Assembly: GCA_050951925.1 (NCBI GenBank)
Contig: JBMNJZ010000001.1
Span: forward strand, 915,015 to 979,014
Origin: Saccharofermentanales bacterium
GTDB lineage: Bacteria; Bacillota; Clostridia; Saccharofermentanales; DTU023
DNA length: 64,000 nt
Direction of reading: 5' to 3'
Part shown: piece after piece, positions 1-64,000 of the stretch
Position numbering within the stretch: the first letter of the stretch is position 1
Layout of the letters: the number at the start of each line of letters is the position of its first letter
Notes under the pieces: model-generated
Seen by the model: the letters and a program-made list of their open reading frames with translations, nothing else
Databases searched by the model: none
Told to the model about the DNA's origin: nothing
Translations under genes and position numbers: made by a program

Positions 1-2
1 AA

Positions 3-827
3 AGAGAGGGCAGGTTCAGAGGCAAGAACTGCGCCTTGATTTTACCTGAGTTCAGTACATATTTCAGGTCGCTTGAGATGCCTCCGATCAGTGAAAAGCA
101 GCTGCGACTCAATCTCCCGTACGAATTCAGAGATTTCGTTGGCAATGAGAGCATAAACTATAATTATGATTACGCAGTTGAAGGCTATGTCACGGACGAG
201 GACGGCAAGGTAACGGCTGTCAGTTTGCTCGCGGCAGCCGCCTCGAAGATAACAATCAAGGAGTATGAGGACCTTCTTTACAGAGCAAGCTTCAGGCTCA
301 AGGTGGCACTGCCGAGAGAGATGGCTCTTCTCAATCTCGTCAGAAAGGCTATCGAAAGGGAAGCTTACGGCGACAGAGTCTCCGTAATAATCGATTTAGG
401 CTTCGCAAACACGAGGGTCTACATACTGCAAGGGGGGGATCTGAGGGCTGCCAAGACGATCGAGATGGGCTGCAGGGACGTGGACAGCGTAATCGCGGAT
501 CATTATAATATCGATGTTTATCTTGCTGCTTCGTACAGGGAGACCGACCATGAAGGGATACTTGAAAGCGATGTCTGCCGGGCGGTATACAACAGAATAT
601 CGCTGGAAGTGATGAAGGCTATAAACTTCTATAAATACGAAAATCAGCAGAGCGAATTCGAGGACTGCTTCATCTGCGGTGACTGCTCGGATACCGAAGC
701 TTTTGTAGACAATATGCTTGCATATGTGCGGCTGGACAAGGCGAATCTGGATGTGATTCTACCCAAAGAATGCAGGGGCCTGAGTGACGCTCCGCGCGCG
801 CTCATGTCCATAGGCGTTACTTTATAG
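3..827 (+). CDS. pilM: Type IV pilus assembly protein PilM-like (actin-like ATPase fold), 5' end outside the window
   Basis: The frame is open from base 3, with no stop upstream of the TTG at 36, so the gene is cut by the window edge. The layout is PilM-like (LPYEFRDFV segment, IIDLGFANTRVYI nucleotide-binding-type motif, C-terminal FICGDCS). It is directly followed by PilN/PilO-like genes. Confidence 0.7.
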   Translation, partial: REGRFRGKNCALILPEFSTYFRSLEMPPISEKQLRLNLPYEFRDFVGNESINYNYDYAVEGYVTDEDGKVTAVSLLAAAASKITIKEYEDLLYRASFRLKVALPREMALLNLVRKAIEREAYGDRVSVIIDLGFANTRVYILQGGDLRAAKTIEMGCRDVDSVIADHYNIDVYLAASYRETDHEGILESDVCRAVYNRISLEVMKAINFYKYENQQSEFEDCFICGDCSDTEAFVDNMLAYVRLDKANLDVILPKECRGLSDAPRALMSIGVTL

Positions 828-839
828 GAGAAGGACTTC

Positions 840-1487
840 ATGGGAAATAAGCCAAAAAAACATAAAGTCTCAAAACTTCCTTCAAAAAAGACCATGAACC
901 TCTATCAGATTGAGATTACCGATAATTCGTGGCAGAGGGTAATACCTTACGCGCTACTGATTATTGTTATTGTGGCTGCATTTGCTCAATTCGGTGTCTT
1001 TCAAAGAATATCGCAACTTAATAAGTTGAGCGAGCAGGTTTCTAAAGCTCAGATTCAGCTTGAGAAGCTCAATAAATCCATAGAGGACTATGATGACGTT
1101 AAGACCGAATATATCAGATATACCGACGATTACATGCTTGAGGAAGAAGGAAAGCTTGTTGACAGGATGAAAATCATCGGTCTGATAGGTGACAAGGTTT
1201 CCAACATAGGAGAAGTCAAGAGCTACGCAATAGCCGATAACACGGTTTCTCTCGAAGTAGTTGTCGATACGCTCGATGATGTTCGCAGGATAAGGAAGCA
1301 GCTTGACGAAGTAGATTGGGTCGGGAACATAACCGTCAACACCGCTACGAAGAGTATTTCTGCCGCAGGTGGGGGCGAGGTAGTCGCTTCGATCGTGTTT
1401 GATGTTATTTACCAGGGCGAGTCTGAGGAGCCGGTTGACGCTTCCGGCACTGCGGAAGCAGCGGACGGAGAGGGGGTTGATGACTGA
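840..1487 (+). CDS. PilN-like pilus assembly protein (bitopic, coiled-coil)
   Basis: 215 aa. It has a basic N-terminus, one TM helix (VIPYALLIIVIVAAFAQFGVF) and a coiled-coil (LNKLSEQVSKAQIQLEKLNKSIEDY). There is a GGAG-type RBS upstream. It sits between the pilM-like and pilO-like genes. Confidence 0.6.
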   Translation: MGNKPKKHKVSKLPSKKTMNLYQIEITDNSWQRVIPYALLIIVIVAAFAQFGVFQRISQLNKLSEQVSKAQIQLEKLNKSIEDYDDVKTEYIRYTDDYMLEEEGKLVDRMKIIGLIGDKVSNIGEVKSYAIADNTVSLEVVVDTLDDVRRIRKQLDEVDWVGNITVNTATKSISAAGGGEVVASIVFDVIYQGESEEPVDASGTAEAADGEGVDD

Positions 1488-2119
1488 TGAATCTGAAGAG
1501 AGAAGTTATGTCGCTTAAAGAGTTGATACTTCTGGGCATATTGATCATCCTCGCAGCATATTATTTCGTAGTGCATGGCCCGATTGAAAAACAGACGGCA
1601 GAGTACGAGAGTAAGCTTGCCGAGATTGATTTAGAACTGCAGATTGCGCAGCAAAAGGCTGTAGAGAAAATTAAGATGCAGGAGTCAATCGACGCCATAT
1701 TTGCCCGATATGACGGTAATCCGCCAATGATACCTGCATACAACAATATTAATTTTATTATGGGAGAGTTAAACGGTATTTTAGGCAATACTTATGATTA
1801 CAATTTATCATTTGGCGCGGAGACGGCGGATGAGAATAATATTAAGATTATTAGAAGACCGATAGCTATTTCTTTCTCGACTCAAAAATATAGTGACGCT
1901 GTAGCGAAAATTAAGACGATTAATGAGTCGGAAAATAAATATTTGATTCAAAATGTTTCTGTTTTTGATTCTGGTGCTAATAGCTCCGTCTTAACCAATC
2001 CGTTTGGCGATCCTGTTAATAGCACTAAAAACAGTGGCAGGTACAATATTGTAATGACCATGACAAGTTTCGAGTACAAGGCGGATGCGCAGGCACCGCA
2101 GGAGGACATATCACAATAA
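1487..2119 (+). CDS. PilO-like pilus assembly protein (bitopic, coiled-coil)
   Basis: 210 aa. Its start overlaps the upstream stop (ATGA). It has an N-terminal TM helix (LILLGILIILAAYYFVV) followed by a coiled-coil. The call rests on architecture and position only. Confidence 0.5.
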   Translation: MNLKREVMSLKELILLGILIILAAYYFVVHGPIEKQTAEYESKLAEIDLELQIAQQKAVEKIKMQESIDAIFARYDGNPPMIPAYNNINFIMGELNGILGNTYDYNLSFGAETADENNIKIIRRPIAISFSTQKYSDAVAKIKTINESENKYLIQNVSVFDSGANSSVLTNPFGDPVNSTKNSGRYNIVMTMTSFEYKADAQAPQEDISQ

Positions 2120-2187
2120 AGTACGAAATACTCTTGAATGCATAAAGATATAGAGGATTTTTGGTCGGGGAACAGTAAAAAATATCC

Positions 2188-2222
2188 AAAGCTTACCGCG
2201 GTTGGCAGCGGTAAGCTTTTTT
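2188..2222. terminator. Bidirectional Rho-independent terminator between the convergent pilO-like and pseudopilin genes
   Basis: A perfect 12-bp stem, aaagcttaccgc (2188-2199) / gcggtaagcttt (2208-2219), with an 8-nt loop, followed by a T-run. Confidence 0.75.
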
Positions 2223-2258
2223 AATGAGCTTTTTTAACAGCCTGAAATACGCATATTG

Positions 2259-2807
2259 CTATCCGTTGAGAATCTCAACCGCGAAATTCTCTTCGGAAAT
2301 AATAATTTGTTCATCTTGCGTCATAACCTGAATGCCGATCTTGAATACCATGAAATTTTGATTCGGTGGAGTTAAATCCCTTTCGGACGCAGTAGTAAAC
2401 TTGGCTTTTAAATCGTAAACATAGGTTTTTTTCGGAACCAAGTCATATTTCCCCTCCGGTGTACTCAGCGTTATGAATCCACTTTCAGCGGGATCACCGT
2501 TTTCATCCGTTATTGAGAAGCTGCAATTTTTAAGAGAATGATTCGTACTAAAAAACTTTAGATCACTCAGGTTTGTTCCTTCAATATTTTTGGCGTAGCG
2601 AAGCTCATTTTTGACCGCAGTAACGAGCGTAGCGCACAAAATCTGCCCTTCCGCCTCCCGGTTAGATTTGTTAAATGAGCGCACTCCGAGATCTATCGCT
2701 AAAGATATGATTCCGGTTACTAATATCAGGAGAACTACCGTAACCAGGAGCTCGATAAGGGTTACACCTTTATTATTTGATTTCTTAACGACATTACTTA
2801 TAGTCAT
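2259..2807 (-). CDS. Type IV pilin/pseudopilin with prepilin leader (Glu+5 present)
   Basis: From Met32 of the track ORF the protein reads MTISNVVKKSNNKG|VTLIELLVTVVLLILVTGIISLAI. That is a short basic leader, Gly-1, Glu at +5 and a hydrophobic helix, the class III signal. The ATG at 2807 overlaps the upstream gene's end by 14 nt. Confidence 0.8.
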   Translation of the reverse strand: MTISNVVKKSNNKGVTLIELLVTVVLLILVTGIISLAIDLGVRSFNKSNREAEGQILCATLVTAVKNELRYAKNIEGTNLSDLKFFSTNHSLKNCSFSITDENGDPAESGFITLSTPEGKYDLVPKKTYVYDLKAKFTTASERDLTPPNQNFMVFKIGIQVMTQDEQIIISEENFAVEILNG

Positions 2808-3117
2808 AAAAATAGTACCCCTCGGATTCATATACATTAAAATCGTACCCCGCGAATTCATCTGCCTCTGTAGAAATATCGAGACTTTCGATAACGGCAC
2901 CAGAGTATTCGACTGTAACTGTAACCTCTTCGGCTATGGGAGCTGTCCTGTCCATCATCGTAGAAATATCTTTTTCCTCAGCCTGTTTGTTGAGTTTAGC
3001 TGCGAGTGTAATAGCAGTAGGAAGCATAATCATTACAAGAACTATGATGAGCAGACTGACCAAAACTTCTATCAGGGTTTCTCCGCGTTTGTTTTTTAGT
3101 TTACTTTTTGTTTTCAT
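2794..3117 (-). CDS. Small type IV pilin/pseudopilin with prepilin leader (Glu+5 present)
   Basis: From Met13 of the track ORF the protein reads MKTKSKLKNKRG|ETLIEVLVSLLIIVLVMIML. A GGAGG RBS lies inside the end of the upstream gene, and the ATG at 3117 is 1 nt after the upstream TGA. 107 aa. Confidence 0.8.
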   Translation of the reverse strand: MKTKSKLKNKRGETLIEVLVSLLIIVLVMIMLPTAITLAAKLNKQAEEKDISTMMDRTAPIAEEVTVTVEYSGAVIESLDISTEADEFAGYDFNVYESEGYYFYDYK

Positions 3118-3118
3118 C

Positions 3119-3850
3119 TCAGCCTCCGCTCGTCTTATTCTTGGTGATAACAAAGTTGTCCCAGCTGATTGTATGAACCACCTTTTGGGTAACGGTTATG
3201 GTCTTAACATTTTTGTTTTCTGTCCGTTCTTTCATTTCGCTTGAAGATGTGACCGGATATGAGGTGGCTTTTAATAAATCCATAGTCATAACCGCTGATG
3301 GCGAAGCATCTTCAATGCCGAAAGTGGTGGTTATTCTCATTTTTTGAGGATTGAACACCATCTTAGCTTCTACGGTTGCTATCTCCGATAAAATGTCGTT
3401 GCAGGTTATAGTGATAGTTAGTTCTGTTTGCGAAGCAGGCGGGTCAATGATTGCTTTTGCCCAGGCATTAAGGACCGCTTGCGGTACTATATTTTTTGCT
3501 GCGATATCATTGTAAACAGCTGGGTCTAATGAAGCTTCGGTCGATGGTGGGCTCTCTGACACCAGCTCATCCCAGTTATCATCATATACTTTCTCAGTGG
3601 TAGTAATGAATGTTTGCTCAAAGGAGATACTATCACCCTCAAGCGCATTTTTGAACATCATAACCGCGGAGCTTACCGCGAGGTAATTTTGTTCCTCGTT
3701 CTGCGTGTTTTTTACACGACCTATGTTGGAAAACGCAGTATAAATCAGAACCGCCGAAATCATGAGGCAAAGAATCAGGGCGACCAAAGCGAACACAATG
3801 GTCGCGCCCTGCTTGGACTGTATTTTATTCTTTAGATTACTTGAATTCAT
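3119..3850 (-). CDS. Minor pseudopilin-like protein lacking Glu+5
   Basis: The N-terminus is MNSSNLKNKIQSKQG|ATIVFALVALILCLMISAVLIYTAF, a basic leader, Gly, then a hydrophobic helix with Phe at +5 instead of Glu. The ATG at 3850 lies inside the last codons of the giant upstream gene. Confidence 0.65.
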   Translation of the reverse strand: MNSSNLKNKIQSKQGATIVFALVALILCLMISAVLIYTAFSNIGRVKNTQNEEQNYLAVSSAVMMFKNALEGDSISFEQTFITTTEKVYDDNWDELVSESPPSTEASLDPAVYNDIAAKNIVPQAVLNAWAKAIIDPPASQTELTITITCNDILSEIATVEAKMVFNPQKMRITTTFGIEDASPSAVMTMDLLKATSYPVTSSSEMKERTENKNVKTITVTQKVVHTISWDNFVITKNKTSGG

Positions 3851-6800
3851 GTAATCTCTCCTGAAGGGAAGTATGGTACTTAAATAGCCATATTCCGCCG
3901 TCTTGGTTTTTTATAATATTCTTGTTAGAGTTATTAAGAATGAATTTATTATTGCTATTGTCAAACAAAATCCTCCAAAAACTTTGGAAAAACAGATTGT
4001 GCATATCGCTGTAGTATTTAGCCCCATAAAGCCCGGGCCCGGATGTTGCACCACAGAAAACAGCATTGGTATTAGAGCCACCTGTAGGTTTTTTTATGTA
4101 TGTCTCGTTATGAGTATTAGAAAGCTTAAGGTATTCCGTGCCTACGCCGTCTGGTACGTCGTTCGTAACATCCCATAGCATCGTATTTTCGCTCACAGGC
4201 GAGGCGAGGTGATAATCATCTCCACCTATGTGCTGAAGATATACTTGTGTCGTAGTAACCGGATTGTCAGACCCGGGCCCGAGTCCGGGCGGCGACTCTC
4301 CGGTCATGCAATAGTATTCCGTGTCGCTTTCTCCTACCACCCTTGCGACAACAAGGTATTTTTCTTCCGTATTGGTAGTCGTGGGAAGCGGATCATCGTA
4401 AGAGGCTCCGCTGACAAATTTCAGATTATATGGTATCTTCCACCTCGCATATAGTTCTATATCCTGTTCCGGATTGATATTAAATTTACCATCCTCTGTA
4501 ATTCCTGCTATATCGCCGTCATCTGTGTAAATCGTTCCGTTAGTATTCAATAGTTTTTTGAGATCTTCACCATCGTAAACATACCAGCCTGCAAAGCTTG
4601 AGCTTGAGTCTAAAAGTGAACCCTTATCACTCATCTCAATATTCAAAGCAGAGAATGATTTATCCGTATTGGTGGATATGAGAGCCGGATCTACACCTTG
4701 ATCGCCGTTATTGTAGAGATAATGGTTATTTATATATTCTTCATTTTCCGTTGCCGTTCCGTCTAAGTTATAATGCTTCAAAATAAGCTTTCCGGTGCAC
4801 CAAAGCGCACGTAAATTGAGTACATTGCTGTCAAAAGTCCTTATATTGCCTTCGCTGTCAATATTAGTCTTATCACGCGCTTCTATTTTCAGTGCCTGAA
4901 CTTTAAAATCAGCATTTCCCGCATTTTGCGCTGTAGCTTCCAGATAGAACGGCGAAGGATCTAATGTGGCCATGGCTCTATAAATGTCTGAACTAAAGCC
5001 AACGGCATTCTCCTCCGGATTGAATTCGAATGTGAATGTCCAATTTCCACTCACCGTCATTTCGTTAGTATTAATCAAGTTATTCCATTGATCCCTCAAT
5101 ATGAGGTTCCAATTTACTGTATCTCCACGTTCCAGCCTCTGCCGTTCTCCCGGGTGCCAAACCTCAGGATTAATCGGCTCTGCCGACAAATTAACTATAG
5201 CGGTGACATCAACTTTTAATGTTGCCATATAATATTTGCCGCTATCTGAATATCTAAAGAGGATTATCGTAGGTGTTTCTGTCTTATCGATACCCGTTAC
5301 GGTAAGTTTGGAAATAATACCCTCGGTTTCGCTTGCGGATATTTCAACCTTGTCGTTGATACTTACGGACGGGTTATCGGCGAAATTAACCCATTCACCA
5401 TTGTCTTTTCTGATTTCAAAATTTAACACTAAAATATCTGTGTAACCGTCGCCGTCAAAAAATTGCACTTCCGTTTCATCGACATAATCGTCAATATCTT
5501 CGCCTGTAACCGCATCTGTATGATAAGAAATTAAATCCAACCCCATTTCGGACTCAGTCAATTCCAAGCGCCTGTTCTTAGGCCATTCGCCGTAGTGGAC
5601 ATATTTTTTGCCGCCCGGATATTCTTGCGTAATTACTGTGGCAAACGGATAGTCCTCACCTTCGAGCGAAGCTTCACCGCAGGGGAAGCTGTAGTTAGCA
5701 GTGACTTTGTGATAAGAATTCTGTGGGGAACCGCTATTCAAGTCATCGCAGAATTGCTGCAGTGACATATCGTCGTATGATTTCGAATTAATGCCGTTAT
5801 CTACCCAACCGGATTCAGCCGATGCTATTATCAGCTGGCCGGTTAGATAATTGTTAGCATAATAATAGCAGTTATTTAACTCGCCGCCTAACTGTTTTGG
5901 CAGTAAATTGTTCTCGTTATAGCATGCGTCACCGCCTATTACGGCAACCTTTACATTGCCTTCAGGCAGGGGTAAATCCATATAAGAATAGCAATTATAA
6001 TATTTCGGGCTTATAAATGCACTCGCCTCCTCAGCATGCATATTTACGGCACTGCATGTAAAGGCTGATGAGGCGATGCCGCTGATATAAATATTCAGTT
6101 GATCGGACTCGGGATAGATAAGAGAATGATTAACAATAACTCTGCCGCCGGAATAACAATTATTTATCTTGGTTTGATTTGTACCCGCGATACCTCCTAC
6201 AGTTATGTTATCTTTATAGCCTGAACCAACACTTGTGCCCCTGTTCCTATCTGTATTGATTCCAATTGTAGTTACGGCAGAGCATCTGTTTATATTTGTT
6301 CTGAGAACGCCTGCCAAGCCACCTATGGTTGCTTCGCCGCAAGAAACCGGCTGATTGCTTTCATCACTAATTTCATAGCCGGCAACCGCACAGTTTTCGA
6401 TCTTGCCATTGTAGTTATCATAGTCATCATCATATTCGTTTGCCATCCCCACTAAGGTGCCGATGGCATAATAGCCCGCAGGGCTTTCTGCAGGACGCTT
6501 AATTACCGCAGGAGTGTTATTTGAGTCCCTGATGAGTACGACATTTTTTATCGTAGAGCTTACAGTTAATCCGAAAACTCCTACCGAATAACAACTTGAT
6601 GTAATAGAAAGGTTCTTGATTTTATAACTTTGACCGTCAAAAGTCCCGCCAAACCAGGCAAAAAACGGTAAGCGGTAGCTCTTTCCCGATGTTTCTCCAA
6701 GGGCAGCGATCGGGGAATAGCTTGTTCTTCTGATGCACTCTATATCATAATCCTGAATGAAGTTCTGTCTTGCCCTTGATTGCCCGAAATCATTCCAGAC

Positions 6801-9800
6801 TTCCGGTTCCGCTTCCGCGTTATAAGTCCAACCTGAAGCATCACTATATTCTATCTGGCTTCCTTTCTTTGTCGCGTGCAAATAAGGGAAATAATTGTAA
6901 TTTGTTCTGCTAATCCGCTGATCACAATTCCTATTAACGCTGTTCCAGTTGATAAACTGCAGTTGGTCGAGTGACCTGATTCTGTATTTATTATTCCCCG
7001 TTCCCGGCTCGTATTGAGGAGCGGGTTGAGTACCGGCGTTATTCCATGTGTTCCAACCTGTGAGCTTTATTGATTTGGCGAAGAAAGGACAGAAAGTATA
7101 GTTTAGCGGATCGTCCTCCCCGGCTGTTAAAGTCACGGTAGCATTCTGCACATTCCCCGTCATGAACATATAGTTATCTTTATACAGGCGGCCATTAGCA
7201 TCAACGCCATTAGTTTTATATGAGGTAGCAAGATTAGTTTCATCACAAGTGGTATAGCAATAGAACTTATAGCCTGGATAGTTTTCATTAAAATATGAGT
7301 CGGCGGAAGCGTTTGTGGTTACAGGGTTGGTTGCAGATACATTCACATTCAGCCATGATACATCTAAGGCGTATGTTTCTGTGCCGCCGCCTTTTTTGGC
7401 AACATAATACCCATAGCCGTATTCTTTGACGATTCCTCCGGTGTTATGCGCCGTGCTTGTGGTGTTATGGTAAACCGCCTCGTATTCTCCGCCTTCGCCA
7501 TTTTTTCTGCCAACCATATAGATCTTATATCCCTGACCCTGAGCAGAGCCTCCAGTAACTTTTTCCCAGTAGAACAGACCGGCCTTACCGTATTCAGGTT
7601 CCTCTTCCGATATCGGCGGCAACCAATCGCCATAATGAGGGAGACCTTCTATTGATACATACGGGTATATGACAAGAAGCTCAAGGTTTTCTTTTTGATT
7701 GTTTTGATTATATGGATAGGTGTCAAACTCGTTTTCGTCGTCCGAAAAAGGACTTCCCAATAAAGTGGCAGCAGCTGCATTAGATGTGAATTCATATTTT
7801 TGAGAATCTTCTAGCTTATTATCTTCGGATCCGAAATAGTAGACATTCTGTACCGTTGTTGCGTCCGGCGCTGTACTGTATATGTGAGTCGCCTGTGACT
7901 CGGAACAGTTAAAGAGCGAATATGAATTGGTTATACTTGAAATGTTGTTGGGAACAAAGCCCGCTGCCGAATCAATTATGCCTTCGGCTAAACCGGTTTT
8001 CATTATTCCGAAACCTGCGGAGTATGAGCCTGAAATAGAGGATCCGGCAGTAAGTGCACCTGCCAGTCCGCCTATCTTGGAAGTCGATGCGCCTCCGATA
8101 AGGTATGAGTCAGCATACGAATTCTGTATTATAGCACTGCCGTTTGTTTTGCTGCCTATCAGACCGCCAATCGAGCCCGTTCCTTCGATGATCGTTGCGG
8201 CAAAGCTGTTTTGAATGGTTAACGTGGAGTCTGTCGAACTGCTGCCTACGAACCCGCCGACATTGGCAGTGCCTTTCAATAAGATATTGTCCGCATAGGT
8301 GCTTTCGGATGCAAAGTATTCTTTCTCAATATAAAGTCGGCAGTCTTTTATTGTAAGGTCTGAGGTGGTTCTTCCCGCCAGGCCGCCTACGTCCGTGCCG
8401 CCTTCTATCTTTTCGTTAACCAATGTAACGCCGGAAATATTAGTTCCTGCAAAACTCCCAAACAACCCCGCCGGTTCGGAGCTGTTGCCGATATGCATAT
8501 TAATAATTTTGAACGAGTCGGCAGCAGGCGGGGCAATATAGCCCGAATATGTCATTAAAGACGAGTTGTTGATCGGCGTGAATGTTTTATCTCCGTAAAT
8601 TGACTTCCAGAGGAACGGCTTTTCGAGAGACCAATTATCATCAGAAACATCGTTAAAGTCTATATCCGAAATCTGTTTTGCGGAGGTAATGGCATTCGCC
8701 GGCAAGCGTGAAGTTGATATGTTAAGATTCTGCAGATGTCTGCCATACGCTATATTGGCTTCTGTCGGGTTCTCCGGATTTAATGACGCGAATAAACTGT
8801 TTGTAGTTCTTTCTATCGGGCCTACGTCCGGAACACTGTTGTCGCTGCTTGAGACAGTAAATGATAGTTCTAAGTCTTCGCCCGGAATGAGAGCGCCTGT
8901 CCTTGGCTCTGCATAATCCGGTTCCCATGTTATAGCGCCGAAAGTGTCTTTGAAGTATTGACTTTGATTGGTTTCGGGGTCGACGTCAAGCTTATCAAGT
9001 ATAACGGACGCAGAAAATACTTTAGTTACTGGATCCGGGGTGACGGTCTGCAGGAGAGTGACTGTATTACCGCTTGTTTTTCCCTTAACTGCAAGCTTAA
9101 ATTCCAGATCACTTATATCAGAATCAGAAGGAAGAATCGCAGTCATATTCGCTTGCAAAATATCGGCATTGATGACATTCAGCGAGGCGTTGATCATATT
9201 GCCGCTTACATCCGCGGGCATATTCGCTTTGCCGCCGTAGTAGCCTATTTTATTATTCCCTTTCAGGCTATGCCTGGGATCCTTGAATCTTATCGAAGAA
9301 TCCCCGTTTAGCGTTTCATCGTTATCAATGTAATAATTGCCGGAAGATCTTTTTTCCGAGTAAAATGCCGAATAGACATATCCGGTAACAGGGTCAAATT
9401 CAATGACCCAATTATCATCACGTACATCCCCATCAATGCTTCCTGGAGGAAAAATAAAATCGACCAGGTCACTTGGAGTTGAATTACCAGGATTGTCTTT
9501 GTCGTGATAAAAATATTTTAAGTTACCAGGATTTACCGCAGCAGTGTCTTCTCCCCAATCGGCCGGTTTGACGTCGACTTCTCCAAGTTCTGTGGCCGTT
9601 AATAAGCTGTCTATTCCTCCCGATGCTTTTAACTCCTTAATTCTGTTCTGCGCGCTGACATACATGCTCTGGGCTATGTTGTCCAGCTTTGTTTGATTGA
9701 TACGGTCAACCAAGCCTTGAATGCCAATAAATGCGACACCGAGAAGAATCACTACGATCGCAACAACGATGAGTGTTTGAATCAGCGTTAAACCTTTTTT

Positions 9801-9833
9801 ATTTTTTAACTGGCTGTCAATTCTTGTTTTCAC
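3837..9833 (-). CDS. Giant (1998 aa) modular protein with a type IV prepilin N-terminus, two GLUG-like repeat blocks and a Listeria-Bacteroides-type repeat
   Basis: GTG start at 9833 with GGAGG 7 nt upstream. The N-terminus is MKTRIDSQLKNKKG|LTLIQTLIVVAIVVILLGVAFIGI (Gln at +5). The ORF is uninterrupted for 5994 nt. There are GG-hydrophobic-x-G repeats at aa ~440-650 and ~1060-1330, and FAGWYVYDGE...DIELYARW at aa 1747-1798. Confidence 0.85.
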   Translation of the reverse strand: MKTRIDSQLKNKKGLTLIQTLIVVAIVVILLGVAFIGIQGLVDRINQTKLDNIAQSMYVSAQNRIKELKASGGIDSLLTATELGEVDVKPADWGEDTAAVNPGNLKYFYHDKDNPGNSTPSDLVDFIFPPGSIDGDVRDDNWVIEFDPVTGYVYSAFYSEKRSSGNYYIDNDETLNGDSSIRFKDPRHSLKGNNKIGYYGGKANMPADVSGNMINASLNVINADILQANMTAILPSDSDISDLEFKLAVKGKTSGNTVTLLQTVTPDPVTKVFSASVILDKLDVDPETNQSQYFKDTFGAITWEPDYAEPRTGALIPGEDLELSFTVSSSDNSVPDVGPIERTTNSLFASLNPENPTEANIAYGRHLQNLNISTSRLPANAITSAKQISDIDFNDVSDDNWSLEKPFLWKSIYGDKTFTPINNSSLMTYSGYIAPPAADSFKIINMHIGNSSEPAGLFGSFAGTNISGVTLVNEKIEGGTDVGGLAGRTTSDLTIKDCRLYIEKEYFASESTYADNILLKGTANVGGFVGSSSTDSTLTIQNSFAATIIEGTGSIGGLIGSKTNGSAIIQNSYADSYLIGGASTSKIGGLAGALTAGSSISGSYSAGFGIMKTGLAEGIIDSAAGFVPNNISSITNSYSLFNCSESQATHIYSTAPDATTVQNVYYFGSEDNKLEDSQKYEFTSNAAAATLLGSPFSDDENEFDTYPYNQNNQKENLELLVIYPYVSIEGLPHYGDWLPPISEEEPEYGKAGLFYWEKVTGGSAQGQGYKIYMVGRKNGEGGEYEAVYHNTTSTAHNTGGIVKEYGYGYYVAKKGGGTETYALDVSWLNVNVSATNPVTTNASADSYFNENYPGYKFYCYTTCDETNLATSYKTNGVDANGRLYKDNYMFMTGNVQNATVTLTAGEDDPLNYTFCPFFAKSIKLTGWNTWNNAGTQPAPQYEPGTGNNKYRIRSLDQLQFINWNSVNRNCDQRISRTNYNYFPYLHATKKGSQIEYSDASGWTYNAEAEPEVWNDFGQSRARQNFIQDYDIECIRRTSYSPIAALGETSGKSYRLPFFAWFGGTFDGQSYKIKNLSITSSCYSVGVFGLTVSSTIKNVVLIRDSNNTPAVIKRPAESPAGYYAIGTLVGMANEYDDDYDNYNGKIENCAVAGYEISDESNQPVSCGEATIGGLAGVLRTNINRCSAVTTIGINTDRNRGTSVGSGYKDNITVGGIAGTNQTKINNCYSGGRVIVNHSLIYPESDQLNIYISGIASSAFTCSAVNMHAEEASAFISPKYYNCYSYMDLPLPEGNVKVAVIGGDACYNENNLLPKQLGGELNNCYYYANNYLTGQLIIASAESGWVDNGINSKSYDDMSLQQFCDDLNSGSPQNSYHKVTANYSFPCGEASLEGEDYPFATVITQEYPGGKKYVHYGEWPKNRRLELTESEMGLDLISYHTDAVTGEDIDDYVDETEVQFFDGDGYTDILVLNFEIRKDNGEWVNFADNPSVSINDKVEISASETEGIISKLTVTGIDKTETPTIILFRYSDSGKYYMATLKVDVTAIVNLSAEPINPEVWHPGERQRLERGDTVNWNLILRDQWNNLINTNEMTVSGNWTFTFEFNPEENAVGFSSDIYRAMATLDPSPFYLEATAQNAGNADFKVQALKIEARDKTNIDSEGNIRTFDSNVLNLRALWCTGKLILKHYNLDGTATENEEYINNHYLYNNGDQGVDPALISTNTDKSFSALNIEMSDKGSLLDSSSSFAGWYVYDGEDLKKLLNTNGTIYTDDGDIAGITEDGKFNINPEQDIELYARWKIPYNLKFVSGASYDDPLPTTTNTEEKYLVVARVVGESDTEYYCMTGESPPGLGPGSDNPVTTTQVYLQHIGGDDYHLASPVSENTMLWDVTNDVPDGVGTEYLKLSNTHNETYIKKPTGGSNTNAVFCGATSGPGLYGAKYYSDMHNLFFQSFWRILFDNSNNKFILNNSNKNIIKNQDGGIWLFKYHTSLQERLHEFK

Positions 9834-9976
9834 GGTGTACCTCCGCTATTCAAACGGCATTGACGGTTTAGTTCACTTGGCCTAGTTATAAAACTATTAT
9901 AATTATAATTGTTTGCATTATAAAATATTGCAACCGGTCTGTCATGTACGAATCCCTATTGCTCAATGTTTGGGCA

Positions 9977-10109
9977 CTTGAGTTTTGCGCCGTTGCGCTT
10001 CTCTAGGTCTGCCAGCAGTATTTAAGTGCGAGCCTCTAAAATAGATACACTCATCAATGCTGGATCTTATGTCCATGCTAGCATAGAAACGGCGCAAATT
10101 AAACTCAAG
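9977..10109. repeat. 18-bp inverted-repeat pair flanking a 93-bp segment, upstream of the pilin operon
   Basis: The left arm cttgagttttgcgccgtt (9977-9994) is the exact reverse complement of aacggcgcaa (10088-10097) plus aactcaag (10102-10109). The right arm carries a 4-nt insertion (atta). Confidence 0.85.
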
Positions 10110-10277
10110 GGTTCCCTCTCAAAGCAGGAACGACATATTTGGTATAAAAATGGTACAAAACAGCCGAAAGCGGGTAAGAAATCTAAAAGCAAAACCCGCT
10201 GAAATATCTATGTTCCAACGGGCTCGGACTTGGCATCGTACAATAAAATGAATACAATCCACTTGAAAGTATGTCGT

Positions 10278-10354
10278 GGGTGCATTTGGGTGTATTTCTG
10301 AAAACCGGGTGCACCGCTCAGTTTAGGGTGCATTCATTGTTGCAACAAGGTGCA
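10278..10354 (+). repeat. Array of five direct GGTGCA-type repeats plus a 12-bp palindrome
   Basis: GGGTGCA occurs at 10278, 10307 and 10326, GGGTGTA at 10288 and AGGTGCA at 10348. The spacings are 10, 19, 19 and 22 bp. The third copy is part of the palindrome GGTGCACC (10308-10315). ttgttgcaacaa (10337-10348) is a perfect palindrome. Confidence 0.8.
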
Positions 10355-10381
10355 TGGGCAGTATATGCCGATTCTGCTTCT

Positions 10382-11704
10382 TTATAGCAGATTGTCAATC
10401 TCCTCAAGCAGGAACGGGATGATTCCCACATAACTGATGCCATTTTCATCTGTGTGCATTTTTGCATTACCGCCTGTTACTACAAGTTTTCTAAATGAAT
10501 CCCCGCTTTTTAGGAGAGGAAGAATTTCTTGCTGATGTTTTTCCGCATCATGGATGCTGAAAGCGGACTGTATGTAGACCTTTTGGTTTCCCCTATTTAC
10601 TACAAAATCAATCTCGTGCCATCGTTCGGGGAGCAGCCTGCCAGCCACGGTTTTTGTAAAACGTACGGAACCCACATCTACCGCAAATCCACGAAGCACC
10701 AATTCATTATGCAAAATATTTTCCATCAAGTGAGTCTCTTCAATCTGTCGAAAATTCAGCCTGGCGTTTCGTAAGCCAACATCTTCCGCATAGTATTTTA
10801 CAGGAGAATTAAAATATGTCTTCCCTTTCACATCGTAGCGCCTGACTTTGGTAAAAAGAAACGCATCCTCTATCGCATCCAGGTATTTCTTTACGGTTTT
10901 ATCTGTTGTGCCCGCACGGCGAACTGAGTTTAAGGTGTTTGCCAGCTTTGATGGGTTAGTCAGGCTGCCAACATTGGAAGCCAGCACATCCACCAGGTCA
11001 TTCACATATGAGTCCGCCACCCGGTATCTTTCCGCAATATCAGCCACATATACTCGCTCAAACAAACTGGACAAGTACGCCTCTCTCTCCCTTGGGTTCT
11101 TTTCCAGCACGGCAAGCGGCATGCCGCCATACACCAGGTATTCTTCCCAGGCGTCCGCCTTTTCCATATCAGAAACGGAATAAAATTCTGCAAAGCTGAA
11201 AGGGTGCAGGCGTATTTCAATGCCTCTGTCACGGAAGTTGGTGGCAACGTCCTTGGACAGCATCTTGGAGTTGCTTCCGGTCACATAAATGTCCAAATTG
11301 CGTCGGGTCATCAAATCGCTGAGGATGTCGTAGAAGGTGGTGTATAGCAGTTCCCGATCTTCTTCAGGCACCTGACTTTCATCCACATCTAAGCGCTTGA
11401 CCTTGTAAGAGAGCTGAATTTCATCAATGAACAAATAAAACTGTTTGTTTCTACTTTCAATTTTTTCAACAACATACTGATGCAGGGTATTAGGGTTGCG
11501 CATGGCTTCATACTGTTTCTGGTCCAGCGCAATCTCAATGATCTGGCTGTCATCTATGCCTTGCTGATGAAGGTATTCTTTGAAAAGTCGAAACAGCAAA
11601 AATGACTTTCCGCAACGGCGTATCCCAGTAATGATTTTAATTCGACTATTGTGCATCATACTAATGAGACGCTTCAAAGGTCGCTCTCGATCAATGACTT
11701 TCAT
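10382..11704 (-). CDS. AAA+ ATPase of the AAA_14/DUF4143 type (function unknown)
   Basis: 440 aa. It has a Walker A GIRRCGKS near the N-terminus and a Walker B-like LFIDEIQ. The C-terminal half is typical of the widespread 'ATP-binding protein' family with a DUF4143 domain. There is an AAGGAG RBS upstream of the ATG. Confidence 0.75.
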   Translation of the reverse strand: MKVIDRERPLKRLISMMHNSRIKIITGIRRCGKSFLLFRLFKEYLHQQGIDDSQIIEIALDQKQYEAMRNPNTLHQYVVEKIESRNKQFYLFIDEIQLSYKVKRLDVDESQVPEEDRELLYTTFYDILSDLMTRRNLDIYVTGSNSKMLSKDVATNFRDRGIEIRLHPFSFAEFYSVSDMEKADAWEEYLVYGGMPLAVLEKNPREREAYLSSLFERVYVADIAERYRVADSYVNDLVDVLASNVGSLTNPSKLANTLNSVRRAGTTDKTVKKYLDAIEDAFLFTKVRRYDVKGKTYFNSPVKYYAEDVGLRNARLNFRQIEETHLMENILHNELVLRGFAVDVGSVRFTKTVAGRLLPERWHEIDFVVNRGNQKVYIQSAFSIHDAEKHQQEILPLLKSGDSFRKLVVTGGNAKMHTDENGISYVGIIPFLLEEIDNLL

Positions 11705-11718
11705 AAGGACTCCTTATG

Positions 11719-11821
11719 ACGGATTTCATCGATAGTCGATAAAATCCGTACTTAAGGTATAATTTTACACCATTGTTATTTTCTGCGCAAACCGGATTTC
11801 ATCGAGACTCGACGAAATCCG
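11719..11821 (-). repeat. Two related ~30-nt perfect or near-perfect hairpins/palindromes in the ATPase leader
   Basis: Copy 1 is at 11719-11749 (acggatttcatcga tag tcgataaaatccgt). Copy 2 is at 11793-11821 (cggatttcatcgag a ctcgacgaaatccg). The single mismatch in each becomes a G-U wobble only when read on the minus strand. Confidence 0.7.
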
Positions 11822-12099
11822 TCTTGATGACATAATAAAACCTGAAATGAAGATATCGGAGTAAGCATTTCCGACAACCACACTTTCTACTGAAAAAACC
11901 TGCTTAAAACGAGAAAAAATCAACCAGAAACAGAACCGACCCTGTGTTAGCTTGCTCACATTCAGATTATCGAACAATTCGTAATCGAAAAGTGCAAAAT
12001 TATAAAGCTGCAAGATGTTGAGACTACCGGTTTTCATGGTTTCAACATGAATGAGGGTGCCCAATTCACTTAATAAAGTGTTTTGAGACACCCCCGACT

Positions 12100-12176
12100 T
12101 GGTGGGTGGTAGTGGAGTCGAACCACCGACCCCCTGCATGTCACGCAGGTACTCTAACCAGCTGAGCTAACCACCC
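12100..12176 (-). tRNA. tRNA-Val (anticodon GAC), CCA encoded
   Basis: The reverse complement folds by hand as a cloverleaf: acceptor GGGTGGT/ACCACCC, D-arm GCTC..GAGT, anticodon stem CCTGC/GCAGG with loop GTGACAT, T-arm GGTGG TTCGACT CCACT, and 3' ACCA. Confidence 0.9.
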
Positions 12177-12372
12177 GCAAGCTAGGTTAGGATACATTAA
12201 TCAGGAGGTTTCTGTCAAGTGCGCTTTCCCGGTTGTGCTTTCCCCCTTTACCGGTTTCTCTGTTCTGTTCCGGCGCAGATCCGGCGCAGATCCGGCGCTG
12301 GTTTCTTAATTCTTCAGCAAGTTCATATGGGATACGAAGTGGTTAGAAATTGAGTCTTTGGAATAGTTCGGC

Positions 12373-12963
12373 TCATTGTATTTTGTCGCGGAGGACATGG
12401 CCGAAGATGCCGTTTTTGAACAGATCATAAAAGAAGTTAGAAATTCGTTCAGCATCCACCAGCCCCTCGGTTTTTCGCGTCAGATAGCTCAGGGTGTGCA
12501 AAAATCCGCCGACGAAAAGTTCGAGGGTATAGTCCAATTCCAGCTCACTCAGACCTAAGCGCGGCTCTATGAGTTCACTTACAGCTTGCTTGATGGCGGT
12601 GACGAGGCGATGCATAAAATGCCGATTGCCATTTGGCCCTAATAAGATATCAAATTTGCTTTGATTTTGATTATGAAAATACAGGATCTGTTGCAATAAT
12701 TGTTTGGAAGAGCTGTCTTGCCGGGCGCCGATGATGAGGATTTCTTTGAGGACTTCTTTGGATGGTATCAATTCATCTTCGATCGCTTCGAGTACGGCGG
12801 GAGCATCCTGGAAATAATAATAGAAGGTGGACCGGTTTATATCGAGGTCTTTAGCGATTTCGGTGACGGAAACCATCTGCCCCGGATTTCCTTTGTATTT
12901 CTGCCAGAAGGTGTCGATAATTTGACTGCGGGTATGAGCCGTTTTCTCTGCTTGTTTTCCCAT
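12373..12963 (-). CDS. TetR/AcrR-family transcriptional regulator
   Basis: The N-terminal HTH region is TRSQIIDTFWQKYKGNPGQMVSVTEIAKDLDINRSTFYYYF. I chose the start at the ATG with a GGAG 6 nt upstream (MGKQAEK...). The longer track ORF start has no RBS. Confidence 0.75.
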   Translation of the reverse strand: MGKQAEKTAHTRSQIIDTFWQKYKGNPGQMVSVTEIAKDLDINRSTFYYYFQDAPAVLEAIEDELIPSKEVLKEILIIGARQDSSSKQLLQQILYFHNQNQSKFDILLGPNGNRHFMHRLVTAIKQAVSELIEPRLGLSELELDYTLELFVGGFLHTLSYLTRKTEGLVDAERISNFFYDLFKNGIFGHVLRDKIQ

Positions 12964-13243
12964 TTCGTTCTCCATCCCTGCCCGGCAGTTGCGGCCGGCG
13001 TGATCAGCAAAGGTATGTGCCAAGAGTGTACGCTGTTTCCGATAAAGATGCAAAAGTAAAAATCAGGAAAGAATTTTTTGCCAAACACGCCAAAACCCGA
13101 CAGATAGCCGATTTTGTTGGTGTGATTTGCCTGTGTAATCTTTTATTATTTAATCAGGAAGATAATAGGGGGTAATGGGCTCTTTTATGTGGAAGTGTTT
13201 TCAGGAACCGCCTATATTTCCAAATAATTTTTAGAGGTAATAA

Positions 13244-15073
13244 ATGAAAGCTCAAGATCCTAAACACAATAGTCCCAGAAAGAAACTGGCGACATATTAT
13301 GGCATAGCCATACTTATCATAATTTTCTTAAATTACGTTGTTTTCCCGCTGTTGTTTTATCCCAGGCCGAGACAGGTGGCTTACAGCCAATTTATGCGGG
13401 ATGTAGATCGCGGTATTGTCACGCAAGTTGAAGTTTCCGATACGGAGATTCAATATGCTACGCGAGAGGGCGAACAGGTCAGTTATTTTAAAACGGGCAT
13501 TATGAATGATCCTGATCTGATCGCTAATTTAGAAGCAAAAAGTGTTGAGTTCGGTGCCGTTATTCCGGAGCGCCCCAATACCTTTTTATCGTTGCTGCTT
13601 ACTTGGGGCTTGCCCATTTTATTCTTTGTGATGATGGGCCGTTTCGTGTCGCGTTCGCTGCGGGGGAGAATGACCGCCAGCGGTATGAGTTTCAGCGGTC
13701 ATAATGCGGCGCGCATTTATGTTCCGGACGAAGATAAAAAAGATTTTTCGGATGTTGCCGGTCAGGACGAGGCCAAAGAATCCTTAAAAGAGATTATTGA
13801 TTTCCTGGAGGACCCGGAAAAGTATAAAAATATTGGCGCCAGATGTCCGAAAGGCGTTTTGCTTGTAGGACCGCCGGGTACGGGAAAGACCTTGATTGCC
13901 AAAGCTGTTGCCGGCGAGGCGGATGTCCCGTTCTTTTCGATTTCCGGTTCGGAATTTGTCGAGATGTTCGTTGGACGGGGCGCGGCGAAAGTGCGTGAGC
14001 TGTTCGAACAAGCTTCAAAAAAAGCGCCCTGTATTGTCTTTATCGACGAGATCGATACCATCGGCAAAAAACGCGATAGCCAGCTGGCGACCAATGATGA
14101 GCGCGAACAAACATTGAATCAGCTTTTAACGGAGATGGATGGCTTTGACAGCAATAAGGGCGTGATCATTCTGGCGGCGACTAACCGTCCGGAGATACTC
14201 GACCCCGCTTTACTGCGCCCCGGTCGCTTTGACCGCCTGGTGCGCGTTGAATTGCCTGATCTGCAAGATCGCGTTGCGCTTATGAAAGTGCATCTGCGCA
14301 AGGTAAAACATGCGGAAGATCTGGACTATTCTCTGATAGCCCGCATGACAGCCGGTGCTTCCGGCGCCGATATGGCGAATATTGCAAATGAGGCGGCATT
14401 GCGTGCCGTGCGCATGGGTCGTGAGCTTGTGACAACGGCTGATCTTGAGGAGTCAATCGAAACAGTCATCGCCGGGCAACAAAAGAAAAATGCCATCTTA
14501 TCGGATCAGGAAAAAGAGATTGTTGCCTATCATGAGATCGGTCATGCGTTAGTGGCGGCAAATCAGACAGGCGCCGCCCCTGTCCAGAAAATTACCATCA
14601 TTCCCAGGACATCGGGAGCCTTGGGCTATACCATGCAGGTTGAGGAAGAAGAAAAGTCGTTGCTGAGTAAGCGTGACGCGCTGAATCGGCTCGAGGTTCT
14701 CTGTGGCGGCAGAGCGGCGGAAGAGATTGTCTTTAACGAAATTACAACGGGCGCCGCCAATGATATTGAAAAAGTGACTCAGTTGGCTCGTCAAATGGTT
14801 ACGCAATACGGTATGTCTGAGCGCTTTGGCATGATGGCGCTTGAGGCGTCAGGATCCCAGTATTTAGGCGGGGAGAGCAGACTATCCTGCTCTTCGGAAA
14901 CAGCTAAAGAGATTGATAAGGAAGTTTTGGCCTTGATTCAGAAGAGCCATGATAATGCGCGGGATATTCTGACGGCCAATCGGGACAAGCTTGATCAATT
15001 AGCCGCGCATCTGATCGAAAAGGAAACGATCACCGGCGCGGAATTCATGGAGATTTTAACGGGGGAAGAATAG
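13244..15073 (+). CDS. ftsH: ATP-dependent zinc metalloprotease FtsH
   Basis: It has an N-terminal TM pair, the AAA Walker A GPPGTGKT, Walker B IVFIDEID, an SRH region and the zinc motif HEIGHA. Confidence 0.95.
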
Positions 15074-15305
15074 TACCCGGCGCCGAATGCGACTGTTTTG
15101 CTTCCGCCCGCCATATGGTATCAGATAGCAGTAAAAGCTTAAGTGGCGGTGCCTGCCGAGAACCGGCGGCGCCGTCGCTTAAATCTTTGTCTCCCTTGTC
15201 GTTGGTAAAAGATCACTGTCTGCCGTACTTTGACAGTTATGATAACCCTCTTCTATAATCATTTAATGTGGAGACGTAGTGTGAGGCTTAATGTGATGGT
15301 GAGAC

Positions 15306-18300
15306 ATGGCTGAAGCTTTGCATTTTAATCGCGCACTGGGGATAGACATCGGTTCTACGACTGTTAAAGTATCCCTCACTTGTGGCGGGCAGATTGTATT
15401 TGAGCGCTACGAGCGCCATCTTTCCCATATCCAAGATAAAACAATTGAGCTATTGGAGCAGGCGTCTGATCTGCTGGCGGCGGCTCCTTTTACGGTGGCT
15501 TTGTCCGGGTCGGCTGGATTGGGGCTGTCCGAAATATCCGGCCTGCCCTTTGTGCAAGAGGTTTATGCGACGGGAGAAATCGTAAAGCAACTGGAGCCGG
15601 ACACCGGCGCGGTGATTGAGCTCGGCGGCGAAGATGCCAAGGTGATCTTTTTTGCCGGCGGCACCGATGCCCGAATGAACGGGAGCTGTGCCGGCGGCAC
15701 GGGAGCTTTCATCGACCAGATGGCCGCTTTGCTTGACATGACAATTCCTGAGCTGGATGAGGCATCTTTTCGAGCGGAGAGAATCTATCCGATCGCTTCC
15801 AGATGCGGTGTATTCGCCAAGACGGATGTGCAAGCGCTGTTCAATCAGGGCGCCGGCAAAGAGGATGTGGCGGCTTCGATCTATCAGGCTGTGGTGAATC
15901 AGACTATCGTCGGTCTGGCTCAGGGCAGGCAGCTGCAGGGCAAATTGCTTTTTCTGGGCGGCCCGCTGTACTACTGTGCCGGTCTGCGCCGGCGTTTTCG
16001 TGAGACGCTGCAACGGGATGAAACGGACTGCATCTGCCCGGACTATGCCTTATTCGCGGTAGCGCGGGGAGCCGCATATCTGAGCCGGAATCTAGAGCCA
16101 TATACTTATGACAGATTGATTGAGAGCATCAGGCGCACGGATGAGAAATCTCATTATGAGCGCGGTTTTGTGGAGCCTCTGTTTACAGATGCGGAAGAAT
16201 ACCGGAACTTCAGGGAGCGGCATGAGCAAGATAATGTCGTTGAGCGCAGCATCGAAGATTATACCGGCCGGGCTTGGCTGGGAATTGACAGCGGCAGCAC
16301 GACGACAAAGCTGGTTCTGATCTCGGAGGATCAGGAGCTTCTATACAGTTATTATTGTGTCAATCGCGGTTCGCCGGTCGAGATTGTACTGGAGCAGCTG
16401 CGGGAGATCCGCCGTCTCTGCGGCGACCGGATTGAAATCTGCGGGGCCGCCAGTACGGGTTATGGCGAAGCTCTGATGCAGCATGCTTTTCATACGGATG
16501 CCGGAGTGGTGGAGACTATGGCCCATTATACGGCGGCGCGGTTTTTCCAGCCCGAGGTCGATTTTATCCTGGATATCGGCGGCCAGGACATCAAATGCTT
16601 CTATATTAAGAACGGCGCAATTGATTCGATCATGCTCAATGAGGCTTGTTCATCGGGCTGCGGTTCTTTCCTGGAGACTTTCGCCCATGCGATGGGATAT
16701 GAGGCGGATGAGTTTGCTAGGCTGGGCATCAAGGCGAAGGCTCCGGTAGATCTGGGTTCGCGCTGTACTGTGTTTATGAATTCCTCAATCAAACAGGCGC
16801 AAAGAGAAGGGGCCTCCCTGGCGGATATTGCGGCCGGACTTTCAATCAGCGTGGTCAAGAATGCTCTGTACAAGGTGATCCGCGCCGGCTCGCCGGACGA
16901 ACTGGGCGAGCATATTGTGGTCCAGGGCGGCACTTTGCTGAATGACGCGGTTCTGCGGGCACTGGAACTTGAATTGGGCCGCGATGTGATCCGGCCTGAG
17001 ATTGCCGGGCTGATGGGCGCTTTCGGCGCTGCTCTTGTCGCTAGGCAGTTCGGGTCGAGCAATTTGCTGTCAGAGGCGGAGCTGGCTGAGTTCAGACATG
17101 AATCCTCGGTGCGTATTTGCCGCGGCTGCACCAATCACTGCACATTGACAGTCAATCGCTTCGCCGACGGCGGTAGATATATCTCGGGCAATCAGTGTCA
17201 GAAGCCGCTGGGACTCGATGCTTGTGAGGAGCTGCCCAATCTGTACCACTGGAAGCGGGAGAGGCTCCTGGCCCTGGCTGCCGGCTCGGGTGCCGGGACG
17301 GGTGCCGGGATGGATGCCGGGGCGGATGCAAAGCGCCTTCGTCCCAAAAGAAGCGGGAAACAGGAGGGGGAGCTGGCTGTGACAACAGATCGGGCGCTGG
17401 GGCGGATGTCGGAGCAGATGCCGGAACAGAGGCCGGGGCGGATGGCGGAGCAGAGGCGGGAGAGTCCGCGCGGCCGGATCGGTCTGCCCACAACGCTGTC
17501 CACCTATGAGCTGGCGCCGCTCTGGCAGGCGTTGTTTACGGAGCTGGGCTACGAGGTAGTTTTCTCGCCGCTCTCGACCAGGCGTATTTATGAGCAAGGG
17601 CAGCTATCGATCCCGTCGGATACGATTTGTTATCCGGCGAAGGTTATGCATGGCCATATTGAGCTATTGCTGGAGCAGGGATTGGAGCTGCTGTTTTATC
17701 CCAGCCTGACCTATAATATTGACGAGGGCGGCAGCAGCAACCATTTTAACTGCCCGGTTGTGGCCTATTACGGCGAGGTTTTGCAGGGCAATCTGGATGC
17801 TCTGAAATCCGTGAAATTTCTTTACCCTTATCTGAATATCAACAGCGCCGGACAGCTGACCCGCACGCTGTACCAAGCGTTGCGCGAGGTCGATCCGACT
17901 ATAGCCAGGAGCGAAGTCAGACGGGCGGTCAGGGCCGGTTATGCCGCTCTGTCAGCCGAGCGCGCTGCGGTGCGCCGGGCAGGCGAGGAGGCCGTGAGAT
18001 ACGCGCGCCGGCATCATAAGCGGATCATGATTTTGGCCGGTCGGCCTTATCATGTCGATCCCGAGATCTGTCACGGCATTGACCGGTTGGCGTCAGCGCT
18101 GGGTTTTGTGATTGTGACCGAAGATTCCGTGGCGCACCTGGCTGAATTGCCGCAGTTGCAGATCCTCAACCAGTGGACTTATCATTCGCGTCTCTATCAG
18201 GCGGCGCAGTTTGCCTGTGATAACGCCGATGTCGAGCTGGTGCAGCTGGTATCCTTCGGCTGCGGCATTGATGCGATCACAAGTGATGAAGTGAAGCGGA

Positions 18301-18551
18301 TTTTGGAGAGCCGGGGCAAGCTCTATACTCAGATTAAGATTGACGATATCAATAATCTTGGCGCTGTCAGGATCAGGTTGCGCAGCCTGCTGGGTGCGCT
18401 TGAGGCTAAAGATGCGGCGGCATGCAGACAGCAAAGGGACGGGGATGGTCGTAGCGGACAGGGTGAGAAGCTGAAAGATGCGGACACAAGCCGGAAACAA
18501 AGAGCCGGAGAACTCAAGCGAACGCTGCCGACCGCTTCCAGCTGGCGGTAA
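15306..18551 (+). CDS. Double BcrA/BadF/HgdC-type (acyl-CoA dehydratase) activase fused to a dehydratase-related domain
   Basis: Two ASKHA-type ATPase modules start at LGIDIGSTTVKV and LGIDSGSTTTKLV. A Cys cluster CRGCTNHCTLTV follows, then a low-complexity linker, then a C-terminal domain typical of the 'CoA-substrate-specific enzyme activase' long proteins of Clostridia. Confidence 0.8.
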   Translation: MAEALHFNRALGIDIGSTTVKVSLTCGGQIVFERYERHLSHIQDKTIELLEQASDLLAAAPFTVALSGSAGLGLSEISGLPFVQEVYATGEIVKQLEPDTGAVIELGGEDAKVIFFAGGTDARMNGSCAGGTGAFIDQMAALLDMTIPELDEASFRAERIYPIASRCGVFAKTDVQALFNQGAGKEDVAASIYQAVVNQTIVGLAQGRQLQGKLLFLGGPLYYCAGLRRRFRETLQRDETDCICPDYALFAVARGAAYLSRNLEPYTYDRLIESIRRTDEKSHYERGFVEPLFTDAEEYRNFRERHEQDNVVERSIEDYTGRAWLGIDSGSTTTKLVLISEDQELLYSYYCVNRGSPVEIVLEQLREIRRLCGDRIEICGAASTGYGEALMQHAFHTDAGVVETMAHYTAARFFQPEVDFILDIGGQDIKCFYIKNGAIDSIMLNEACSSGCGSFLETFAHAMGYEADEFARLGIKAKAPVDLGSRCTVFMNSSIKQAQREGASLADIAAGLSISVVKNALYKVIRAGSPDELGEHIVVQGGTLLNDAVLRALELELGRDVIRPEIAGLMGAFGAALVARQFGSSNLLSEAELAEFRHESSVRICRGCTNHCTLTVNRFADGGRYISGNQCQKPLGLDACEELPNLYHWKRERLLALAAGSGAGTGAGMDAGADAKRLRPKRSGKQEGELAVTTDRALGRMSEQMPEQRPGRMAEQRRESPRGRIGLPTTLSTYELAPLWQALFTELGYEVVFSPLSTRRIYEQGQLSIPSDTICYPAKVMHGHIELLLEQGLELLFYPSLTYNIDEGGSSNHFNCPVVAYYGEVLQGNLDALKSVKFLYPYLNINSAGQLTRTLYQALREVDPTIARSEVRRAVRAGYAALSAERAAVRRAGEEAVRYARRHHKRIMILAGRPYHVDPEICHGIDRLASALGFVIVTEDSVAHLAELPQLQILNQWTYHSRLYQAAQFACDNADVELVQLVSFGCGIDAITSDEVKRILESRGKLYTQIKIDDINNLGAVRIRLRSLLGALEAKDAAACRQQRDGDGRSGQGEKLKDADTSRKQRAGELKRTLPTASSWR

Positions 18552-18577
18552 CTGTCAGTTACAGGGGAAATAAGAAA

Positions 18578-19834
18578 GTGACTTCTGATTATTATGTGCA
18601 GTTTACGCCGGAGATGAAAGAGGAGTACACGATCCTGGTCCCGTCCATGTTGAACGGGCATTTTGAGCTGGTGATCGAATTCCTCGGCACCTATGGTTAC
18701 AAAATGGAGCTGCTGACCGGTCAGGGCAAGGAGATCGTCGATCTGGGTCTGCGCTATGTTCATAATGACACTTGTTATCCGGCTATTCTGGTTATCGGCC
18801 AGTTTCTGCATGCTCTGCGCTCAGGCAAGTATGATCCGCAGAAGACAGCGCTGATTTATTTTCAGACCGGTGGCGGCTGCCGGGCTACCAACTATATCTC
18901 GCTCCTGCGCAAAGCTCTGATCAAAGCCGAGCTGGAGTTCGTGCCGGTAATTTCGCTCAGTCTGTTAAGACTGGAGGAGCATCCCGGTTTCAAGCTGAAT
19001 ATAAGGCAGTTTATGGGTCTGTTTGATGCTCTGCTCTACGGCGATCTGATCTACAGCCTGGTCAATCAAACGAAGCCCTATGAGATCAATGCCGGTGATG
19101 CCGATGCTCTGAAACAGCGCTGGATCAAACAGCTCGGCGACGCTCTGGGCGCTTCCGCTAAAAACAGAGACCGTATTCTGCGCCACCGCAAAGAAACTTA
19201 TCGGAAAATTATTGATGATTTCGCAGCGATCCCAAAACAGCCGCGCGATGCCATCAAGGTTGGTATCGTCGGCGAAATCTATGTCAAGTTCTCGCCGCTG
19301 GGCAATAATAATCTTGAGGACTTTTTGCTTGGCGAAGGCGCTGAAGTCGTTGTGCCCGGTCTGCTGGATTTTTTCATCTACTGTCTCTACAATTCTATTC
19401 TCGATTATAAATACTACGGCCGAGACTTCTTTTTTCATCTGTTAAGCCGGGCTGCTTTCCGTTATCTGTGCAATAAGAAACGCGAGATGATCAAGGTTAT
19501 GGAAGAGGAGGGCAGCTTCCGTCCGCCGGCGCCTTTCGAGCATGTCATAGCGCTGAATAAGGACTATATCAGCTTTGGCGTTAAGATGGGCGAGGGCTGG
19601 CTTTTGCCGGCCGAGATTCTTGAACTCGCCGACAGCGGCGTCAACAATATCGTCTGTGTCCAGCCTTTCGGCTGCCTGCCCAATCATATCGTCGGCAAGG
19701 GCATGATGCGCCCGATCAAAGAACGCAATCCCGACATCAATATCGTTGCTATTGATTACGACACCAGCGCGACCAGCGTCAACCAGGAGAACCGCCTCAA
19801 ACTTATGCTTGCAGCCGCCCGGTTAGCGGATTAG
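18578..19834 (+). CDS. 2-hydroxyacyl-CoA dehydratase-related protein (activase-associated domain)
   Basis: 418 aa with a GTG start. It lies 27 nt downstream of the activase gene. The sequence (YVHNDTCYPAILVIGQ, GGGCRATNY, QPFGCLPNH) is typical of the partner domain encoded with or fused to such activases. Confidence 0.7.
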   Translation: MTSDYYVQFTPEMKEEYTILVPSMLNGHFELVIEFLGTYGYKMELLTGQGKEIVDLGLRYVHNDTCYPAILVIGQFLHALRSGKYDPQKTALIYFQTGGGCRATNYISLLRKALIKAELEFVPVISLSLLRLEEHPGFKLNIRQFMGLFDALLYGDLIYSLVNQTKPYEINAGDADALKQRWIKQLGDALGASAKNRDRILRHRKETYRKIIDDFAAIPKQPRDAIKVGIVGEIYVKFSPLGNNNLEDFLLGEGAEVVVPGLLDFFIYCLYNSILDYKYYGRDFFFHLLSRAAFRYLCNKKREMIKVMEEEGSFRPPAPFEHVIALNKDYISFGVKMGEGWLLPAEILELADSGVNNIVCVQPFGCLPNHIVGKGMMRPIKERNPDINIVAIDYDTSATSVNQENRLKLMLAAARLAD

Positions 19835-20680
19835 GTGGACGAGCAGGCAGAGAAAGAAGATATGGGCAGGGTAGAAGATGTACCAGAGATACTGTTTCCA
19901 GGCTGTGGGTTTGCTGCCGTAGAGGGCCTGGCGCCCGGCGCGGGGGCTGTAAATGATAAAGACAGATATGATAGATAGGAACTGGATGTAATTGTAGCGT
20001 CCCGGCAGGCCAAACAGAAAGTGATAAGCAAACAAAGTCAGCAGATTTAAGATTATCAGATAGAGTAGAGAGCTATTGAGCATCCCGGTCAGATCAGTGT
20101 CGTCACAGTGCTTGTTTTGGATCAGATGGAAGATAAAGACAGTCAGGATGCCGTAGATGTCATAGTCGGAGTCCAGATAGATGACGGCGCACAGAGATAT
20201 GATCATGGCGCTGGTGCCTAAGATCATGCCGAGTACAGGGTGCAGGGAAAGCTCGCCGGGTGTATACCTGATCTGGAAGTAATCCGGTTCATCCTTACTG
20301 CCGAAACAGTTCGTCAAGGGCTGCAGGCGGGCGACTCGGTCCCGCCAGCTGCTGGTCAACAAAGTCCAGCCGGAGAGGAAACCGAGGGCGGCGACGAAAG
20401 TGAAGAGGACATTGGTGCCGGAATTGCCGTAGCCGGCAAGGCTATGGCTGGTGCGGATGATGATTTCGCTAAGGACGGCAAAGCAAGTCAGTCTGAGGAA
20501 GTAGCGGCCCAGATGGCCGGTGCGGCGGTAGCCGAGGGCGATATAAAAAGCGAAGATAGGAAATGCCAGCCTGCCGAGGGCGCGCAGGGTGAAATACAGA
20601 TCCGGCGGCAGCCAATATCCGAAATAATATCCAATATGATCAATCAGCATGCTGATGGCGGCTATCAGTTTTAGAAGCAT
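19823..20680 (-). CDS. TraX-family membrane protein
   Basis: The N-terminus MLLKLIAAISMLIDHIG is the characteristic TraX-family start. It is polytopic and hydrophobic throughout. It overlaps the convergent upstream gene by 12 nt. Confidence 0.75.
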   Translation of the reverse strand: MLLKLIAAISMLIDHIGYYFGYWLPPDLYFTLRALGRLAFPIFAFYIALGYRRTGHLGRYFLRLTCFAVLSEIIIRTSHSLAGYGNSGTNVLFTFVAALGFLSGWTLLTSSWRDRVARLQPLTNCFGSKDEPDYFQIRYTPGELSLHPVLGMILGTSAMIISLCAVIYLDSDYDIYGILTVFIFHLIQNKHCDDTDLTGMLNSSLLYLIILNLLTLFAYHFLFGLPGRYNYIQFLSIISVFIIYSPRAGRQALYGSKPTAWKQYLWYIFYPAHIFFLCLLVHLIR

Positions 20681-21012
20681 TCTCTGACCTCTCAGGCTGC
20701 TTGCGGTGTTTTACGGATTTGCAGCGGCTTGGGGCGCGCATTATCCGAGCCCAGCAGGTTGTCAACAGTACTTTCAGCCGGATTTGCAGCGGCGGATTCT
20801 GCATCTCGCAGTAGAAAAATTCAGGTTATTCTTCTTGCTTAGGCAGATAAACTATTGTATCATGACAGCCGTAAGGCGACTAGATTTTCAGATTTAGATC
20901 CGTTCAAAACTGAAAGCTTGCTATTCAATGATTTTAGTTGGAGATTTTAGTGGGAAATGCTTTTCACATATCGATTGCATATGTGTTATTTTGCGGCAAT
21001 AGGAAATAACGA

Positions 21013-22020
21013 ATGGGATTAGGATTAAATATAGGGATTGATCTCGGCACGGCAACGGTGATCATCTATGTAGTGGGCAAAGGTATTGTCCTGAGAGAGC
21101 CGGCCGTGGTGGCATTGCACAGCAAGACGGGCAAAGTGCTGGCGGTTGGTGAGAGTGCCAGCCTGATGCTGGGGCGCACACCCAATATTGTGCAGGCGAT
21201 CCGTCCTTTGCGCGACGGCGTCATCTCCGATTTCCAAGTTACGGAAGTCATGCTCAAGAGTTTTATCAGCCGGGTCAACACCGGTTTTCTGGCGCGCTAT
21301 TTCAAGCCTACGATTGTAGTCTGCGTACCCAGCGTAATTACGCAAGTGGAGACCAGAGCAGTTGAGGATGCCTGCCGTCACGCCGGCGCCAAAGAGGTGT
21401 ATCTGATCCGCGAGCCGGTGGCGGCAGCTATCGGAGCCGGTATTGATATTACTCAAGCCAGCGGCAGTATGGTCGTGGATATCGGCGGCGGCACCACAGA
21501 TATCGCAGTTATTTCTCTCTGTCAGCCCGTGGTTGACAGTTCGATCAAAGTAGCCGGCGATAAATTTGATGATGCGATTATCAAATATGTGCGCAGAAAA
21601 TATAATGTGCTGATCGGTGAGCAGACAGCCGAGGAGCTGAAGAGAAATATCGGCTGCGCCTATCCCCGCGAAGAGGAATTGACGATGGAAGTCAGAGGCC
21701 GCAATCTGATTACCGGGATGCCGGCCACATTAGCTCTGAATTCGACAGAGATGCTGGAGGCGCTGGAAGAGCCGGTCAGTCAGATTTTTGAAGCCGTGCA
21801 CACAGTGCTGGAGAGCACACCTCCGGAACTGATGGCGGATATCAGCCAAAGAGGCCTGGTCATGACCGGCGGCGGAGCGCTGTTGTACGGACTCGATCTG
21901 ATGCTGGCTGCTAAAATCGGTATTGAGGTGCTGTTGGCAGAGGATGCCGAATCCTGTGTCGCGGTAGGTACCGGCCTGGCGTTGGGCATTATGGAAAAAT
22001 TCAGTGATCTGGCTGACTGA
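21013..22020 (+). CDS. mreB: Rod shape-determining actin homologue MreB/Mbl
   Basis: Motifs seen: GIDLGTATVIIYV, REPAVVA, EPVAAAIGAG, VVDIGGGTTDIAV and MTGGGALL. Confidence 0.9.
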   Translation: MGLGLNIGIDLGTATVIIYVVGKGIVLREPAVVALHSKTGKVLAVGESASLMLGRTPNIVQAIRPLRDGVISDFQVTEVMLKSFISRVNTGFLARYFKPTIVVCVPSVITQVETRAVEDACRHAGAKEVYLIREPVAAAIGAGIDITQASGSMVVDIGGGTTDIAVISLCQPVVDSSIKVAGDKFDDAIIKYVRRKYNVLIGEQTAEELKRNIGCAYPREEELTMEVRGRNLITGMPATLALNSTEMLEALEEPVSQIFEAVHTVLESTPPELMADISQRGLVMTGGGALLYGLDLMLAAKIGIEVLLAEDAESCVAVGTGLALGIMEKFSDLAD

Positions 22021-22084
22021 TGGTTTATTTTTCAGGCTTCAGGTTTAATAGCTTAGCACGAATATGAGGAGAGTGTCCCGGTAG

Positions 22085-22113
22085 TTGACGATTCTGTTAA
22101 GGCCCATTATACT
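22085..22113 (+). promoter_or_regulatory. Candidate sigma-A promoter of rho
   Basis: TTGACG (22085-22090), an exact 17-nt spacer, then TATACT (22108-22113). It lies ~135 nt upstream of the rho ATG. Confidence 0.5.
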
Positions 22114-22249
22114 GGTTGTATCTTAGTTTCCCTGACTTCCAGATTTATTGAATATAGCCTGATGCGCTTTTTGCGTATGCGCCGGAAGAGGGAATCCCTT
22201 GATAGATTTTATTGCGGCAAATTGCCGACTTATTTGAGGAGAATCTTGC

Positions 22250-24118
22250 ATGTCCCAACTTATACTGAAAGGCAAGAAGAAGAGTGATCTTGCCGTAATC
22301 GCTCAGGTTGCAGGTCTTTTGACGGAAAAAGAGACCAAAAAGATGACCAAGCAGGAATTGCTTGACTATCTGCTGAGCGTGGAAGAGAAACTGACGGCGG
22401 ACGGAGCAGCTCCGGAGTCCGGAGCAGGCCAAGAATCGAAGGCGGCTGCTAAAACTGCCGTAGAGTCCGGAGGCGCTAAGACCTCGTCCAAAGCAGCAAA
22501 AACCACTGCCGAGTCTATGGTTGCAAAGGACACCACGGAGGAATCCGCTGAAGCTGCCACTGAGAAGCCGCCTGAAACGGAGGCGGCTATTACCGCAACT
22601 AAGAGACAAAGAGCCGGTTTGACGACTCGGAAAACTACAGCCCGCAAGACTGCCGGCAGCAGTCAACGCAGAAGTACTGCACTAGCGCCGGCAAGCGGCG
22701 CCGCCAAGGCCAAGCCTAAAATCAGGCGCACCCGTGTCAGCTCTGCAGATGATCAGTCTGCTGACGAAGGCGCCAAGTCGGTAGCACTTGAGCCTGTGGC
22801 GAGGCAGGCCGAGACCAGGCTAACTGTAACGGATCACAATAGTACCGCTGCCCCGGATAAGCTGAAAGCAGACGCCGCTGACTCAAATGAAGAATCCGAG
22901 CAGGAGAAAGATAGCACCAGGGCTGTTGCGGAAGTGGAAGAGAAAGCGGCTGAAATCGTAGGCGGAGTGCTGGAGATCATGCAGGACAACTACGGTTTCC
23001 TGAGAAGAGAAAATTATCTGCAGGGCATTAATGATATCTATGTTCCTCCTCAGTATATACGCAGATTCGGACTGCGCACCGGTGATTATGTTGTCGGACC
23101 CTGCCGGCATCAACGCGATAATGACCGTTATCAAGCTCTCTATTATGTCAAGGAGGTCAACGGTCTGCCGCCGGATAAGATGATCCGCAGACCGCATTTT
23201 GACCGCCTGACCCCAATTTATCCCAATGAAAGATTTGTCCTGGAAACAAACCGGCAGGAACTCTCCACCAGAATTATTGATCTGGTTGCTCCCATCGGCA
23301 AAGGTCAACGCGGCATGATCGTATCGCCGCCCAAAGCCGGTAAAACAATTCTGCTTCAGAAGATCGCTAAGGCGATCTCTGCCAATAGCCCTTCGACCAA
23401 GTTGATCGTATTGCTGATTGACGAAAGACCGGAAGAAGTTACAGATATGCAGCGCTCGATTGACGGCGAGGTTGTGTACTCGACTTTCGACAAAACGCCG
23501 GAAAATCATGTGCGGGTGACCGAACTGGTTTTGGAGCGGGCGATGCGCCTGGTCGAGCTAAAGCAGGATGTAGTTATTCTTTTGGACAGCATTACGCGGA
23601 TGGGCCGCGCTTACAATCTGACCATCACACCTACCGGCAGAACACTGTCAGGTGGTCTTGATCCGGGTGCTCTCTACGGACCGAAACGCTTCTTCGGAGC
23701 CGCCCGGAATATTGAGAACGGCGGCAGCCTGACTATCATTGCCACGGCACTGATTGAAACCGGCTCGCGCATGGATGAGGTCATATTTGAAGAATTCAAA
23801 GGAACAGGCAATATGGAAGTATTGCTTGACCGCAAACTGTCTGAGAAACGCATTTTCCCGGCGATTGACATTACGCGTTCCAGCACCAGAAGAGAAGAGC
23901 TGTTGCTGTCGCCCAAAGAGCTCGATGCGGTTTGGGGTATACGCAAGGCCTTCGGTTCGCTTGATACGGCGGCGGTGACGGAAACGATAATCAGTCTGCT
24001 TCTCAAGACCAGGAACAATGATCAATTCATTTCCTCCATTAATATCAGCTTTGACGATAAATCACTATTTGACGCCATGCGCGGCAATTTGAAAACAAAC
24101 TCTAATAACGGGAAATAA
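22250..24118 (+). CDS. rho: Transcription termination factor Rho with a ~190-aa low-complexity N-terminal insert
   Basis: There is an N-terminal Rho_N-like helix pair (KMTKQELLDYLL). An RNA-binding domain starts at GVLEIMQDNYGFLR. The Walker A is PPKAGKT. The C-terminal RecA core is ALIETGSRMDEVIFEEFKGTGNME. Confidence 0.95.
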   Translation: MSQLILKGKKKSDLAVIAQVAGLLTEKETKKMTKQELLDYLLSVEEKLTADGAAPESGAGQESKAAAKTAVESGGAKTSSKAAKTTAESMVAKDTTEESAEAATEKPPETEAAITATKRQRAGLTTRKTTARKTAGSSQRRSTALAPASGAAKAKPKIRRTRVSSADDQSADEGAKSVALEPVARQAETRLTVTDHNSTAAPDKLKADAADSNEESEQEKDSTRAVAEVEEKAAEIVGGVLEIMQDNYGFLRRENYLQGINDIYVPPQYIRRFGLRTGDYVVGPCRHQRDNDRYQALYYVKEVNGLPPDKMIRRPHFDRLTPIYPNERFVLETNRQELSTRIIDLVAPIGKGQRGMIVSPPKAGKTILLQKIAKAISANSPSTKLIVLLIDERPEEVTDMQRSIDGEVVYSTFDKTPENHVRVTELVLERAMRLVELKQDVVILLDSITRMGRAYNLTITPTGRTLSGGLDPGALYGPKRFFGAARNIENGGSLTIIATALIETGSRMDEVIFEEFKGTGNMEVLLDRKLSEKRIFPAIDITRSSTRREELLLSPKELDAVWGIRKAFGSLDTAAVTETIISLLLKTRNNDQFISSINISFDDKSLFDAMRGNLKTNSNNGK

Positions 24119-24119
24119 G

Positions 24120-25526
24120 ATGACGAAAAAGGGACAGTTCGGCAGCTCTTTGAATGAAGAATGCGGGATTTTTGCTTTACATAAAGTAGTAGATGCAGGG
24201 GTTTTAGCCTATTATGGTCTGCACAGTCTGCAACATAGAGGGCAGGAAGCCTGCGGTATTGCCACCAGCGATGATAGCAGGATCCTGACTCGCAAAGGCA
24301 AAGGCCTGGTCACTGATGTCTTTGACAAAGCCAGATTGGATGAGATCAGTGATAATGCCGTTCATGCCTTGGGACATGTCCTGTACAACAACTACGGCAG
24401 CAATATTCAAGAGAATATACAACCTATTATGGTTCGCTCGCATCAGGGCGCCTTTGCCGTGGCGCATAACGGCGAGATTGTCAACGCCGGACAACTGCGC
24501 TACGAGCTGGAGCAAGAAGGCAGTATTTTCCAGGGCACTTCGGACACCGAGGTTGTGGCCCATCTGATCCAGCGCGCCAAAGGCTCAATGGCTGAGAAGA
24601 TCCTTGCCGCCTGCAAGCAGATGCAGGGCGCCTACAGTATGGTGATCATGACTAAGAATACTATGTATGCCGTGCGTGATCCCCTGGGGCTGAGGCCGCT
24701 CTGTCTGGCGAGGCTTAACGGCGGCTATGCTATAAGTTCGGAAAGCTGCGCTTTCACGATCGTCAATGCTGATTTTGTCCGCGATATCCGTCCCGGCGAA
24801 CTTTTGAAAATGGGCAAGGAGCAGTTTGAGTCTCTGCAATTTGCGCCGGAACGCGCTCCTTCGATTTGTGCCATGGAATATATCTATTTTTCCCGTCCTG
24901 ATTCCGATATCGATGGTATCAATGTTCACGCCTCGCGCAAGGCTTGCGGCCGCGAACTGGCTCGCCAGGACAATGTGCAAGCGGATATCGTCGTAGGGGT
25001 TCCGGATTCTTCGCTGTCAGCTTCACAGGGCTATGCCGAGGAGAGCGGTCTGCCTAATGAGATGGGATTGATCAAAAATCGCTATATCGGACGCACCTTT
25101 ATCCGTCCCCGACAATCTGACCGCGACCGCGGAGTCAAAATGAAATTGTCTGCTGTCCGCAGTATTGTGTCCGGTAAAAGCGTGGTTCTGGTCGATGATT
25201 CAATTGTGCGCGGTACAACCTGTAAGCGGATTGTCAGCCATTTATTTTCTGCCGGCGCCAGGGAAGTTCATGTGCGTATTGCTTCCGCGCCGCTCTGCAA
25301 TCCCTGCTTCTACGGGATCGATCTGCATAGCAAGGATGAACTGATCGCCTCAAGACTTAGTGTAGAAGAAATATGCGCATATATCGGCGCAACCAGTTTG
25401 CGCTATCTGCCGCTGGAGACCATGTACAAGATCATGGGCCAATCTATCTGCTCCGCCTGTTTCACCGGCAATTATCCGATTCCGATCCCGGAGAAAAATC
25501 CCCTTTACGATTTTGATAGAGTGTAG
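24120..25526 (+). CDS. purF: Amidophosphoribosyltransferase
   Basis: It has the N-terminal nucleophile motif ECGIFAL, LQHRGQEACGIA, a PRTase motif VVLVDDSIVRGTT and C-terminal Cys residues. Confidence 0.95.
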   Translation: MTKKGQFGSSLNEECGIFALHKVVDAGVLAYYGLHSLQHRGQEACGIATSDDSRILTRKGKGLVTDVFDKARLDEISDNAVHALGHVLYNNYGSNIQENIQPIMVRSHQGAFAVAHNGEIVNAGQLRYELEQEGSIFQGTSDTEVVAHLIQRAKGSMAEKILAACKQMQGAYSMVIMTKNTMYAVRDPLGLRPLCLARLNGGYAISSESCAFTIVNADFVRDIRPGELLKMGKEQFESLQFAPERAPSICAMEYIYFSRPDSDIDGINVHASRKACGRELARQDNVQADIVVGVPDSSLSASQGYAEESGLPNEMGLIKNRYIGRTFIRPRQSDRDRGVKMKLSAVRSIVSGKSVVLVDDSIVRGTTCKRIVSHLFSAGAREVHVRIASAPLCNPCFYGIDLHSKDELIASRLSVEEICAYIGATSLRYLPLETMYKIMGQSICSACFTGNYPIPIPEKNPLYDFDRV

Positions 25527-25552
25527 GGATCAGGGGTGAGCGGCGACAAATT

Positions 25553-26971
25553 ATGCTATTAAAAAACAAAAATTATCCTTTAGACGACGTCTTTGTCAAA
25601 AGAGTATCCTATATTGCAATCCCCATGATGCTGCAGCAACTGATTACCAATTCTGTCAACCTGGTTGACAATATCATGGTCGGGCAGCTCGGCAGCTATG
25701 CCATCGGCGGTGTGGCCGCAGCCAACCGTTTCTTTATGCTGGGTCTGGCGGCGATTATGGGCGTCAGCAATGGCGCCGCTGTCTATCTGGCTCAATTCTA
25801 TGGCGGTAAACAGTATAGGCGGGTGCAGGAATCTTTCCGCCTCTCAATCGTAGCGGTTATGCTGCTTATTTTGCCTTTAGTATTCTTTTCGATTCTATTC
25901 CCGGATCTGATTATACGTTTCTTTAACAAGGATCCGGGACTGCTCGCGCCCGGCAGGGAGTATCTGCCGATTGTCGGCGTGGCCCTGATCCCGCAGTGTT
26001 TAAGTTTTTCTATGCAAAGCGCGATGCGCGCCTTGGGCGACACCAGAAGACCTTTGCAGATTTCGATCGCAACCGTGTTGACCAATGTTTTTTTCAATTA
26101 TGTTTTGATCTTCGGCCATTTTGGCTTTCCGCGGCTGGGTGTTACAGGAGCGGCGCTCGGCACCTTGATTGCCCGTCTTGTAGAACTAATCTGCTCGATC
26201 TTGCTGATCTGTAATGTCAAATATTGTTTTGCTACCAAAGTCAAGGATTTGTTCAAAATCCCCCGCATTCTGATTAGAGAAGTTGTTAAACGTAGTCTGC
26301 CTTTGACCATCAATGAACTGCTCTATGGCAGCGCGATGGCAATGTTGTTCAAGCTCTACGCTACCCGCGGCACCGATGTGATGGCGGCAATGACGATCCT
26401 CGGCACCAATTCTGATCTATTCTTCATTATTTTCAGCGGCATGACAGCCGCCACCTTTGTACTTGTCTCTCAGCCTCTGGGCGCCAATGAACTGGAGGAA
26501 GCCCGCGCCAACGGCTATTGCATGATAAAGTTCAGCTCTCTGATTTCGCTGTTCTTTGCCGGTCTGATGTTTTTGTCTTCCTTCGTGATCCCCGAGTTCT
26601 ACCGTGTTGCGCCCGAGATTAAAAGCATGGCTGCTATCCTTGTCAGAATTTCTGCCGCTTTTTTCCTAATCTATACGGTAAATGTGCAATGTTTTTATAC
26701 TATGCGCTCAGGCGGGGATACCAAGCGCAGCATGATCATGGATTCAGGCTATTTCTGGCTGGTCAATATTCCTGCGGTTGCCATGGCTGCCTATCTGACA
26801 GACTGGTCCATCTATGCAGTTTTTCTCGTTGGCCAATTTGTGGATGTAATCAAGATGTTCCTGGCGCTGTATCTGGTTCAGAAAGAGGGCTGGGTCAAGA
26901 ATGTGACCGTGGCGGTAGATGTCTCAGACTTGGAAGAGGAGCTGGCGGAAAAAAGCAAACGACGGCTTTGA
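25553..26971 (+). CDS. MATE-family efflux transporter
   Basis: 472 aa and about 12 TM helices. The N-terminal motif is IAIPMMLQQLITNSVNLVDNIMVGQLG. Confidence 0.85.
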   Translation: MLLKNKNYPLDDVFVKRVSYIAIPMMLQQLITNSVNLVDNIMVGQLGSYAIGGVAAANRFFMLGLAAIMGVSNGAAVYLAQFYGGKQYRRVQESFRLSIVAVMLLILPLVFFSILFPDLIIRFFNKDPGLLAPGREYLPIVGVALIPQCLSFSMQSAMRALGDTRRPLQISIATVLTNVFFNYVLIFGHFGFPRLGVTGAALGTLIARLVELICSILLICNVKYCFATKVKDLFKIPRILIREVVKRSLPLTINELLYGSAMAMLFKLYATRGTDVMAAMTILGTNSDLFFIIFSGMTAATFVLVSQPLGANELEEARANGYCMIKFSSLISLFFAGLMFLSSFVIPEFYRVAPEIKSMAAILVRISAAFFLIYTVNVQCFYTMRSGGDTKRSMIMDSGYFWLVNIPAVAMAAYLTDWSIYAVFLVGQFVDVIKMFLALYLVQKEGWVKNVTVAVDVSDLEEELAEKSKRRL

Positions 26972-27063
26972 TATTATTGCAAAACCGTCGTTTAACATGT
27001 CTGTCTCGTTAGTTTTAGCCTAGCCGCTCCGAAACGGCTATAGGGCTATGTTCACAGGACAGG

Positions 27064-27885
27064 TCATTGGATATCTTCTTTATCAATCTTGCATAAAATT
27101 GAGTCAAAGACTTCGGCACCGGGTGAAACTTCACTGTTTTTTACTGCTTCAATCGTTTGCTTTTTGCTCACAGAAGCAGTTTTCGTAACAACAGAGCCTG
27201 TCGCCGTTTGCATAGCCGGAACCAGTTTGGTGCGAAGGGCAAATACAATGCCGGTTCCGAGCAAAAGCACTATCGGTATCAGCAACCATGACAGGTTAGC
27301 GTTTTTGTCCTTGGCTCCGGCCTCATCCCGCACGGGACCCCCGCTTTTGAATACCACAACCTTGTCTCCATAAAGCTTCTCGAACTTTTTCGTATACTCG
27401 GCAAAAATACTTTTATCCAACTCTATGCAAACACGAGGTTCTTTCCCGCTGTCGCCAAAGCCCGGAGGTCCGTCACCTACTCCTCCCCAACCAACTCCGA
27501 GAGCATAAAAGAGTTTATTTTTCCCCAAATAGTCGGAGGAGATCTCTGCAGCAATCGCCATTAACTCATTGTATGAATATTTCGCACTGCCAAAGGAAAG
27601 GCCGGCATCGTTTATCAGCATACTGCGGATTTGATTCTCCGCCGTACCGTCATCTCCTACAAGAAGAACGGTGAGATTGTTTTCACTGCCGTCCGTGCTG
27701 AAAACAAATCCAACATTGTCAGGATACCCGTTTGTTTCCCAATGTTCATACAGAGCTACGATGTTTTTATATTTATCACTATCAGGAGACAAAGATTTGT
27801 TGTTGTCCGAATTAGCGGCCAGCGCCGTCACGGACAAAGCTAAAATGCACGTGAGCGCTATTAAAAAAGCTATTAATTTTTTCAT
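27064..27885 (-). CDS. Secreted/membrane-anchored protein translationally coupled to the ECF sigma factor (possible anti-sigma or sigma-regulated partner)
   Basis: The start ATG overlaps the sigma gene's stop (ATGA). It has a signal peptide MKKLIAFLIALTCILALSVTALA, a ~190-aa extracytoplasmic domain, one C-terminal TM helix (LSWLLIPIVLLLGTGIVFAL) and a ~50-aa tail. Confidence 0.6.
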   Translation of the reverse strand: MKKLIAFLIALTCILALSVTALAANSDNNKSLSPDSDKYKNIVALYEHWETNGYPDNVGFVFSTDGSENNLTVLLVGDDGTAENQIRSMLINDAGLSFGSAKYSYNELMAIAAEISSDYLGKNKLFYALGVGWGGVGDGPPGFGDSGKEPRVCIELDKSIFAEYTKKFEKLYGDKVVVFKSGGPVRDEAGAKDKNANLSWLLIPIVLLLGTGIVFALRTKLVPAMQTATGSVVTKTASVSKKQTIEAVKNSEVSPGAEVFDSILCKIDKEDIQ

Positions 27886-28403
27886 TTTACACCTCCGGAT
27901 AAAATAGACCGTAATTGTGTAATCCCCTTCTGGTATCTCCAAAGGACTGTTCCCAACGGAATGCCCATCACATCGGAAATTTCCCGAAATTTCAGTCCGC
28001 CGTTAATGCGTAAAGACACGATTTGACATTCCTGCAAAGGCAGGGTCTTCATGGCGTGGTCAATATCCATTTTGGCTGAAAAGTCGTCCGGCGGAAGATA
28101 CACAATGTTCTCAATACTATCCCAATCAACATACTGTGGCAGTTTTCTCACGTTATCAATTGCCAGATTGCGCGCCATCTGGAATAAATATGCGCGAGGC
28201 TTCCTGATGGGGGGCTTAGGCGGCGACTGATACAATTTGAGAAAAACTTCCTGTAATATGTCCTCTGATAACGACCTATCCTGCGTAATGCGCAGGATAA
28301 TCGTATACATCGGCGTTTTTAGATGGTTGTAGATTTCTTCAAATGCTATCTTATCGCCACTATGTAAAGCTATTAGTTTGTCTCTCAAGCTTTCATTATC
28401 CAT
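27882..28403 (-). CDS. ECF-type RNA polymerase sigma-70 family factor
   Basis: 173 aa. The region 2 segment is EDILQEVFLKLY...AYLFQMARNLAIDNVRK. The region 4 HTH is FREISDVMGIPLGTVLWRYQKG. Confidence 0.85.
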   Translation of the reverse strand: MDNESLRDKLIALHSGDKIAFEEIYNHLKTPMYTIILRITQDRSLSEDILQEVFLKLYQSPPKPPIRKPRAYLFQMARNLAIDNVRKLPQYVDWDSIENIVYLPPDDFSAKMDIDHAMKTLPLQECQIVSLRINGGLKFREISDVMGIPLGTVLWRYQKGITQLRSILSGGVK

Positions 28404-28585
28404 GCTTTATCCCCCTTTCACTCACTATGACGAAATTGGGATATATTTTTATTGGCAGGGCTTAATTTATTTTTAATTTTTCTGCTTTCATAAGCTGGCT
28501 TTTTAGCATCCTTTGCCATCCTGTGACATAGAGGATGAAATTATGTGCCTTATAAGGAGCTATTTGGGTAAAGAATTACTGTAAA

Positions 28586-30088
28586 CTATATTCTCTCGGT
28601 TATTTCATTCAGGCGTCTGAACCAGTCAATGTCAATCCGGTCCAATTGCGCGTCTGTCATCCTTACCAACCAGTTATTGTCCGTGCAGCCGGGTGTATTG
28701 ATTCTGTATTGGGAGCTCAGCCCCAGCAGATCCTGAACCGGACAGATTACCAGTCCGGCCTGGCTTTGCCATAATGTTCGCAGGATAATTCGCAAATTAT
28801 TCCTAACTGTCTTGGAGGATGATCCCTCTCTTAGACCGAAATAATCTCTGACCAATTCCCATTCACGCTTTTTGAGACTGTGCAGCCAGCCCATCAGTGT
28901 ATTATTGTCATGCGTGCCCGTGAAAGCGGCAATCTGTTGTGGATAATTGTGCGGCCGATCCCGGGAGATGGAGTCGGGGTCAAAAGCAAACTGCAGTACC
29001 TTCATGCCGGGCAGACCGGTAGCTGCGAGAAGATTGCGCACATCCGCTGTAATCTCGCCCAAATCTTCGGCTAAGAGACAGGCAGCGGGGAAAGCACGCA
29101 GCAGAGGCTCAAACAGCTTAAGTCCCGGGCCTTTTTCCCATCGCCCTTCCGCAGCGGTTTTGGCTCCGGCGGGTACGGCCCAGTATGATTCAAAGCCGCG
29201 AAAATGGTCAAGCCTGACGGCATCATACAGATATAAGGCGGCAGACAGGATTTCATGCCAGTAACGGTAATTATCCTGAGCCATCTTATCCCAATCGTAT
29301 AATGGATTATTCCAAAGCTGTCCCGTAGTCGAAAAATAATCAGGCGGTACACCTGAGACTCTAATTACGGCTTTGCTTTGATCCAGCTCGAATAAATCAG
29401 GTCTGCTCCAGACTTCAACACTGTCAGTTGCGGGATAGAAGGGAAGATCGCCGATAATTTTTATTCCTGATTGGTTGATTTTGGTTTTGCTGTTTTGCCA
29501 TTGTCGCTGAAAAGCAAATTGCAGAAAGCAGTAATAATGATATGTATCCCGATGTTCGGAGATGAAAGCGCTAACCGCATCATCTTCTGCCATTTTCAGG
29601 GGTTCCGGCCATTCCCACCAGGGTCTGAAATCGTGATGCTGTTTCAAAGTCAAAAAATTTGCGTAGGGAATCAGCCAGTGCTGTTGCTGATTGATAAATT
29701 CCGTCAGCTCAGATCCGGTAGTTTTATCCAGACGCGAAAAGGCCAGGCGCAGCAGGGCTGATCTGGTTCGCCAAAGCCAGCCGTAATCAATTCTGTTCGC
29801 TTTACCGGCATATCGCGCGGTGTCCAGCTCTTTTTTTGTCAGCAGTCCCTCAGCTGCCAGCTGATCGAGATCAATAAGATTGGGATTGCCGGCGAATGCC
29901 GAGAAAGCTTGGTACGGCGAATTGCCTGCTCCGGTATGTCCGCAGGGCAATACCTGCCAGTATCTGAAACCGGCGGCAACCAATTTTTCTGCGAACTTGC
30001 CGGTCTCAGCGCCGATGCTCCCGATACCATACGGACCCGGGAGAGAAAAAACAGGCAGCAATACACCACTTGAACGATCCATTTGCAC
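28586..30088 (-). CDS. malQ: 4-alpha-glucanotransferase (amylomaltase, GH77)
   Basis: Motifs seen: SSGVLLPVFSLPGPYGIGS, IIGDLPFY, VRLDHFRGF and TGTHDN. Confidence 0.9.
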   Translation of the reverse strand: MQMDRSSGVLLPVFSLPGPYGIGSIGAETGKFAEKLVAAGFRYWQVLPCGHTGAGNSPYQAFSAFAGNPNLIDLDQLAAEGLLTKKELDTARYAGKANRIDYGWLWRTRSALLRLAFSRLDKTTGSELTEFINQQQHWLIPYANFLTLKQHHDFRPWWEWPEPLKMAEDDAVSAFISEHRDTYHYYCFLQFAFQRQWQNSKTKINQSGIKIIGDLPFYPATDSVEVWSRPDLFELDQSKAVIRVSGVPPDYFSTTGQLWNNPLYDWDKMAQDNYRYWHEILSAALYLYDAVRLDHFRGFESYWAVPAGAKTAAEGRWEKGPGLKLFEPLLRAFPAACLLAEDLGEITADVRNLLAATGLPGMKVLQFAFDPDSISRDRPHNYPQQIAAFTGTHDNNTLMGWLHSLKKREWELVRDYFGLREGSSSKTVRNNLRIILRTLWQSQAGLVICPVQDLLGLSSQYRINTPGCTDNNWLVRMTDAQLDRIDIDWFRRLNEITERI

Positions 30089-30204
30089 CTCTGCTGAAGA
30101 TAATCCTGTCAGTTATTCTATCAGGTCATATTAACAGGGTGAAGTTTCATTTGAAAAATGCTATTCTATAGTAATCACTTAAGTGTACTGACAGGGAGAA
30201 AAAT

Positions 30205-31128
30205 ATGAATTCCAGACAACGTCCGCCGGCAAGACCAACAAGGCAGGCGCAAAAGAGAAAAGAGAATGTAGCATACTATACAGTTGTCGGTGTGTCGCTG
30301 GCGCTGATTGCCATTCTTGCTGTTATGCTGGTCCTAAAGCTTGGCCAAAAGAAACCGGCAGCTACTGAGACTGAAGCAGGAGAATCGCTGGACTTCACAT
30401 TGGCAGAGGTTCTGCCCGATGATGACCTGTTGTCAACAGAATCCAGCCCGGAGATAGATACTGCGGTCGATCCGTTGCCTGCAGAAACGACTGAAACTGA
30501 TGTAGGGCCGGTAATTGTTACCAATCCCGGACAGGTGACGGTTGCGCCCGACGCTACTACAGCTAAGGAAGAACCGGCTAAAACCTCTGCGCAGAGCACA
30601 ACAGTGGCTGATCCCGGTTCTAGCCAACCGCCCCCCGAGGATGTATTACAGCCGGTCAGCCTGCCGCTTGGCTTTGGCCGCATCAGCTCAGAGAATGAGA
30701 TTTATGTCAATGACACGGCATCAAACGATATGTATACCGGTTCTTATTCCGGAACGATTGCCTATTCTCAGAAGAATATTGACAAACTTACTCACAGCAG
30801 CAAAGTTAAAAACATTGTAGATCAGCTGGTTGCCCTCAGTTCCGAAAAAAATCTTGAGCTATATGGCGATCTGACAGGCAACACTTTGTCCCTGATCAGT
30901 GATAGTTATCCGCTAACTAATAATGGTACCTTCTCAGCTAAACTGGCACCCGTAAGCGGTGTAACAGAGATTAACAATGTGTCCCCTTTGATACAGGGCG
31001 CGAAGGCAACAGTCAGAGTGTATTATCTGGCAGAGCGGATGATCTACTATGTCTATGCCGAGTCTTTTCAAGCCGATGGGCAGACTATTGCCTGGTTCGA
31101 GATTAGAGCTGAGCTATATCCGGACTAA
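30205..31128 (+). CDS. Membrane-anchored hypothetical protein
   Basis: 307 aa. It has a basic N-terminus, one TM helix (YYTVVGVSLALIAILAVMLVL), a Pro/Thr/Glu-rich linker and a C-terminal globular part. I recognised no family. Confidence 0.5.
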   Translation: MNSRQRPPARPTRQAQKRKENVAYYTVVGVSLALIAILAVMLVLKLGQKKPAATETEAGESLDFTLAEVLPDDDLLSTESSPEIDTAVDPLPAETTETDVGPVIVTNPGQVTVAPDATTAKEEPAKTSAQSTTVADPGSSQPPPEDVLQPVSLPLGFGRISSENEIYVNDTASNDMYTGSYSGTIAYSQKNIDKLTHSSKVKNIVDQLVALSSEKNLELYGDLTGNTLSLISDSYPLTNNGTFSAKLAPVSGVTEINNVSPLIQGAKATVRVYYLAERMIYYVYAESFQADGQTIAWFEIRAELYPD

Positions 31129-31272
31129 GATTGGCGGATAGCTGTATTTGCTATCCGCCGGCATGCCGGCGAGGGGGAAAGTCGGCCTTGGCGGCGCCAA
31201 GATCCCCTCGCTTATTAATACTGTTATAAGTTGACTTTTTCAGAGAGCTCAGATAAGATGTGGAAGCATTTT

Positions 31273-31348
31273 GCCTGAGTAGCTCAATTGGCAGAGCAGC
31301 TGATTTGTAATCAGCAGGTCAAGAGTTCGAGTCTCTTCTCAGGCTCCA
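31273..31348 (+). tRNA. tRNA-Thr (anticodon TGT), CCA encoded
   Basis: Hand-folded cloverleaf: acceptor GCCTGAG/CTCAGGC, D-arm GCTC AATTGGCA GAGC, anticodon arm GCTGA TTTGTAA TCAGC, T-arm AAGAG TTCGAGT CTCTT. Confidence 0.9.
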
Positions 31349-31350
31349 CT

Positions 31351-31388
31351 AAAAACCCCCGCAGCTTATTGCAAGCCGGGGGTTTTTT
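31351..31388. terminator. Bidirectional Rho-independent terminator (tRNA-Thr / convergent TetR gene)
   Basis: aaaaacccccg ... cgggggttttt: a GC stem 31356-31361 / 31377-31382 flanked by an A-run and a T-run. Confidence 0.7.
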
Positions 31389-31983
31389 GTTTGGCCAGTT
31401 CAGAACGATTCTGTAACAGCAGATCACAGGTGATCTTACTCATAGTTTTCGGATCAAGATCGAGACCGCGGTCAATCCAGGACTGAATCACACCGATGCA
31501 GCCGCTGACGATATAGTCAAGCGCGTAACGGTCACGGTCTTTGTTGTCCGCATTATCCTGCGGCAGCGCAAACTTGAGGATACTGTCACGCCCTTGACTG
31601 TAGATGCGTTCGAGCAGCCGGCTTTCCGGATTTCGCAGCAGTACAACTGTCACATCCCGATTATTGTAAATAAAGTTGAACATCTCAGTCAGGATCGGCA
31701 TGATGGGATTGCCTTCGATGTCAGTTTCGAGATAGAACACACTGGTACCCTTGGGAAAGGACAGTTTAATCCAGCTTTCAACCTGTTCGATCAGATCATC
31801 TTCGATCGACTGGAACAAGTCGTAGATATTGGCATAGTGCAGATAAAATGTCGCCCGGCTGAGATCTGTCGCCTCAGTTAATTCTGTTACGGTAATCTCA
31901 CTTAGGGGTTTGACCAGTAACAGTCTGATCAATTCCTGTGCCAATAGCTCTCTGGTTCTGCGTGAGCGCTTGTCTTTGATCAT
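31366..31983 (-). CDS. TetR/AcrR-family transcriptional regulator
   Basis: The N-terminal HTH is RRTRELLAQELIRLLLVKPLSEITVTELTEATDLSRATFYLHY. It is divergent from the MMPL transporter gene. Confidence 0.8.
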   Translation of the reverse strand: MIKDKRSRRTRELLAQELIRLLLVKPLSEITVTELTEATDLSRATFYLHYANIYDLFQSIEDDLIEQVESWIKLSFPKGTSVFYLETDIEGNPIMPILTEMFNFIYNNRDVTVVLLRNPESRLLERIYSQGRDSILKFALPQDNADNKDRDRYALDYIVSGCIGVIQSWIDRGLDLDPKTMSKITCDLLLQNRSELAKQKTPGLQ

Positions 31984-32050
31984 TTAATTGGCTCCAAAAT
32001 AGGATTTTAATACACATATTATATAAAACTGTTGACTAAACGACAAATGT

Positions 32051-32062
32051 AGCAAATTTGCT
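32051..32062. promoter_or_regulatory. Perfect 12-bp palindrome, candidate TetR operator in the divergent promoter region
   Basis: agcaaatttgct is its own reverse complement. It lies just upstream of a -10-like TATAAT (32087-32092) for the MMPL gene. Confidence 0.35.
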
Positions 32063-32163
32063 TATTACAATATCGTATTCAATACTATATAATGCCCGCG
32101 AGACGTGGGAGGAGGCCTTGTTTGTTAAAGGATATACAAACAGGGCATTTTTTGAGGGAAGAT

Positions 32164-34278
32164 ATGGAAAGAGCAGCAAACTTTAGTCTTAAGCACCGCA
32201 AAGCCGTCCTGATCACATTCATAGTGCTGACGGCCATCTGTGTACTTTTATTTCCCCTGGTAGGCATCAACTATGATATGAGTGAATATTTGCCGGACTC
32301 AGCCCCCTCGACCAAAGCAATTCAGGTCATGAAAGATGAATTCGGGACGGCGATCCCCAGCGCAGAAGTGATGCTGCCGCCGATGTCACTGGCTGAAGCC
32401 AGACAAAAGAAGTCCGAGTTGGAGCAGTTATCCTTTGTAACTGATGTCAACTGGCTGGATGATCTTGTCGATCTGGCTCAGCCCCTGGCGATGGCGGATC
32501 AGGAATTAATCGATACTTACTACAAAGACCGGCAACCCTTATTTCTGGTGACTGTAGCTGACGGCTATGACAATGTCACTATGCAAAAGTACCTTCATGA
32601 CTTCGCCGGTGAAGATGGCGCTGTCCGGGGCCAGATCATTTCTATGGCCAGAGCGCAAGTTTCGGTCCAGACCGAGGTTACCCGCATCATGGCTATCGCC
32701 GTACCGATTGCCTTAATTATTTTGGTCATTGCCACCAGAACCTGGTTGGAACCTCTCCTCTTTATGGTAGTTCTGTTTGTCGCTGTGATGCTGAATATGG
32801 GTACTAATATCATCTTCGGCGAAATTTCTTTTATTACTCAGTCCGTGGCGGCCATCCTGCAACTGGCGGTTTCGATCGACTATGCCATTTTCATGCTGCA
32901 CCGCTTTGATGAATATCATGCTCAGGGTTATGAGCCCCTGACCGCTATGCGTATGGCCATGGTCAAAGCGGCCGGCGCGATTACGGCTTCCGCCCTGACC
33001 ACTTTTTTCGGCTTCCTGGCTCTGGTCTTCATGCGTTTCAAGATCGGGCCGGACATAGGTTTTGTCCTGGCCAAAGGCATTGTTTTCAGTTTGGTCAGCG
33101 TAATGTTTCTTTTGCCTGTACTGATCCTTATGACCTGGAAATTGCTGGCCAAGACCAGACACCGCAGTTTTCTGCCCTCATTCAAAGGCTTCGGCAAGTT
33201 AGTTTATAAAATCAGGATCCCGGTTATGATCCTGGTCTTGACTCTGGCTTTGCCGTTGTTCCTGGCCCAGAGGAAAAACAATTTCCTCTATGGCATGGAT
33301 AGCTATCCGGCCGATTCGCGCGAATATGCCGAAACAGAAAGAATCGAAGAGGTTTACGGCCTCTCAACCCAGATGGCGCTATTGGTGCCACGGGGTGACT
33401 GGGATAAGGAAACCGCGCTGATGTCGGAGCTGGAGGCTTTGGACCGCATCGAATCGGTCTTTGGCTACTCCTCCGCCGCGGGTGTCACAGTGCCGCCGGC
33501 ATTTCTGCCGCCACAAGACAGAGCTCAGCTCTTGTCTGACAATTACAGCCGTTTGATTCTGGTTTCGGATGTCAAGACCGAGAGCGCTCCCTCTTTCGCG
33601 CTGGTCGAGACCATCCGCGAGAAAACAGCTGGCTATTACGGCGATAATTACCATCTGATAGGGGAGAATGCCACACTGGTTGATATGCGCGATATGATCA
33701 GCCGCGATAACATGATCGTTAACGGCCTGGCCATCCTGGCTGTCGGCCTGGTCGTCGCCCTGGTTTTCCGCTCGATCGCGATTCCGCTGATTCTGCTTCT
33801 GACTATAGAAGCTGCGATCTGGCTCAATCTGGCCATACCGTATCTCCAAGGCAAGGAGCTCAATTTCATCGGCTACCTGGTCATAAGTACCGTGCAATTA
33901 GGGGCTACTGTCGACTACGGCATTCTGCTCACTCAATACTATCTTGACCACCGCAAGACATTGCTGCCCCGCGAAGCGGCAATGCAGTCGGTCGCCGATA
34001 CCGCCGGCTCTCTGGTCTCGCCGGCCCTGATCCTGGCCGGAGTCAGCTTCACGCTGATGGGCGTATCCACGATTGCCGTAGTCAAGGAGCTTGGCCTCGT
34101 CTTAGGGCGCGGTGCTCTGATCTCACTGGGCATGGTAATGTTCTTCCTGCCCGGACTCCTGGTCCTGCTTGATCGCGCCGTTGAGAAAACTACCATGAAA
34201 ACCTCTTTCCTGCCCAAACGGGATCGCAAAAACAGAAAAAGCCAAATCGCTGACGCAGTTGATAGATCGGAAAGGTAA
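32164..34278 (+). CDS. MMPL/RND-superfamily membrane transporter
   Basis: The start is at MERAANFSLKHRKAVLITFIV, with a GAGGGAAG RBS. There are two 6-TM bundles separated by large extracytoplasmic loops, and duplicated SIDYAIF / TVDYGIL motifs typical of MMPL proteins. Confidence 0.85.
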   Translation: MERAANFSLKHRKAVLITFIVLTAICVLLFPLVGINYDMSEYLPDSAPSTKAIQVMKDEFGTAIPSAEVMLPPMSLAEARQKKSELEQLSFVTDVNWLDDLVDLAQPLAMADQELIDTYYKDRQPLFLVTVADGYDNVTMQKYLHDFAGEDGAVRGQIISMARAQVSVQTEVTRIMAIAVPIALIILVIATRTWLEPLLFMVVLFVAVMLNMGTNIIFGEISFITQSVAAILQLAVSIDYAIFMLHRFDEYHAQGYEPLTAMRMAMVKAAGAITASALTTFFGFLALVFMRFKIGPDIGFVLAKGIVFSLVSVMFLLPVLILMTWKLLAKTRHRSFLPSFKGFGKLVYKIRIPVMILVLTLALPLFLAQRKNNFLYGMDSYPADSREYAETERIEEVYGLSTQMALLVPRGDWDKETALMSELEALDRIESVFGYSSAAGVTVPPAFLPPQDRAQLLSDNYSRLILVSDVKTESAPSFALVETIREKTAGYYGDNYHLIGENATLVDMRDMISRDNMIVNGLAILAVGLVVALVFRSIAIPLILLLTIEAAIWLNLAIPYLQGKELNFIGYLVISTVQLGATVDYGILLTQYYLDHRKTLLPREAAMQSVADTAGSLVSPALILAGVSFTLMGVSTIAVVKELGLVLGRGALISLGMVMFFLPGLLVLLDRAVEKTTMKTSFLPKRDRKNRKSQIADAVDRSER

Positions 34279-34283
34279 CCGCT

Positions 34284-36479
34284 ATGCACAATATCCAGAA
34301 AAAAAGCACACACAAAAGTATTTTGGCGAAGGCGCTCGCCCTCAGTATCTCCCTTATCCTCCTGGCCACGATGCTAAATGCTCCGGTTCTGACCGCAGCG
34401 GTCGGGAATGAGCCTCCACCTGAACTTTCAAGCTCGGACCCGCTTATAATTGCCCAGCCAGAAGCGGCGATAGACAAGACTGAAGTCATTTACGGCCGGC
34501 TTGATACCAAAGGCGCGGCAGGAGATCTCCATGTAGTCAATCATTTCTCAGTCCCCGAAGCAGGCATAATTACTGACTATGGCGCCTACGATGAGATTGT
34601 CTGGCTGACAGGCCGGGAGCCCCGGAAGAACAAAGACGAAATTAAAATCGAGGCGGAGGCAGGTAATTACTATTATGAGGGGGTTCTGAAGAACAGAGAG
34701 CTACCCTGGGAATTTCGGATTGAATGGTATCTGGACGGCAAATCAGTCGATCCGGCCGGCCTGTCCGGCGCTAACGGAGATCTGAAGATCGCTTTGAGCA
34801 GTCGGGCGAATCCCTCTTGCCGTGATCTGACCGAATATTATGCTTTGCAAATCAGCTTCTCTTTCCCGCGCGATCGGGCAACTTCTATCGTAGCTGAGAG
34901 TGCCACCATTGCCGAAGCCGGCAATAATACCATGGTCAATTATGTAGTCCTGCCGGGATTTGACGCCGATCTGGCTGTCAGCGCCAAGATCAAGGATTTC
35001 CATATGCCCGGCATCAGCATCTCCGCGGTCAAGCTGGACATCAGCTTTGAGATGCCGGATGTCTCCGATCTCAATGACGATATGTCTCAGCTGGTCGACG
35101 CGATTGCCGAACTAAAAGACGGAGTTGATAAACTGGCGCAAGGCTCAGGTGACCTAAAGAGCGGACTGTCGGAGATTGTGTCCGGCACCGCTACCTTGGG
35201 AACAGAGGGACAAAAATTAACTGACGGCGTCAGCGATGCCGCGGATGGTGTTAAAAAATATATTGAAGGTATTTCCGCCTATCTGGGGGGTGTCAATGAA
35301 TATATCTCCGGAGTTAGCGACTATACAAGAGGCGTGAGCGATTTGGTCGCCGGAGCAACCGCAATAGACGCCGGTGCCGGAGAATTGCTACAGGGTCTGA
35401 ACCAGCTCGCCGATCAAGGTCAGAATTTGACTAACGGCTCCCGGCAAATCTTGGACGCCTTGCAGCAGATCAACGCCCAACTCTCGCTTGAGGGGGTACA
35501 AGTTCCCACAGCGGCAGAGCTGGCCGGTCTGGCTCAGTCTGTGGCTACTCTCAATGGTATCCTGGCCAATATTGCGTTTCCGGCTGGAAACGATGGAGTT
35601 GCCTGGATTGCTTACTTGACTGGTAAAACGGAGGCAGAGGCTGCTGCTTATTTTAATCAACTGAATGAAGCGGAAAAAAATACTCTAGTTGGTCGGCTAA
35701 ACGGCTATAGGAATGCAATCAATATGGCTCAAGCAGAGAGCAATAAAGCGCTGGGCGGACTGAATGCAGTTATGGTTAAGCTCCAAAGTCTGGCAGCCCT
35801 GGTCAACGGCACAGCAGAAAAGCCCGGACTTCAGGCTCTGATCGGGGGATTAAACCAGCTATATACCCAGTATAATGCCTTTCACAAAGGGCTTGTCCAA
35901 TATACCGGCGGTGTGCAGCAGATTGCCCGGGGTGTGGCCGGCAAGGATCCTGCCAAACCCGGTTTGAAGGCCGGTCTCTCTCAGCTGGCGGGTGGCTTGG
36001 AAAAGCTCAATGCCGCTGGTAAGGAAATACGTGGGGGCGGCGATAAGTTGAAAGCCGCCGGCACCCGGATCAAAAACGGCGGCACTAAACTTGTGACCGG
36101 TTTGAGCGAGCTGAAACTAGGCACATCCGAATATATTGACGGCGTGCGCGAATTATCTGAAGGACTGCAGGAATATCAGGACGGTCTGGCGGAATACACC
36201 GACGGTATCAAAGAGCTGGCCTCGGGTGTCAATGAACTGGCTGACGGCACCAGGGATATGGACGAAAAGATGCTCGACGAGATCAACAAGAAGATCGATG
36301 AACTGCTCCATAAGGATTTTGTGCCGGTTTCTTTCGTCTCACCGATGAACACCAATGTAAAATCTGTGCAGTTTGTCTTGCTTACGGACGAAATCCCGGC
36401 GCCGGCCAAGCCGGTAATCGAAGTGCCTAAAGAAGAAGACAAAGGCTTCCTTGAGCGCATCAGAGATATTTTCCGTTAA
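34284..36479 (+). CDS. Secreted/anchored protein with x-x-x-Leu-x-x-Gly heptad repeats (YhgE/Pip N-terminal-domain-like)
   Basis: It has an N-terminal signal/anchor (ALALSISLILLATMLNAPVLTAAV). There are long runs such as LKDGVDKLAQGSGDLKSGLSEIVSG and LVTGLSELKLGTSEYIDGVRELSEGLQEYQDGLAEYTDGIKELASGVNELADG. It starts 5 nt after the MMPL gene. Confidence 0.7.
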   Translation: MHNIQKKSTHKSILAKALALSISLILLATMLNAPVLTAAVGNEPPPELSSSDPLIIAQPEAAIDKTEVIYGRLDTKGAAGDLHVVNHFSVPEAGIITDYGAYDEIVWLTGREPRKNKDEIKIEAEAGNYYYEGVLKNRELPWEFRIEWYLDGKSVDPAGLSGANGDLKIALSSRANPSCRDLTEYYALQISFSFPRDRATSIVAESATIAEAGNNTMVNYVVLPGFDADLAVSAKIKDFHMPGISISAVKLDISFEMPDVSDLNDDMSQLVDAIAELKDGVDKLAQGSGDLKSGLSEIVSGTATLGTEGQKLTDGVSDAADGVKKYIEGISAYLGGVNEYISGVSDYTRGVSDLVAGATAIDAGAGELLQGLNQLADQGQNLTNGSRQILDALQQINAQLSLEGVQVPTAAELAGLAQSVATLNGILANIAFPAGNDGVAWIAYLTGKTEAEAAAYFNQLNEAEKNTLVGRLNGYRNAINMAQAESNKALGGLNAVMVKLQSLAALVNGTAEKPGLQALIGGLNQLYTQYNAFHKGLVQYTGGVQQIARGVAGKDPAKPGLKAGLSQLAGGLEKLNAAGKEIRGGGDKLKAAGTRIKNGGTKLVTGLSELKLGTSEYIDGVRELSEGLQEYQDGLAEYTDGIKELASGVNELADGTRDMDEKMLDEINKKIDELLHKDFVPVSFVSPMNTNVKSVQFVLLTDEIPAPAKPVIEVPKEEDKGFLERIRDIFR

Positions 36480-36497
36480 GAACTGCCACCCTAAAAT

Positions 36498-36530
36498 AAA
36501 AAGAGCGAGGATTGCATCCGCGCTCTTTTT
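36498..36530. terminator. Bidirectional Rho-independent terminator between convergent genes
   Basis: aaaaagagcg (36498-36507) pairs with cgctcttttt (36521-36530), with an A-run and a T-run on either side. Confidence 0.7.
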
Positions 36531-36557
36531 ATTTCCATAACTTTTTCTAAGTTTAAC

Positions 36558-37937
36558 TTATTGCTTTTTGTCCTCGTCGCCGAAAGGATCGCCGCACTCA
36601 GGACAGAATTTAGGCGGATTCGTACTGTCTTCCGGCTCCCAGCCGCAGTTAGAGCACTGATACTCTGTTTTGGCCGGACGCGGGGAACCACATTCCGAGC
36701 AGAATTTGCCGGTATTATCTTTATGTCCGCATTCGGTACAGATCCAGCCGCCCGCATCCGGGGCAGGGCCGGGTTTTGGCGTACCGCAGTTGGCGCAGAA
36801 TTTGGCGGCTTGCTTATTCTGATGCTGACAGTTACTGCAAGTCCAGGTTGCTTCGGCCGGAGCAGCAGGGGAAGCGCCGCCTGCGGCTGCGGGCTGGGCG
36901 GCTGCCTGCTGCGCCTTTTGTTCAGCGGCCAATTGATGCAGATTGCCGGCGCTTTGGCCGCCTGCCATCTGAGCCATATTCAAGCCGGCGAAACCGAAGA
37001 AAGCACCGCCGCCGCCCTCGTTCTTGGCTGCATTTTTCATGGCTTCCATCTGGGCTGCGGTCATGCCGGCAGCTGCCATGCTGGTATCGCGGTAGACAGC
37101 TTGGGCTTGCAGCTCTTGCAGCCGCTTGACATCTTCTTCCGAGGCAGTGACGGAATCCATTGTGACAGTGAAAATCTGGATACCGCGCTTCTCCAGCCAT
37201 TCCTCGCTAAGCTCCTCATTGAGCGCCTTCGTAATCTCGCGTGTATGCAGCGGGAGCTCGTCATAGCCGATCCCCTGGGCAGAGATTCTGGCCAGAGCGG
37301 GCTGCAGGGCGGTCAGGAATTCTCCTCTCAGTCTGCCATCCAGTTCCTCTCTGGTATATTTGTCTTTAACATTGCCGGCGACAAAGGTATAGAACAAAAT
37401 AGGATTGGCAATGTAATAGCTAAAAATACCGTGGGCGCGAATCGGCATTACCATGGACAGTCCGATCGACGGATCCTGGATTTTGAAAGGCACAGGATTC
37501 GGCGTGCCGTATTTATTATCCGGAATTTCTTTGGTATTGATATAGTAGATTCTGAGGTCTTTGGCATGATGGCCGCCAAAAGTAAAGCGCCGTACAGCAT
37601 TCTGGAATGAACGCTTGATGCTGTCGCCCAGCCCTTCTTCATTGTAGAAGAGTGAAGCTTCCGTGCTGCTGTTGTAGAGAAATTCACCCGGCTCACCACT
37701 GAACTCAACTATTTTGCCTTGATCGGTCAGGATCATGAACTGACCATCAGCCACTGTAATGATCGATCCGTCAGTGATAATCGATTCGTCACCTTTGTTT
37801 TGGGAACGTTTAGATTGAGCCCTGACACCGCGGGTCATTAAGACATCCTGGTCGAGACTGTCGCTGGTAAAAAAGTCGCGCCACTGATCTTCAAGTACCC
37901 CGCCTACGGTTTCCTTAAAAACTTTTATTAAACCCAT
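36558..37937 (-). CDS. SPFH/Band-7-like protein with three C-terminal zinc ribbons (YdjI / COG4260-like)
   Basis: The N-terminus is MGLIKVFKETVGGVLEDQWRDFF. After an Ala/Gln-rich linker come three CxxC...CxxC units: CSNCQHQ..FCANCG, CTECGHK..FCSECG and CSNCGWE..FCPECG. Confidence 0.75.
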   Translation of the reverse strand: MGLIKVFKETVGGVLEDQWRDFFTSDSLDQDVLMTRGVRAQSKRSQNKGDESIITDGSIITVADGQFMILTDQGKIVEFSGEPGEFLYNSSTEASLFYNEEGLGDSIKRSFQNAVRRFTFGGHHAKDLRIYYINTKEIPDNKYGTPNPVPFKIQDPSIGLSMVMPIRAHGIFSYYIANPILFYTFVAGNVKDKYTREELDGRLRGEFLTALQPALARISAQGIGYDELPLHTREITKALNEELSEEWLEKRGIQIFTVTMDSVTASEEDVKRLQELQAQAVYRDTSMAAAGMTAAQMEAMKNAAKNEGGGGAFFGFAGLNMAQMAGGQSAGNLHQLAAEQKAQQAAAQPAAAGGASPAAPAEATWTCSNCQHQNKQAAKFCANCGTPKPGPAPDAGGWICTECGHKDNTGKFCSECGSPRPAKTEYQCSNCGWEPEDSTNPPKFCPECGDPFGDEDKKQ

Positions 37938-37997
37938 ATTTATCCTCCATTATTTTGTGTAGACAATTATTTAAATCAGACTGTAATCCCTTAATCT

Positions 37998-38399
37998 CTA
38001 TTCTCTATTCTTGAGCAGATCGCGAATTTCAGTCAACAGGATCAGATCGGGAGCCAGCTCTTCTTCAATTTCCTCCTCAGCCGCGGTCTTATGTGTCCTG
38101 ATTTTATTGACAGCTTTTACCAGAAGGAACAGGAAGAAAGCAATCAGAATGAAAGAGATTATAACCTGGATCAGATTACCATAGCTTATCGCCAGCTCGT
38201 CAACATCGCCCTCTGCCGCGCGCAGAACAATTTTGAGCCTGGATAGATCAATGCCGCCGACAATCAAACCAATTATCGGATTAAGGATGTCCGCTACAAA
38301 GCTGTCAATAATAGCTTTGAAAGCCAGACCGACAACTAAGCCCACCGCCATGTCTACAACATCGCCGCGGGCAATGAATTCTTTAAATTCCTTTAGCAT
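37998..38399 (-). CDS. mscL: Large-conductance mechanosensitive channel
   Basis: From the internal Met the protein reads MLKEFKEFIARGDVVDMAVGLVVGLAFKAIIDSFVADILNPIIG, the canonical MscL N-terminus. ~133 aa. Confidence 0.9.
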   Translation of the reverse strand: MLKEFKEFIARGDVVDMAVGLVVGLAFKAIIDSFVADILNPIIGLIVGGIDLSRLKIVLRAAEGDVDELAISYGNLIQVIISFILIAFFLFLLVKAVNKIRTHKTAAEEEIEEELAPDLILLTEIRDLLKNRE

Positions 38400-38459
38400 A
38401 TAGCACTCCTTGTTTGAGAAATAGCAATTGCCGGACAGCACCCGGTTGACCGGAACCGA

Positions 38460-38885
38460 TCAGCTCTCCCGGGCGTACTTGCGAACTGACTCAGGCAGAC
38501 TATCAAGCTCTGCCGTGATGGCGATTGTGAGCCGGTTATCGCATTGTTTGGCCAGTTTTTCCAATTCGCGGAAAAAATCCGCCAGATGATCCGGGTCGTC
38601 ATCGCCGGCAACTTTATAAATACTGTCTATATAGATATGAGAGATGTCATAATCTTTGGCGTTCAGCCCTGACAAAAATGCCAGAAGACCATCATATCCA
38701 CGGACAGGATATTCAGCAATATCGATCAGGCGCACCAGATAAGGCACCTGACTATCGAGGCGTTTCCCATATTCTATGAAGACGATATTCGCACCTTCCT
38801 CCCTCAGTTCTTCCGTCATTTCTTCCAGCATCAGGGGCGTTTTGCCGCTGCCCTTGGCACCAACAATGGCATCGATCATTCTCAA
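38460..38885 (-). CDS. Small P-loop NTPase-like protein (unknown function)
   Basis: 141 aa. The Walker A GAKGSGKT is at residues 9-16, and there is a possible Walker B-like IYIDSIY. I recognised no family. Confidence 0.5.
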   Translation of the reverse strand: MRMIDAIVGAKGSGKTPLMLEEMTEELREEGANIVFIEYGKRLDSQVPYLVRLIDIAEYPVRGYDGLLAFLSGLNAKDYDISHIYIDSIYKVAGDDDPDHLADFFRELEKLAKQCDNRLTIAITAELDSLPESVRKYARES

Positions 38886-39100
38886 AATCTCCTCTCCGTA
38901 ATTTTTTCTTACGGCAGGATACCGGCTACAGTTATTTCAGGTATGACTATGATGATCCGGCGCTATCCTGCAACTAGTTAAAATTATTGTAACTGATAGG
39001 ACCTAAAAAATGAAGCTGATTTCCGGAACCCGCCGGTTGCGGCCGCCACGCTATTTGACAATCAGGAAAAGCAGATGATATGATGAGCCCGCATTGTAAT

Positions 39101-39175
39101 AGGGGAGTGGCTCAACGGTAGAGCAACGGTCTCCAAAACCGTGGGTTGCGGGTTCGAATCCTGTCTCCCCTGCCA
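39101..39175 (+). tRNA. tRNA-Trp (anticodon CCA), CCA end encoded
   Basis: Hand-folded cloverleaf: acceptor AGGGGAG/CTCCCCT, D-arm GCTC AACGGTA GAGC, anticodon arm ACGGT CTCCAAA ACCGT, T-loop TTCGAAT. Confidence 0.9.
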
Positions 39176-39178
39176 AGG

Positions 39179-39216
39179 AAAAGCCCTGCGGCCGTGAGGT
39201 TACAGGGCTTTTATAT
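39179..39216 (+). terminator. Rho-independent terminator after tRNA-Trp
   Basis: The stem aaagccctg / cagggcttt is followed by a T-rich run. Confidence 0.7.
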
Positions 39217-39313
39217 TTTATACGGGACTGTATAGAAATCTGTTTTATCCCCACTTTTTGCCCGGTTGGGGTAGAATAATTAAATTGATGCGAATTAGTG
39301 ATAGTAAAAAAGT

Positions 39314-41035
39314 ATGTTGATAAGGTATGCGAAAAAATACTCGAAATTGATTGTCGGCCAGCTTTTCTTCGCGAGCATCTGGGTCTTTTCGCAGCTTCTC
39401 ATACCTCGTTTAATGGTAGATATTGTAGACTCCGGCATAATGATGAAGGACATGAATGCCATTATTCAGCGGGGTCTGCTGATGCTGTTGACAACAGCCT
39501 TAAATATACTCTCTTTGCTGATTTCCATATTTTTTCTTACCAAAGTCACCGCCGGGATCTCAAGAGATTTACGAGCGGATTTATTCGAAAAAATTATCGG
39601 CTGGTCTAAGGAAACAAGGACGGGTTTTTCCGATTCCACTTTAATTACGCGAACAGTCAACGACGTAAAGCAAGTTTCAAATCTGATCGATCTGTCTTTA
39701 AGAAAGATTTTTACCCTCACCATTACCATTATAGGGGCGCTGGTCGTGTCCTTTGCGCTGGATGCCAAATTAGCCTCCATTATCTTGATCATCATACCGG
39801 CGATCTTGTTTTTGGGCTTATTCCTGACGACAAGAGCCCTTCCTCAATATGCCCGCATACGTCTTGCTATCGACCGGATCAATCAACTTTTCCGGGAAAA
39901 TATAAGAGGGATTCGGGTTATAAGAGCCTTCAATAAATCCGGTTATGAGATAAAAGAATTTGAGAAGGCGACGAAAGATGCTTGCGAGGCCAGTGTCCGA
40001 TCGGAATCGACGATGATGCTCTTGAGCCCTCTTATTTTGTTGCTCACCAATATTCTAATCTTGATTATTTTGTTTTTGGGCGGCAGCCGGGCGCAAGCAG
40101 GAACGATCAAACTTGGAGTTCTGATCGGTCTCATCGAATATGCCGCGATCAGTTTGAATAATATTCAGCAATTCGCATCTATCATCACTATTATTCCCAG
40201 GTCGAAGGTTTCTATAGACAGAATCGCAGAAGTGTTGTCGAAAGAAGAACTGCTCAAGGTTAAAAAAGATACTCTTAAATTGAGTGAAAAAGGAATCAGT
40301 TTTGAGGATATAGATTTTTACTATCCTGACTCTCGCATGGCTGCCTTGGGGAATATCAATTTTCAGCTAAAAAAGGGGGAGACTAAGGCGATTATCGGTT
40401 CGACCGGGAGCGGGAAATCGACCATCATCAAATTATTATTGCGCGACTATGATGCCTATCGGGGACAAATCTGCCTCAATTGCAATGATATTCAAAGCCT
40501 TTCGCGGGAGGAGATCAGCCGGTTTGTGACCTTTGTTCCGCAAACCAGCTTTCTATTTTCGGGCACCATCCGGGAGAATATCCAGACCGGAAAGAATAAT
40601 GCCACGGACGATGAGATTTGGGAAGCCTTGGATATGGCTCAGATAGGAGATTATTTTCGAAAGTCTCCGGAAGGACTGGATACTTATATTGCCCAGAACG
40701 CGGTAAACTTTTCGGGCGGGCAAAAACAGAGGATATCGATTGCCCGCGGTCTGATTCGGGAATCGGATTTCTATATTTTTGACGACTGTTTCTCTGCTTT
40801 AGATTATGTGACTGAGAGGAAAATCCGCGAAGCCATCCAAGATAAACTGTCAGACCGAGGTGTTCTGGTGGTTGCTCAACGGGTGGCAACTGTCAGGCAT
40901 GCGGACGAAATATTTGTCCTCGAAAAAGGGAAAATTGTGGATAGGGGAAGTCACGAAGAGCTGGCGGAAAGCTCGGAGGTCTACAAAGAAATTCTCACAT
41001 CGCAATTGAAGTCCCAGGCGGGGGAGATTAGATGA
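39314..41035 (+). CDS. ABC exporter half-transporter (TMD-NBD), subunit with the degenerate catalytic base
   Basis: It has 6 TM helices plus an NBD. Walker A is GSTGSGKST and the signature is FSGGQKQR. The Walker B YIFDD is followed by Cys, so there is Asp in place of the catalytic Glu. Confidence 0.85.
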   Translation: MLIRYAKKYSKLIVGQLFFASIWVFSQLLIPRLMVDIVDSGIMMKDMNAIIQRGLLMLLTTALNILSLLISIFFLTKVTAGISRDLRADLFEKIIGWSKETRTGFSDSTLITRTVNDVKQVSNLIDLSLRKIFTLTITIIGALVVSFALDAKLASIILIIIPAILFLGLFLTTRALPQYARIRLAIDRINQLFRENIRGIRVIRAFNKSGYEIKEFEKATKDACEASVRSESTMMLLSPLILLLTNILILIILFLGGSRAQAGTIKLGVLIGLIEYAAISLNNIQQFASIITIIPRSKVSIDRIAEVLSKEELLKVKKDTLKLSEKGISFEDIDFYYPDSRMAALGNINFQLKKGETKAIIGSTGSGKSTIIKLLLRDYDAYRGQICLNCNDIQSLSREEISRFVTFVPQTSFLFSGTIRENIQTGKNNATDDEIWEALDMAQIGDYFRKSPEGLDTYIAQNAVNFSGGQKQRISIARGLIRESDFYIFDDCFSALDYVTERKIREAIQDKLSDRGVLVVAQRVATVRHADEIFVLEKGKIVDRGSHEELAESSEVYKEILTSQLKSQAGEIR

Positions 41036-42912
41036 GTACGGAGCCCAGGCATAGCGAAAACAAAAAAGAAGAGGGGTTGCCCGGAGTCTCCAGAGGAGTC
41101 GGAGGGGCGGGACGTGTTTCGGGTCTCCTGGCATCGGGCAGCGCGAAGGATGCCAAGGGAACCTTGTTTAAGCTGCTTAAGAATTTAGCCTCGTTTAAGT
41201 GGATTTTTTTGGCGGCGATTTTGCTGACATTGGCCGCTTCCCTCGCTCAAATATTGATTCCAAGGAATATTGGCCGGATTATCAATATATTTACCGATAT
41301 TTTGACTGAAAACTTGGCTCTCGATTGGACGGTTTTAGGTGGGATCGGCTTCATCCTTCTGGTCTTATATGCTTTAAATTTCATCGCCAACTATCTTGCG
41401 AATATTCTAATGGTAAGAGTAACTCAGAAGGTAGTCCGCTCTTTAAGAAATCAGATGCAGGTCAAATTAAATCGCCTGACCTTAAGCTATTTCGATCGCT
41501 CATCGGCGGGAGACATGGTTTCACTGCTGAGCAATGATTTAGACAATGTTGCTAATACCTTGCAAAGCGGTTTAACCGGCTCGCTCTCGGCGCTTGTACT
41601 CCTGGCGGGCGTCGTTGTAATGATGATCAGCATCAATCCTATACTCGCTTTTCTATCCATGATAGTCATACCTGTCTCTTATCTCATGGTTAAGTTCCTG
41701 GTGAAAAAAGCAAAGCCTCTCTTTCAGAAGAATGCGAACTTAACAGGAGTTTTTAACGGGAAGATAGAAGAGGCTTATAGGGGAGAAGATATTGTCAAAC
41801 ATTACAATATCGGGGAGGAATTAAAAGAAGAGCTGGCTTCGCTAAACGAAGAGCTATATGACAGCGAGTGGAAGTCGTCCTTAGTTTCTTTCGTGACCAG
41901 ACCGGCCGGAGATCTAATTTTGAATTCAAATTATGTCTTATTGGCAATTTGGGGCGGACGATATGTCATCAATGGAGTCATGTCCTTAGGTGGTTTTCAA
42001 GCTTTCCTCCAATACACTCAAATGCTTAGAGGGCCGTTCAATCAAGTGCTGGGCATTTTTAATACCATCATGTCCGCCTTGGCTTCGGCCGAGAGAGTTT
42101 TCGATTTTTTAGATGCCGAAGAAATCCTCGAATTAGGCGATGAAAGCCTGGATGCTGCCGGGGTGCGGGGCGAGATTGAATTTGATCAAGTCGATTTTGG
42201 CTATACGGATAATCTGCTATTCAAAGGGGTGGATCTGAAAGTAAGGCCCGGCGAGCAGGTCGCCATTGTCGGCAGGTCCGGAGCAGGAAAAACGACTTTG
42301 GTCAATTTGCTGATGCGCTTTTATGAAATCGAAGGCGGGAAAATCTCTATCGACGGCAAAGACGCAAAGGGCTATCGGACCGAGGAGCTAAGAAAAGCGT
42401 ACGCCATGGTTTTGCAGGACACCTGGCTTTTTTCGGGCAGCATTAGGGACAATATTGCCTACGGCGCGGACATTTCAAACTCTGAAAATCTGTGTGATGT
42501 GGATTTTATAAAAATCAAAGAGGCAGCAGAGCTGGCCAGGGCGGACACTTTTATCGAGCGTTTGGCGGAGGGCTACGATACCGTTCTAACGGAAGGAGCT
42601 TCCAATATAAGCCAGGGAGAAGCCCAGTTATTGACAATAGCCAGAGCCATGATTAAAAAGGCTCCTATTAATATCTTAGATGAGGCTACATCTTCGGTCG
42701 ATACCCGTACTGAGGTATTGATCCAGCACGGGATGAGGGAGCTGGCCTATAATTCCACCAGCTTTATCATTGCCCATAGACTTTCTACTATCCAGGATGC
42801 CGACAGGATTATTGTTATGGATAGCGGTACTATTGTCGAAGTCGGAACGCACCAGGAATTGCTCGGGGAAAACGGCTACTATGCTGAAATGTATCTGGCG
42901 GGACAACTGTAG
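41032..42912 (+). CDS. ABC exporter half-transporter (TMD-NBD), subunit with the degenerate signature motif
   Basis: It overlaps the upstream gene by 4 nt. Walker A is GRSGAGKTT and the Walker B ILDEATS has the catalytic Glu. The signature motif is degenerate (ISQGEAQ instead of LSGGQ). Confidence 0.85.
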   Translation: MSTEPRHSENKKEEGLPGVSRGVGGAGRVSGLLASGSAKDAKGTLFKLLKNLASFKWIFLAAILLTLAASLAQILIPRNIGRIINIFTDILTENLALDWTVLGGIGFILLVLYALNFIANYLANILMVRVTQKVVRSLRNQMQVKLNRLTLSYFDRSSAGDMVSLLSNDLDNVANTLQSGLTGSLSALVLLAGVVVMMISINPILAFLSMIVIPVSYLMVKFLVKKAKPLFQKNANLTGVFNGKIEEAYRGEDIVKHYNIGEELKEELASLNEELYDSEWKSSLVSFVTRPAGDLILNSNYVLLAIWGGRYVINGVMSLGGFQAFLQYTQMLRGPFNQVLGIFNTIMSALASAERVFDFLDAEEILELGDESLDAAGVRGEIEFDQVDFGYTDNLLFKGVDLKVRPGEQVAIVGRSGAGKTTLVNLLMRFYEIEGGKISIDGKDAKGYRTEELRKAYAMVLQDTWLFSGSIRDNIAYGADISNSENLCDVDFIKIKEAAELARADTFIERLAEGYDTVLTEGASNISQGEAQLLTIARAMIKKAPINILDEATSSVDTRTEVLIQHGMRELAYNSTSFIIAHRLSTIQDADRIIVMDSGTIVEVGTHQELLGENGYYAEMYLAGQL

Positions 42913-43169
42913 TTTGAAGAAATATCCCCCTAGCCATATTTATGATTAGGGATATCCTGATGCTGATTTGCTTCTCAGAAACAGGAAATTGCAGCAGGTT
43001 AATTGCTGAACTTAGCGCGAGAAAAGGAGGGCTCTTGCTGCCGCAATTAAGGTAGCCGCTGATATATCGCGATTTGTCTTGATAGCGTAAGCTTTTTTTG
43101 TTACAATAATTGTGCTGTGTTTTGCAGTTGAGAGCGGGGATCCGCTCTCAATTTATGTAGGGAGGCTTT

Positions 43170-43634
43170 ATGGCCAAGAGGACAGCCGAGGAACAGCGAA
43201 TTTTTGACCGCCTGATCAGTGTAGCGGAGTCATTGGATCTGGAATTGATTGAAGTCAAATATAGACATGAGGGCAGCAAGCTGTTCCTGACGGTTTTTGT
43301 GGATCGCCGGGGCGGTGTGACTATCGATGAATGCGGCAAAATGAGTGAGCTGGCTGATCCGATCATTGATGATGAGCTGGGTCTGAAGCGCCATGATTAT
43401 TTTGAGGTATCTTCGCCGGGTCTGGATCGCCCTCTGACTGAAATAGCAGATTTTGTCCGCTATGCCGGTGAATTCGTAAGCCTCAAGCTCTACGGCTCCG
43501 CCGACGGCAAGAAAAATTGGCAGGGGCTGCTGGTTTCCGGCGATGAGCAGGAAATTGTTTTGAATATAGAATCTGAAGAAAAGTCATTCCCTCGGAAGGG
43601 GATAGCAGTTATCAAAAGGGAAGTTGTTTTTTAA
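43170..43634 (+). CDS. rimP: Ribosome maturation factor RimP
   Basis: 154 aa. It contains the SSPGLDRPL motif and sits immediately upstream of nusA. Confidence 0.85.
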   Translation: MAKRTAEEQRIFDRLISVAESLDLELIEVKYRHEGSKLFLTVFVDRRGGVTIDECGKMSELADPIIDDELGLKRHDYFEVSSPGLDRPLTEIADFVRYAGEFVSLKLYGSADGKKNWQGLLVSGDEQEIVLNIESEEKSFPRKGIAVIKREVVF

Positions 43635-43672
43635 AAAGGAAGAGATGACCGCCGGCGGTCAAAGGAGAAATC

Positions 43673-45037
43673 ATGAACCCGGAATTGATTGAGGCTTTGA
43701 AATTACTTGAAAAAGAGCGTGGACTGGATCTGGAGATCTTGTTCCAATCCATCGAGGAAGCGTTGGTTTCCGCGTATAAAAGAGAATTTGACATCAGGGC
43801 GGACCGCCGTGACAGCAGCGAAGAAATAGAGGCGGATGATATTTCAGCCGAGGTTGATCGCAAGACAGGCGAGATGCGCGTCTATCAGACCATGACGGTT
43901 GTCGAAGAGGTTACCGATCCGCATAGCCAACTTTCTCTGGAGGATGCCAAGGCACTGTCTGATGAGCTGGACCTGGGAGATCAGTTGGTTCGTGAGGTCG
44001 ATCCGGCGGATTTCGGTCGCCTGGCGGCGCAGACGGCGAAGAGTGTGATCAACCAGCGCCTGGCTCAGGCCGAGAAGGAGCGTATCCATAATGAATTTTC
44101 GGGTCGGGTCGGCGAACTTTCCGCCGGTGTTGTTCAGAGAAAAGACCGCCGCGAGGTCACTGTAGATATCGGCAGGGCGGAAGCGGTTTTGCCTAATAAT
44201 GAGCAATCCAGGCTGGATGGCTATACTTTTAATCAGCGGATGAAATTCTATATTATGAAAGTTGACGAGCGCCGTAATAGGCCGGTCATTATTGTGTCGC
44301 GCAGCCATCCCAATTTGGTCAGGCGGCTTTTTGAGCAGGAAGTGCCGGAGATTTCGTCAGGGGTGGTAGAGATTGTCAATATTGCCCGTGAGGCCGGTTC
44401 CCGCACCAAGATGGCTGTAGCGAGCTCAGACCCGAATGTTGACTCCGTGGGAGCTTGCGTCGGTCAGCGTGGTTTGCGCGTCCAGAGTATCATTGATGAG
44501 CTGAACGGCGAGAAGATTGATATTATCGAATGGGATGCGGATCCTGTAGTTTATATCAGCCATGCTTTGAGCCCCGCCAAGGTAATCCGCGTTGAGGTCA
44601 ACGAAGAAGAGCAGAGCGCTACCGTCGTCGTTCCCGATCATCAATTATCATTGGCGATCGGCCGCGAGGGTCAGAATGCCAGGTTGGCAGCTCGCTTGAC
44701 CGGCTGGAAGATTGATATTAAAAACGAAGCGCAATATCGTGAGATGTTAGAGAATGAGCTCTTCAGCCGTTTTGACCAGGCTCTGGCAGAGGAAGAGACT
44801 GAGGCGGGCTGGACTGAAGATGAGGGATTTGATTCTGAAATGGAAGGCGCGGACGACTGGGCCGAAGATGAGGAATTTGATTTTGAAGCAGGAGACACAG
44901 CAGATTGGACTGCGGACGAGGAATTTGGGTCCGAAGCTGATGCCGCTGCTGACCTGGATAGTACTGAGACGACAGAAACTGAAGAGGCCGGTTTAACTGA
45001 TGATGCTGATTCCGACCTGCCGGCGGGCACGGAGTAG
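43673..45037 (+). CDS. nusA: Transcription termination/antitermination factor NusA with an acidic C-terminal tail
   Basis: The N-terminal domain starts LIEALKLLEKERGL. S1 and two KH regions are present (ACVGQRGLRVQSIIDEL, LAIGREGQNARLAARLTGWKIDI). An 82-aa Asp/Glu-rich tail follows. Confidence 0.95.
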   Translation: MNPELIEALKLLEKERGLDLEILFQSIEEALVSAYKREFDIRADRRDSSEEIEADDISAEVDRKTGEMRVYQTMTVVEEVTDPHSQLSLEDAKALSDELDLGDQLVREVDPADFGRLAAQTAKSVINQRLAQAEKERIHNEFSGRVGELSAGVVQRKDRREVTVDIGRAEAVLPNNEQSRLDGYTFNQRMKFYIMKVDERRNRPVIIVSRSHPNLVRRLFEQEVPEISSGVVEIVNIAREAGSRTKMAVASSDPNVDSVGACVGQRGLRVQSIIDELNGEKIDIIEWDADPVVYISHALSPAKVIRVEVNEEEQSATVVVPDHQLSLAIGREGQNARLAARLTGWKIDIKNEAQYREMLENELFSRFDQALAEEETEAGWTEDEGFDSEMEGADDWAEDEEFDFEAGDTADWTADEEFGSEADAAADLDSTETTETEEAGLTDDADSDLPAGTE

Positions 45038-45048
45038 GCGGAGATTTA

Positions 45049-45342
45049 ATGATGGCCAACGAACAACCGGTCAGAATGTGTCTCTACTGTCGCAAGCGCA
45101 GCAGTAAAGATGAGCTGTTTCGCTTGGTCAGATCTGAAGATGGCCGCCTGATCTGGGACCGCACCGGCAAGGAGCAAAAGCGCGGCTACTATCTTTGTAA
45201 GCAGCGATCCTGTGTACAAGGCATATTACAAAGCCGGAAATCTGCGGTCAGGCTTAAACAGGAAGTTACGGAGCAGCTGACGGCATCATTGGAGAAGCGA
45301 TATGACTCTGAGGAGTCGGCTGGGAATTTGGATGAGCAATGA
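45049..45342 (+). CDS. ylxR: YlxR/RnpM-family RNA-binding protein (DUF448)
   Basis: The motif is RMCLYCRKRSSKDELFRLV...GRGYYLC. It holds the conserved position between nusA and infB. Confidence 0.85.
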   Translation: MMANEQPVRMCLYCRKRSSKDELFRLVRSEDGRLIWDRTGKEQKRGYYLCKQRSCVQGILQSRKSAVRLKQEVTEQLTASLEKRYDSEESAGNLDEQ

Positions 45343-45649
45343 GAGAATATTAAGTATCCTGGGTTTGGCCCGCAGAGCATATAAGCTGGCCCTCGGCCAG
45401 GATAAGACAATAAAGAGCATTCTGGACCGCAAAGCAAAACTGATTATCTTGAGCAAAGATTGCGGTGCCGCAGCGAAGCGCCAGATTGCAGGCAAGGCGA
45501 AAACAGCAGGGCTCAGAGTTTTGATTCTGGGTAGCAGAGAGGAGCTGGGCCGGGCGGTCGGCATCTCTGCCAGCAGCGCCATAGGAGTGCTGGATGCCGG
45601 TTTTGCAGCTTTGATTGAGAGCGGTTACAGAGAGCAAGTGGAGGATTAA
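45332..45649 (+). CDS. ylxQ: L7Ae/L30e-family RNA-binding protein YlxQ-like
   Basis: I chose the start at [22 protein letters not shown]. The [10 protein letters not shown] motif is present, and the position is conserved upstream of infB. Confidence 0.75.
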
Positions 45650-45657
45650 GTCTAATT

Positions 45658-48567
45658 ATGTCGAAACGAGAAGAAGCAGATTCAGGTCTCAGAGCAGGAT
45701 TTATCTCTGAGGATGAAGCTTTGCGCAAAATGAAAGAGGATGTGCAGACTACTGAGCAGGTAGAGGAATCAGCGCCGGAGCCTGTCAGTCCTGTTGCGCC
45801 CGAAAAAAGAGTTGATCCTCAAGATGACGGACCCACCATTGAGATGAAGGGTATCTCTGGCAAGAGCATTACTTCGGTGATTAAGATCGTCAAAAAGTCG
45901 CCGACGGAAAGCAAAGAAGCGGAAGCTGTGTCTAAAACCGAGGATAAGACGGCAACTGAGCCTGAGATGCCTGAGGTACCGCAGCCGGAGTCAGCAGAAA
46001 AGCCTGAACCGGCGACTGAAAAAGATGCCGCGACCGCTGTGGCGGCGAAGCCGGCTTCAACTAAGAAGAAATCTGCCAAAGCATCTGAAGCAAAATCTGC
46101 AGCAACAAAAACCGCTCCTGCCGTTAAAGACACAAAAGCAAGCAAGGATGTCAAGCAAGCGCAAGCTGCTCAGGATAAAAAGGCAGCCAAAGAGGCTGTG
46201 GCCAGCGCTCCGCCCCAAAAGGAAAAAGTTGCGCCGACAAAGCCTGCGCCTGCCGCGCCTGCTGCTGTACCTGCGGCAGAGTCTGAGGCAAGTGGCGATG
46301 GTGTTTTGAGGGATACGGGAGTTGTTGGGACAAAGCGAGTGACCGGAGCGCCTATCCGACCGCAAAGCGGCAGCTATATCGGACGCGATGCCGATGCTCC
46401 GGCAGTCAGTAAGAAAGACAGCAGAGCTGAGCGTCATTCAAGAGTGGCGCAGCCTCCTCGCGAGGAGCGCAGGCGGAGGGATGAACGTCAGACGGGCAGC
46501 AGACCGCCGGCCGGAGGCCGTACGCAGACCAGAGATCGCAGGCAGGATGTCGCCTTCGCTGATAAGGACAGGGAAGAGGCTCCGCGCCGAACCAGATCAC
46601 CTAAGCAAGTGGCCAGACAGCAGCCGCTGCGACAGCCGGAAGATGCCAAAGCTGCTACCCGCAGTCACTATGCGCAAAAAAGTCAGCACGGGCGCAGACA
46701 GGAGAGCAGGCGCGATCAGACCCGGCGGGAGAAAGAGGAGATGCTGACGGCTCGCATGAGACGTCGTGCGCCTCGCAATCAACCAACGACTGAACAACAA
46801 AAGCAGGCGCAGATCCTGACCAAGGTAAAGCTGCCGTCCAGTCTGACAGTTAAGGAACTGTCAGAGGCTCTGAAGAAGACAACTTCTGAGGTTATCATGA
46901 AGCTGATGAGCTATGGCGTCATGGCTACTCTGAATCAGGAGATTGATTATGATACGGCGGAGATAATCGCCAATGAGTTTGAGATAAAAGCGGAAAAACT
47001 GGTTGAAGTTACTGCCGAGGAGATTCTGTTCGACGATTCGCCGGATGATGAAGCCGATCTGCAGCCGCGACCGCCGGTGGTGGTTGTTATGGGTCATGTC
47101 GACCACGGTAAGACTTCAATCCTGGACTATATTCGCGAGGCTTCTGTTGCCAGTGGTGAGGCCGGCGGGATTACACAGAAAATCGGTGCCTATACGGTGG
47201 ATGTTGGAGATCAGCAAATCACCTTTATCGATACGCCCGGCCATGAAGCCTTTACTACTATGCGCGCCCGCGGAGCGCAGGTCACCGATCTGGCCGTTCT
47301 GGTAGTGGCGGCTGATGACGGCGTAATGCCGCAGACAATTGAGGCGATCCACCATGCTCGCGCCGCTAACACGGAGATTTTGGTGGCGATAAATAAAATT
47401 GACAAAGCCAATATCAATATAGACAGAGTGCTGACCGAACTGGCGCAGCATGATCTGATAGGCCCTGAATGGGGCGGATCGACAACTATCGTCAAGGTCT
47501 CAGCCAAAACCGGTGAGAATATGGATGAGCTGCTGTCGATGATCTTGTTGACAGCCGAGGTGTTGGAATTAAAGGCCAACCCCAATCGTCAGGCTAAGGG
47601 CACGGTTATCGAGGCTAAATTGGATCGCGCCCGGGGTGTAGTGGCCACTCTGCTGGTACAGAGAGGGACACTCAGTATCGGTGATACGATTGTGGTTGGT
47701 TCTCAGATCGGACATGTGCGCGCTATGCATAATGACAAGGGCAAGCCGCTTGATGTAGCCGGTCCCTCAACCCCGGTTGAGGTCATGGGCCTGTCGGAAG
47801 TTCCTGAAGGCGGCGAAGTCTTCTATGAGGTCGAGGACGATCGCACAGCCAGGGCGCTGGTCGAAAGACGCAAAGAGCAGGAACGGGAATCCGCCCTGAG
47901 CACTTCTTCGCGCATGTCTCTGGATAATCTCTTCGCCAGCCTGGGCAGCGGTGAGGTCAAGGAGCTTAATATCATTGTTAAAGCTGATCTGAAAGGCTCA
48001 GTTGAAGCACTGACTTCCTCACTGGAAAAATTATCTAATGAAGAGGTGCAGGTCAGAGTCATCCACGGCGCGGTCGGAGCGATTACGGAGAGCGATATCC
48101 GGCTGGCCGAGGTCGCGAATGCCATTGTCATTGGCTTCAGTGTCAGACCGGCGCCTAATGTGCCTGAACTCGCTGAAGCAAGCGGGGTGGATATAAGATT
48201 GTACCGTGTTATTTACCATGCCACGGAGGATATTGAGAACGCGATGAAAGGCATGCTTGAGCCCGAGTTCAAAGAGGTTGTGCTGGGTCATGCCACAGTG
48301 AGGGAGGTCTTCCGCATTTCAGGTGTCGGCAGTGTTGCCGGTTGTTATGTCACAAGCGGCAAAATCGTCAGAAATAGTGAGATCCGCGTAGTACGCGACG
48401 GTATCGTTATTCACGAAGGCAATATTGATTCTCTGCGTCGCTTCAAAGACGATGTGCGCGAGGTAGCAGCCGGATATGAGTGCGGCATCGGCATTGAGCG
48501 CTTTAACGATATCAGAGAGGGCGATCAGTTCGAGAGTTTTGAAGTGCAGGAGATCAAGCGGGATTAA
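45658..48567 (+). CDS. infB: Translation initiation factor IF-2
   Basis: 969 aa. A long Lys/Ala/Glu/Pro/Arg-rich N-terminus precedes the GTPase domain [28 protein letters not shown]. Confidence 0.95.
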
Positions 48568-48669
48568 GCGGTTCGGTTTTTGACGAAGGCGGCAGCGAGG
48601 CATACCTGCCTCTGCCAGAGGGAGCTGTGTTATTGGTACGAATTGAGGGCTGCACCCGGGAGAAGAGAT

Positions 48670-49080
48670 ATGTCAGAGAGAAATGTGAGAGTAGCCGGTG
48701 AAATCCAGAGAATTCTGTCCGATCTGGTCAGAGAGCTCAAAGATCCGCGCAAACCGCAAATGTTGTCAATCACCGGCGTCAAAGTTACAAAAGATCTGAG
48801 TGTAGCTACCGTTTACTATAGTGTCTATGGCGGCGCGGAAGATAAGGATAAGGCCAGGACGGTATTGGACAGCTCTGCCGGCTTTCTGCGCCGTGAGCTG
48901 GGCAAGCGGCTGCGGCTGCGCAAAGTGCCGGAGTTACGTCTGCTCCTGGATGAGACGATTGAGCGTGGTTTTGCCATGGATGCTCTGATTGATCGGGTTA
49001 TTTTCGCCGACGAGAAAAACAGAGCCAGCAGGGAAAGCCGCACAGCAGACCCGGAGACTGCTGACGGTACTGATAACTGA
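48670..49080 (+). CDS. rbfA: Ribosome-binding factor A
   Basis: From the internal Met the protein reads MSERNVRVAGEIQRILSDLVRELKDPR, the typical RbfA start. The track ORF's 30-aa extension is Cys/Trp-rich and unlikely to be real. Confidence 0.85.
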   Translation: MSERNVRVAGEIQRILSDLVRELKDPRKPQMLSITGVKVTKDLSVATVYYSVYGGAEDKDKARTVLDSSAGFLRRELGKRLRLRKVPELRLLLDETIERGFAMDALIDRVIFADEKNRASRESRTADPETADGTDN

Positions 49081-49107
49081 GGCCGGCAGGCAACTTGTCA
49101 GGGGGAT

Positions 49108-50154
49108 ATGATGGAGATGAAAATGCGTTTGCAAAATATCGTAGATGCAGTTTTGTCGCTCCGCAATACTGAGGAGCCGATCGGTATCTTTCCCCATCTC
49201 GGAGCGGACGGCGATGCTCTGGGTTCCGGTCTGGGCCTGATGCTGGCCTTGAGAAGCCTGGGTCTTCGCGCTGATTTATTGTTGGATGAAGAGCCGACGG
49301 AACAGCTCAAATTTCTGCCCCGGCTTGACCTGGTTACTGTCTATGCCCCTGAGATGCTGGAAGATTATCGCCGGACTATTAAATTGGCGATCGCTGTTGA
49401 TTGTCATCAGGCGTATCGGATGGGTCTGCGCGGCGAGTTATTCGAGTCGGTCTCTGTCCGGGCGATAATTGATCATCATGTGCATGAAGGTGATTACGGC
49501 GAACTGGCCGTGATCAAAGTTTCCGCCTCTTCCACAGCTGAACTGATTTTTGATTTTATTGAGCTCTTGGAACAAAAGACGGGGCAAGAGATCTTTAACC
49601 GGGATATTGCGATTTCGTTGCTGGTCGGGCTTATAACCGATACCGGACGTTTCAGTTTTCCTTCCACTACAGCGCGCTGTTTTGAGCAGATGGCCCGCTT
49701 GATTGCCTATCGTCCGGATCTGACCGCTATTAATTACGAGCTTTATGAACGGGTAAAGCTGCCGCAGATTTTGCTGCGGGGAGAAGTCCTGAGCCGAATC
49801 AAGGCCAGCCCGGACCACAAAGTGATTACTTCCTCTATTTCCAGAGCTCTGTTGGAGCAGACAGGAGCCGGAGATTATGATCTGGATACGCTGCCCTCTG
49901 AAATGAGAGCTATTGAGGGGGTTGAGGTAGCATTTCTTTTGCGTGAAGTCAGCGCTCCGGATGTGATCAAGATCAATATCAGATCTAAGGATTGTTTCGA
50001 TGCTGCTGCTTTTGCTATTAAATATGGCGGCGGCGGACATGTCCGCGCCGCAGGTGTGACACTGAAAGGCATCAGTCTGGCTGAAGCTGAGGCTATGGTC
50101 ATGCGCGAGGCCAGCGAGATTCTTCAGAACTGTTCCGAACCAGGTGATAAGTGA
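49108..50154 (+). CDS. nrnA: DHH/DHHA1 phosphoesterase (NrnA-like oligoribonuclease/pAp phosphatase)
   Basis: Motifs seen: HLGADGDALGS, DHH (IIDHHVHEG) and GGGGHVRAAG (DHHA1). Confidence 0.8.
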   Translation: MMEMKMRLQNIVDAVLSLRNTEEPIGIFPHLGADGDALGSGLGLMLALRSLGLRADLLLDEEPTEQLKFLPRLDLVTVYAPEMLEDYRRTIKLAIAVDCHQAYRMGLRGELFESVSVRAIIDHHVHEGDYGELAVIKVSASSTAELIFDFIELLEQKTGQEIFNRDIAISLLVGLITDTGRFSFPSTTARCFEQMARLIAYRPDLTAINYELYERVKLPQILLRGEVLSRIKASPDHKVITSSISRALLEQTGAGDYDLDTLPSEMRAIEGVEVAFLLREVSAPDVIKINIRSKDCFDAAAFAIKYGGGGHVRAAGVTLKGISLAEAEAMVMREASEILQNCSEPGDK

Positions 50155-51218
50155 AGCCGTCACAGATGGAAAGCGGTATTCTGCTGCTCGATAAACCGGC
50201 CGGCCTTACTTCATTCGGTGTTGTGGCGCGCAGCCGCAAAATGCTTGGTACTCGCCGTGTTGGCCATCTAGGCACATTGGATCCCTTTGCCACCGGCATT
50301 CTTCCCTTGGTCTTTGGCAAGGCAACCCGCCTTTCGCAATATTTGATGGAGCATGACAAGCGCTACCGGGTCACGCTGGAGCTGGGGCTTGCTACAGATA
50401 CGCTGGATCGGGAGGGAAAGGTCGTAGGCGAAAAACAGTTGACTCCGGAGCACTTGCAGCATTTGCTGCAGGATGATTGCAAAATGATCAAACAGGCGGT
50501 TGCCGATCTGGAAGGCGCCAGAGAGCAAGTGCCGCCGATGTATTCCGCTGTCAAAATTGAAGGCAAACCCCTCTACAAATATGCGCGTCGCGGAAAAGAT
50601 GTCAATAGGTCATCACGTCATATTGTAGTCTATCAGGCTAGCTTGCTGGGAGTGAGGAAGGGCAGGTCTTATTTGCGTCCAGAGAGTGAGACCTTAGTTT
50701 TGGATTTGATGATTTATTGCAGCAAAGGCACCTATATCAGAGTGCTGGCGTCTGAACTGGGACAAAAGCTGGGCAGTTTGGCTTATGCTGTGGCTTTGCG
50801 CCGCTTGGCAGTCGGCAGCTTTACGGTTGCGGAGGCGCTGGATCTGGCACAGGCAGAGGATCTGTTCTCTAATATATATCAGGCGGATCGCGCGGCCTGG
50901 TGTTCACATCTGGTACAGCAAGGACAGATACTGACGATGGCTGAGGCTATGAGTGAATATCCGTCCTATCGGCTTAACCGGGAGGAGGCGCTGGCCATCG
51001 CTGCAGGCATGACGATTAGTTGCGATGCTCCGTTTACCGAACCGGAATGCCGGTCGGCAGCCGGGGCGGCGCAGCGGACCACGGAGGGGCGCCTTCGCCA
51101 TGTTGTCTGTTTGCTTTGGCAGGATGATCTGCTGGCTGTAGGTTCTGTAGTTGAGCGAGGGCAGGAGTCTCTGATTAGGCCGGAGACAGTTTTTGTGACT
51201 CGTGCGGATATTATTTGA
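50151..51218 (+). CDS. truB: tRNA pseudouridine(55) synthase
   Basis: GILLLDKPAGLTSF and the catalytic HLGTLDPFATGILPL are present. The GTG start overlaps the upstream stop, and an alternative ATG lies at 50166. Confidence 0.9.
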   Translation: MKPSQMESGILLLDKPAGLTSFGVVARSRKMLGTRRVGHLGTLDPFATGILPLVFGKATRLSQYLMEHDKRYRVTLELGLATDTLDREGKVVGEKQLTPEHLQHLLQDDCKMIKQAVADLEGAREQVPPMYSAVKIEGKPLYKYARRGKDVNRSSRHIVVYQASLLGVRKGRSYLRPESETLVLDLMIYCSKGTYIRVLASELGQKLGSLAYAVALRRLAVGSFTVAEALDLAQAEDLFSNIYQADRAAWCSHLVQQGQILTMAEAMSEYPSYRLNREEALAIAAGMTISCDAPFTEPECRSAAGAAQRTTEGRLRHVVCLLWQDDLLAVGSVVERGQESLIRPETVFVTRADII

Positions 51219-51241
51219 GAAGAATTGAGGTATTGTTGCTG

Positions 51242-52093
51242 ATGAAGGTCTATCTTGCGGATGATGTCTGGCCGATTGAGTTTGAGCGCAGTGTAGCGCT
51301 TGGGACTTTTGATGGGGTTCATCTGGGTCATCAGGCTTTGATCCGGGCGTTGTTGGCAGATGCTGAGGAGACAGGGCGGATTCCGTCAGTTTTTACTTTT
51401 TCCGATCATCCTGACTTGGTCTTTAGAGATCGGGAGACATTCCCGGGACTGACTATGACTGTGGAGGAGAAAGTGAAAGTTCTGGCCGAGCTGGGGGTAG
51501 CGGAAGTGTTTTTGCTGCCTTTGGCGCCACAGATATATCGGCTGTCGGCGACGGAGTTTTTACGAGATCTGCTGCGGAGCAGGCTGAATGCCGGAATGAT
51601 TGTGGTGGGGGAGGATGCCAGATTCGGTTCCGGCCGAAGCGGAGATACCGAATTCTTGTCTGCCTGGGGCAGGGAGAATGGAGTGAAAACTGTCATTATC
51701 GATGATCTGTACTGCGATGGAGAGAAGATTTCCAGCACGCGTATTCGCAGCCTGTTGCAGGCAGGGAGGTTGAAGCAAGCAGCCACGCTTTTAGGGAGAA
51801 ACTTTGGTTTTAGGGCGGAAGTGCAGTCTCTGAGGAGTGTTGAAGACTCTGAGGGGATGGTGGAAATTGAACTGCGCTATCCGGCGGGAATTGTCGTGCT
51901 TCCTCCCGGGAGATATCCGGTGGAAGTTTTCCCGGACTTCGTAGGTTTTGAGCAAAGAGCCGGTTTGCCTTTGCTCTGGCAGACGGAACTTGAGATAGTT
52001 ATAGCTAAAGGCGGCCCGCAACTGAGACTGCCGGTTCCTCTGGGCACGCATCCGGAAAATTCCGCTTTGTATCTGAGTTTTGCAGGTTCATAG
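51242..52093 (+). CDS. ribF: Bifunctional riboflavin kinase / FMN adenylyltransferase
   Basis: The motif is ALGTFDGVHLGHQALI. It is the conserved last gene of the nusA-infB operon. An alternative TTG start at 51215 overlaps the truB stop. Confidence 0.85.
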   Translation: MKVYLADDVWPIEFERSVALGTFDGVHLGHQALIRALLADAEETGRIPSVFTFSDHPDLVFRDRETFPGLTMTVEEKVKVLAELGVAEVFLLPLAPQIYRLSATEFLRDLLRSRLNAGMIVVGEDARFGSGRSGDTEFLSAWGRENGVKTVIIDDLYCDGEKISSTRIRSLLQAGRLKQAATLLGRNFGFRAEVQSLRSVEDSEGMVEIELRYPAGIVVLPPGRYPVEVFPDFVGFEQRAGLPLLWQTELEIVIAKGGPQLRLPVPLGTHPENSALYLSFAGS

Positions 52094-52169
52094 TGATCTG
52101 GGCGCGGTCTTCGGATGGAAGTGGATCGCTTTATGGTAAAATTATTCTCTAATAAGGAGATAAACAGAC

Positions 52170-53312
52170 ATGGCTGATTATTTAGTTGATTTTCCCGGAC
52201 TCGGTATTTTTGATCTGCCTATCAACCGCTCAGTGGTATCTTTCGAGCTCTTTGGGCGGCATATCAGTATCTACTGGTATGGTGTCATCATTGCCTTGGC
52301 CTTTTTGCTTTGCATATTCCTTAGTATGAAGCAGGCAAAACAATTCGGCATGACGAGTGACCAGATTGCAGATTATTTTTTGCTGATTATTCCTCTGGGG
52401 ATGCTGGGCGCCAGACTGTATTATGTTGTTTTTCAGCGAGATACAGCCGGTTGCAGTCTGAAAAATATTTTTGATACCAGAAGCGGCGGGCTGGCATTTT
52501 ATGGCGGTGTGATCGGGGGAATCCTGGCCATCATTATTATGGCCAAATTTAAGAAGCACAAACTGAGCAGAATCTTTGATTTCTTCGTAGTCTATCTGCC
52601 TCTGGGTCAGGCGATCGGGCGTTGGGGAAATTTCTTCAACCAGGAGGCCTTTGGCGTTAATACGAATTTGCCTTGGGGCATGTACAGTAATGGTACTGAA
52701 GCCTATATCCGCTCTCTCAGTGGTGTAGAGCGCAGTCTGCTGCCGACATTGAATCCGTCGCAACCGGTTCATCCGACCTTCCTCTACGAATTCATCGCCA
52801 ATCTGATTATTTTTGTCATCCTGCTACAAGTGCGCAAGCGCTCAAAACGCCCTTATACTACGATGGCGACTTATTTTCTGTTCTACGGTTCGGTGCGTTT
52901 TCTGGTCGAAGGGCTGCGCACGGATCCGCTTTATATTGCCGGCACGGATTTCCGGGTATCACAGGTACTGTCGGCTGTGATGGTTGCAGGTTCTTTGATC
53001 TTCCTGCTGGCTTCCGGCTTTATCAAACAGCGGCATCCCGAGCGAGAAGTAACTGTAGCAATCCCTGTTGTTGAAGAGGATGAGATCGATAGTGTAGTGA
53101 CTTCGTCCGAGTCGGCGAACGGCTTTGAGGAAGCAATTGATAATACGGATGATTCTCCTGCGGCGAAGACCGGATCTGAGGAGACAGAGAAGATAGAGGA
53201 GACAGATGGTACAGGAGTAGCAGAAAAAGCGAACCCGGAGAGTGCTTTAACCGGGATGGCGGCAGCAGTTGAGACTGCTGAGAATGATCAGACTGATGAG
53301 GATGACAATTAA
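52170..53312 (+). CDS. lgt: Prolipoprotein diacylglyceryl transferase with an acidic C-terminal extension
   Basis: Motifs seen: YWYGVIIALAF, LGARLYYV, GLAFYGGVIGG and GRWGNFFNQEAFG. The last ~90 aa are Glu/Asp/Thr-rich. Confidence 0.9.
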   Translation: MADYLVDFPGLGIFDLPINRSVVSFELFGRHISIYWYGVIIALAFLLCIFLSMKQAKQFGMTSDQIADYFLLIIPLGMLGARLYYVVFQRDTAGCSLKNIFDTRSGGLAFYGGVIGGILAIIIMAKFKKHKLSRIFDFFVVYLPLGQAIGRWGNFFNQEAFGVNTNLPWGMYSNGTEAYIRSLSGVERSLLPTLNPSQPVHPTFLYEFIANLIIFVILLQVRKRSKRPYTTMATYFLFYGSVRFLVEGLRTDPLYIAGTDFRVSQVLSAVMVAGSLIFLLASGFIKQRHPEREVTVAIPVVEEDEIDSVVTSSESANGFEEAIDNTDDSPAAKTGSEETEKIEETDGTGVAEKANPESALTGMAAAVETAENDQTDEDDN

Positions 53313-53327
53313 ATTCACAGGAGAACT

Positions 53328-54512
53328 ATGCTTAGAAGTTCCAATCCGGATCAAAAATATGCGCTAAGACGTTCCGGCAGCGACCGATCCCGCGCCTCTA
53401 TCTTCTTTTCTGCCATGGATTATTGGATCCTGGTGCCGGTAATGATCATGGTTCTGATCGGCCTGTATGTGTTAAATCAGGTAGCAGCAGATGGCGTCGG
53501 CACGACACTCAGTTATCCTTCCGGATTTTATCGTCAGGTGGGCGCCGTATTGCTTGGTTTAGCTCTGGCAATTATCATTTGCCTGATGGAGTTGCCGACC
53601 TTGAGATTGTTCGGATCCATCATCTATATCGTTGCTGTAATACTGCTGATCTATGTCAAGATTGACGGTTATTCCCTGCGTTCCCTTACCGGCGCCGACA
53701 GTTGGATCAGATTTCCTGTGATTGGTTCGCTCCAGCCGTCGGAACTGGCAAAAACCGGTATTGCTATGGTTGCAGGCAATATTTTGGCGGAGATGAAATC
53801 CGGCGCACGCAATTATCTGGATGGTGGCATCAGGATTGCCCTTGTTTCCGGCTTCCCGCTTTTGTTGATAATCACCGAGCCTGATTTCGGCACTTCAATG
53901 ACAATAGTATTTATGGTTGCGGTGATGATCTTTGTCTGGGGCATCCGCTGGAGATATGTTCTGATTACAGCCGGTGCCTTTGTGATTGCGCTACCTTTAA
54001 TCTGGAACTATGTCCTTAGTGCGGTAGGGCAAAACCGGATTCTGACTTTTCTGTTTCCCGGTCATGACAAAAGAGCCAGTTACCACATTTCACAATCTTT
54101 ATCCGCTGTTTCCTCCGGTGGAATTACCGGCAGTGCCGGCCAGCCGGTCAATGTACCTGTCAAAGAGTCTGACTTTATCTTTTCTGCGGTAGCCGAGTAT
54201 ATGGGTTTAATAGGAGTAGTAGCCCTGATTGCCCTGGTTGCTATTTTCATCATCCGTACTTTATTTATTTCATTTGAAGCAGTTAGGGATGATCCGGCTC
54301 AGGGCTATATTATGACGGGTCTGATCTCAGTTATGGCCTTCCATTATATTGAGAATATGGGTATGACAGTTGGCATGCTCCCTATCACCGGGATTCCTCT
54401 ACCTTTTGTCAGTCATGGCGGTTCAGCTATGGTTTCCAATTTTATCTCACTGGGCATTATCTTGAATATATCCATGAATCAGCGCATGCTGGCGATGCAG
54501 TCTGGTTACTGA
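53328..54512 (+). CDS. SEDS-family (FtsW/RodA/SpoVE) peptidoglycan polymerase, possibly RodA
   Basis: It has about 10 TM helices. Motifs seen: LQPSELAKT, EPDFGT and PLPFVSHGGSAM. Confidence 0.8.
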   Translation: MLRSSNPDQKYALRRSGSDRSRASIFFSAMDYWILVPVMIMVLIGLYVLNQVAADGVGTTLSYPSGFYRQVGAVLLGLALAIIICLMELPTLRLFGSIIYIVAVILLIYVKIDGYSLRSLTGADSWIRFPVIGSLQPSELAKTGIAMVAGNILAEMKSGARNYLDGGIRIALVSGFPLLLIITEPDFGTSMTIVFMVAVMIFVWGIRWRYVLITAGAFVIALPLIWNYVLSAVGQNRILTFLFPGHDKRASYHISQSLSAVSSGGITGSAGQPVNVPVKESDFIFSAVAEYMGLIGVVALIALVAIFIIRTLFISFEAVRDDPAQGYIMTGLISVMAFHYIENMGMTVGMLPITGIPLPFVSHGGSAMVSNFISLGIILNISMNQRMLAMQSGY

Positions 54513-54758
54513 TCGCTCAAGCCAACCGGCATGACAGCCTGAGAAGGTTAATTTCAGTCTGACTTTCGGCGCTTGCTGTCGCATCTATTGCAAAATCTAT
54601 CCAATCAGAACAAATGACTTAAGTAAGAGTGCTTGAAAGGCATTTTTTTGTTTTATTTGCTGAAATCAGACAATGGAAACTAATATTTATAATTTCTCTA
54701 TTTTTATTAAGTAAATTCATTTGCTTTTTCACTTAACAGCAGTTAGAATGATCAAAAA

Positions 54759-54804
54759 GGTGGAGTAAAGTGTCGTGTTAGTACTTGATTGTGGAGTAAA
54801 AGTA
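54759..54804 (+). promoter_or_regulatory. Direct GTGGAGTAAA repeats, candidate MraZ operator upstream of the dcw cluster
   Basis: GTGGAGTAAA occurs at 54760-54769 and again at 54791-54800. A GTGT lies 10 bp after the first copy. The site is 40-80 bp upstream of the mraZ start. Confidence 0.4.
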
Positions 54805-54841
54805 ACGGACAACTGCTTCAAAAACTGCAAAGGAGACGTCT

Positions 54842-55276
54842 GTGGCTAGGTATACACATATCATTGATAAAAAGGGACGTGTGATTGTGCCTGCCCGCTT
54901 GCGTGAAAACCTTACCGGTACGCTTCATATCACAGGCAATCTGGATCCTGGTTATTTGACGCTCTACACGAGCGAACAGTTCAGTTCAATTCGCGCTCAA
55001 TTACTGCAGCTCTCAGGAACAGATCCTGATGTTCGCCGCTTTCAGCGCTTTATTATCGGTGAGGCTGTAGTCTGTGAAATTGACAGTCAGGGCCGCATCT
55101 CAGTAAGTTCTAATCTCTGGGATTTGATCGGTGTAGGTCCGGGTGATGAAATCTGTTTTATCGACATGATTGATAAAGTTGAGATCTGTTCTGAGCAGTT
55201 CTATCAGGAGCAAAAGGCTCATGAAGACCCGATCGCCGGACTTGACTTGAGTAAGTTCGATGTCAAGGGATTGTAG
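54842..55276 (+). CDS. mraZ: Transcriptional regulator MraZ
   Basis: GTG start with an AGGAG RBS. There are duplicated SpoVT/AbrB-like halves (DKKGRVIVPARLRENL and DSQGRISVSSNLWDLIG). Confidence 0.9.
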   Translation: MARYTHIIDKKGRVIVPARLRENLTGTLHITGNLDPGYLTLYTSEQFSSIRAQLLQLSGTDPDVRRFQRFIIGEAVVCEIDSQGRISVSSNLWDLIGVGPGDEICFIDMIDKVEICSEQFYQEQKAHEDPIAGLDLSKFDVKGL

Positions 55277-56219
55277 CTTGGCGCATGTTCCGGTTCTTGC
55301 CACTGAGGTTATCGAGGCGCTGAAGATTGTACCGGATGGCAGATATGTAGATTGTACAGCCGGAGATGGCGGACATAGCTCGCTCATACTGTCGAAACTT
55401 GGTGCAAGGGGTAGTCTGATAGCCCTTGATCGTGACTACGAGGCATGTAAAACCACCAAGTTGAAACTGGACAAGATGGAAGCGGATGGGACCTGGGAAG
55501 TGGTGAGGAGCAATTTCTCCGCCCTGGAACAAATTCTGCAAGCGAGGGCTATTGAATCTGTAGATGGGATTTTGGCAGATCTGGGTGTATCTTCTGTCCA
55601 GCTGGATCAATGGGAACGAGGTTTTTCCTACCGGCAGGATGGCCCGCTGGATATGCGAATGGATAAAGCCGGCGGAGAAACCGCGGCACAATGGTTAAAT
55701 CGGGTTACACAACCGGAATTGCAAAGGGTCCTGAGTGAATATGGTGAAGAAAGGTATGCCGGGCGTATCTCACAGGCCATCATTAGAGCTAGAGACAGCG
55801 CCGCGATTTTGACGACCGGGGAATTGGCAGAGATTATTGTTAGAAGTATGCCTGCTGTCTCCCGGCGCGAGCAGCAGCATCCGGCCCGCAGGAGTTTTCA
55901 GGCCATCAGGATTGCTATCAATAATGAGCTGGGAGAACTGGAGCGGTTGTTGGATCAATTGCCCGGAATAATGGCAGACCGGGGGAGAATAGTTATCATC
56001 ACCTTTCATTCCCTGGAAGACAGGCTGGTGAAACAACGCTTCAGACAATGGGAAAAGCCATGTATTTGCCCGCCGGATCTGCCGCTATGTGCCTGTGGCA
56101 AAGAGTCTATCGGCACTATAATAAGTGTCCCTAACGACACGGCAAGTGCAGAAGAGCTACAAAACAATCGGCGTGCTCACAGCGCGCGCCTACGGGTATT
56201 TGAGAGGAGGCTGGCATGA
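55260..56219 (+). CDS. rsmH: 16S rRNA (cytosine1402-N4)-methyltransferase
   Basis: Motifs seen: HVPVL, DCTAGDGGHS, DLGVSSVQLD, ITFHSLEDR. Confidence 0.95.
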   Translation: MSRDCSLAHVPVLATEVIEALKIVPDGRYVDCTAGDGGHSSLILSKLGARGSLIALDRDYEACKTTKLKLDKMEADGTWEVVRSNFSALEQILQARAIESVDGILADLGVSSVQLDQWERGFSYRQDGPLDMRMDKAGGETAAQWLNRVTQPELQRVLSEYGEERYAGRISQAIIRARDSAAILTTGELAEIIVRSMPAVSRREQQHPARRSFQAIRIAINNELGELERLLDQLPGIMADRGRIVIITFHSLEDRLVKQRFRQWEKPCICPPDLPLCACGKESIGTIISVPNDTASAEELQNNRRAHSARLRVFERRLA

Positions 56220-56785
56220 ATCGATATGAGCACGGCAATTTAGCCTTAAAGGACAATTTGGCGCCGGAATTATATCCGTATGCAACGCCCGAACCGTTGC
56301 CGCTTCCTGATTATGAGCCAGAAAGGCGCAAGCGCGAGCGCAGACTGCGCAGACTGCAGTATGAGAGCCAAGTCTACTTAAATTACAAACAGGACACGCG
56401 CGCCAGAAGCAGACATTTATTCAGCTTGGTTCTCGTAATTGTTGCAGCTGCGGCAGTGCTGGGCATTTCAGTTTTGCGCTACGCCAGAATTACGGAACTC
56501 AACTTCTCTAATGTCAGATTAAATCGGGAAATTAAAGAATTGGAAATTGAAAATTCTCTGATTCAAAACGCTATCATCAATAAAATTAATCTTGATGAGG
56601 TCAGAGAGAATGCCCGCACGGAAGCTGGACTGCAACAAGTAAGCCCCCAGCAAATCGTACAGTTGGATTTCAGTGCAAGCGACAAAGTTGTGTATACAAC
56701 AGGTTCTGCCAGTGAGATGGAATACGATTTTGCAGTCGATACTGTAATAGAGTGGGTGATAGATCAGCGTCAATCCCAACCATAG
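56216..56785 (+). CDS. ftsL: FtsL-like cell-division protein
   Basis: 189 aa. It has an Arg-rich N-terminus, one TM helix (LFSLVLVIVAAAAVLGISVL) and a coiled-coil (NREIKELEIENSLIQ). Its position is after rsmH. Confidence 0.7.
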   Translation: MNRYEHGNLALKDNLAPELYPYATPEPLPLPDYEPERRKRERRLRRLQYESQVYLNYKQDTRARSRHLFSLVLVIVAAAAVLGISVLRYARITELNFSNVRLNREIKELEIENSLIQNAIINKINLDEVRENARTEAGLQQVSPQQIVQLDFSASDKVVYTTGSASEMEYDFAVDTVIEWVIDQRQSQP

Positions 56786-56797
56786 GAGCGCTTTTCT

Positions 56798-59179
56798 GTG
56801 TTATTTAGTAAGAGCAGAGGACAAAATGATATAATAAAGTCAACTCAACATGACGACATAATGTCACATGTTGATTCTGTTGTTCCCGGCTCGAAAGCCG
56901 GAGGCTCACGCCGGGCGGGCAGAAAAAAGACAGCCCGTGGCGTAAGGTTTATCCGGTTTTTATCTATGGCTATATGTTTGATTGCAATCATTGTTTTGCT
57001 TAATCTGTATCAGATTCAAGTCAAGAGATATGACAGATACGTTGCTGCCGGTGCGAATCAGCAGTTCATCATGCAAAGAAGCCAGCCCAAGCGCGGAGAT
57101 ATTTATGACAGCGATGGTATTTTGATCGCGTCTTCAGTTATCAAATATAGCATCGGCATTACCCCGGCGAATGTGCGCTCTATCAACTACAAAGTCAATG
57201 AGGCGGAAATAATCGACTTTACTTCGGCTACACTCGAGATCCCCTCTGAAAAAATGAGCGCCTGGTTGGAGCAGAAAGAGCGCAGCTATATCCTGATTGC
57301 TAAGAATGTGCCGGAGGAAAAAGCGGAAACCCTAAAAAGTTGGCTGGTTGAGAACAGGGTAGGTGGCTATACTTTTGATTTGACTTCCGAGCGCCTATAC
57401 AATAATGGCGACCTTGCCGGTCAAGTTGTTGGCTTTACACGCTTTGAAGAGCAAAAGCTGAAAGGCGTAACAGGCCTTGAAGCTTATTATGATACAATCC
57501 TAAGCGGCGAAGCCGGATATAGCTACGCCAGAAGAGATAATTACCGCAATCACGGAACGGTGCCTTTCTCTATCCCCGCTGACCAGCAAAAGGTTGATGG
57601 TGCGGATATGCATTTGCATCTCAATCTCAAAATGCAGGAAGTCCTGCAACATGAGTTGGAGCAGATTGCCGGGGTAGCAGGTCTTAATACCGGTGTGATG
57701 GGTCTGGTAATGGATGTAAATACAGGTTGGATTTATGCCATGGGACAAATTCCAACCATGCAGAGCCAGCATCCGACTGCGGCACCCGGAGGAATTGACC
57801 CGCATTTTTGGAACCTGGATCTTGATAAAGTGATCAATCAGCTCAGTTCCCAAGTCTGGCGAAATGCGATAGTATCCGATGTGTTTGAGCCCGGATCGAC
57901 CATGAAAGCAATCACTGCCGCTATTGCCTTTGAGGAAGCGGCTGTGACTGAAGCGACAGAATTTGATGATAGTCCAATTGAGGTCATGAACCATACCATC
58001 AGTTGTGTGTTAAGAAGTGGCCATGGCATTGAGAGTATGACACAGGCCTTTGTTAATTCCTGTAATCCTGTTTTTGTCCAGATTGGACAGATGATTGACC
58101 AGGATCTATTCTACGATTATCTAAAGACCTATGGTTTTATGGATAAGACAGGCATTGATCTGCCGGCGGAAACTAATACTATTTTTCACGATAGACCAAG
58201 CAAACTTGATTTTGCTAATATTACTTTCGGCGAATCAGTTGCTGTGACACCTCTCCATATCGCTCGTGCTTATGCTGCTATTGTCAACGGAGGTTATCTT
58301 GTCCAGCCGTCAGTGGTCAGAGAATTTGTAAATCCTGACGGAGTAGCGGAGGCGGTTGTCACAGGACAGCCCGTGCAGATTATCTCGACAGAGACCTCGG
58401 CTAGAATATGCAAGTTGCTGAAAGAGGCGGGAAATGCCGGCAATCATTCAACATTTAGTTGCGTGGGGCATGATATAGGCGGCAAAACCAGTACATCCAC
58501 TGATGAAATTGATAAACAGAACACCTATTCATTTATTGCTGTAGGGCCAAGTGAATCTGCGGATATTCTCTGTATGATACTGGTCAAGAAACCTGTCAAT
58601 AGATTTTCCAGTAGCGCGATTGTAGCTCGGCATACCAAAAGATTGTTGGGCAGAATAATGGATTTGAGAGGCTATCAGCGGCATTACGATGCCAATGAGG
58701 CAGCCAGGCTGGCCAAAAATGTCAGCCTGCCTGATATCAGCGGTCTTACATATAGCGAGGCGGCTTTTGCGCTATCGGAACTGGATCTATATGGTTTTCG
58801 CGCCAATTCGGAACTGGGTTATGATGACAAAGTAGCGTATTTGAATTTGACATCCGGTTCGAAAGTGGCGGTTGGATCAACAATCTGGCTTACCGACAGC
58901 ATAGATACAACCGAGGTTAATGTGCCTGATTTTTCCAATCTGGACTATCATAGTTGTATCTGGCTGGCTGAATCTGCCGGAGTAGTCCTGAGAACTCATG
59001 GCCTGCCCACACAGGGAGTAGTTTCTCAAAGCCCGGCACCTTCCAGGCAGCAGATCGACGAACAGGACACTGACGAAGTTGGGGCGCCGCAAATTGATGA
59101 AATGGCAGATAATCAGGTTCAGGGCAAGGTGCCCAGAGGCTCAGTAATCGACATCTGGTTTGAAGAGCCGGACGCATAA
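56798..59179 (+). CDS. Class B penicillin-binding protein (FtsI/PBP2B/SpoVD-like) with two C-terminal PASTA domains
   Basis: It has a TM anchor and a dimerisation domain. The transpeptidase motifs are STMK (EPGSTMKAIT), SCN and KTST-type (GGKTSTS). Two PASTA-like units begin at VSLPDISGLTY and VNVPDFSNLDY. Confidence 0.9.
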   Translation: MLFSKSRGQNDIIKSTQHDDIMSHVDSVVPGSKAGGSRRAGRKKTARGVRFIRFLSMAICLIAIIVLLNLYQIQVKRYDRYVAAGANQQFIMQRSQPKRGDIYDSDGILIASSVIKYSIGITPANVRSINYKVNEAEIIDFTSATLEIPSEKMSAWLEQKERSYILIAKNVPEEKAETLKSWLVENRVGGYTFDLTSERLYNNGDLAGQVVGFTRFEEQKLKGVTGLEAYYDTILSGEAGYSYARRDNYRNHGTVPFSIPADQQKVDGADMHLHLNLKMQEVLQHELEQIAGVAGLNTGVMGLVMDVNTGWIYAMGQIPTMQSQHPTAAPGGIDPHFWNLDLDKVINQLSSQVWRNAIVSDVFEPGSTMKAITAAIAFEEAAVTEATEFDDSPIEVMNHTISCVLRSGHGIESMTQAFVNSCNPVFVQIGQMIDQDLFYDYLKTYGFMDKTGIDLPAETNTIFHDRPSKLDFANITFGESVAVTPLHIARAYAAIVNGGYLVQPSVVREFVNPDGVAEAVVTGQPVQIISTETSARICKLLKEAGNAGNHSTFSCVGHDIGGKTSTSTDEIDKQNTYSFIAVGPSESADILCMILVKKPVNRFSSSAIVARHTKRLLGRIMDLRGYQRHYDANEAARLAKNVSLPDISGLTYSEAAFALSELDLYGFRANSELGYDDKVAYLNLTSGSKVAVGSTIWLTDSIDTTEVNVPDFSNLDYHSCIWLAESAGVVLRTHGLPTQGVVSQSPAPSRQQIDEQDTDEVGAPQIDEMADNQVQGKVPRGSVIDIWFEEPDA

Positions 59180-59257
59180 ATGAACGAATAAAAGCAAATG
59201 ACTGTTCGCAGTCACTGTTCTATACTTAATTAGTTGATTTTGATGGAGGGGTAGAAC

Positions 59258-60739
59258 ATGAAAACAAGATTTTTGCCCAATCAGATCCAGCAATGGACAG
59301 GCGGCAAACTGATACGCAGTAATAATTCTGCCAATAATACCGAGATATTTTATTCCGGTATTTCGACTGATACCAGGTCACTGGTACCGGGCGAGGTATT
59401 TCTGGCTTTGCGGGGCGAGAATTTTGATGGACATGATTTCATTGAGCAGGCGATCAAACGGGGAGCAGGCATGCTTATCCTGGAAGCAAATTCCGTCCAG
59501 GCGCAGGAAATGCAGGATCGGATTCATGAGCCGGGGACACCGGAACTATTGCTGGTAAGTGATACTTTGGAAGCCTACATGAAAATCGCTGCCGGTCACC
59601 GACAAACACTAGAGACGACAATTATCGGCGTCACAGGCTCTGTCGGTAAAACCACAACCAGGCGTATGGTGCATCAGATTTTGAACTCTCAGCTCCGCGC
59701 AGAGCAATCGGATGCCAATCTCAATAATCATATCGGCCTGTCATATACAATCTTGAGTACGAATGCTGAGGCTCAAGTCCTGGTGGCTGAGATTGCTGTA
59801 GATAGAATCGGTGAAATGGCTGAGCTTTCCGCTTTAGCCCGGCCGGACATCGCTATCATCACCGGCATAGGCTACAGTCATGCTTTGTATTTTGGCAGCA
59901 GGGAAGCGATCCTGAAAGAAAAAATGGATTTGCTGCATGATATGAAGGATAATAGTCTGGTTTTGTTAAACGGCAATGACGCAGGTCTCAGATCTTGGGC
60001 GGCAGCTCACAAAGAAGACACACGCTTCGCCATCTGGTTTGTTTCTAATCTGAAATATAAAGATGAAATCCTGGCAGAAGGCTTTCCTGTCTTCTGGTAT
60101 AAAGATATGTCTCTTACAGCCGACAGCACTGATTTCAAAGTTAAATGCAGTTTTGCTCCTGAGGAAGTCTGGCAGATCCACCTGCCTTTTGCGGCTTCTC
60201 ATCTGACGGAGGCTACTATGTTCGGACTGGCCTGTGCTTATATACAGGGGCTGGATATGGATCTTGCGTCACAGGCTGCAAGCGGCTTTGTGAATACTGG
60301 CTCCAGGCAACAATTAAACGCCTTAGAGCAGAATATTTTGTTGCTGGATGATTCGTATAATTCCTCACCTGAAGCTATGACCAGCGGTTTAACGACCCTG
60401 GCCCATATTTCTGAATCAGCTCAGAGAATTGGTGTTTTCGGCGATATGAGAGAACTGGGCAAATATGCTCACGAGCTTCACCTCAAGATTGCCGATCTGA
60501 TCATTGATATAGGTTTTCGCGAAATTTATCTCATTGGCGATGAAATGCAGCGAGTAGCCGAGTATTTGCATACGAAGGCGCCAACCATTAAGACCAGATG
60601 GTTTGAGGATCGTGATACGATGGGACAGGAATTGTTGGAAGCGATACGCCCTGGGGATGCGATTATGGTAAAAGGCTCGCATTATTTTGAACTGGATCGT
60701 ATCGCCAACGTTATTAAATTGCGCTTTGGCGGAAAGTAG
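59258..60739 (+). CDS. murF: UDP-N-acetylmuramoyl-tripeptide--D-alanyl-D-alanine ligase
   Basis: Motifs seen: ISTDTRSLVPGEVFLALRGENFDGHDF, GVTGSVGKTTT and DDSYNSSPEAM. Confidence 0.9.
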   Translation: MKTRFLPNQIQQWTGGKLIRSNNSANNTEIFYSGISTDTRSLVPGEVFLALRGENFDGHDFIEQAIKRGAGMLILEANSVQAQEMQDRIHEPGTPELLLVSDTLEAYMKIAAGHRQTLETTIIGVTGSVGKTTTRRMVHQILNSQLRAEQSDANLNNHIGLSYTILSTNAEAQVLVAEIAVDRIGEMAELSALARPDIAIITGIGYSHALYFGSREAILKEKMDLLHDMKDNSLVLLNGNDAGLRSWAAAHKEDTRFAIWFVSNLKYKDEILAEGFPVFWYKDMSLTADSTDFKVKCSFAPEEVWQIHLPFAASHLTEATMFGLACAYIQGLDMDLASQAASGFVNTGSRQQLNALEQNILLLDDSYNSSPEAMTSGLTTLAHISESAQRIGVFGDMRELGKYAHELHLKIADLIIDIGFREIYLIGDEMQRVAEYLHTKAPTIKTRWFEDRDTMGQELLEAIRPGDAIMVKGSHYFELDRIANVIKLRFGGK

Positions 60740-60746
60740 GTAAACA

Positions 60747-61751
60747 ATGACACCTTTTTGGCAGGCTGTTGTTCTGTTTTTTGTGATGTTGATCGGGACG
60801 ATTCTGACCGGTCTGATCGGCCTGCCCTTAATCAAAAAATCCCAGCTGGTCCAGACAGTTAGAGATGATGGCCCCAAGACTCATTTTGCCAAATCCGGCA
60901 CACCGACATTTGGCGGTATCTTTTTTCTGCTTCCCCTGATGGTTATCGCTGTTATCCTTCCCCTGGCCAGACCCAAGTTACTGAATTTCAGTGTCGTGGC
61001 TTTGTTAATGTTATTATTCAGCCTGGTCGGCTTTATTGATGACTTTGTCAAAGTCAAGGTTGATAAAGAAGGTTTGTCCGTTATTCAGAAGACTGTTCTC
61101 TTGGGGTTTTTCTCAATTTTCTTTACGCTCTGGTATCTATTTGTCATGGCTGAAGACCCGATATTGATTTTGCCTGTGGTACGGAAAGTTCTGGTGATCA
61201 GTGGCTGGTGGAAGTTACCGTATGGCATTTTTGTGATTTTATTTATATTTTACATAAGTAATGCGGTCAATATTACGGACGGTCTTGATGGTTTGTTATC
61301 CGGTTTAACTGTGATCAGCAGCCTGTTTTTGGCTCTTACTGCCTGGCTGATCAGAGATTTGATCGAGGGCTATTTTCCTGCCTTATTATTGAGCCTTGTA
61401 CTGGCAGCGGGCTGTCTGGGCTTTTTGGTTTTCAACCGCCATCCGGCTAAGATCTTTATGGGCGATACAGGCTCTCAGGCTCTTGGCGTCGGTCTTGCAG
61501 GCATAACTTTAATGCTTGGCGTACCGTGGTTGATGCTGATAACAGGCTTTGTCTTTGTTTTTGAAGGACTATCAGTTGTGATTCAGTTTCTGTACTTTCG
61601 GCGTACAGGCGGGAAACGTATTTTCCGGATGGCGCCGATCCACCACCATTTTGAGTTGGGTGGCTGGAAAGAAACAAAAGTTGTTGCGGTATTCTGGTTG
61701 GTGGCGATTCTATGCGGGGCATTGGGACTACTGACCATTTATCCTTTTTGA
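60747..61751 (+). CDS. mraY: Phospho-N-acetylmuramoyl-pentapeptide transferase
   Basis: Motifs seen: DGPKTHFAKSGTPTFGG, NAVNITDGLDGL, MGDTGSQALG and PIHHHFE. Confidence 0.95.
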   Translation: MTPFWQAVVLFFVMLIGTILTGLIGLPLIKKSQLVQTVRDDGPKTHFAKSGTPTFGGIFFLLPLMVIAVILPLARPKLLNFSVVALLMLLFSLVGFIDDFVKVKVDKEGLSVIQKTVLLGFFSIFFTLWYLFVMAEDPILILPVVRKVLVISGWWKLPYGIFVILFIFYISNAVNITDGLDGLLSGLTVISSLFLALTAWLIRDLIEGYFPALLLSLVLAAGCLGFLVFNRHPAKIFMGDTGSQALGVGLAGITLMLGVPWLMLITGFVFVFEGLSVVIQFLYFRRTGGKRIFRMAPIHHHFELGGWKETKVVAVFWLVAILCGALGLLTIYPF

Positions 61752-61763
61752 CGGTGTTATATT

Positions 61764-63128
61764 ATGAGTGCTATGGATCAAAAGCAAGAATCAATTCAGT
61801 CTCTGGATAAAAATGCGGACTATTCCGGATTTCGTAAAATGGATTTGCCCCTGCTGATTATTTCTTTGATTCTGTGCACTTTCGGTTTGGTGATGATGTT
61901 TAGTTCGAGCATTAGCATCAGTTTTGCCAGGACCGGCGACAGTTCAAGCGCCTTGATTAGCAAACAGATTGGTATTACCGGCGGCGCCCTTTTGGCTTCA
62001 ATTTTTATGGCCAGATTCATCCGCCTGAACTTTTTCCGCAAACGCTGGTTCAGAAATGCTCTATATATAGCCGTGACGGTTTTTCTGATGCTGGTTCTGA
62101 TCAGAGGACAGACAATTAATGGCGCTAAGCGCTGGCTGGACTTAAAAATTTTTACTTTCCAGCCGTCTGAGGCTGCCAAGATCGGAGCCGTACTATGGTT
62201 GTCGCTTGAACTGGAATATCAGAAACAGCAGATGCAGAAGCTCAAGAATAAATGGCGTGACCCCTGGCAGAAATTCTGGCAACAGGGTCGGTATTTATTG
62301 ACCTGGCCTGCTTGCAAGATGTTGGTTTGGTTTGGACTCATTATTGTTCAGCCTCATTTCTCGGCTGCACTTATTTTTGCCATTATTGTATGTGCGATGT
62401 TTTTATTTGCCGGTCTGCAACGGTCGGTATGGATATCGGGCTCCCTTCAGCTTGTGGCTATTTTGCTGATTCTGGGATTGTTGCTACTTATCATGTTGCC
62501 TTGGTTTACAGGCATGAGCAATAGTGATTTTCTATCCCGAAGATTCGCCCATGTCTTCAGGCGCTTGGATACTTATCAGGATCCGGTCAATGCATCCGAC
62601 GATGATATTATGCAGATCAGACAGGCACAGATTGCGCTGGGATCCGGCGGATTGACAGGAGTTGGCCTTGGCCGCAGCGTACAGAAGATGAACTGGTTGC
62701 CGGAAGCTCATAATGACTATGTACTGGCTATTATTGGAGAGGAACTGGGCTTTCTTGGTACAGCATTTATTCTTTTGCTATTTGTAGCTTTTATGTTTCG
62801 CGGTTTCAGCGTAGCTCTGACTGCGAGAAGCAGAGCTGGTCTGATGATTGCCGCCGGATATACTTTTTTTCTTGTCCTGCAGGCGCTGATCAACTTCGGT
62901 GTAGCTGTTAATCTATTGCCGGCTACAGGTATTTCTCTACCTTTCTTTAGTTCGGGCGGTACGGCAAATGCCTTTTTTATATTCGCGGCAGGCATGATTC
63001 TGCTCGTATCCAAATGGGATCAAAAAGAAAATCCTGAATTGAGTCATATCCTTGTCAGGGAACGGCGCGGACAGCAACAGAGCGTTGCTCCAAACTTGAT
63101 CCAGCGGGAAGCAGGTACAGGTAGTTGA
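61764..63128 (+). CDS. ftsW: SEDS-family lipid II polymerase/flippase FtsW (SpoVE-like)
   Basis: Motifs seen: FQPSEAAKI, PEAHNDYVLA and SLPFFSSGGTA. Its position is between mraY and murG. Confidence 0.85.
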   Translation: MSAMDQKQESIQSLDKNADYSGFRKMDLPLLIISLILCTFGLVMMFSSSISISFARTGDSSSALISKQIGITGGALLASIFMARFIRLNFFRKRWFRNALYIAVTVFLMLVLIRGQTINGAKRWLDLKIFTFQPSEAAKIGAVLWLSLELEYQKQQMQKLKNKWRDPWQKFWQQGRYLLTWPACKMLVWFGLIIVQPHFSAALIFAIIVCAMFLFAGLQRSVWISGSLQLVAILLILGLLLLIMLPWFTGMSNSDFLSRRFAHVFRRLDTYQDPVNASDDDIMQIRQAQIALGSGGLTGVGLGRSVQKMNWLPEAHNDYVLAIIGEELGFLGTAFILLLFVAFMFRGFSVALTARSRAGLMIAAGYTFFLVLQALINFGVAVNLLPATGISLPFFSSGGTANAFFIFAAGMILLVSKWDQKENPELSHILVRERRGQQQSVAPNLIQREAGTGS

Positions 63129-63157
63129 AGCGGGGGACATCAAAAAGAAAATTCACC

Positions 63158-64000
63158 ATGTTGATCGGAGCCGGTGGCACCAGCGGACATATTAATCCTG
63201 CGCTGACTTTGGCTAACTATACCAAGGAACAGAACCCTGAGGCGGAGATAATCTTTTGCGGCTTAAAGAACAGCCTGGAGGCGGAAATTGTCGCCAGAGC
63301 AGGCTACAAACTGGAATACATCAGGGCAGTTGTTTTGCCTTCGCGCGGCAGTCGCAAAAAAATGCGCTGGATGCGCGAGAATGTCTCGGGAATCCGGCAA
63401 TGCATGAAATATATCAGACGATATAAACCTGATATTGTTGTCAGTACGGGCGGTTTTGTGGGCAGTCCTCTGGTTTTTGCCGGACTGTTGTTAAGAAAAC
63501 CGGTATTACTACACGAACAGAACGCTTTACCGGGTAGATCCAACCGCTTTTTCGGTCCTTCTTGTAAAGCTGTCTGTATTAGCTTTGCAGAAAGTGTCAG
63601 ATACTTTAAGAGGAAGACCAGAACTGTACTGACAGGAAACCCGGTATCCGCGGACTTCTTTAAGCTGACTAAAGAAGAGGCGCGCTGCAAGCTGAACATT
63701 GATGAGGATGTATTCCATGTTGTGCTGATGGGGGGCAGTCTGGGTGCCAGGTCACTAAACAGTGCCGTAGTTGATCTGGTTGAGTCCGGCAAATGGGCTT
63801 CTATGATTGAAGAATATCCGAATCTGTTTCTGACGATCAGCACCGGTATGCAGCGTGGCAAAGAAATTTGTAAACAACTGTCAGAGGTGCCCAATATCAC
63901 GGCAAGCGAATATCTTTATGACGGTCTGTCCTGGATGGCCTCGGCTGATCTTTTTGTTGGCAGAGCCGGGGCAATGACTTGTGCTGAGTTGGCAGCACTG
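63158..64000 (+). CDS. murG: UDP-N-acetylglucosamine--N-acetylmuramyl-(pentapeptide) pyrophosphoryl-undecaprenol GlcNAc transferase, 3' end outside the window
   Basis: This gene is not in the ORF track because it has no stop in the window. My own translation gives MLIGAGGTSGHINPAL...HEQNALPG...TGNPV...GGSLGA...GRAGAMTCAELAAL, and the frame is open to base 64000. An alternative TTG start at 63125 overlaps the ftsW stop. Confidence 0.9.
   Translation, partial: MLIGAGGTSGHINPALTLANYTKEQNPEAEIIFCGLKNSLEAEIVARAGYKLEYIRAVVLPSRGSRKKMRWMRENVSGIRQCMKYIRRYKPDIVVSTGGFVGSPLVFAGLLLRKPVLLHEQNALPGRSNRFFGPSCKAVCISFAESVRYFKRKTRTVLTGNPVSADFFKLTKEEARCKLNIDEDVFHVVLMGGSLGARSLNSAVVDLVESGKWASMIEEYPNLFLTISTGMQRGKEICKQLSEVPNITASEYLYDGLSWMASADLFVGRAGAMTCAELAAL

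Follow-up and report, generated by a model that had tools for sequence, protein, structure and literature searches.

A minor-pilin operon encoding a putative 1998-aa modular pilin in an uncultured member of the Clostridia, and the residue at position +5 of its products

Genes and features of the locus

The window considered here is a 64 kb stretch of DNA (64,000 nt) from an uncultured bacterium of the Clostridia that is placed close to the order Saccharofermentanales. On its plus strand the window begins within a gene for PilM, of which the C-terminal 263 residues are encoded at 36..827, the gene being truncated by the window start (Pfam PilM_2, E=4.7e-7; TIGR01175, E=3e-13). It is followed by a gene for a 215-aa bitopic membrane protein (840..1487, plus strand) and by one for a 210-aa PilO/GspM-like protein (1487..2119, plus strand) with a weak match to Pfam T2SSM (E=0.019). 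We considered the 215-aa protein as PilN-like because its gene stands between pilM and the pilO-like one and because it has a single N-terminal hydrophobic helix, a Pfam search with it having returned nothing significant. The position of the PilN-like gene is kept in other loci (L007, L013, L015 and L016), and the weak T2SSM match is also found at the orthologous positions of L007, L013 and L014.

On the minus strand four ORFs encode minor pilins, with the N-termini described in the original prediction, and a six-frame motif scan of the 64 kb window found prepilin-like N-termini in exactly these four. Their genes form one tightly coupled operon with promoter-like and terminator-like sites flanking it. 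Two pairs of genes overlap by 14 nt each, the start of the 243-aa gene with the end of the gene of the 1998-aa protein (hereafter, the giant) and the start of the 182-aa gene with the end of the 107-aa gene. The promoter-like site (ATGACA-17-TATAAT, 11 of 12 positions; 9917..9945, minus strand) lies about 85 nt upstream of the start codon of the giant, and the terminator-like hairpin, with a 12-bp stem followed by a T-run (2188..2219, minus strand), lies past the end of the 182-aa gene, where the pilMNO and minor-pilin operons converge; both were obtained by a consensus scan only.

The locus is identical in six independent assemblies (L001 to L006), and that of L001 matches the window with 100% identity across 11,487 bases. 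In L001 PilM is present at its full length of 329 aa, and tblastn with this protein as query gave 100% identity for residues 56-329. As originally stated, the window has no gene for the extension ATPase, the platform protein, the prepilin peptidase or a major pilin, and tblastn in it with PilB, PilT, PilC, PilD and the major pilin returned chance matches only. The guess that these genes would lie upstream of pilM proved right on the L001 contig, where pilB-pilT-pilC-major pilin-pilD are directly upstream of pilM, 0.2-5.7 kb before base 1 of the window. The contigs with the locus encode PilB (T2SSE and MshEN), PilT, PilC (T2SSF), the major pilin and PilD (peptidase A24), and the upstream major pilin is a 121-aa protein with the N-terminus G/FTLME (here and below, the slash marks the predicted cleavage site) and, hence, Glu at +5.

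Each of the four minor pilins starts with a short, polar leader whose last residue is Gly and continues with an N-terminal hydrophobic helix of ~20 residues. The Pfam N_methyl profile puts the giant, the 107-aa protein and the 182-aa protein in one register, with the Gly at profile position 6 and residue +5 at position 11, and therefore the cleavage-site assignment, as it was predicted, is consistent across these three proteins. The N_methyl cut-off was passed by the 107-aa protein (E=1.1e-6) and by the 182-aa protein (E=1.5e-5), the match of the giant was weak (E=0.025) and no N_methyl match was obtained for the 243-aa protein. In NCBIfam none of the proteins reached any curated family cut-off.

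The giant (3837..9833, minus strand) is encoded by an ORF with a GTG start and a GGAGG ribosome-binding site, and its N-terminus is KKG/LTLIQ; precisely, its leader is MKTRIDSQLKNKKG, followed by LTLIQ. Full-length orthologues were found in five metagenome-assembled genomes, with 56-63% identity across ~2,000 aa. The most conserved part is represented by the ~700 N-terminal aa (mean identity 0.64-0.77), with the first 100 residues as the best-conserved part of the protein, and the least conserved one by residues 1400-1700 (0.31-0.42). By homologue searches, alignment and an AlphaFold2 model we delimited a conserved N-terminal module (aa 1-395; 8649..9833, minus strand), consisting of the class III signal, a long N-terminal helix, a small beta-sheet and an Ig-like sandwich, with the conserved motifs AAQNR, WVIEYDP..G.VY.VFYSE, IGYYGG, LIPGEDI, TNSLFA and YGRHLQNL. 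In the AlphaFold2 model of residues 1-400 (pLDDT 68) the helix spans residues 17-71, the strands 141-159 and the sandwich 215-345; a Foldseek search of the PDB with this model returned generic Ig, lectin and beta-sandwich matches with low TM-scores.

The giant also contains two GLUG-repeat regions. The best-scoring motif of the first region (aa 587-607; 8013..8075, minus strand) matches PF07581 with E=4.1e-5 and 24.1 bits versus a cut-off of 20.5, and PF07581 has four matching stretches inside the slice of aa 301-700. A motif of the second region (aa 1209-1232; 6138..6209, minus strand) matches it with E=1.1e-3 and 19.7 bits, slightly under the cut-off. For giant homologues, PF07963 and PF07581 are found together in precomputed annotations. 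The GLUG motif is a domain that is not specific to pili, and we know of no established activity for it. A search of the literature for pilins with GLUG motifs found nothing relevant. No PilY1/PilC beta-propeller was found in the giant by Pfam, for the whole protein and for seven overlapping slices (E<=10), no internal duplication by self-BLAST (E<=1e-3), and the PDB chain sequences gave N-terminal pilin-helix matches (geopilin, PilE1) or chance matches only. By the definition of Raynaud et al. 2021 (PMC8179133), a modular pilin has its N-terminal pilin module joined to at least one domain that is not peculiar to pilus biology, and the giant has a class III signal and helix followed by GLUG motifs above the Pfam cut-off. 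The giant is best read as a modular minor pilin with an adhesin-like passenger of ~1,600 residues past the N-terminal module, and this passenger is probably an adhesin. A fusion of a ~673-aa pilin with the secreted proteins encoded downstream of it in L014, as the origin of the giant, was rejected because the L014 proteins in question, of 1247 aa and 639 aa, have no similarity to the giant.

The 243-aa minor pilin (3119..3850, minus strand) has the N-terminus KQG/ATIVF, with Phe at +5. All the 12 aligned members of its family weakly match the N-terminal 65 positions of the NCBIfam T2SS_GspK profile, with a best E value of 1.9e-5. Against GspK NF037980 the protein scored 19.2 bits versus a curated cut-off of 130, with residues 14-77 on profile positions 2-65, which places it, by sequence score, outside the GspK equivalog family despite its presumed K-like working. 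Its AlphaFold2 model (pLDDT 68) begins with a helix and goes on with an all-beta domain, with no GspK-type alpha-domain. Foldseek searches of the PDB with both models (pLDDT 68) gave generic matches of the kind described above and no GspK, GspI, GspJ or pilin structure, and hence no H/I/J/K assignment. The family profile and sequence gave, among the PDB chains, N-terminal pilin-helix or chance matches only. For the K-like protein, gene callers often choose an internal Met start, by which the class III signal is hidden.

The 107-aa minor pilin (2794..3117, minus strand; KRG/ETLIE) has Glu at both +1 and +5; these two residues are invariant in an alignment of seven sequences and present in all the nine loci. 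Its best NCBIfam matches were ComGE (2e-5) and ComGF (5e-5), all under the curated cut-offs, and we considered it as a candidate I-type subunit. The 182-aa minor pilin (2259..2807, minus strand; NKG/VTLIE), with Glu at +5, is a candidate H- or J-type subunit, and no variation at Gly-1 or Glu5 was seen among seven aligned orthologues and distant homologues. In the PDB sequences the matches of the 182-aa profile were confined to the pilin N-terminal helix, and those of the 107-aa family were to the N-terminal pilin helix or due to chance.

The residue at +5 and the four-gene module in other loci

At +5, the original prediction had reported Gln for the giant, Phe for the 243-aa protein and Glu for the 107-aa and 182-aa proteins, which we confirmed from the ORFs; the codon for the Gln is CAA (9777..9779, minus strand), in a position at which most orthologues encode Glu. 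It had also taken this non-Glu residue as a trait of the giant marking a subunit at the filament tip. The family of the giant, however, does not have this trait, and a common Glu5 among homologues of the giant is an outcome that the original prediction itself had named as counting against it. Glu5 is present in about 90 of the 93 homologues with a readable N-terminus (~97%), the +5 column of the family alignment is at least 90% Glu, and, among the full-length orthologues, Glu5 is found in 4 of 6, with either GAA or GAG as codon. Only the window species, L008 (LTLPQ, hence with Pro at +4) and P0002 have Gln5 in the giant, and the P0008 homologue has Gly at +5.

A sequencing error as the source of Gln5 was rejected, the six independent assemblies being identical and L008 and P0002 having Gln as well. 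A single origin of Gln5 was also considered; in the neighbour-joining tree of the six full-length giants, poorly resolved (bootstraps 50-83), the two Gln5 giants are not sisters, and one origin and two origins are both compatible with it. Where the giant switched between Glu and Gln, no compensating change is visible at the N-termini of the 243-aa, 107-aa and 182-aa proteins.

For the 243-aa protein, Phe5 was found in 48 of 48 close homologues and, at +5 of the 147 representatives of the wider family, there was no Glu at all (F 74, L 28, M 18, I 17, Y 6, V 3 and S 1). This conservation points to the 243-aa protein as the conserved subunit lacking Glu5, analogous to GspK/ComGG. Since the family-wide signal at +5 is conserved for the 243-aa protein and not for the giant, the Gln5 of the giant is no evidence for the tip; from the sequences compared, it appears as a recent local change and not as the mark of a capping position. 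Glu5 is nearly universal in the giant's family and presumably its ancestral state, and the Gln5 found here corresponds to a single G-to-C change, seen also in a few close relatives, which indicates that the salt bridge is dispensable for the giant subunit in the window species. As a caution, the absence of Glu5 in one sequence should not be considered as evidence of a tip position, for which family-wide conservation is required.

In nine loci, some related and some distant, the four-gene module is found again beside type IV pilus machinery. In L007 to L014, beside pilMNO, a large pilin gene is accompanied by genes for proteins of ~205-245 aa, ~100-120 aa and ~160-205 aa. The large pilin gene is directly after, or convergent with, pilMNO in every locus recovered with its flanks and, where the contig was long enough, the genes for a K-like, an I-like and a third small minor pilin adjoin it. 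The calls for the large pilin gene range from ~670 aa (complete, in L013 and L014) to ~2,100 aa, with ~2,440 aa in L007 if the split gene is joined. A single subunit out of the four is without Glu5 in the orthologous loci L009 to L012 and in the distant loci L013 and L014, and likewise in L007, save that the I-like protein there has Ala at -1. In the window species and in L008 there are two such subunits out of four, the 243-aa protein and the giant, which for the window species departs from the canonical complexes and is a point against the reading proposed below.

A putative tip complex and the competing explanations

The published H-J-I-K and ComGD-GF-GE-GG complexes have exactly one capping subunit that lacks Glu5 (PMC10790768, PMC10191384). 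We consider the locus, with a probability of about 0.65, as an operon for the H-J-I-K-like minor pilins of a retractile type IV pilus, in which the 243-aa protein is the cap and the giant a modular pilin. By analogy with the H-J-I-K complexes of type II secretion, type IVa pili and Com pili, the four proteins would form a complex in which the 243-aa protein, as the K-type cap, enters first and is topmost, and it could do without Glu5 because there would be no subunit above it. The 107-aa protein would be the small I-type subunit, and the H and J positions would be taken, in either assignment, by the 182-aa protein and the giant's pilin module. The N-terminal module of the giant, of ~360-400 residues, would insert at the base of the tip complex, and ~1,600 residues, with the two GLUG regions, an Ig-like domain and a variable C-terminal third, would project past the tip. 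Of the tip complex originally proposed, what survives is the four-gene minor-pilin set as a recurrent module, and what is lost is the Gln5 of the giant as the hallmark of the tip; display of the giant at the filament tip is likely from its size and gene context, and cannot be deduced from Gln5.

It is, in our opinion, very unlikely that the giant itself is the apical cap lacking Glu5, in a GspK-like position of which Gln5 would be the mark. Such a role would agree with the Gln5 of the window species, L008 and P0002, with the Pro at +4 of L008, as in the degenerate signal of Streptococcus sanguinis PilA (PMC9934059), and with the difficulty of placing a passenger of ~180 kDa except at the tip. 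However, with Glu5 in the homologues and in 4 of 6 orthologues a non-Glu residue is no property of the family, the universally Glu5-less subunit is the 243-aa protein of the same operon, and published models let only the topmost subunit forgo Glu5 (PMC10191384, PMC10790768). The giant could also use its class III signal for insertion and processing only, staying anchored in the cytoplasmic membrane or on a short pseudopilus, as an adhesin of the cell surface or a secretion-related protein, outside long pili; in this case the loss of Glu5 would reflect a giant that no longer polymerises. We regard this as unlikely. The variation at +5 (Glu or Gln, and Gly in P0008) and the Pro at +4 of L008 suggest that in some lineages the polymerisation interface is under less constraint, and 2,000 residues could alone span a Gram-positive wall, but ~97% of the family has Glu5 and a canonical N-terminal helix, the gene is in strict synteny and translational coupling with those of the other three minor pilins, the set adjoins a complete machinery including the retraction ATPase PilT, and no part of the giant is better conserved than its first 100 residues.

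Gln5 may also be meaningful in other ways, to which we give very little credence. It could tune pilus dynamics, Glu5 of Vibrio cholerae TcpB being reportedly required for retraction, or it could be tolerated if the I-type subunit neutralised its own N-terminal amine by Glu+1, which would make the Glu5 of the next subunit redundant. The invariance of Glu+1 in the 107-aa family (nine loci) and the uncompensated Glu/Gln changes are in favour of these possibilities, but Glu+1 is also present where the giant keeps Glu5, hence with no co-variation with Gln5, and the proposal is one that we only infer. A tip with two Glu5-less subunits, in which Glu+1 of the I-type subunit would neutralise the amine and the Glu5 of the giant would be redundant, as an alternative charge-neutralisation scheme, is likewise quite unlikely. 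If it were true, this scheme could let a pilin of ~2,000 residues (up to ~2,440 in relatives) act as a fused PilY1 equivalent, and such pilins would exceed the largest modular pilin of the 2021 survey more than twofold in size.

Comparison with known systems

As H-J-I-K comparators for the preferred reading, that is, a minor-pilin operon with the 243-aa protein as cap, we considered GspH/I/J/K (type II secretion), PilH/I/J/K or FimU/PilV/W/X (type IVa) and ComGD/GF/GE/GG (Com). As in these systems (PMC10790768), one operon beside the machinery holds the genes of all four minor pilins, one subunit is small (~100 residues), the 243-aa protein is Glu5-less family-wide with a weakly GspK-like N-terminus, and a single subunit lacks Glu5 in L009 to L012, L013 and L014. 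Unlike them, the 243-aa model is devoid of the GspK alpha-domain and of a structural match to GspK, GspI, GspJ or pilins, the gene order is large, K-like, I-like and third small pilin, whereas canonical operons end in K, one member bears a passenger of ~1,600 residues, and a second subunit lacks Glu5 in the window species.

The modular adhesin pilins of S. sanguinis have a canonical Glu5 and are, nevertheless, modelled at the tip (PMC9934059, PMC10790768); modular pilins have been argued to be tip-exposed and, in S. sanguinis, the small Glu5-less partner to be added first (PMC8179133, PMC9934059). In common with the PilA-PilB-PilC system of this species (PMC8179133, PMC9934059), the type IV pilus in question is that of a monoderm (Gram-positive) bacterium, and the locus combines a small Glu5-less minor pilin with a bulky modular pilin, the adhesive modules of S. 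sanguinis being modelled as capping the tip; moreover, as in PilB and PilC, the modular pilin has the canonical Glu5 in most of the giant's family. In contrast, there are four minor pilins here versus three, the Glu5-less subunit is a K-like protein of 243 aa versus the I-like PilA of 15 kDa, and the passenger has ~1,600 residues with GLUG and other domains versus a single vWA or lectin module of 300-400 residues. No similarity to S. sanguinis PilA, PilB or PilC was found in sequence and profile searches of PDB chains.

With PilY1/PilC, the non-pilin tip adhesins of diderm type IVa pili, and with TadG/CpaL (PMC13533445) the locus shares a very large, modular, adhesin-like protein that goes with an initiation complex of minor pilins and is presumably exposed at the tip. 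In this case, however, the adhesin would be fused to a pilin module, whereas PilY1/PilC docks via a C-terminal beta-strand, and, unlike these tip adhesins, the giant has a pilin N-terminus and no beta-propeller by Pfam. The resemblance of the giant to the tapirins of Caldicellulosiruptor, as far as these are presented in the part of the source considered (10.1101/359786), is one of functional analogy only; in that part tapirins are not described as pilins, whereas the giant has a pilin N-terminus. No tapirin match of the giant was found in the PDB chains searched, among which we assume the crystallised tapirin domains to be.

What is new here, among the known kinds of pilus tip subunits, is an uncharacterised family of large modular minor pilins with GLUG motifs, which suggests that many uncultured Clostridia of anaerobic digesters show very large adhesins on their pili by means of a fused pilin carrier. 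The family of large modular pilins consists of at least 90 sequence clusters.

Four prepilin-like genes and the pilus machinery

On the minus strand, at 2259..9833, direct reading of the sequence gave four successive ORFs, each with a product starting with a class III (prepilin) signal. Precisely, these were the giant (1998 aa, 3837..9833, KKG/LTLIQ, the slash marking the predicted cleavage), the 243-aa protein (3119..3850, KQG/ATIVF), the 107-aa protein (2794..3117, KRG/ETLIE) and the 182-aa protein (2259..2807, NKG/VTLIE), with Gln, Phe, Glu and Glu, respectively, as the fifth residue after cleavage (+5). The start codon of the giant is GTG, with GGAGG ahead of it, and Gln5 is encoded by CAA (9779..9777). 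The Pfam N_methyl profile placed the giant, 107-aa and 182-aa proteins in one common register, their three +5 residues sharing a profile column. Since the same N-termini were found in six independent metagenome or genome assemblies (one of them, L001, shows no difference from the window across 11,487 bases), they are not an assembly artefact, and the +5 pattern of the original prediction was confirmed. No further prepilin-like N-termini were found in the 64 kb window by a six-frame motif scan.

The four genes are predicted to form their own transcription unit, as supported by a promoter-like site ahead of them (9945..9917, minus strand), the 14-nt overlaps giant/243-aa and 107-aa/182-aa, the 107-aa start codon one base past the 243-aa stop, and a terminator-like hairpin closing the unit (2219..2188, minus strand). 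At 36..2119 on the plus strand are the genes for PilM (C-terminal part), a PilN-like and a PilO-like protein. Sequence beyond window base 1 was reached by a look-up of the PilN-like protein, which led to long contigs. Directly upstream of base 1 these encode PilB (T2SSE with MshEN), PilT, PilC (T2SSF), a major pilin (121 aa, G/FTLME) and the prepilin peptidase PilD, in the gene order machinery, PilM-N-O and then the convergent four-gene operon. By tblastn, none of PilB, PilT, PilC, major pilin and PilD is encoded within the window; the machinery had been correctly predicted to be absent from it and perhaps to lie upstream of pilM. The closest genomes are metagenome-assembled and labelled Saccharofermentanales, Oscillospiraceae, Lachnospiraceae or Clostridiaceae (all Clostridia, phylum Bacillota).

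Upstream of the operon there is an AAA_14/DUF4143 ATPase gene (440 aa, 10382..11704, minus strand; same place in the six identical loci), with its own terminator-like hairpin at 10225..10192 and no evident tie to the pilus. A 124-aa ORF at 11765..12139 is probably spurious, because it overlaps a tRNA-Val (GAC) gene (12100..12176, minus strand). The G+C content is 0.41-0.445 over about 2-12 kb versus 0.46-0.58 over the next 12-26 kb of the window, and a tRNA-flanked boundary of differing composition near 12 kb is possible.

Residue +5 across the family of the giant

The N-terminal amine of a subunit in a type IV filament is paired with Glu5 of the subunit beneath it (PMC10191384, PMC10790768), and the Gln5 of the giant had been taken as the mark of a tip position. 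Homologues were gathered with its first 395 residues, as a single sequence and then as a profile. After correction of mis-registered cases, all but two or three of the 93 homologues with a readable N-terminus had Glu at +5 (at least 90% Glu in the alignment column), an outcome that the original prediction had itself named as refuting it. The exceptions were P0002 (LTLIQ), 71% identical to the window giant, and P0008 (FTMSG). The latter, a cluster of 160 member sequences, has Gly at +5 (AG/FTMSG) where near-identical relatives have Glu (FTMSE), either a second, independent loss of Glu5 or a sequencing variant.

Via the adjoining 243-aa gene, full-length orthologues (1,730-2,122 aa; 56-63% identity) were recovered in five genomes. 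At +5 the window and the orthologous locus L008 have the codon CAA, and L009, L010, L011 and L012 have GAA or GAG. Gln5 is a recent change of one nucleotide, seen in a small group of relatives, with one and two origins of Gln not resolved by a neighbour-joining tree. The L008 orthologue (L008:4036 onward) reads G/LTLPQ, with Pro at +4 too; Pro4 together with a missing Glu5 is described for the degenerate signal of Streptococcus sanguinis PilA (PMC9934059). At most, Gln5 implies that the salt bridge is dispensable for the giant in this lineage, which is compatible with a place inside a tip complex and not diagnostic of one.

The putative cap and its partners

In known tip complexes one capping subunit lacks Glu5, namely GspK, PilK/PilX or ComGG (PMC10191384, PMC10790768). 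Here the 243-aa protein is the candidate. Its close homologues all have Phe5 (48/48), and a profile search across 1.84 billion representative proteins returned 2,405 relatives, of which the best 147 signal-bearing had F (74), L (28), M (18), I (17), Y (6), V (3) or S (1) at +5, and none had Glu, Asp or Gln. All 12 aligned family members weakly matched the N-terminal 65 positions of NCBIfam GspK (best E=1.9e-5, far below the cut-off). Many database entries for the K-like protein (P0058-P0074, homologues of window 3119..3850) begin at an internal Met (MVFALVAL..., 230 aa), which removes leader and cleavage site, although at the protein level a leader MNSS.LKNK..S..GAT is conserved. These starts are a gene-calling artefact, which conceals such pilins from motif-based searches.

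Glu5 is invariant in the 107-aa and 182-aa families. Besides its Glu5, the I-like minor pilin has Glu at +1 without exception in nine loci (G/ETLIE, G/ESFAE, G/ETLAE, A/ETLVE; codon at 3079..3081, minus strand, in the 107-aa gene, and alike in the orthologous genes of L007-L014). Mature pilins do not usually begin with an acidic residue, and this Glu+1 might neutralise an N-terminal amine within the putative tip bundle. Together with the size and breadth of the large-pilin family, we consider it a point of note.

In three distant loci the K-like protein is the sole subunit without Glu5, and the large pilin has Glu5: L013 (673-231-103-158 aa after pilMNO; Leu), L014 (205-122-204-673 aa; Phe) and L007 (~2,440-215-102-181 aa; Met). 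In our reading the locus is a putative operon of H-J-I-K-like minor pilins, including a giant modular pilin, that belongs to a clostridial type IV pilus. The giant and the 182-aa protein would take the H and J positions, in either order. To this extent the proposed tip complex stands, but its Glu5-less cap would be the 243-aa protein and not the giant. At the family level, a single conserved Glu5-less candidate cap is joined by three partners that have Glu5, among them a very large modular pilin. This pattern is the same as in S. sanguinis, where PilA is small and without Glu5, and models still put the bulky modular PilB and PilC, with their canonical Glu5, at the tip (PMC9934059). No pilin-class assignment came from fold searches, and matches in PDB-sequence profile searches were limited to the generic pilin N-terminal helix.

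The giant as a modular pilin

The AlphaFold2 model of residues 1-400 (pLDDT 68, moderate confidence) has an N-terminal helix of 55 residues together with a small sheet and an Ig-like sandwich. Pfam gave GLUG motifs in two regions, one near residues 587-607 (above the cut-off, E=4e-5), the other near 1209-1232 (E=1e-3). A stretch near residue 1,750 (FAGWYVYDG...ELYARWK), read by eye and not confirmed by Pfam, resembles a Listeria-Bacteroides repeat. Conservation among orthologues peaks in the first 700 residues and is lowest at 1400-1700, as expected if a conserved carrier bears a distal part that varies more. By the definition published in a survey of modular pilins (PMC8179133), in which the largest example had 860 residues, the giant qualifies as one. 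There is no room along a filament for repeated copies of a ~1,600-residue passenger, and this, with the operon context, is the real argument for tip display, in place of Gln5. We infer that the passenger is an adhesin.

At L007:4915-12251 the distant giant homologue falls into two ORFs (493 and 1952 aa; junction near 6350-6400) through the loss of 1 nt from a short G-run; intact, it would be ~2,440 aa. P0009 reads through this site (LSSKKGDLADIETVDSPEKVKPWLEGKVVGGLIG), P0005 and P0010 have the frameshifted form, and the split may stem from an assembly error or phase variation, or mark a pseudogene. At L014:8028-17425 the K-like, I-like and third small pilin genes precede the 673-aa large pilin, which is followed by two large proteins (1247 and 639 aa) with ordinary Sec-type signals and no similarity to the window giant, the first with a faint Flg_new match. 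In the distant locus L016 (683-1654 and 3391-11521) a pilus cluster lacking PilT, with PilB, PilC, pilin, PilD, PilM-N-O and a large pilin, is 1.7 kb away from a plasmid replication gene of the Rep3 type, and this locus may be plasmid-borne.

Follow-up and report, generated by a model that had tools for sequence, protein, structure and literature searches.

Type IV filaments are primed and capped by a core complex of minor pilins, HIJK, exemplified by GspH/I/J/K and FimU-PilV-PilW-PilX. Modular minor pilins have been described in the type IV pilus (T4P) of Streptococcus sanguinis, in which PilB carries a vWA module and PilC a lectin module (PMC8179133; PMC9934059), and monoderms are described as lacking PilY1 (PMC9934059). 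In addition, Dataset S1 of Raynaud et al. 2021 lists six proteins combining the N_methyl (IPR012902) and GLUG (IPR011493) signatures, which are annotated as predicted M26 peptidase (PMC8179133). The GLUG motif, found in surface proteins, is of unknown function and may contribute to adhesion (PMC9723798; PMC3617157).

The window, a stretch of 64,000 nucleotides from a Saccharofermentanales bacterium, contains a gene of 1998 codons (3837..9833, minus strand; GTG start, stop codon at 3837-3839) whose product is very probably a giant modular minor pilin from a Clostridial T4P. This reading was the core of a first-pass annotation of the DNA, and several independent lines now support it: a class III signal throughout the family, homology of the α1 helix to pilins, a predicted helix and head, complete assembly machinery, and synteny. 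The open reading frame (ORF) is the longest in the window, as first reported, the runner-up having 1081 aa, and it has collinear homologues at 56-86% identity. Misassembly or a chimeric ORF, a concern raised at the outset, is excluded because at least 10 contigs, drawn from several assemblies, carry a gene call for exactly this protein. The sequence GGAGG (9840..9844, minus strand) provides a ribosome-binding site with a 6-nt spacer to the GTG. Moreover, the operon that the gene heads is bracketed on the minus strand by a promoter-like site (ATGACA-17-TATAAT, 9945..9917; 11/12 matches in a consensus scan) and, between the convergent operons, a terminator-like hairpin (2219..2188) in which a T run follows a 12-bp stem; both are pattern matches only.

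The protein had been viewed as an extreme and uncharacterised case. It is indeed unstudied but not unique, being of medium size within a large family, and its N_methyl plus GLUG architecture had already been listed in 2021. The proposed survey of homologues and their lengths gives at least 262 clusters at 50% identity, with a median length of about 2,300 aa and a maximum of 5,147 aa. These proteins, of 2,000-5,000 residues, occur in T4P loci of gut and digester Clostridia.

In agreement with the initial translation, the protein begins with MKTRIDSQLKNKKG, followed across the predicted cleavage site by LTLIQTLIVVAIVVILLGVAFIGI, that is, with a basic leader, Gly at -1, and a single hydrophobic helix, which is the sole hydrophobic segment of the entire protein; an LPXTG-like signal was sought and not found. 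The leader (residues 1-14, 9792..9833, minus strand) is predicted to be removed by PilD after Gly14, a residue that is invariant across the family alignments. The window protein departs from canonical pilins, however, in having Leu at position +1 of the predicted mature form and Gln at +5 (codon CAA, 9777..9779, minus strand), where canonical pilins have Glu. Because of Gln5 and Leu1, it scores 15.4 bits against Pfam N_methyl, below the cut-off of 21.2 bits, and the curated prepilin models do not match the whole 1998-aa sequence. Its relatives nevertheless match N_methyl in 13 of 16 cases (E<=0.01), the three exceptions being exactly the Gln5 sequences, and six of eight score above the curated cut-off of TIGR02532. 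Gln5 is fixed within the subclade of the window protein, whereas sister proteins have Glu, as do 124/137 family representatives, and nearly all listed full-length homologues open with G↓(F/Y/L)(T/S)(L/M)xE. On these alignments the class III signal is a trait of the giant-pilin family; the first-pass annotation was thus right about the signal but had overlooked the missing Glu5.

The gene is the first of a tightly coupled four-gene minor-pilin operon, as originally described, that converges on plus-strand pilM, pilN-like and pilO-like genes. Its partners, all on the minus strand, encode 243, 107 and 182 aa. The 243-aa pilin (3119..3850; QG↓ATIVF, no Glu5) is K-like, with a weak match to NCBIfam GspK (E 7e-4), and its homologues in related loci have Glu at +5 in none of the 29 recovered and M, F or L in 26/29. 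The 107-aa pilin (2794..3117; RG↓ETLIE) is I-like in size, matches N_methyl (E 1.4e-6), and matches ComGE, PilV and GspI below their cut-offs; Glu5 is present in 41/44 of its homologues. Similarly, the 182-aa pilin (2259..2807; KG↓VTLIE) matches N_methyl (E 1.7e-5) and has homologues retaining Glu5 in 42/45 cases. The giant ORF overlaps the 243-aa gene by 14 nt, a 1-nt gap separates the latter from the 107-aa gene, and a further 14-nt overlap links the 107-aa gene to the 182-aa gene. None of the four operon pilins, the pilin module of the giant included, reaches the cut-off of the curated H, I, J or K models.

On the opposite strand, pilM (1..827; PilM_2 and TIGR01175 matches) is cut at its 5' end by the window edge, the complete gene encoding 329 aa. 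The pilN-like gene (840..1487, 215 aa) is assigned by its position after pilM, has no significant family match of its own, and is conserved in 46/77 related loci; the pilO-like gene (1487..2119, 210 aa) has a weak T2SSM match and is conserved in 48/77. The machinery on which the pilin reading depends lies just past the window edge, where pilB, pilT, pilC, a 121-aa major pilin and the prepilin peptidase gene pilD are found. The order pilB-pilT-pilC-major pilin-pilD-pilMNO followed by the giant operon is kept in most of 77 related species loci, as is the slot of the giant gene between pilO and the three small minor pilins.

Profile comparisons and structure prediction extend the resemblance beyond the signal. 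AlphaFold (AF2) models the mature pilin module (residues 15-205, 9219..9791, minus strand) with a pLDDT of 84.2 and a pTM of 0.76 as an α1 helix (17-71) and a head of four strands (106-110, 141-147, 152-159 and 197-200); the predicted helix is continuous over 55 residues, compared with 20 for a signal anchor. Profile-profile alignment indicates that the N-terminal helix is homologous to pilins encoded in the same loci, both major and minor, with probabilities of 87-98%. In hhalign, the N-terminal module matches the major pilin of the locus with a probability of 98.4% (E 9e-15) and the 182-aa pilin family with 97.5% over 140 columns. When searched against PDB sequences, the family profile matches only pilins (geopilin, 8.8e-5). 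The structural expectation of a pilin α1 helix with a β-sheet head was therefore borne out in part: the long helix and four strands appear in the AF2 model, but Foldseek with the model of residues 1-210 found no similar pilin among solved structures (best E 1.1). Because this search and a comparison of a head-only profile with the heads of other pilins were both negative, the pilin-head fold is read solely from the secondary-structure pattern in AF2, and residues 72-205 are a putative pilin-type head.

That lack of fold-level support is one reason to consider that the protein is pilin-like and surface-exposed but never assembled into a filament. Its N-terminus would then act purely to hold it in the membrane, whether or not it is cleaved, and the body would be exposed on the cell or on a very short stub of pseudopilus instead of the tip of a long pilus. 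The window lineage, by having Gln5, lacks the charge that normally serves subunit-subunit contacts, and it is difficult to see how a body of >200 kDa here, and relatives reaching 5,147 aa, would be carried through the peptidoglycan at a pilus tip. Glu5, however, which most family representatives keep, would be superfluous in a simple anchor, and the α1C segment (RQTELD..AQNR) and head are also conserved in the family alignments. Moreover, the gene has a fixed place ahead of three minor pilins and beside pilMNO, in a locus that also encodes PilT, a retraction ATPase such as real pili typically have. We regard this explanation as unlikely.

The remainder of the giant minor pilin is a modular body. 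Residues 215-345 (8799..9191, minus strand) form a predicted Ig-like β-sandwich on the basis of AF2 strands; at E values of about 1e-4 to 1e-2, Foldseek matches it to the Ig-like domains found in GH2 enzymes, factor XIII and Fabs. GLUG module 1 (residues ~355-745, 7599..8771, minus strand), which ends in PHYGDW, confirms the suspected GLUG content, since Pfam Glug matches above its cut-off (E 1.2e-5; 25.8 bits against 20.5 bits), with four stretches; GGxxG motifs lie at 483, 526, 556 and 588. A middle region (residues 746-940, 7014..7598, minus strand) without a recognisable domain has no match in Pfam or the PDB. It is followed by GLUG-like module 2 (residues 941-1420, 5574..7013, minus strand; motifs at 1171 and 1213), which ends in VHYGEW, matches Pfam Glug weakly (E 0.043), resembles module 1 weakly in a profile comparison (E 0.002, probability 14%), and has no relatives in the PDB. 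The C-terminal region (residues 1421-1998, 3840..5573, minus strand), presumably the distal end, has no significant match in Pfam, Flg_new or the PDB, and its final residues are conserved among close homologues. The Listeria-Bacteroides (Flg_new) repeat, which had also been suspected, is undetectable in the 1998-aa protein. Within one gut population, the body is variable and the pilin module conserved.

It is quite improbable, in our estimation, that this body is a pilus-borne or pilin-anchored enzyme, such as an M26-type peptidase or a polysaccharide-active β-helix enzyme, and not an adhesin. The interpretation of the IPR012902-IPR011493 architecture by Raynaud et al. points in that direction, as do a weak match of Peptidase_M26_N to one close homologue (E 9.6e-4) and a weak pectate-lyase-like match in the last 259 residues (E 0.027). 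The lone M26 match is to the N-terminal-region model PF05342, however, rather than to any catalytic-domain model, and the pectate-lyase match is far below its cut-off. Furthermore, HExxH and HxxEH motifs are absent from the entire 1998-aa protein, and neither Peptidase_M26_C nor any other catalytic domain is found in it or in 15 homologues. An ordinary Sec signal-anchored adhesin whose prepilin-like N-terminus is coincidental, and which is functionally unconnected to the pilus genes, would fit the failure of the window protein alone against the curated prepilin models and its non-canonical +1 and +5 residues, but this very improbable explanation is strongly disfavoured by the family-wide class III signal, the α1 homology to pilins from the same loci, the 55-residue continuous helix in AF2, the synteny with T4P machinery in most of the 77 species loci, and the translational coupling of the gene to three genuine prepilin genes.

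We consider it likely that the giant minor pilin is a PilD-processed adhesin located at the pilus tip. On the basis of established pilin biology, the protein would enter the membrane through its lone hydrophobic helix, leaving the other ~1,950 residues to fold outside the cell. The locus-encoded A24 prepilin peptidase PilD would cleave it after Gly14. By analogy with HIJK and the PilABC tip complexes, it may then form a priming complex with the 243-, 107- and 182-aa pilins on the PilC/PilMNO platform. PilB would polymerise the 121-aa major pilin below this complex, which, together with the giant body, would reside at the tip because the major pilin is added underneath; PilT would retract the pilus. 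The body, comprising the Ig-like domain, the two GLUG-type modules and the C-terminal region, might most plausibly act as the adhesin.

Among described systems, PilB and PilC of S. sanguinis resemble the giant in having a class III signal, a small pilin module and a C-terminal non-pilin effector module, in a monoderm host, with a proposed tip location and adhesive role and with co-encoded minor pilins that include one without Glu5. They carry a single grafted module, however, whereas the graft here is far larger, at ~1,800 residues and up to ~5,000 in relatives, and its domains, namely GLUG modules, an Ig-like domain and large unassigned regions, are without solved relatives; sequence similarity is seen at α1 only, and the giant is known here from its sequence and predicted structure. 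The six entries of Raynaud et al. share both signatures, identically ordered, with the giant and are very probably the giant-pilin family or part of it. In that listing they were counted only, whereas size, synteny and extent (at least 262 clusters) are given here, and no peptidase motif is found.

Like HIJK, the giant operon comprises four co-transcribed minor pilins adjoining assembly genes, including one bulky member consistently without Glu5 (here the 243-aa protein with its weak GspK match) and one of about 105 aa that is I-like in size. The order is giant-K-I-(H/J) in place of H-I-J-K, however, one member is >10 times the usual size, and the window lineage has two members without Glu5. 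CofB/TcpB (T4bP), ComZ (Thermus) and KilN4 (Myxococcus Kil/Tad pilus, PMC12075869) likewise join a pilin module to extra domains that sequence signatures do not recognise, with a proposed tip location. These proteins belong to different pilus classes, homology to the giant was not detected, and, going by published descriptions of one or two extra domains, they are probably far smaller than its ~1,800-residue body. GLUG surface proteins, such as the N-terminal region of the M26 IgA1 protease and the sortase-anchored "GLUG domain proteins", share PF07581, the surface location and a presumed adhesive role, often with Flg_new repeats alongside in relatives, but they use sortase, membrane-segment, choline-binding or other anchors in place of a prepilin N-terminus in a T4P locus. 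Finally, PilY1/PilC of diderm T4aP is, as proposed for the giant, a very large tip adhesin presented by a minor-pilin complex, with a modular effector region that is N-terminal in PilY1. PilY1 is not a pilin and is held non-covalently through a C-terminal β-propeller, for which the giant has no Pfam match, whereas the adhesin of the giant would be covalently fused to its pilin; speculatively, the giant may be the monoderm counterpart of PilY1.

The 1998-residue, GLUG-bearing putative minor pilin (here the giant pilin) is encoded by the longest ORF within the window (3837..9833, minus strand), which has the GTG start and the 1998 codons reported in the first-pass annotation; a ribosome-binding site (GGAGG, 9844-9840, minus strand) lies six bases ahead of the GTG. 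The tightly coupled four-gene operon that this ORF was said to open is likewise present. The giant ORF overlaps by 14 nt the gene for a 243-aa partner (3119..3850, minus strand; class III-type signal QG↓ATIVF, the arrow marking the predicted cleavage site), and the closely spaced genes for the 107-aa (2794..3117) and 182-aa (2259..2807) partners follow on the same minus strand, again with class III-type signals (RG↓ETLIE and KG↓VTLIE, respectively). A promoter-like site is found at the upstream end of the operon (9945..9917). As also claimed, the minor-pilin operon faces pilM/N/O-type genes; these lie on the plus strand and comprise pilM, truncated by the window edge, a pilN-like gene, and a pilO-like gene. 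The pilO-like and 182-aa pilin genes converge across a gap of 140 bp, which holds a hairpin with a 12-bp stem and a T run (2219..2188) that could act as terminator of both operons. A gene for a 440-aa AAA_14/DUF4143 ATPase (10382-11704, minus strand) lies directly upstream of the pilin operon, together with a 124-aa ORF that has no family match (11765-12139, minus strand), and this pair also flanks the operon on other contigs with an identical giant pilin. The G+C content of the pilus locus and its flank (window 1-12000) is 0.41-0.45, lower than the 0.50-0.58 of the neighbouring block (14000-26000) encoding FtsH, a BcrAD_BadFG-type activase, and MreB.

An origin of the giant ORF by misassembly or chimera formation is ruled out. 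Exactly the same 1998-residue protein, with identical neighbours each time, is present on at least 10 contigs from separate assemblies, including four ENA metagenome assemblies and NCBI GCA_002049705.1, and 15 full-length homologues (56-86% identity) are collinear with it from the first to the last residue. The observation is therefore confirmed as real. NCBI labels the copies of the protein 'type II secretion system protein [Saccharofermentanales bacterium]', a name showing that annotation pipelines already recognise the prepilin-like N-terminus.

Beyond the left edge of the window, the same contig carries pilM (329 aa), pilC (T2SSF), pilT, and pilB (MshEN + T2SSE), as well as genes for the prepilin peptidase PilD (213 aa, A24_N_bact + Peptidase_A24) and a 121-aa major pilin (KKG↓FTLMEM). 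The first-pass annotation had staked its claim on the existence of a prepilin peptidase and an extension ATPase in the genome, and pilD and pilB are both found on the contig of the giant pilin along with the PilC platform. A scan of species-representative genomes with the N-terminal 460 residues as query identified relatives in 190 genomes; 80 loci were retained, mostly from Oscillospiraceae, Lachnospiraceae, and Saccharofermentanales, and the 77 loci with matches were used to compare gene order. Cultured carriers include Dysosmobacter segnis, Oscillibacter sp. MSJ-31, Vescimonas sanitatis, Hominenteromicrobium mulieris, and a Blautia. The machinery genes next to the giant gene are also kept in the related loci, most of the 77 having the order pilB-pilT-pilC-major pilin-pilD-pilM-pilN-pilO-GIANT-243-107-182 on one strand. 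The minor-pilin block is inverted relative to pilB..pilO in the lineage of the window and in related loci L006, L011, and L012, and co-directional with it in most of the Oscillospiraceae and Lachnospiraceae loci, the comparison covering L007, L015-L035, and others. Given this conserved order, the giant gene is a fixed component of the Clostridial T4P locus, where it heads the minor-pilin set. Four of the related loci (L016, L020, L049, and L054) come from 'cleanbin' MAGs labelled Bacteroides stercoris, Moraxellaceae, Flexilinea, and Bacteroidaceae; their flanks contain the same Clostridia-type pil genes, and the odd labels probably reflect binning contamination, not horizontal transfer.

The giant pilin begins MKTRIDSQLKNKKG↓LTLIQTLIVVAIVVILLGVAFIGI, which is to say a basic 14-residue leader with Gly at -1 and then a hydrophobic segment. 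Gly14 is invariant across the family alignments, LTLIQTLIVVAIVVILLGVAFIGI is the sole TM-like stretch in the protein, and a scan of all 1998 residues revealed no LPXTG-type signal. Nearly all of the listed full-length homologues have a leader followed by G↓(F/Y/L)(T/S)(L/M)xE. Mature position +5 of the giant pilin (residue 19) is Gln (CAA, 9779-9777) instead of the canonical Glu, a feature overlooked in the first-pass annotation. Gln5 occurs across at least 10 different 90% clusters in the window's subclade, and Glu is kept by sister proteins of approximately 60% identity. In an exhaustive search with a 196-position pilin-module profile (E ≤ 1e-30, 50% clusters), moreover, position +5 is Glu in 124 and Gln in only one of the 137 representatives for which the motif is readable. 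Because Glu5 dominates among the relatives and is retained by the sister proteins, Gln5 is taken as a substitution that has become fixed in the subclade.

Taken alone, the giant pilin falls below the curated cut-offs for prepilin models. Pfam reports no domain for the whole protein, N_methyl (PF07963) scores 15.4 bits against a cut-off of 21.2 bits (E 0.014) when the N-terminal 250 residues are searched alone, and the best NCBIfam match is a weak one to 'prepilin peptidase-dependent protein' (E 0.03). The first-pass annotation had held that the lack of a significant hit of this kind would count against its claim, and on that rule these scores do. The relatives, however, do match: N_methyl is found at E ≤ 0.01 in 13 of 16 family representatives, and TIGR02532 (IV_pilin_GFxxxE) exceeds its curated cut-off in six of the eight tested. 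The three representatives that fail to match N_methyl are precisely the three with Gln5, and the relatives thus explain the low score of the giant pilin, since the misses coincide with this residue.

Glu5 is also naturally absent from K-type minor pilins, and bulk combined with a lack of Glu5 marks the K subunit of the HIJK tip/priming complex. Across the related loci, none of 29 recovered homologues of the 243-aa protein has Glu5 (26 have M, F or L), and the residue is present in 41 of 44 homologues of the 107-aa protein, 42 of 45 of the 182-aa protein, and 54 of 55 of the major pilin. The 243-aa protein also gives a weak match to GspK. On the basis of the four-gene set and this Glu5-less partner, the four genes resemble a diverged set of the HIJK type with one enormously enlarged member. 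None of the four operon pilins reaches the curated H/I/J/K cut-offs, the matches of these models to the pilin module of the giant protein being mostly confined to alpha1, and searching the PDB with the 182-aa or the 243-aa partner gave nothing useful. The missing Glu5 in K has been read as meaning that no pilin sits above it (PMC9934059). Both the giant pilin and the 243-aa K-like protein lack Glu5 in the window's organism, and two such subunits among four minor pilins do not obviously fit current tip-complex models.

Homology between the N-terminal module and pilins is evident from profile comparisons. A profile built from 15 full-length family members matches only pilins among PDB sequences (geopilin, 8.8e-5 and 1.9e-4), and hhalign relates the module to the pilin families from the same loci, with a probability of 98.4% for the match to the major pilin (E 9e-15), 97.5% over 140 columns for that to the 182-aa family, and 96% and 87%, respectively, for those to the 107-aa and 243-aa families. 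An AlphaFold2 model of residues 1-210 based on a 24-sequence alignment (pLDDT 84.2, pTM 0.76) contains one unbroken helix spanning residues 17-71 and predicted strands at 106-110, 141-147, 152-159, and 197-200 with short helices between them. In this model, the 55-residue alpha1 and small sheet correspond to the pilin pattern, unlike a 20-residue signal anchor. The structural check proposed in the first-pass annotation is therefore answered in part: the long alpha1 and small sheet are predicted, but Foldseek finds no solved pilin that matches, the best PDB hit for the 1-210 model having an E value of only 1.1. A head-only profile also showed no similarity to the heads of the locus pilins and, as a result, the pilin-head fold ranks as a prediction. 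Extending the model to 460 residues adds a beta-sandwich at 215-345, from which all Foldseek matches of the longer model to the PDB derive; these are Ig-like (GH2 enzymes, factor XIII, and antibodies). The sheer size of the protein and its Gln5 might suggest a surface protein that has a pilin-type anchor but is not built into a filament. We consider this unlikely given that Glu5 is found family-wide and that alpha1C, the head, and the operon position are all conserved.

The body of the protein, beyond the pilin module, includes the GLUG motif anticipated by the first-pass annotation. Pfam Glug (PF07581) matches four stretches within residues 430-760 at 25.8 bits, above its 20.5-bit cut-off, with a second, weak match in residues 1080-1500, and the domain is found in 11 of the 15 close homologues. 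GGxxG motifs occur at 483, 526, 556, 588, 1171, and 1213, and the two GLUG regions terminate alike (PHYGDW and VHYGEW). Aligning one GLUG module with the other using hhalign gives a weak 36-column match (probability 14%), and BLAST detects no internal repeats. The Listeria-Bacteroides repeat (Flg_new, PF09479) that had also been proposed is absent from the giant pilin in segment scans, and an HMM of the relatives' repeat scores -4.1 bits, although Flg_new is present in distant family members. GLUG is described as a surface-protein motif without known function that may be adhesive and that often accompanies Flg_new (PMC9723798), and it occurs on sortase-anchored proteins as well (PMC3617157). 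No segment of the giant pilin matches the PilY1/PilC beta-propeller in Pfam at E ≤ 10, three single-sequence searches and the family profile revealed no PDB sequence relatives beyond the N-terminal helix, and a homologue search with residues 1420-1998 returned two fragments only. An enzymatic body in place of an adhesive one is improbable, a search for catalytic motifs having found none: neither HExxH nor HxxEH occurs anywhere in the protein, and no catalytic domain, Peptidase_M26_C included, matches it or the 15 homologues searched. One of the 15 homologues has a weak match to Peptidase_M26_N; the reading of the giant pilin as an M26 peptidase is ruled out by the absence of HExxH.

Comparison of gut homologues (P0021-P0120) with identical first 49 residues reveals mosaic variation along the protein. 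When pairwise identity is averaged over segments of 100 residues, the pilin module scores 0.94 and 0.90 and most of the body 0.67-0.83, with a conserved island (0.91-0.92) at about residues 900-1100. This within-population pattern is that expected of an exposed, diversifying surface module, and the mosaic variation suggests that the exposed parts undergo diversifying selection or recombination. The exhaustive profile search gives a family of at least 262 representatives. Among the best 150 of the 262, the median length is 2,333 aa; 108 have at least 1,500 aa, 12 at least 3,000 aa, and the longest (P0201) 5,147 aa. Complete ORFs in genome loci reach 3,602 aa (L056), two others (L052 and L063) being approximately 3,000 aa and an incomplete one (L061) exceeding 3,790 aa. 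The giant pilin in the window is thus an ordinary, rather small member of its family. In the 3,100-3,400-residue members tested, Pfam recognises N_methyl, Glug, and Flg_new alone, so that thousands of residues in each large member are unannotated. In some species representatives the giant gene is interrupted, for example by a single in-frame stop (L024, 6055-12228) or a frameshift (L082, 6329-13212), and such copies may represent pseudogenes, phase-variable switches, or sequencing errors; other short members are genuine variants of 650-1,300 aa.

We consider it likely that the giant pilin is a tip-located, PilD-processed minor pilin with a body that is most probably an adhesin. The steps documented here are those of sequence, homology, structure prediction, and synteny; processing, tip location, and adhesion are inferred. 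The giant pilin would be inserted co-translationally through alpha1N, cleaved by PilD after Gly14, and joined by the K-like, 107-aa, and 182-aa pilins in a priming complex. By polymerising the major pilin from below, PilB would place the body at the tip of the pilus, where adhesion is its most likely role. The interpretation in the first-pass annotation is supported, with the caveats discussed; a chance prepilin resemblance in an ordinary signal-anchored protein is highly improbable.

A broader proposal, which we advance tentatively, is that Clostridia (Oscillospiraceae, Lachnospiraceae, and Saccharofermentanales) may fuse a largely uncharacterised, GLUG-bearing body of 200-550 kDa covalently to one core minor pilin, have no separate PilY1, and carry this body across the Gram-positive wall at the end of a retractile T4P, its exposed parts varying within populations. 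If this is true, these bacteria have found a solution to the tip-adhesin problem unlike that of any studied system, with the largest pilus subunits known, and would serve as a tractable model in which to study the assembly of bulky cargo on type 4 filaments of monoderms and its export along with them.

The acquisition of new functions by simple type IV filaments is at present explained by modular pilins. As defined by Raynaud et al. (2021), they comprise >1,200 proteins with 264 architectures (PMC8179133), and the non-pilin Glug signature above its cut-off places the giant pilin among them. Dataset S1 of that survey lists 'IPR012902 - IPR011493' (N_methyl + GLUG) for six proteins, an architecture taken in its discussion as a predicted M26 peptidase (PMC8179133); this database-derived reading is corrected here. 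Shahin et al. (2023, PMC9934059) showed that the modular pilins of S. sanguinis make a tip complex and noted that monoderms lack PilY1, a very large adhesin of the pilus tip. Our literature searches on giant or large pilins, and on GLUG with pilin, found no study of a giant GLUG pilin family. The first-pass annotation had suggested that such a protein would be an extreme and uncharacterised case; proteins of this kind are already known, and the architecture was catalogued in 2021. The giant pilin is an extreme modular pilin, neither a new category nor unique, built on a principle already established, and what appear not to have been described previously are its size, its conservation in the Clostridial T4P locus, the extent of its family, and the missing peptidase site. 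The family is common in gut and anaerobic-digester Clostridia, including the cultured genera Dysosmobacter, Vescimonas, Oscillibacter, Blautia, and Hominenteromicrobium, and the existence of cultured carriers makes these pilins experimentally approachable. Several questions thereby become testable: how a pilus can build a tip of >200 kDa and bring it across a thick cell wall, what replaces PilY1, described as lacking in monoderms, which ligands the almost unstudied GLUG modules bind, and to what abundant gut anaerobes attach. For T4P specialists the notable point is size, with 2,000-5,000 residues in this family compared to 860 in the most extreme, most domain-rich modular pilin singled out in the survey (PMC8179133).

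Follow-up and report, generated by a model that had tools for sequence, protein, structure and literature searches.

Positions 3837 to 9833 of the window (the whole stretch of 64,000 nucleotides analyzed here) hold a minus-strand open reading frame (ORF) whose product is probably a giant type IV minor pilin of modular build, working as a pilus-borne adhesin. The ORF list and its translation give 1,998 codons plus a stop. The start codon is GTG, with a GGAGG ribosome binding site (RBS) 7 nt upstream, and an identical protein (P0001) was gene-called on 7 metagenome contigs.

Prepilin-type N-terminus and pilus locus

The first 36 residues (9726 to 9833, minus strand; MKTRIDSQLKNKKG|LTLIQTLIVVAIVVILLGVAFIGI) form a prepilin-type (class III) signal with a hydrophobic alpha1-N segment: a short, basic leader ending in Gly is followed by ∼20 hydrophobic residues. 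Position +5 of the mature protein is occupied by Gln rather than Glu in the query clade, including the query and 9 close relatives; G-x4-E is present in 105/120 homologues. The Pfam N_methyl model matched the giant protein at 12.4 to 15.8 bits (E 0.01 at 15.8 bits), below its cutoff of 21.2 bits, which the homologues P0046 (22.1 bits) and P0101 (26.6 bits) exceed. NCBIfam prepilin matches were weak.

The giant gene is the first of a four-gene operon, in which three small pilin-like genes follow it, all on the minus strand. The first of these (3119 to 3850; 243 aa, from the translation and a gene call in the locus L001) overlaps the 3′ end of the giant gene. Its product begins ...KQG|ATIVFALV, without Glu at +5, and may be the true cap subunit; orthologues occur in the related loci L003, L004, and L006, with G-AT(I/M)(V/M)F kept in L003 and L004. 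The second (2794 to 3117; 107 aa, RG|ETLIEVLV) gave a weak N_methyl match on the called gene and has orthologues in L003 to L006. The third (2259 to 2807; 182 aa, KG|VTLIELLV) was gene-called and matched N_methyl, reaching 24.6 bits on a longer ORF (above the cutoff), with orthologues in L003, L004, and L006. A promoter-like site preceding the giant gene (9917 to 9945, minus strand; ATGACA-17-TATAAT, 11/12 consensus positions) and a terminator-like hairpin after the last pilin gene (2188 to 2219, minus strand; a 12-bp stem and then a T run), both consensus matches only, bracket the four-gene operon; together with the RBS, they are signals of cotranscription.

Convergent with this operon is the 3′ end of a pilus machinery operon (1 to 2119, plus strand), recognized by a Pfam PilM_2 match and by the cluster in L001. 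It comprises pilM (ending at 827 and cut by the window start), a pilN-like gene (840 to 1487), and a pilO-like gene (1487 to 2119), all on the plus strand. In L001, the giant gene lies on one contig with, and beside, pilB-pilT-pilC-pilA-pilD-pilM-pilN-pilO, a complete gene set of the retractile type. The same eight genes adjoin the giant-gene orthologues in L003 to L006. This linkage is kept in four related genome bins, labeled Lachnospiraceae, Oscillospiraceae, Clostridiaceae, and Erysipelotrichaceae, the last at 28% identity. The first-pass annotation of this DNA did not include what we regard as its main point, a prepilin-type protein inside a type IV pilus gene cluster.

A protein of such size, with a Gln at +5 that removes a charge thought to aid subunit docking, could also act outside a filament, either as a membrane-anchored surface protein with a pilin-like signal-anchor or as a secretion-machine substrate or pseudopilus component. 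The relative P0205, which bears HYGxW (see below) and has an ordinary signal-anchor in place of the pilin head, is consistent with such a role. We nevertheless consider it very improbable. Glu5 is kept in most family members, and the locus carries pilT, a major pilin gene, pilD, and pilMNO, as loci for retractile type IVa pili typically do. The four pilin genes of this operon mirror the makeup of known priming complexes. Large modular pilins are, moreover, known to assemble (PMC8179133).

Two HYGxW-capped GLUG modules

The first-pass annotation had described two blocks of GLUG-like repeats in the protein, each closed by an aromatic motif. All 20 of the motifs that it named were found at their amino acid and nucleotide positions in the 1,998-aa ORF (e.g., VGGLAGR at aa 482 to 488 and IGGLAGV at aa 1170 to 1176), and the closing motifs LPHYGDWLPP and YVHYGEWPKN lie at aa 731 to 740 (nt 7614 to 7643) and aa 1411 to 1420 (nt 5574 to 5603), respectively. 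Module A (aa ∼415 to 740; 7614 to 8591, minus strand) has an FTPI head, continues as a GLUG beta-helix of ∼7 rungs, and closes with a cap that ends in YPYVSIEGLPHYGDW. Module B (aa ∼1036 to 1420; 5574 to 6728, minus strand) has an SPI...FGGTFDGQSYKIKNLSI head, and ∼6 to 7 rungs that are longer and contain Cys; these are followed by a helical cap and then by a beta-meander, which ends in YVHYGEWP.

Assignment to the GLUG type was supported for both blocks at the family level. Pfam Glug (PF07581; gathering cutoff, 20.5 bits) matched block A alone at 25.0 bits (E 2.2e-5), as well as 10/14 of its orthologues (best E 7e-11); the whole 1,998-aa protein gave only 11.8 bits (E 0.36). Block B alone remained under the cutoff (14.9 bits, E 0.035), yet 11/12 of its orthologues matched at E ≤ 0.1 (best E 1e-5). 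The suggested likeness to IgA1 proteases was likewise supported by structure prediction. The AlphaFold models of module A (pLDDT 79.6, pTM 0.86) and module B (pLDDT 71.6, pTM 0.80) are both right-handed beta-helices. The top Foldseek matches were IgA1 proteases and 3n6z for module A and IgA1 proteases for module B (all of the top five, probability 0.99 to 1.00). The best solved matches of the two modules (6xja, 6xjb, 7uvk, and 7jgj) had probabilities of 0.99 to 1.00 with TM-scores of only 0.28 to 0.43. By sequence, the block A family profile matched IgA1 protease at E 2.4e-7, and block B reached no match to it. These fold assignments leave out aa 37 to 414, 741 to 1035, and 1421 to 1998 (∼1,200 residues).

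An enzymatic role was also weighed, in which the giant protein is no adhesin and is instead a pilus-delivered or pilus-anchored enzyme, either an M26-type protease or a beta-helix polysaccharide lyase or hydrolase. Raynaud et al. interpret proteins of the pilin-GLUG architecture as predicted M26 peptidases (PMC8179133), and Peptidase_M26_N gave weak matches to 4/14 orthologues of block A. The right-handed beta-helix is a frequent fold among pectate lyases and phage depolymerases, both of which appear as weak fold matches, and Pect-lyase_RHGA_epim matched weakly (E 0.029) within the C-terminal 169 residues. However, HExxH is absent from the entire 1,998-aa protein, and Pfam yielded no match to the M26 catalytic domain. 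The fold probability for lyases and depolymerases was ≤0.35, compared with 0.99 to 1.00 for the IgA1-protease helix, and the GLUG beta-helix of IgA1 protease is itself a noncatalytic, gating domain that binds the Fab of IgA1 (PMC7695701). We thus regard an enzyme as unlikely and favor the adhesin.

The closing motif of module A, HYGDW (aa 733 to 737; 7623 to 7637, minus strand), is invariant at H, Y, G, D, and W in 120/120 homologues and falls in a low-confidence part of the model (pLDDT <50 at residues 336 to 361 of the modeled segment). That of module B, HYGEW (aa 1413 to 1417; 5583 to 5597, minus strand), sits at a strand end in the model (pLDDT ∼88); 120/120 homologues keep its H, Y, G, and W, with a variable fourth position (A, E, R, K, or S). 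The giant protein contains H-Y-G-[DE]-W twice, against 0.0002 occurrences expected from composition. Among the 145 top database representatives, a pilin-type N-terminus and HYGxW occurred together in 73, and 60 had neither; the 12 mismatches were mostly truncated gene calls, fragments, and regular-expression false positives. HYGxW-capped modules among these representatives are almost confined to pilin-headed proteins, in which they number 1 to 6, usually 3. HYGxW was found in 0/64 other GLUG giants, and the generic WDF..W..YP.L cap in 0/200 proteins of the pilin family. As a guess, HYGxW most likely locks each helix-cap end to the next domain.

Relation between the modules and their flanking regions

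Blocks A and B had been proposed to be related, and alignment confirmed them as homologous modules with a common HYGxW ending. In an ungapped self dot-plot, the top five 30-residue window pairs lay inside or between the blocks (best pairs, 1166/1208 with score 51 and 440/1069 with score 47); shuffle maxima of 33 to 46 (20 shuffles) make this signal marginal on the single sequence alone. BLASTP aligned block A with block B at 24% identity over 192 columns (E 7e-4). Comparison of the orthologue alignments by hhalign gave Prob 95.7% and E 1e-8, and a second comparison gave Prob 97.6% and E 4.2e-12 over 139 columns. This profile-profile comparison is decisive for homology. At the DNA level, A and B have no similarity, and Tandem Repeats Finder found nothing in positions 3000 to 10500.

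The helix core of each block is nearer to generic GLUG arrays (E 3.5e-27 for A and E 3.6e-23 for B) than to its partner (E 4e-12). The modules also differ in turn and rung, with N-S-[YF] and ∼30-aa rungs in A and N-C-[YSA] and 36- to 55-aa rungs in B, and their C-terminal halves compared alone gave only P 0.006. These three observations would suit two GLUG domains acquired independently, alike through a shared repeat grammar and with no internal duplication. We judge such an origin improbable because A and B share the invariant HYGxW cap that the 64 other GLUG giants lack and keep their common parts in the same order: an N-x-YY last rung, a Y-x-x-[LM]-S helix, Y-[SP]-[YF]-P, and then HYGxW. 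Family members also differ in module number (1 to 6). Finally, relatives have a third module, module 2, whose entire length, including the cap, can be aligned with A (E 4e-20, 259 columns) as well as with B (E 6e-28, 283 columns); only through this third module is the full-length homology of A and B visible.

Returning to duplication, the orthologue of block A in relatives is module 1 (E 2e-115), and that of block B is module 3 (E 2e-154). Module 2 is present in most relatives and absent from the query clade, which has kept types 1 and 3. The copy number of the capped module has probably changed through gain and loss of whole modules. Relatives carrying A and B orthologues as modules 1 and 3 share only 27 to 31% identity; the duplication is ancient, and A and B are ancient paralogues. 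The first-pass annotation had suggested tandem duplication of a ∼350-aa module. Significant similarity between the copies supports the duplication but not its tandem arrangement, as the copies are separated by an unrelated spacer of 295 residues (aa 741 to 1035; 6729 to 7613, minus strand). This spacer had no match in Pfam or among solved structures and, by hhalign, resembles neither module nor the other nonhelix regions; it aligns to the spacer after module 2 in the relative P0025.

The C-terminal region (aa 1421 to 1998; 3840 to 5573, minus strand) matched no Pfam family at E ≤ 1 beyond chance-level matches. Its F-x-GW...LYA-x-W motif (aa 1747 to 1798; nt 4440 to 4595), conserved in 18 close homologues, had been likened to a Listeria-Bacteroides repeat unit (Flg_new, PF09479; cutoff of 27 bits). 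We could not confirm this identification: the query gave no match at E ≤ 10, 2/10 orthologous segments matched below threshold (16 to 17 bits), and hhalign aligned only 13 columns around F-x-GW (Prob 45%). True Flg_new domains occur near the C-terminus of the distant relatives P0037, P0046, and P0101.

Proposed function and comparison with known systems

The 1,998-residue protein is most likely a pilus-displayed adhesin of an anaerobic Firmicute. Its leader would be cleaved by PilD, and the N-terminal helix would insert the protein into the pilus, probably at the tip or in a priming complex with the three coencoded minor pilins. The tip location is argued only by analogy, and against it the coencoded 243-aa protein without Glu5 may be the true cap subunit. 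The remaining ∼1,950 residues would project outward, with the two beta-helices as rigid, ligand-binding or spacing modules; it is this property that would make the protein a pilus-borne adhesin, a role we infer by analogy with the IgA1-protease beta-helix and its binding of the IgA1 Fab (PMC7695701) and with modular pilins that display adhesive modules at the tip of the pilus (PMC8179133). A more speculative and tentative possibility is that HYGxW-capped GLUG modules form a domain subfamily of their own, not previously described and specific to giant type IV pilins from Clostridia and their relatives. Stacked in 1 to 6 copies, this building block would set how far a pilus-tip adhesin reaches or which range of ligands it binds. 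HYGxW would then be a functional site, such as an interdomain lock or a ligand contact, rather than a passive structural turn.

The closest fold relatives are the M26 IgA1 metalloproteases (Streptococcus pneumoniae 6xja/6xjb and Gemella haemolysans 7uvk), which have the same repeat grammar and right-handed beta-helix as the query; Bacteroides ovatus 3n6z is a GLUG beta-helix of the same fold. Unlike the M26 proteases, the query has no metalloprotease domain and carries two helices per protein, each with its own HYGxW cap, behind a single pilin head. Strong similarity in the helix core (E 1e-23 to 1e-27) links the query to giant surface proteins that consist of GLUG arrays and have ordinary signal peptides (3,000 to 6,900 aa, 20 to 86 GGxxG rungs). 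They differ from the pilin family in their long uninterrupted arrays, in the lack of HYGxW, and, in some, in the WDF..W..YP.L cap.

[quoted passage not shown] The pilin-GLUG architecture IPR012902-IPR011493 has already been catalogued in 6 proteins, and the largest multidomain pilin cited in that work is 860 aa (PMC8179133), compared with 1,998 aa for the query and up to 5,534 aa and six modules for its relatives. The repeated capped module and the invariant HYGxW are not described there. Among tip adhesins and minor pilins that are large or contain a beta-solenoid, ComZ, CofB, GspK, and PilY1/PilC bring a large nonpilin mass to the pilus tip through a minor-pilin complex (PMC8179133). The four pilin-like genes of the query operon are likened to these systems by organization, not by sequence or fold; PilY1 itself is no pilin, and the query has no beta-propeller. 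A giant pilin with HYGxW-capped GLUG modules is a tidy new version of an established design rather than a system of a new kind.

The giant pilin-like gene and its pilus locus

The gene at 3837..9833 on the minus strand (1998 codons, GTG start, GGAGG seven bases upstream) encodes a pilin-like protein with two homologous GLUG beta-helices, each ending in a family-specific cap; its linkage to pilus genes is conserved, and the number of modules varies within the family. The protein begins with MKTRIDSQLKNKKG/LTLIQTLIVVAIVVILLG..., a prepilin-type signal. The Pfam model N_methyl scores under its cutoff in this protein and over it in relatives, and the canonical G-x4-E is present in 105 of 120 homologues, with Gln at position +5 in the clade of the giant protein. 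This pilin context had been overlooked in the first-pass annotation.

Three small pilin-like genes (243, 107, and 182 aa) follow on the same strand, with a promoter-like site 5' of the giant gene and a terminator-like hairpin after the last pilin gene. The gene immediately following the giant gene (3119-3850, minus strand) encodes the 243-aa protein, which contains G/ATIVF, in which Phe stands for Glu at +5; this Phe is kept in the related loci L003 and L004. In related systems, the outermost cap subunit typically lacks Glu5, and the 243-aa protein, without Glu5 in the close clade, may be the outermost subunit.

The window holds just the 3' part of the pilB...pilO operon (1-2119). On a longer metagenome contig with an identical giant gene (L001), the neighbors are pilB, pilT, pilC, a 121-aa major pilin gene, pilD, pilM, pilN, and pilO. 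Linkage to pilus genes is kept, with varying order and orientation, in four bins labelled Lachnospiraceae, Oscillospiraceae, Clostridiaceae, and Erysipelotrichaceae (the last at 28% identity). The minor-pilin and pilB...pilO operons converge here; in L003 and L004 they are collinear, and the related locus L006 has them in the opposite order. Thus, the locus has been rearranged yet remains linked.

Immediately upstream of the giant gene and in the same orientation is an AAA_14/DUF4143 ATPase gene (10382-11704, minus strand), which is also present in L001 and a further related locus, L002. The G+C content is 0.41-0.46 over the pilus region (1-14000) and 0.50-0.58 in the next 12 kb (14000-26000), which contains BcrAD_BadFG/DUF2229 activase genes, among others. 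A tRNA gene (12103-12176, minus strand) overlaps the mechanically called ORF at 11765-12139, which is thus probably not a gene. Two further tRNAs are located at 31273-31345 and 39101-39172.

Repeat motifs and predicted fold of the two modules

From the sequence alone, the first-pass annotation had described two blocks of GLUG-like repeats, and all 20 of its quoted motifs (20/20) were found at the residue and nucleotide positions assigned to them. The pattern GG-hydrophobic-x-G occurs at aa 483, 526, 556, and 588 in block A (aa ~415-740) and at aa 1171 and 1213 in block B (aa ~1036-1420), where degenerate forms are present at 1084 and 1124. H-Y-G-[DE]-W is found at aa 733 and 1413 (0.0002 occurrences expected from composition).

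Pfam and NCBIfam scans of the whole giant protein returned sub-threshold matches only, and the blocks had to be scanned separately. Block A alone matched Glug at 25.0 bits (cutoff, 20.5); 10 of 14 block A orthologues also matched Glug, and 4 of 14 weakly matched Peptidase_M26_N. Block B alone remained under the Glug cutoff of 20.5 at 14.9 bits, with 11 of its 12 orthologues matching at E <= 0.1. AlphaFold predicted a beta-helix for both block A (pLDDT 79.6, pTM 0.86) and block B (pLDDT 71.6, pTM 0.80). For both models, the best solved matches were the IgA1 proteases of S. pneumoniae and G. haemolysans (probability 0.99-1.00); the block A model also matched the Bacteroides ovatus protein 3n6z. 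TM-scores of the solved-structure matches were modest (0.28-0.43), and lyases and tailspikes came next, at much lower probability. A search of a viral fold library again retrieved GLUG-type proteins and no depolymerases. By sequence, the block A profile found the IgA1-protease helix (E 2.4e-7); the block B profile did not reach this helix and retrieved nothing relevant among solved structures, and single-sequence searches with either block against solved structures gave no relevant match. Neither HExxH nor an M26 catalytic domain was found in the giant protein. Given the Glug profile matches and the beta-helix models, the original GLUG assignment is right.

Residues 1747-1798 had also been likened to a Listeria-Bacteroides repeat unit. 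The pattern F-x-GW...LYA-x-W is conserved here in 18 close homologues. Pfam found no Flg_new in the giant protein, the orthologous segments reached 16-17 bits in 2 of 10 cases (cutoff, 27), and profile-profile comparison with genuine Flg_new domains of distant relatives aligned 13 columns (Prob 45%). The likeness is limited to the level of the motif. The last 169 residues (aa 1830-1998; window 3840-4346, minus strand) weakly matched Pect-lyase_RHGA_epim (E 0.029, 14.6 bits; cutoff, 27) and may represent either a third divergent beta-helix-like piece or a chance match.

Homology and history of the modules

On the single sequence, the similarity of blocks A and B is marginal. BLASTP aligned 192 columns of the two blocks at E 7e-4 (24% identity), and no DNA-level repeat was found across the giant gene. 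In an ungapped self dot-plot, the five best window pairs all fell within or between the two blocks, and pairs 1166/1208 and 440/1069 alone scored above all 20 shuffles. With orthologue profiles, the similarity is clear: hhalign reached E 1e-8 (Prob 95.7%) when run on 120-sequence alignments and E 4.2e-12 (Prob 97.6%) on two that were curated and diverse. The aligned stretch begins at the pre-helix F-[TS]-P-I head and takes in the first four or five rungs. Compared alone, the C-terminal halves are weakly similar (P 0.006) yet collinear, the final rung (N-[VC]-Y-Y), a helix (Y-x-x-[LM]-S), Y-[SP]-[YF]-P, and HYGxW all being in register. Homology of the caps depends on a bridge provided by module 2 of the relatives.

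Most relatives contain three capped modules. In all-against-all hhalign comparisons, the orthologue of block A is module 1 (E 2e-115) and that of block B is module 3 (E 2e-154). Module 2 can be aligned from end to end, with its cap, to A over 259 columns (E 4e-20) and to B over 283 columns (E 6e-28). Generic GLUG arrays match the helix core only, at E 1e-23 to 1e-27, which is stronger than A versus B (E 4e-12). This pattern indicates that the modules descend as ancient paralogues from a single capped ancestor and are not a recent tandem copy. The original interpretation is partly supported: A and B are homologous GLUG modules sharing a genuine HYGxW ending, but they do not stand in tandem, having 295 residues between them, and their duplication is not recent.

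The 295-residue spacer aligns with the spacer after module 2 of a three-module relative; the clade of the giant protein has therefore lost module 2 or, alternatively, never acquired it. No solved relatives and no Pfam family were found for the spacer and the post-B region. A duplicated unit consisting of a helix plus its following domain was rejected, with regions 200-400, 741-1035, 1421-1745, and 1800-1998 being mutually dissimilar. In homologues P0004, P0009, and P0010 (aa ~494-790), one block A rung (aa ~465-497 of the giant protein) is expanded to 3-6 tandem copies; the helix can thus lengthen per rung as well as per module. The pilin-headed homologues P0128 (5534 aa), P0184 (4973 aa), and P0144 (2825 aa) greatly exceed the giant protein in size and contain 4-6 modules with an HYGxW cap and as many as 29 GGxxG rungs.

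The HYGxW family, its proposed role, and known relatives

At both HYGxW sites, all homologues (120 of 120) share H, Y, G, and W; the fourth residue is an invariant Asp at the first site and variable at the second. Searching 1.84 billion representatives with the block A profile retrieved 33,534 proteins at E <= 1e-3, and the GLUG helix is therefore very common. Among the best 145 new representatives of these matches, 73 combined a pilin-type N terminus with HYGxW and 60 had neither; most of the 12 mismatches were fragments, regex false positives, or truncated gene calls. HYGxW was absent from all 64 large GLUG-array proteins that lack a pilin head; 16 of these have a WDF..W..YP.L cap that occurs in 0 of 200 pilin-headed family proteins. 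Thus, HYGxW marks the pilin-headed family rather than GLUG proteins generally. Its copies number one (11 proteins), two (19), three (40), four (1), or six (2) per protein. Our best guess is that HYGxW locks the helix cap to the following domain; HYGEW terminates a confident strand in the block B model, and the HYGDW region of block A is predicted poorly.

In the proposed mechanism, PilD would process the leader of the giant protein, the N-terminal helix would insert it into the pilus, and a priming or tip complex would probably form with the three small pilins, the beta-helices being displayed outward as putative binding or spacing modules. To our knowledge, type IV pili of gut and digester anaerobic Firmicutes are little studied, and their ligands are mostly unknown.

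Two analogies suggest that the giant protein is a candidate adhesin: the noncatalytic helix of IgA1 protease binds the Fab of IgA1 (PMC7695701), and S. sanguinis PilB is one of the modular pilins that present adhesive modules (PMC8179133). In the literature outside subscription journals, we found no paper on HYGxW-capped giant pilins or the motif; searches for GLUG with beta-helix returned nothing, and those for GLUG alone returned passing mentions only. The HYGxW pilins open no new class of system. They provide a concrete candidate adhesin that dwarfs the modular pilins considered until now, and the combination of pilin head and HYGxW is a simple marker for finding and counting such proteins in metagenomes. 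A 2021 catalogue lists six proteins with the pilin-plus-GLUG architecture, read there as a predicted M26 peptidase; the most extreme multidomain pilin cited in that paper has 860 residues (PMC8179133). In contrast, members of the HYGxW family span 2000-5500 residues, carry repeated capped modules, and have no peptidase domain; because the catalytic domain is absent, the database-driven reading of pilin plus GLUG as a peptidase is corrected here.

Follow-up and report, generated by a model that had tools for sequence, protein, structure and literature searches.

A non-random inverted repeat upstream of a giant type IV pilin operon, possibly part of a fixed promoter-upstream module

Results

The window analysed here, a 64-kb stretch (64,000 nt) of DNA from a Saccharofermentanales bacterium, carries a giant type IV pilin-like gene on its minus strand (3837-9833; 1998 aa). 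The gene starts with a GTG codon at position 9833 and is the first of its operon. The N-terminus of its product is a prepilin signal, KKG/LTLIQTLIVVAIVVILL (also written KKG/LTLIQ), and a minor-pilin-like ORF with an N_methyl motif lies downstream (2259-2900). Upstream of the pilin gene are an AAA_14/DUF4143 ATPase gene (10382-11704) and a tRNA-Val gene (12100-12176), both on the minus strand. Read in the pilin sense, the 548-bp interval between the ATPase and pilin genes begins at the end of the ATPase gene and runs through an intrinsic-terminator-like hairpin (10225-10192, minus strand), about 75 nt of intervening sequence, the distal arm of an inverted repeat (10109-10088), a 93-bp segment, the proximal arm of the repeat (9994-9977) and a further 31 nt before reaching a promoter-like site; this is followed by an AT-rich 5' UTR, a GGAGG motif and the GTG. 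The terminator-like hairpin bounds the element on its distal side. In one of the related lineages described below (L125), such a hairpin immediately follows tRNA-Val.

The promoter-like site, located between the repeat and the pilin gene and outside the repeat itself, is of the sigma-70 type (9917-9945, minus strand). It consists of ATGACA (9945-9940), a 17-nt spacer and TATAAT (9922-9917), an 11/12 match, and predicts a transcription start near 9910. Since this site separates the repeat from the gene, the repeat would fall at about -67 to -199 relative to the predicted start, with the proximal arm at about -67 to -84 and the distal arm at about -178 to -199. The same site was recovered in three related lineages (L124, L125 and L263) where, as in the window, it is the sole strong promoter-like site on the sense strand and lies downstream of the repeat. 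Inside the 93-bp segment (9995-10087) no sigma-70-like site was found on either strand, in agreement with an earlier note on this DNA, and promoter prediction returned no sense-strand site between the terminator-like hairpin and the 5' arm. A sigma-54 reading of the TGACAG-N5-TTGCA sequence in the promoter block was set aside, its -24 element being without GG when judged by eye. Small ORFs overlying the element, such as a 58-aa ORF called by some pipelines (10026-10202, plus strand), were judged non-coding; the frame of the latter is broken by a 1-nt deletion in L125 and by indels in L263 and L126. As the earlier note had also remarked, no recombinase gene was detected: none of the 40 window ORFs scanned (the long ones at plausible gene positions, together with a 124-aa ORF) encodes a recombinase, integrase, transposase or resolvase Pfam domain.

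Direct reading of the sequence shows that CTTGAGTTTTGCGCCGTT (9977-9994) is the reverse complement of AACGGCGCAAA-TTAA-ACTCAAG (10088-10109, plus strand). Pairing between the arms thus comprises 11 + 7 perfect pairs, interrupted by a 4-nt TTAA insertion, or bulge, in the right arm, and 93 bp (9995-10087) lie between them, exactly as the earlier note had described. Both predicted folds lengthen the stem across an asymmetric internal loop by three pairs formed between GGG (9972-9974) and CCC (10114-10116), an extension likewise anticipated in that note. The distance from the left arm to the GTG is 143 bp, close to the estimate of about 145 bp given there. The positions of the two arms were also right, and only their framing needs to be changed: with the pilin gene on the minus strand, the "left" arm is the gene-proximal, 3' arm (pilin sense, AACGGCGCAAAACTCAAG) and the "right" arm is the distal, 5' one. 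Next to the distal arm, the enclosed segment starts with a lineage-specific spacer (10074-10087) that includes a 10-nt perfect palindrome, ATGCTAGCAT (10075-10084); the remainder forms an inner "deep core" (9995-10073, minus strand; pilin sense GACATAAGATCCAGCATTGATGAGTGTATCT...GCTGGCAGACCTAGAGAAGCGC). On the gene side, the proximal arm is joined to the -35 hexamer by a block (9946-9976, minus strand; GTGCCCAAACATTGAGCAATAGGGATTCGTAC) that contains a third CTCAA/TTGAG half-site. A 5-bp hairpin, CTCAAG...TTGAG, can be drawn just 3' of the proximal arm; it is weak whichever strand is folded, neither L124 nor L264 keeps it intact, and it was set aside.

An inverted-repeat search recovered the ungapped 11-nt core of the repeat. 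When the 64-kb window was scanned for exact 11-mer inverted repeats with a 7-mer extension, the bulge being limited to 4 nt and the loop to 200 nt, the pair 9977-9994/10088-10109 was the only one to emerge, and an equal repeat arose in 0 of 200 windows simulated with a first-order Markov model. The energy of the arm-arm duplex lies at z = -4.8 relative to shuffled sequences on both strands. The fold predicted for the element, closed by this stem, has a minimum free energy (MFE) of -48.6 kcal/mol (z = -2.4), matched by 0 of 200 shuffles. The repeat is therefore real and non-random, and the segment that it flanks has the inverted repeats expected of an inverton (18 paired bases, 11 + 7).

The earlier note had put forward a recombinase-driven inverton as its leading interpretation, and the orientation of the segment was accordingly compared among assemblies. 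Ten contigs of the same organism were collected from JGI, ENA, NCBI (GCA_002049705.1) and five SRA runs, all encoding an identical ATPase. Samples in which this exact locus occurs are JGI 3300060680, 3300065774 and 3300049643, ENA ERZ27280799, and SRA ERR7015089, SRR31129066, SRR12762293, ERR6189778 and ERR6088240. The 548-bp intergenic region is 100% identical in the ten assemblies and has a single orientation, the 93-bp segment reading as in the window in 10/10. Five Logan contigs, which are sensitive to polymorphism, traverse the element without a break; by our expectation, a population of mixed orientation would break such contigs at the arms. Three of the five stop at a common point, 615 nt into the pilin gene. 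Five lineages possess the core (window, L124, L125, L126 and L263), and its orientation relative to the pilin gene is the same in every one; all nhmmer matches of the element are likewise co-oriented with that gene. Altogether, the flipped orientation was found in none of the assembled contigs, that is, in 0 of the 10 identical assemblies and in none of L124, L125, L126 and L263, although a rare minority orientation may escape a comparison of assembled contigs.

The earlier note had also raised the possibilities that the arms belong to a generic repeat or that the element is the relic of a MITE, and the results speak against both. Even when up to 3 mismatches are allowed, the arm does not recur anywhere in the 64-kb window. 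An nhmmer profile built from the element and promoter matched only pilin-upstream loci among 1.86 Mb of sequence. A search of 185,579 species genomes for the arm pattern AACGGCGCAAAN{0,4}ACTCAAG gave 113 matches, each of them single and in unrelated sequence, against about 90 expected by chance in our rough estimate. None resembles the pilin-upstream region, and the source organism's own locus is not among the 113 matches, so that either the collection does not include this species or the genome representing it is without the locus. In metagenome contigs the pattern occurred at least 118 times, at chance level and, among the matches listed, in unrelated sequence. Searches of plasmids and phages with blastn returned no match, and two pattern scans of viral contigs none apart from one chance match. 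The element has no target-site duplication (the end flanks read GGGCA and GGTTC), nor was a clean empty site seen in relatives, which carry partly decayed orthologous versions instead. An Rfam 15 cmscan of positions 9700-10500 with E values up to 1 yielded nothing at the element and only two chance-level matches elsewhere in that stretch; a scan of the whole window at gathering thresholds returned three tRNAs only.

To follow the element in related bacteria, pilin homologues were traced to their contigs and the upstream regions were aligned with MAFFT (alignments A3 and A4). Homologous upstream sequence is present in six lineages in alignment A3: the window, L124, L125, L263, L264 and L126. 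Pilin amino acid identities to the window (BLAST) are 83% for L124, 81% for L125, 61% for L263, 56% for L264 and 63% for L126. As a neutral yardstick, the 4-fold degenerate sites of the pilin gene were compared with those of the window; their identity is 0.64 for L263, 0.67 for L264 and 0.63 for L126. The element is absent from L127, L261 and L262, where the pilin gene directly follows pilO; L127 and the N-terminal pilin fragments of L261 and L262 have only GGGATTCGTA and the ribosome-binding-site region in common. A search for further lineages through a neighbouring TetR gene ended at the closest lineage, whose contigs all stop at the tRNA, the next lineages having no pilin locus at that place.

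L124 and L125 contain the whole element. The distal arm is identical to that of the window at 23/24 positions in each, the spacer (10074-10087) at 14/14 and 13/14, the block 9946-9976 at 29/31 and 30/31, and the promoter at 29/29 in both. The repeat remains perfect in L125, where substitutions fall outside the paired positions; two lineages separated by about 10% at 4-fold sites thus have a perfect repeat. In L124 the proximal arm has four uncompensated changes (AAC to AGA, CTC to CCA), producing three mismatches and one wobble. The 4-nt bulge shows one change in each of the two lineages. Because local nucleotide identity (92-97%) is not above the background of the locus (about 90-95%), conservation in L124 and L125 alone says little.

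The remaining lineages are more distant and preserve the element unequally. L263 retains the core (57/73 identical positions, A3 columns 101-173), the proximal arm (21/24) and the promoter block, with the promoter at 29/29; its spacer is partial and its distal arm is scrambled (8/24). Identity of its block 9946-9976 amounts to 26/43, with 12 of the non-matching columns accounted for by a 12-nt tandem duplication (AGGGATCTGTGC x2), and to 26/31 without those columns. L264 has only the part from the proximal arm onwards (arm 21/24, block 27/32, promoter 27/29), the distal arm, spacer and core being deleted beside the stop codon of a neighbouring cbiQ gene. Taken together, proximal arm, block to the -35 and promoter are identical to the window at 75/85 positions in L264 and, with the 12-nt duplication set aside, at 76/84 in L263. 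Both lineages therefore keep a proximal arm that has no pairing partner. These identities exceed the 4-fold-site yardstick, and so point to purifying selection acting jointly on the proximal arm and promoter, whether or not the partner arm is present. L126 has taken a different course. Both arms and the core have diverged (distal arm remodelled, 14/24; proximal arm 15/24; core 50/73), the spacer is absent, and so is the promoter block of about 110 nt. The element of this lineage ends about 45 nt ahead of the ribosome-binding site. A Crp-family gene adjoins the element in L126 only.

The ability of the arms to pair varies accordingly. Relative to shuffled sequences, arm-arm z scores (sense/antisense) are -4.8/-4.8 in the window, -3.8/-4.8 in L125, -1.6/-2.65 in L124 and -0.3/+0.5 in L263, which has no significant repeat. 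They reach -3.8/-2.2 in L126, where the arms, despite about 40% divergence, have been altered together and are still complementary over 20 bp (20 pairs including two G-U). In the best pairings of L263 and L126, read by hand, mismatches are G-U on the pilin-sense strand, the L263 pairing being non-significant. Apparently compensatory pairs mapped by hand in L263 were discarded: by position, the paired stretch corresponds to the spacer of the window instead of the 5' arm, and its duplex has no statistical significance. Over the 18 pairs of the window's closing stem, 81% of cells are paired in the five sequences of the MAFFT alignment. The fold and covariation analysis suggested by the earlier note gave divided results. 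Four stem pairs are changed on both sides, all of them in L126, and covariation scores 0.239, compared with 0.138 for shuffled alignments (5/500 as high; lower in every slid control), with about three effectively independent sequences; however, the RNAalifold consensus is weak (-15 kcal/mol in total), its covariation term is unfavourable (+1.08), and the stem is absent in L263.

Discussion

Four things are observed at this locus: the inverted repeat itself, where it lies with respect to a conserved promoter-like site, an orientation that does not vary, and arms that are conserved to different degrees. We think that these features may best be explained if the repeat belongs to a cis-regulatory module that does not invert and in which a protein bridges two sites, a reading to which we assign a probability of roughly 0.4. 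The module would occupy the roughly 200 bp that directly precede the sigma-70-type promoter of the pilin operon. Within it, the proximal arm and the block that links it to the -35 hexamer would make up one site, deeply conserved upstream of the promoter and most likely recognised by a transcription regulator. The distal arm would represent a second copy of the proximal site, inverted, slightly interrupted and 113 bp away from centre to centre. A multimeric regulator bound to both copies could bridge them and so modulate the promoter; the distal copy would be an accessory that some lineages have lost. Two copies near a promoter, the proximal one conserved with that promoter in orthologues of about 60% identity, are what a dual-operator arrangement should present. 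This reading draws support from the fact that the sole strong promoter-like site lies downstream of the repeat, that the proximal arm is kept without its partner in L263 and L264, that the orientation of the core is fixed in five lineages, and that the element is single-copy and always linked to the pilin promoter. It is further supported by L126, where the arms changed in concert and the promoter block was lost, as might be expected if a single protein were co-evolving with them.

Several observations sit less comfortably with such a dual-site module. Because of its 4-nt insertion the distal copy is in two pieces of 7 and 11 nt, which is awkward if one protein is to read both copies identically. 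From centre to centre the copies are 113 bp apart both in the window and in L125, 110 bp apart in L124 and closer together in L126; in so few lineages, this is not obviously a helically phased spacing. The G-U mismatches on the pilin-sense strand in L263 and L126 form a pattern more typical of RNA. Finally, the module comes without a matching regulator or a known binding motif, and the start position is a prediction.

The earlier note had mentioned an RNA stem as an alternative, and this rival is a live one, if on the whole doubtful. The arms would form the closing stem of a pilin-sense RNA of about 135 nt, either a leader or an independent small RNA, acting after initiation. Such an RNA would tolerate bulges and a variable loop length. 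It would agree with the strong predicted stem, with the substitutions of L125 that avoid pairs and the single bulge changes in L124 and L125, and with the pairs changed on both sides and their covariation score. In L126, moreover, the 20-bp stem with its two G-U pairs obtains the better of its two scores on the sense strand, and the element is leader-like in its position ahead of the ribosome-binding site. Against this, the promoter is predicted to lie downstream of the element in five of the six lineages, so that by promoter prediction the element is not within a transcript. The window, L124, L125 and L263 have no promoter-like site on the sense strand upstream of or within the element, a terminator lies about 75 nt upstream, and the only promoter-like site of L126 overlaps the 5' arm, which would leave that arm untranscribed. 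The 3' arm of L124 has four uncompensated changes, and conservation of this arm without a partner in L263 and L264 is left unexplained by an RNA. The lack of an Rfam family at E values up to 1, the unfavourable RNAalifold term and the limit of about three effectively independent sequences weigh on the same side. A specific version, in which an undescribed RNA of about 135 nt is confined to the giant type IV pilin operons of Saccharofermentanales-like Clostridia, starts from an unrecognised upstream site, exerts post-initiation control and is being lost by lineages with a strong proximal promoter, strikes us as unlikely. Similarly improbable is that the pairing itself has no function, only the proximal arm and core being of importance and the distal arm being a by-product (of a template-switch quasi-palindrome mutation or of an old local duplication-inversion) that decays in some lineages. 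The loss of the distal arm from L263 and L264, which kept the gene-proximal parts, the four clustered uncompensated changes in one arm of L124, and an identity within the window clade that does not rise above the local background would all fit. Neutral decay, however, would erase complementarity, which is still significant in L126 after about 40% divergence of both arms, and the repeat is perfect in two lineages that differ by about 10% at 4-fold sites.

The inverton proposal, by which a recombinase encoded elsewhere would flip 9995-10087 and make pilin expression phase-variable, now appears very unlikely. In its favour are a significant inverted repeat upstream of a surface-appendage operon, the possibility that the recombinase is encoded far away, as RecV is for the flgB switch, and the matched change of the arms in L126, which would also be expected of a recombination site. 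On the other side stand the single orientation in ten independent assemblies and in L124, L125, L126 and L263, the five unbroken Logan contigs, the want of a promoter-like site inside the segment in either orientation together with a conserved gene-proximal promoter outside it, and arms made unequal by a 4-nt insertion. No recombinase domain was found among the 40 scanned ORFs, and a 93-bp segment is shorter than the classic switches named in the earlier note (fimS measures about 314 bp). That note had itself considered that absence of the repeat pair from homologous loci would speak against inversion. The pair is indeed missing in L263 (distal arm 8/24, z = -0.3) and in L264 (5' arm and inner segment deleted), though L263 conserves the core and both conserve the proximal arm. 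What survives of the original interpretation is a genuine repeat that is not due to chance and is associated with the upstream region of the giant-pilin operon; recombinase-driven inversion is not supported. The hedge on an RNA stem also stands, weakened by the downstream promoter and by the conservation of the proximal arm without a partner. Least probable of all, to the point of being negligible, is a MITE or dispersed-repeat relic with the arms as terminal inverted repeats. The 133-bp size and the terminal repeats are MITE-like, but there is no other copy of the arm in 64 kb, the profile matches only pilin-upstream loci in 1.86 Mb, the 113 pattern matches are close to chance and unlike the pilin-upstream region, plasmids and phages gave no match, there is neither a target-site duplication nor a clean empty site, and the core is orthologously conserved in lineages of about 60% identity.

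Comparison with known systems leads in the same direction. The flgB switch of C. difficile is a 154-bp segment with 21-bp repeats, inverted by RecV, which is encoded far away; it was first recognised when the genome of one strain was seen to carry the segment flipped. Since the same test is negative here, the inverton reading is weakened. Our element resembles flgB (Cdi4) and cwpV of C. difficile and fimS of E. coli in being a short segment that precedes an operon for a surface structure and is bounded by inverted repeats, about 20 bp long in general and 9 bp in fimS; as with flgB, the recombinase need not be adjacent. Unlike those three switches, for which both orientations occur among strains and in reads, it shows 0 flipped copies in ten identical assemblies and four diverged lineages. 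It also differs from them in that the arms are distinguished by a 4-nt insertion around a spacer of 93 bp and that some related lineages conserve a single arm. Finally, whereas fimS has its promoter inside and the flgB and cwpV switches lie in the 5' UTR, the conserved promoter here is downstream of the segment and none is inside. The element fails the inverton-defining tests that were run (orientation polymorphism, an internal directional signal and retention of both arms) and should not be filed as an inverton.

Promoters with dual operators that work through bridging or looping include lac (O1/O3), gal (OE/OI) and ara (O2/I1). Like these, the pilin locus has, ahead of its promoter, a pair of copies of one sequence separated by about 110 bp. 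The copy nearer the gene is conserved and would be essential, and the distal one would be auxiliary and dispensable. Differences from lac, gal and ara are that the distal copy is interrupted by 4 nt, that spacing among the relatives (113, 110 and 113 bp) is not phased, and that the sites are only putative. In our judgement, the element appears most like an arrangement of this kind, with a promoter-proximal and an auxiliary distal operator.

The c-di-GMP-II riboswitch upstream of C. difficile pilA1 is a cis-regulatory leader RNA of a pilin gene. As in that leader, our element is closed by a long stem upstream of a type IV pilin gene of Clostridia and, in L126, stands just before the ribosome-binding site. 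Unlike the pilA1 leader, it matches no Rfam model, the c-di-GMP classes included, five of the six lineages have their predicted promoter on the downstream side, and two lack the closing stem.

In conclusion, the setting of the repeat is an ordinary one, a control region upstream of a gene and specific to certain lineages, and phase variation is not supported. Finding inverted repeats upstream of a pilin gene is not sufficient ground for proposing a phase-variation switch. The inverton reading was reversed by two inexpensive comparisons, on whether the segment is flipped in other assemblies and on whether the arms are conserved together. Should the RNA reading be true, it would add a new pilin-linked RNA motif. 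The upstream module of about 200 bp offers a starting point for finding the regulator of an unusual and widespread family of pilins of about 2000 residues in uncultured anaerobic Clostridia.

A cassette between tRNA-Val and its terminator

On the minus strand of the window, a 1.86-kb cassette (10234-12094) separates tRNA-Val(GAC) from the tRNA-Val terminator. Its junctions, at 12092-12102 and 10223-10233, have the sequence CCAAGTC(C/G)G in common. The cassette carries an AAA_14/DUF4143 ATPase gene and a 124-aa ORF that has no Pfam match; no integrase or transposase was found within it. At L125, a related-lineage locus with homologous pilin-upstream sequence, the tRNA stands directly against the terminator with nothing between the two. 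In L006, a contig from the Logan assemblies of SRA data, the left end of the cassette (from window position 12095) is fused to an unrelated alcohol-dehydrogenase gene; therefore, unless this contig is chimeric, the cassette sits in two or more contexts. Within the right end of the cassette, directly past the ATPase stop codon, GGTGCA(T/C) is found five times in about 80 bp (10279-10356, plus strand). These copies could be protein-binding repeats or repeats marking the end of an element.

The TetR gene of the window has 97%-identical counterparts on contigs from several SRA runs, and all ten of those shown (L246-L255) end about 210 bp past their TetR gene, at the place where the window has the tRNA (200-270 bp past TetR). 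The L125 contig begins inside the corresponding tRNA. Assemblies break repeatedly at this tRNA: either the genome has several copies of it, or strains differ in whether they carry the cassette.

The terminator region can be drawn as two overlapping hairpins (10171-10225, minus strand) that have GCGGGT in common. The first forms the terminator-like stem GAGCCCGTTGG...CAGCGGGTTT, and the second, GCGGGT-N18-ACCCGC, has a T-rich tract directly after it. The two could be mutually exclusive structures.

The pilin promoter region and its neighbors

In the otherwise conserved block between the proximal arm and the promoter of the related locus L263, the 12-mer AGGGATCTGTGC is tandemly duplicated directly upstream of the -35 hexamer (2873-2896). 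This duplication hints that AGGGAT(T/C)(C/T)GT(A/G)C is a functional site in its own right. Past the -10 hexamer, the alignment of the window with its related loci (A3) shows an AT-rich stretch that is highly indel-prone. Comparison of window positions 9850-9905 with L124, L125, L263 and L264 (A3 columns 300-330) showed that these four other promoter-bearing lineages have a 5'-UTR hairpin, CTCAGTTGAAACTGAG, whereas the window lineage lacks it.

The giant type IV pilin-like protein (1998 aa; 3837-9833, minus strand) has Gln at position +5 past the prepilin cleavage site (G|LTLIQ) in place of the usual Glu, which many of its approximately 950 homologues have. A faint Glug match, in relatives, is the sole Pfam hit. 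Compared with L124 and L125, the protein diverges unevenly: a background of 90-95% identity is interrupted by blocks at 50-70%, a mosaic pattern that suggests recombination.

L126 is the sole lineage without the conserved promoter block. There, a Crp/Fnr-family regulator gene (L126 3118-3777) lies directly upstream of the inverted-repeat element and adjoins it, making its product a candidate regulator.
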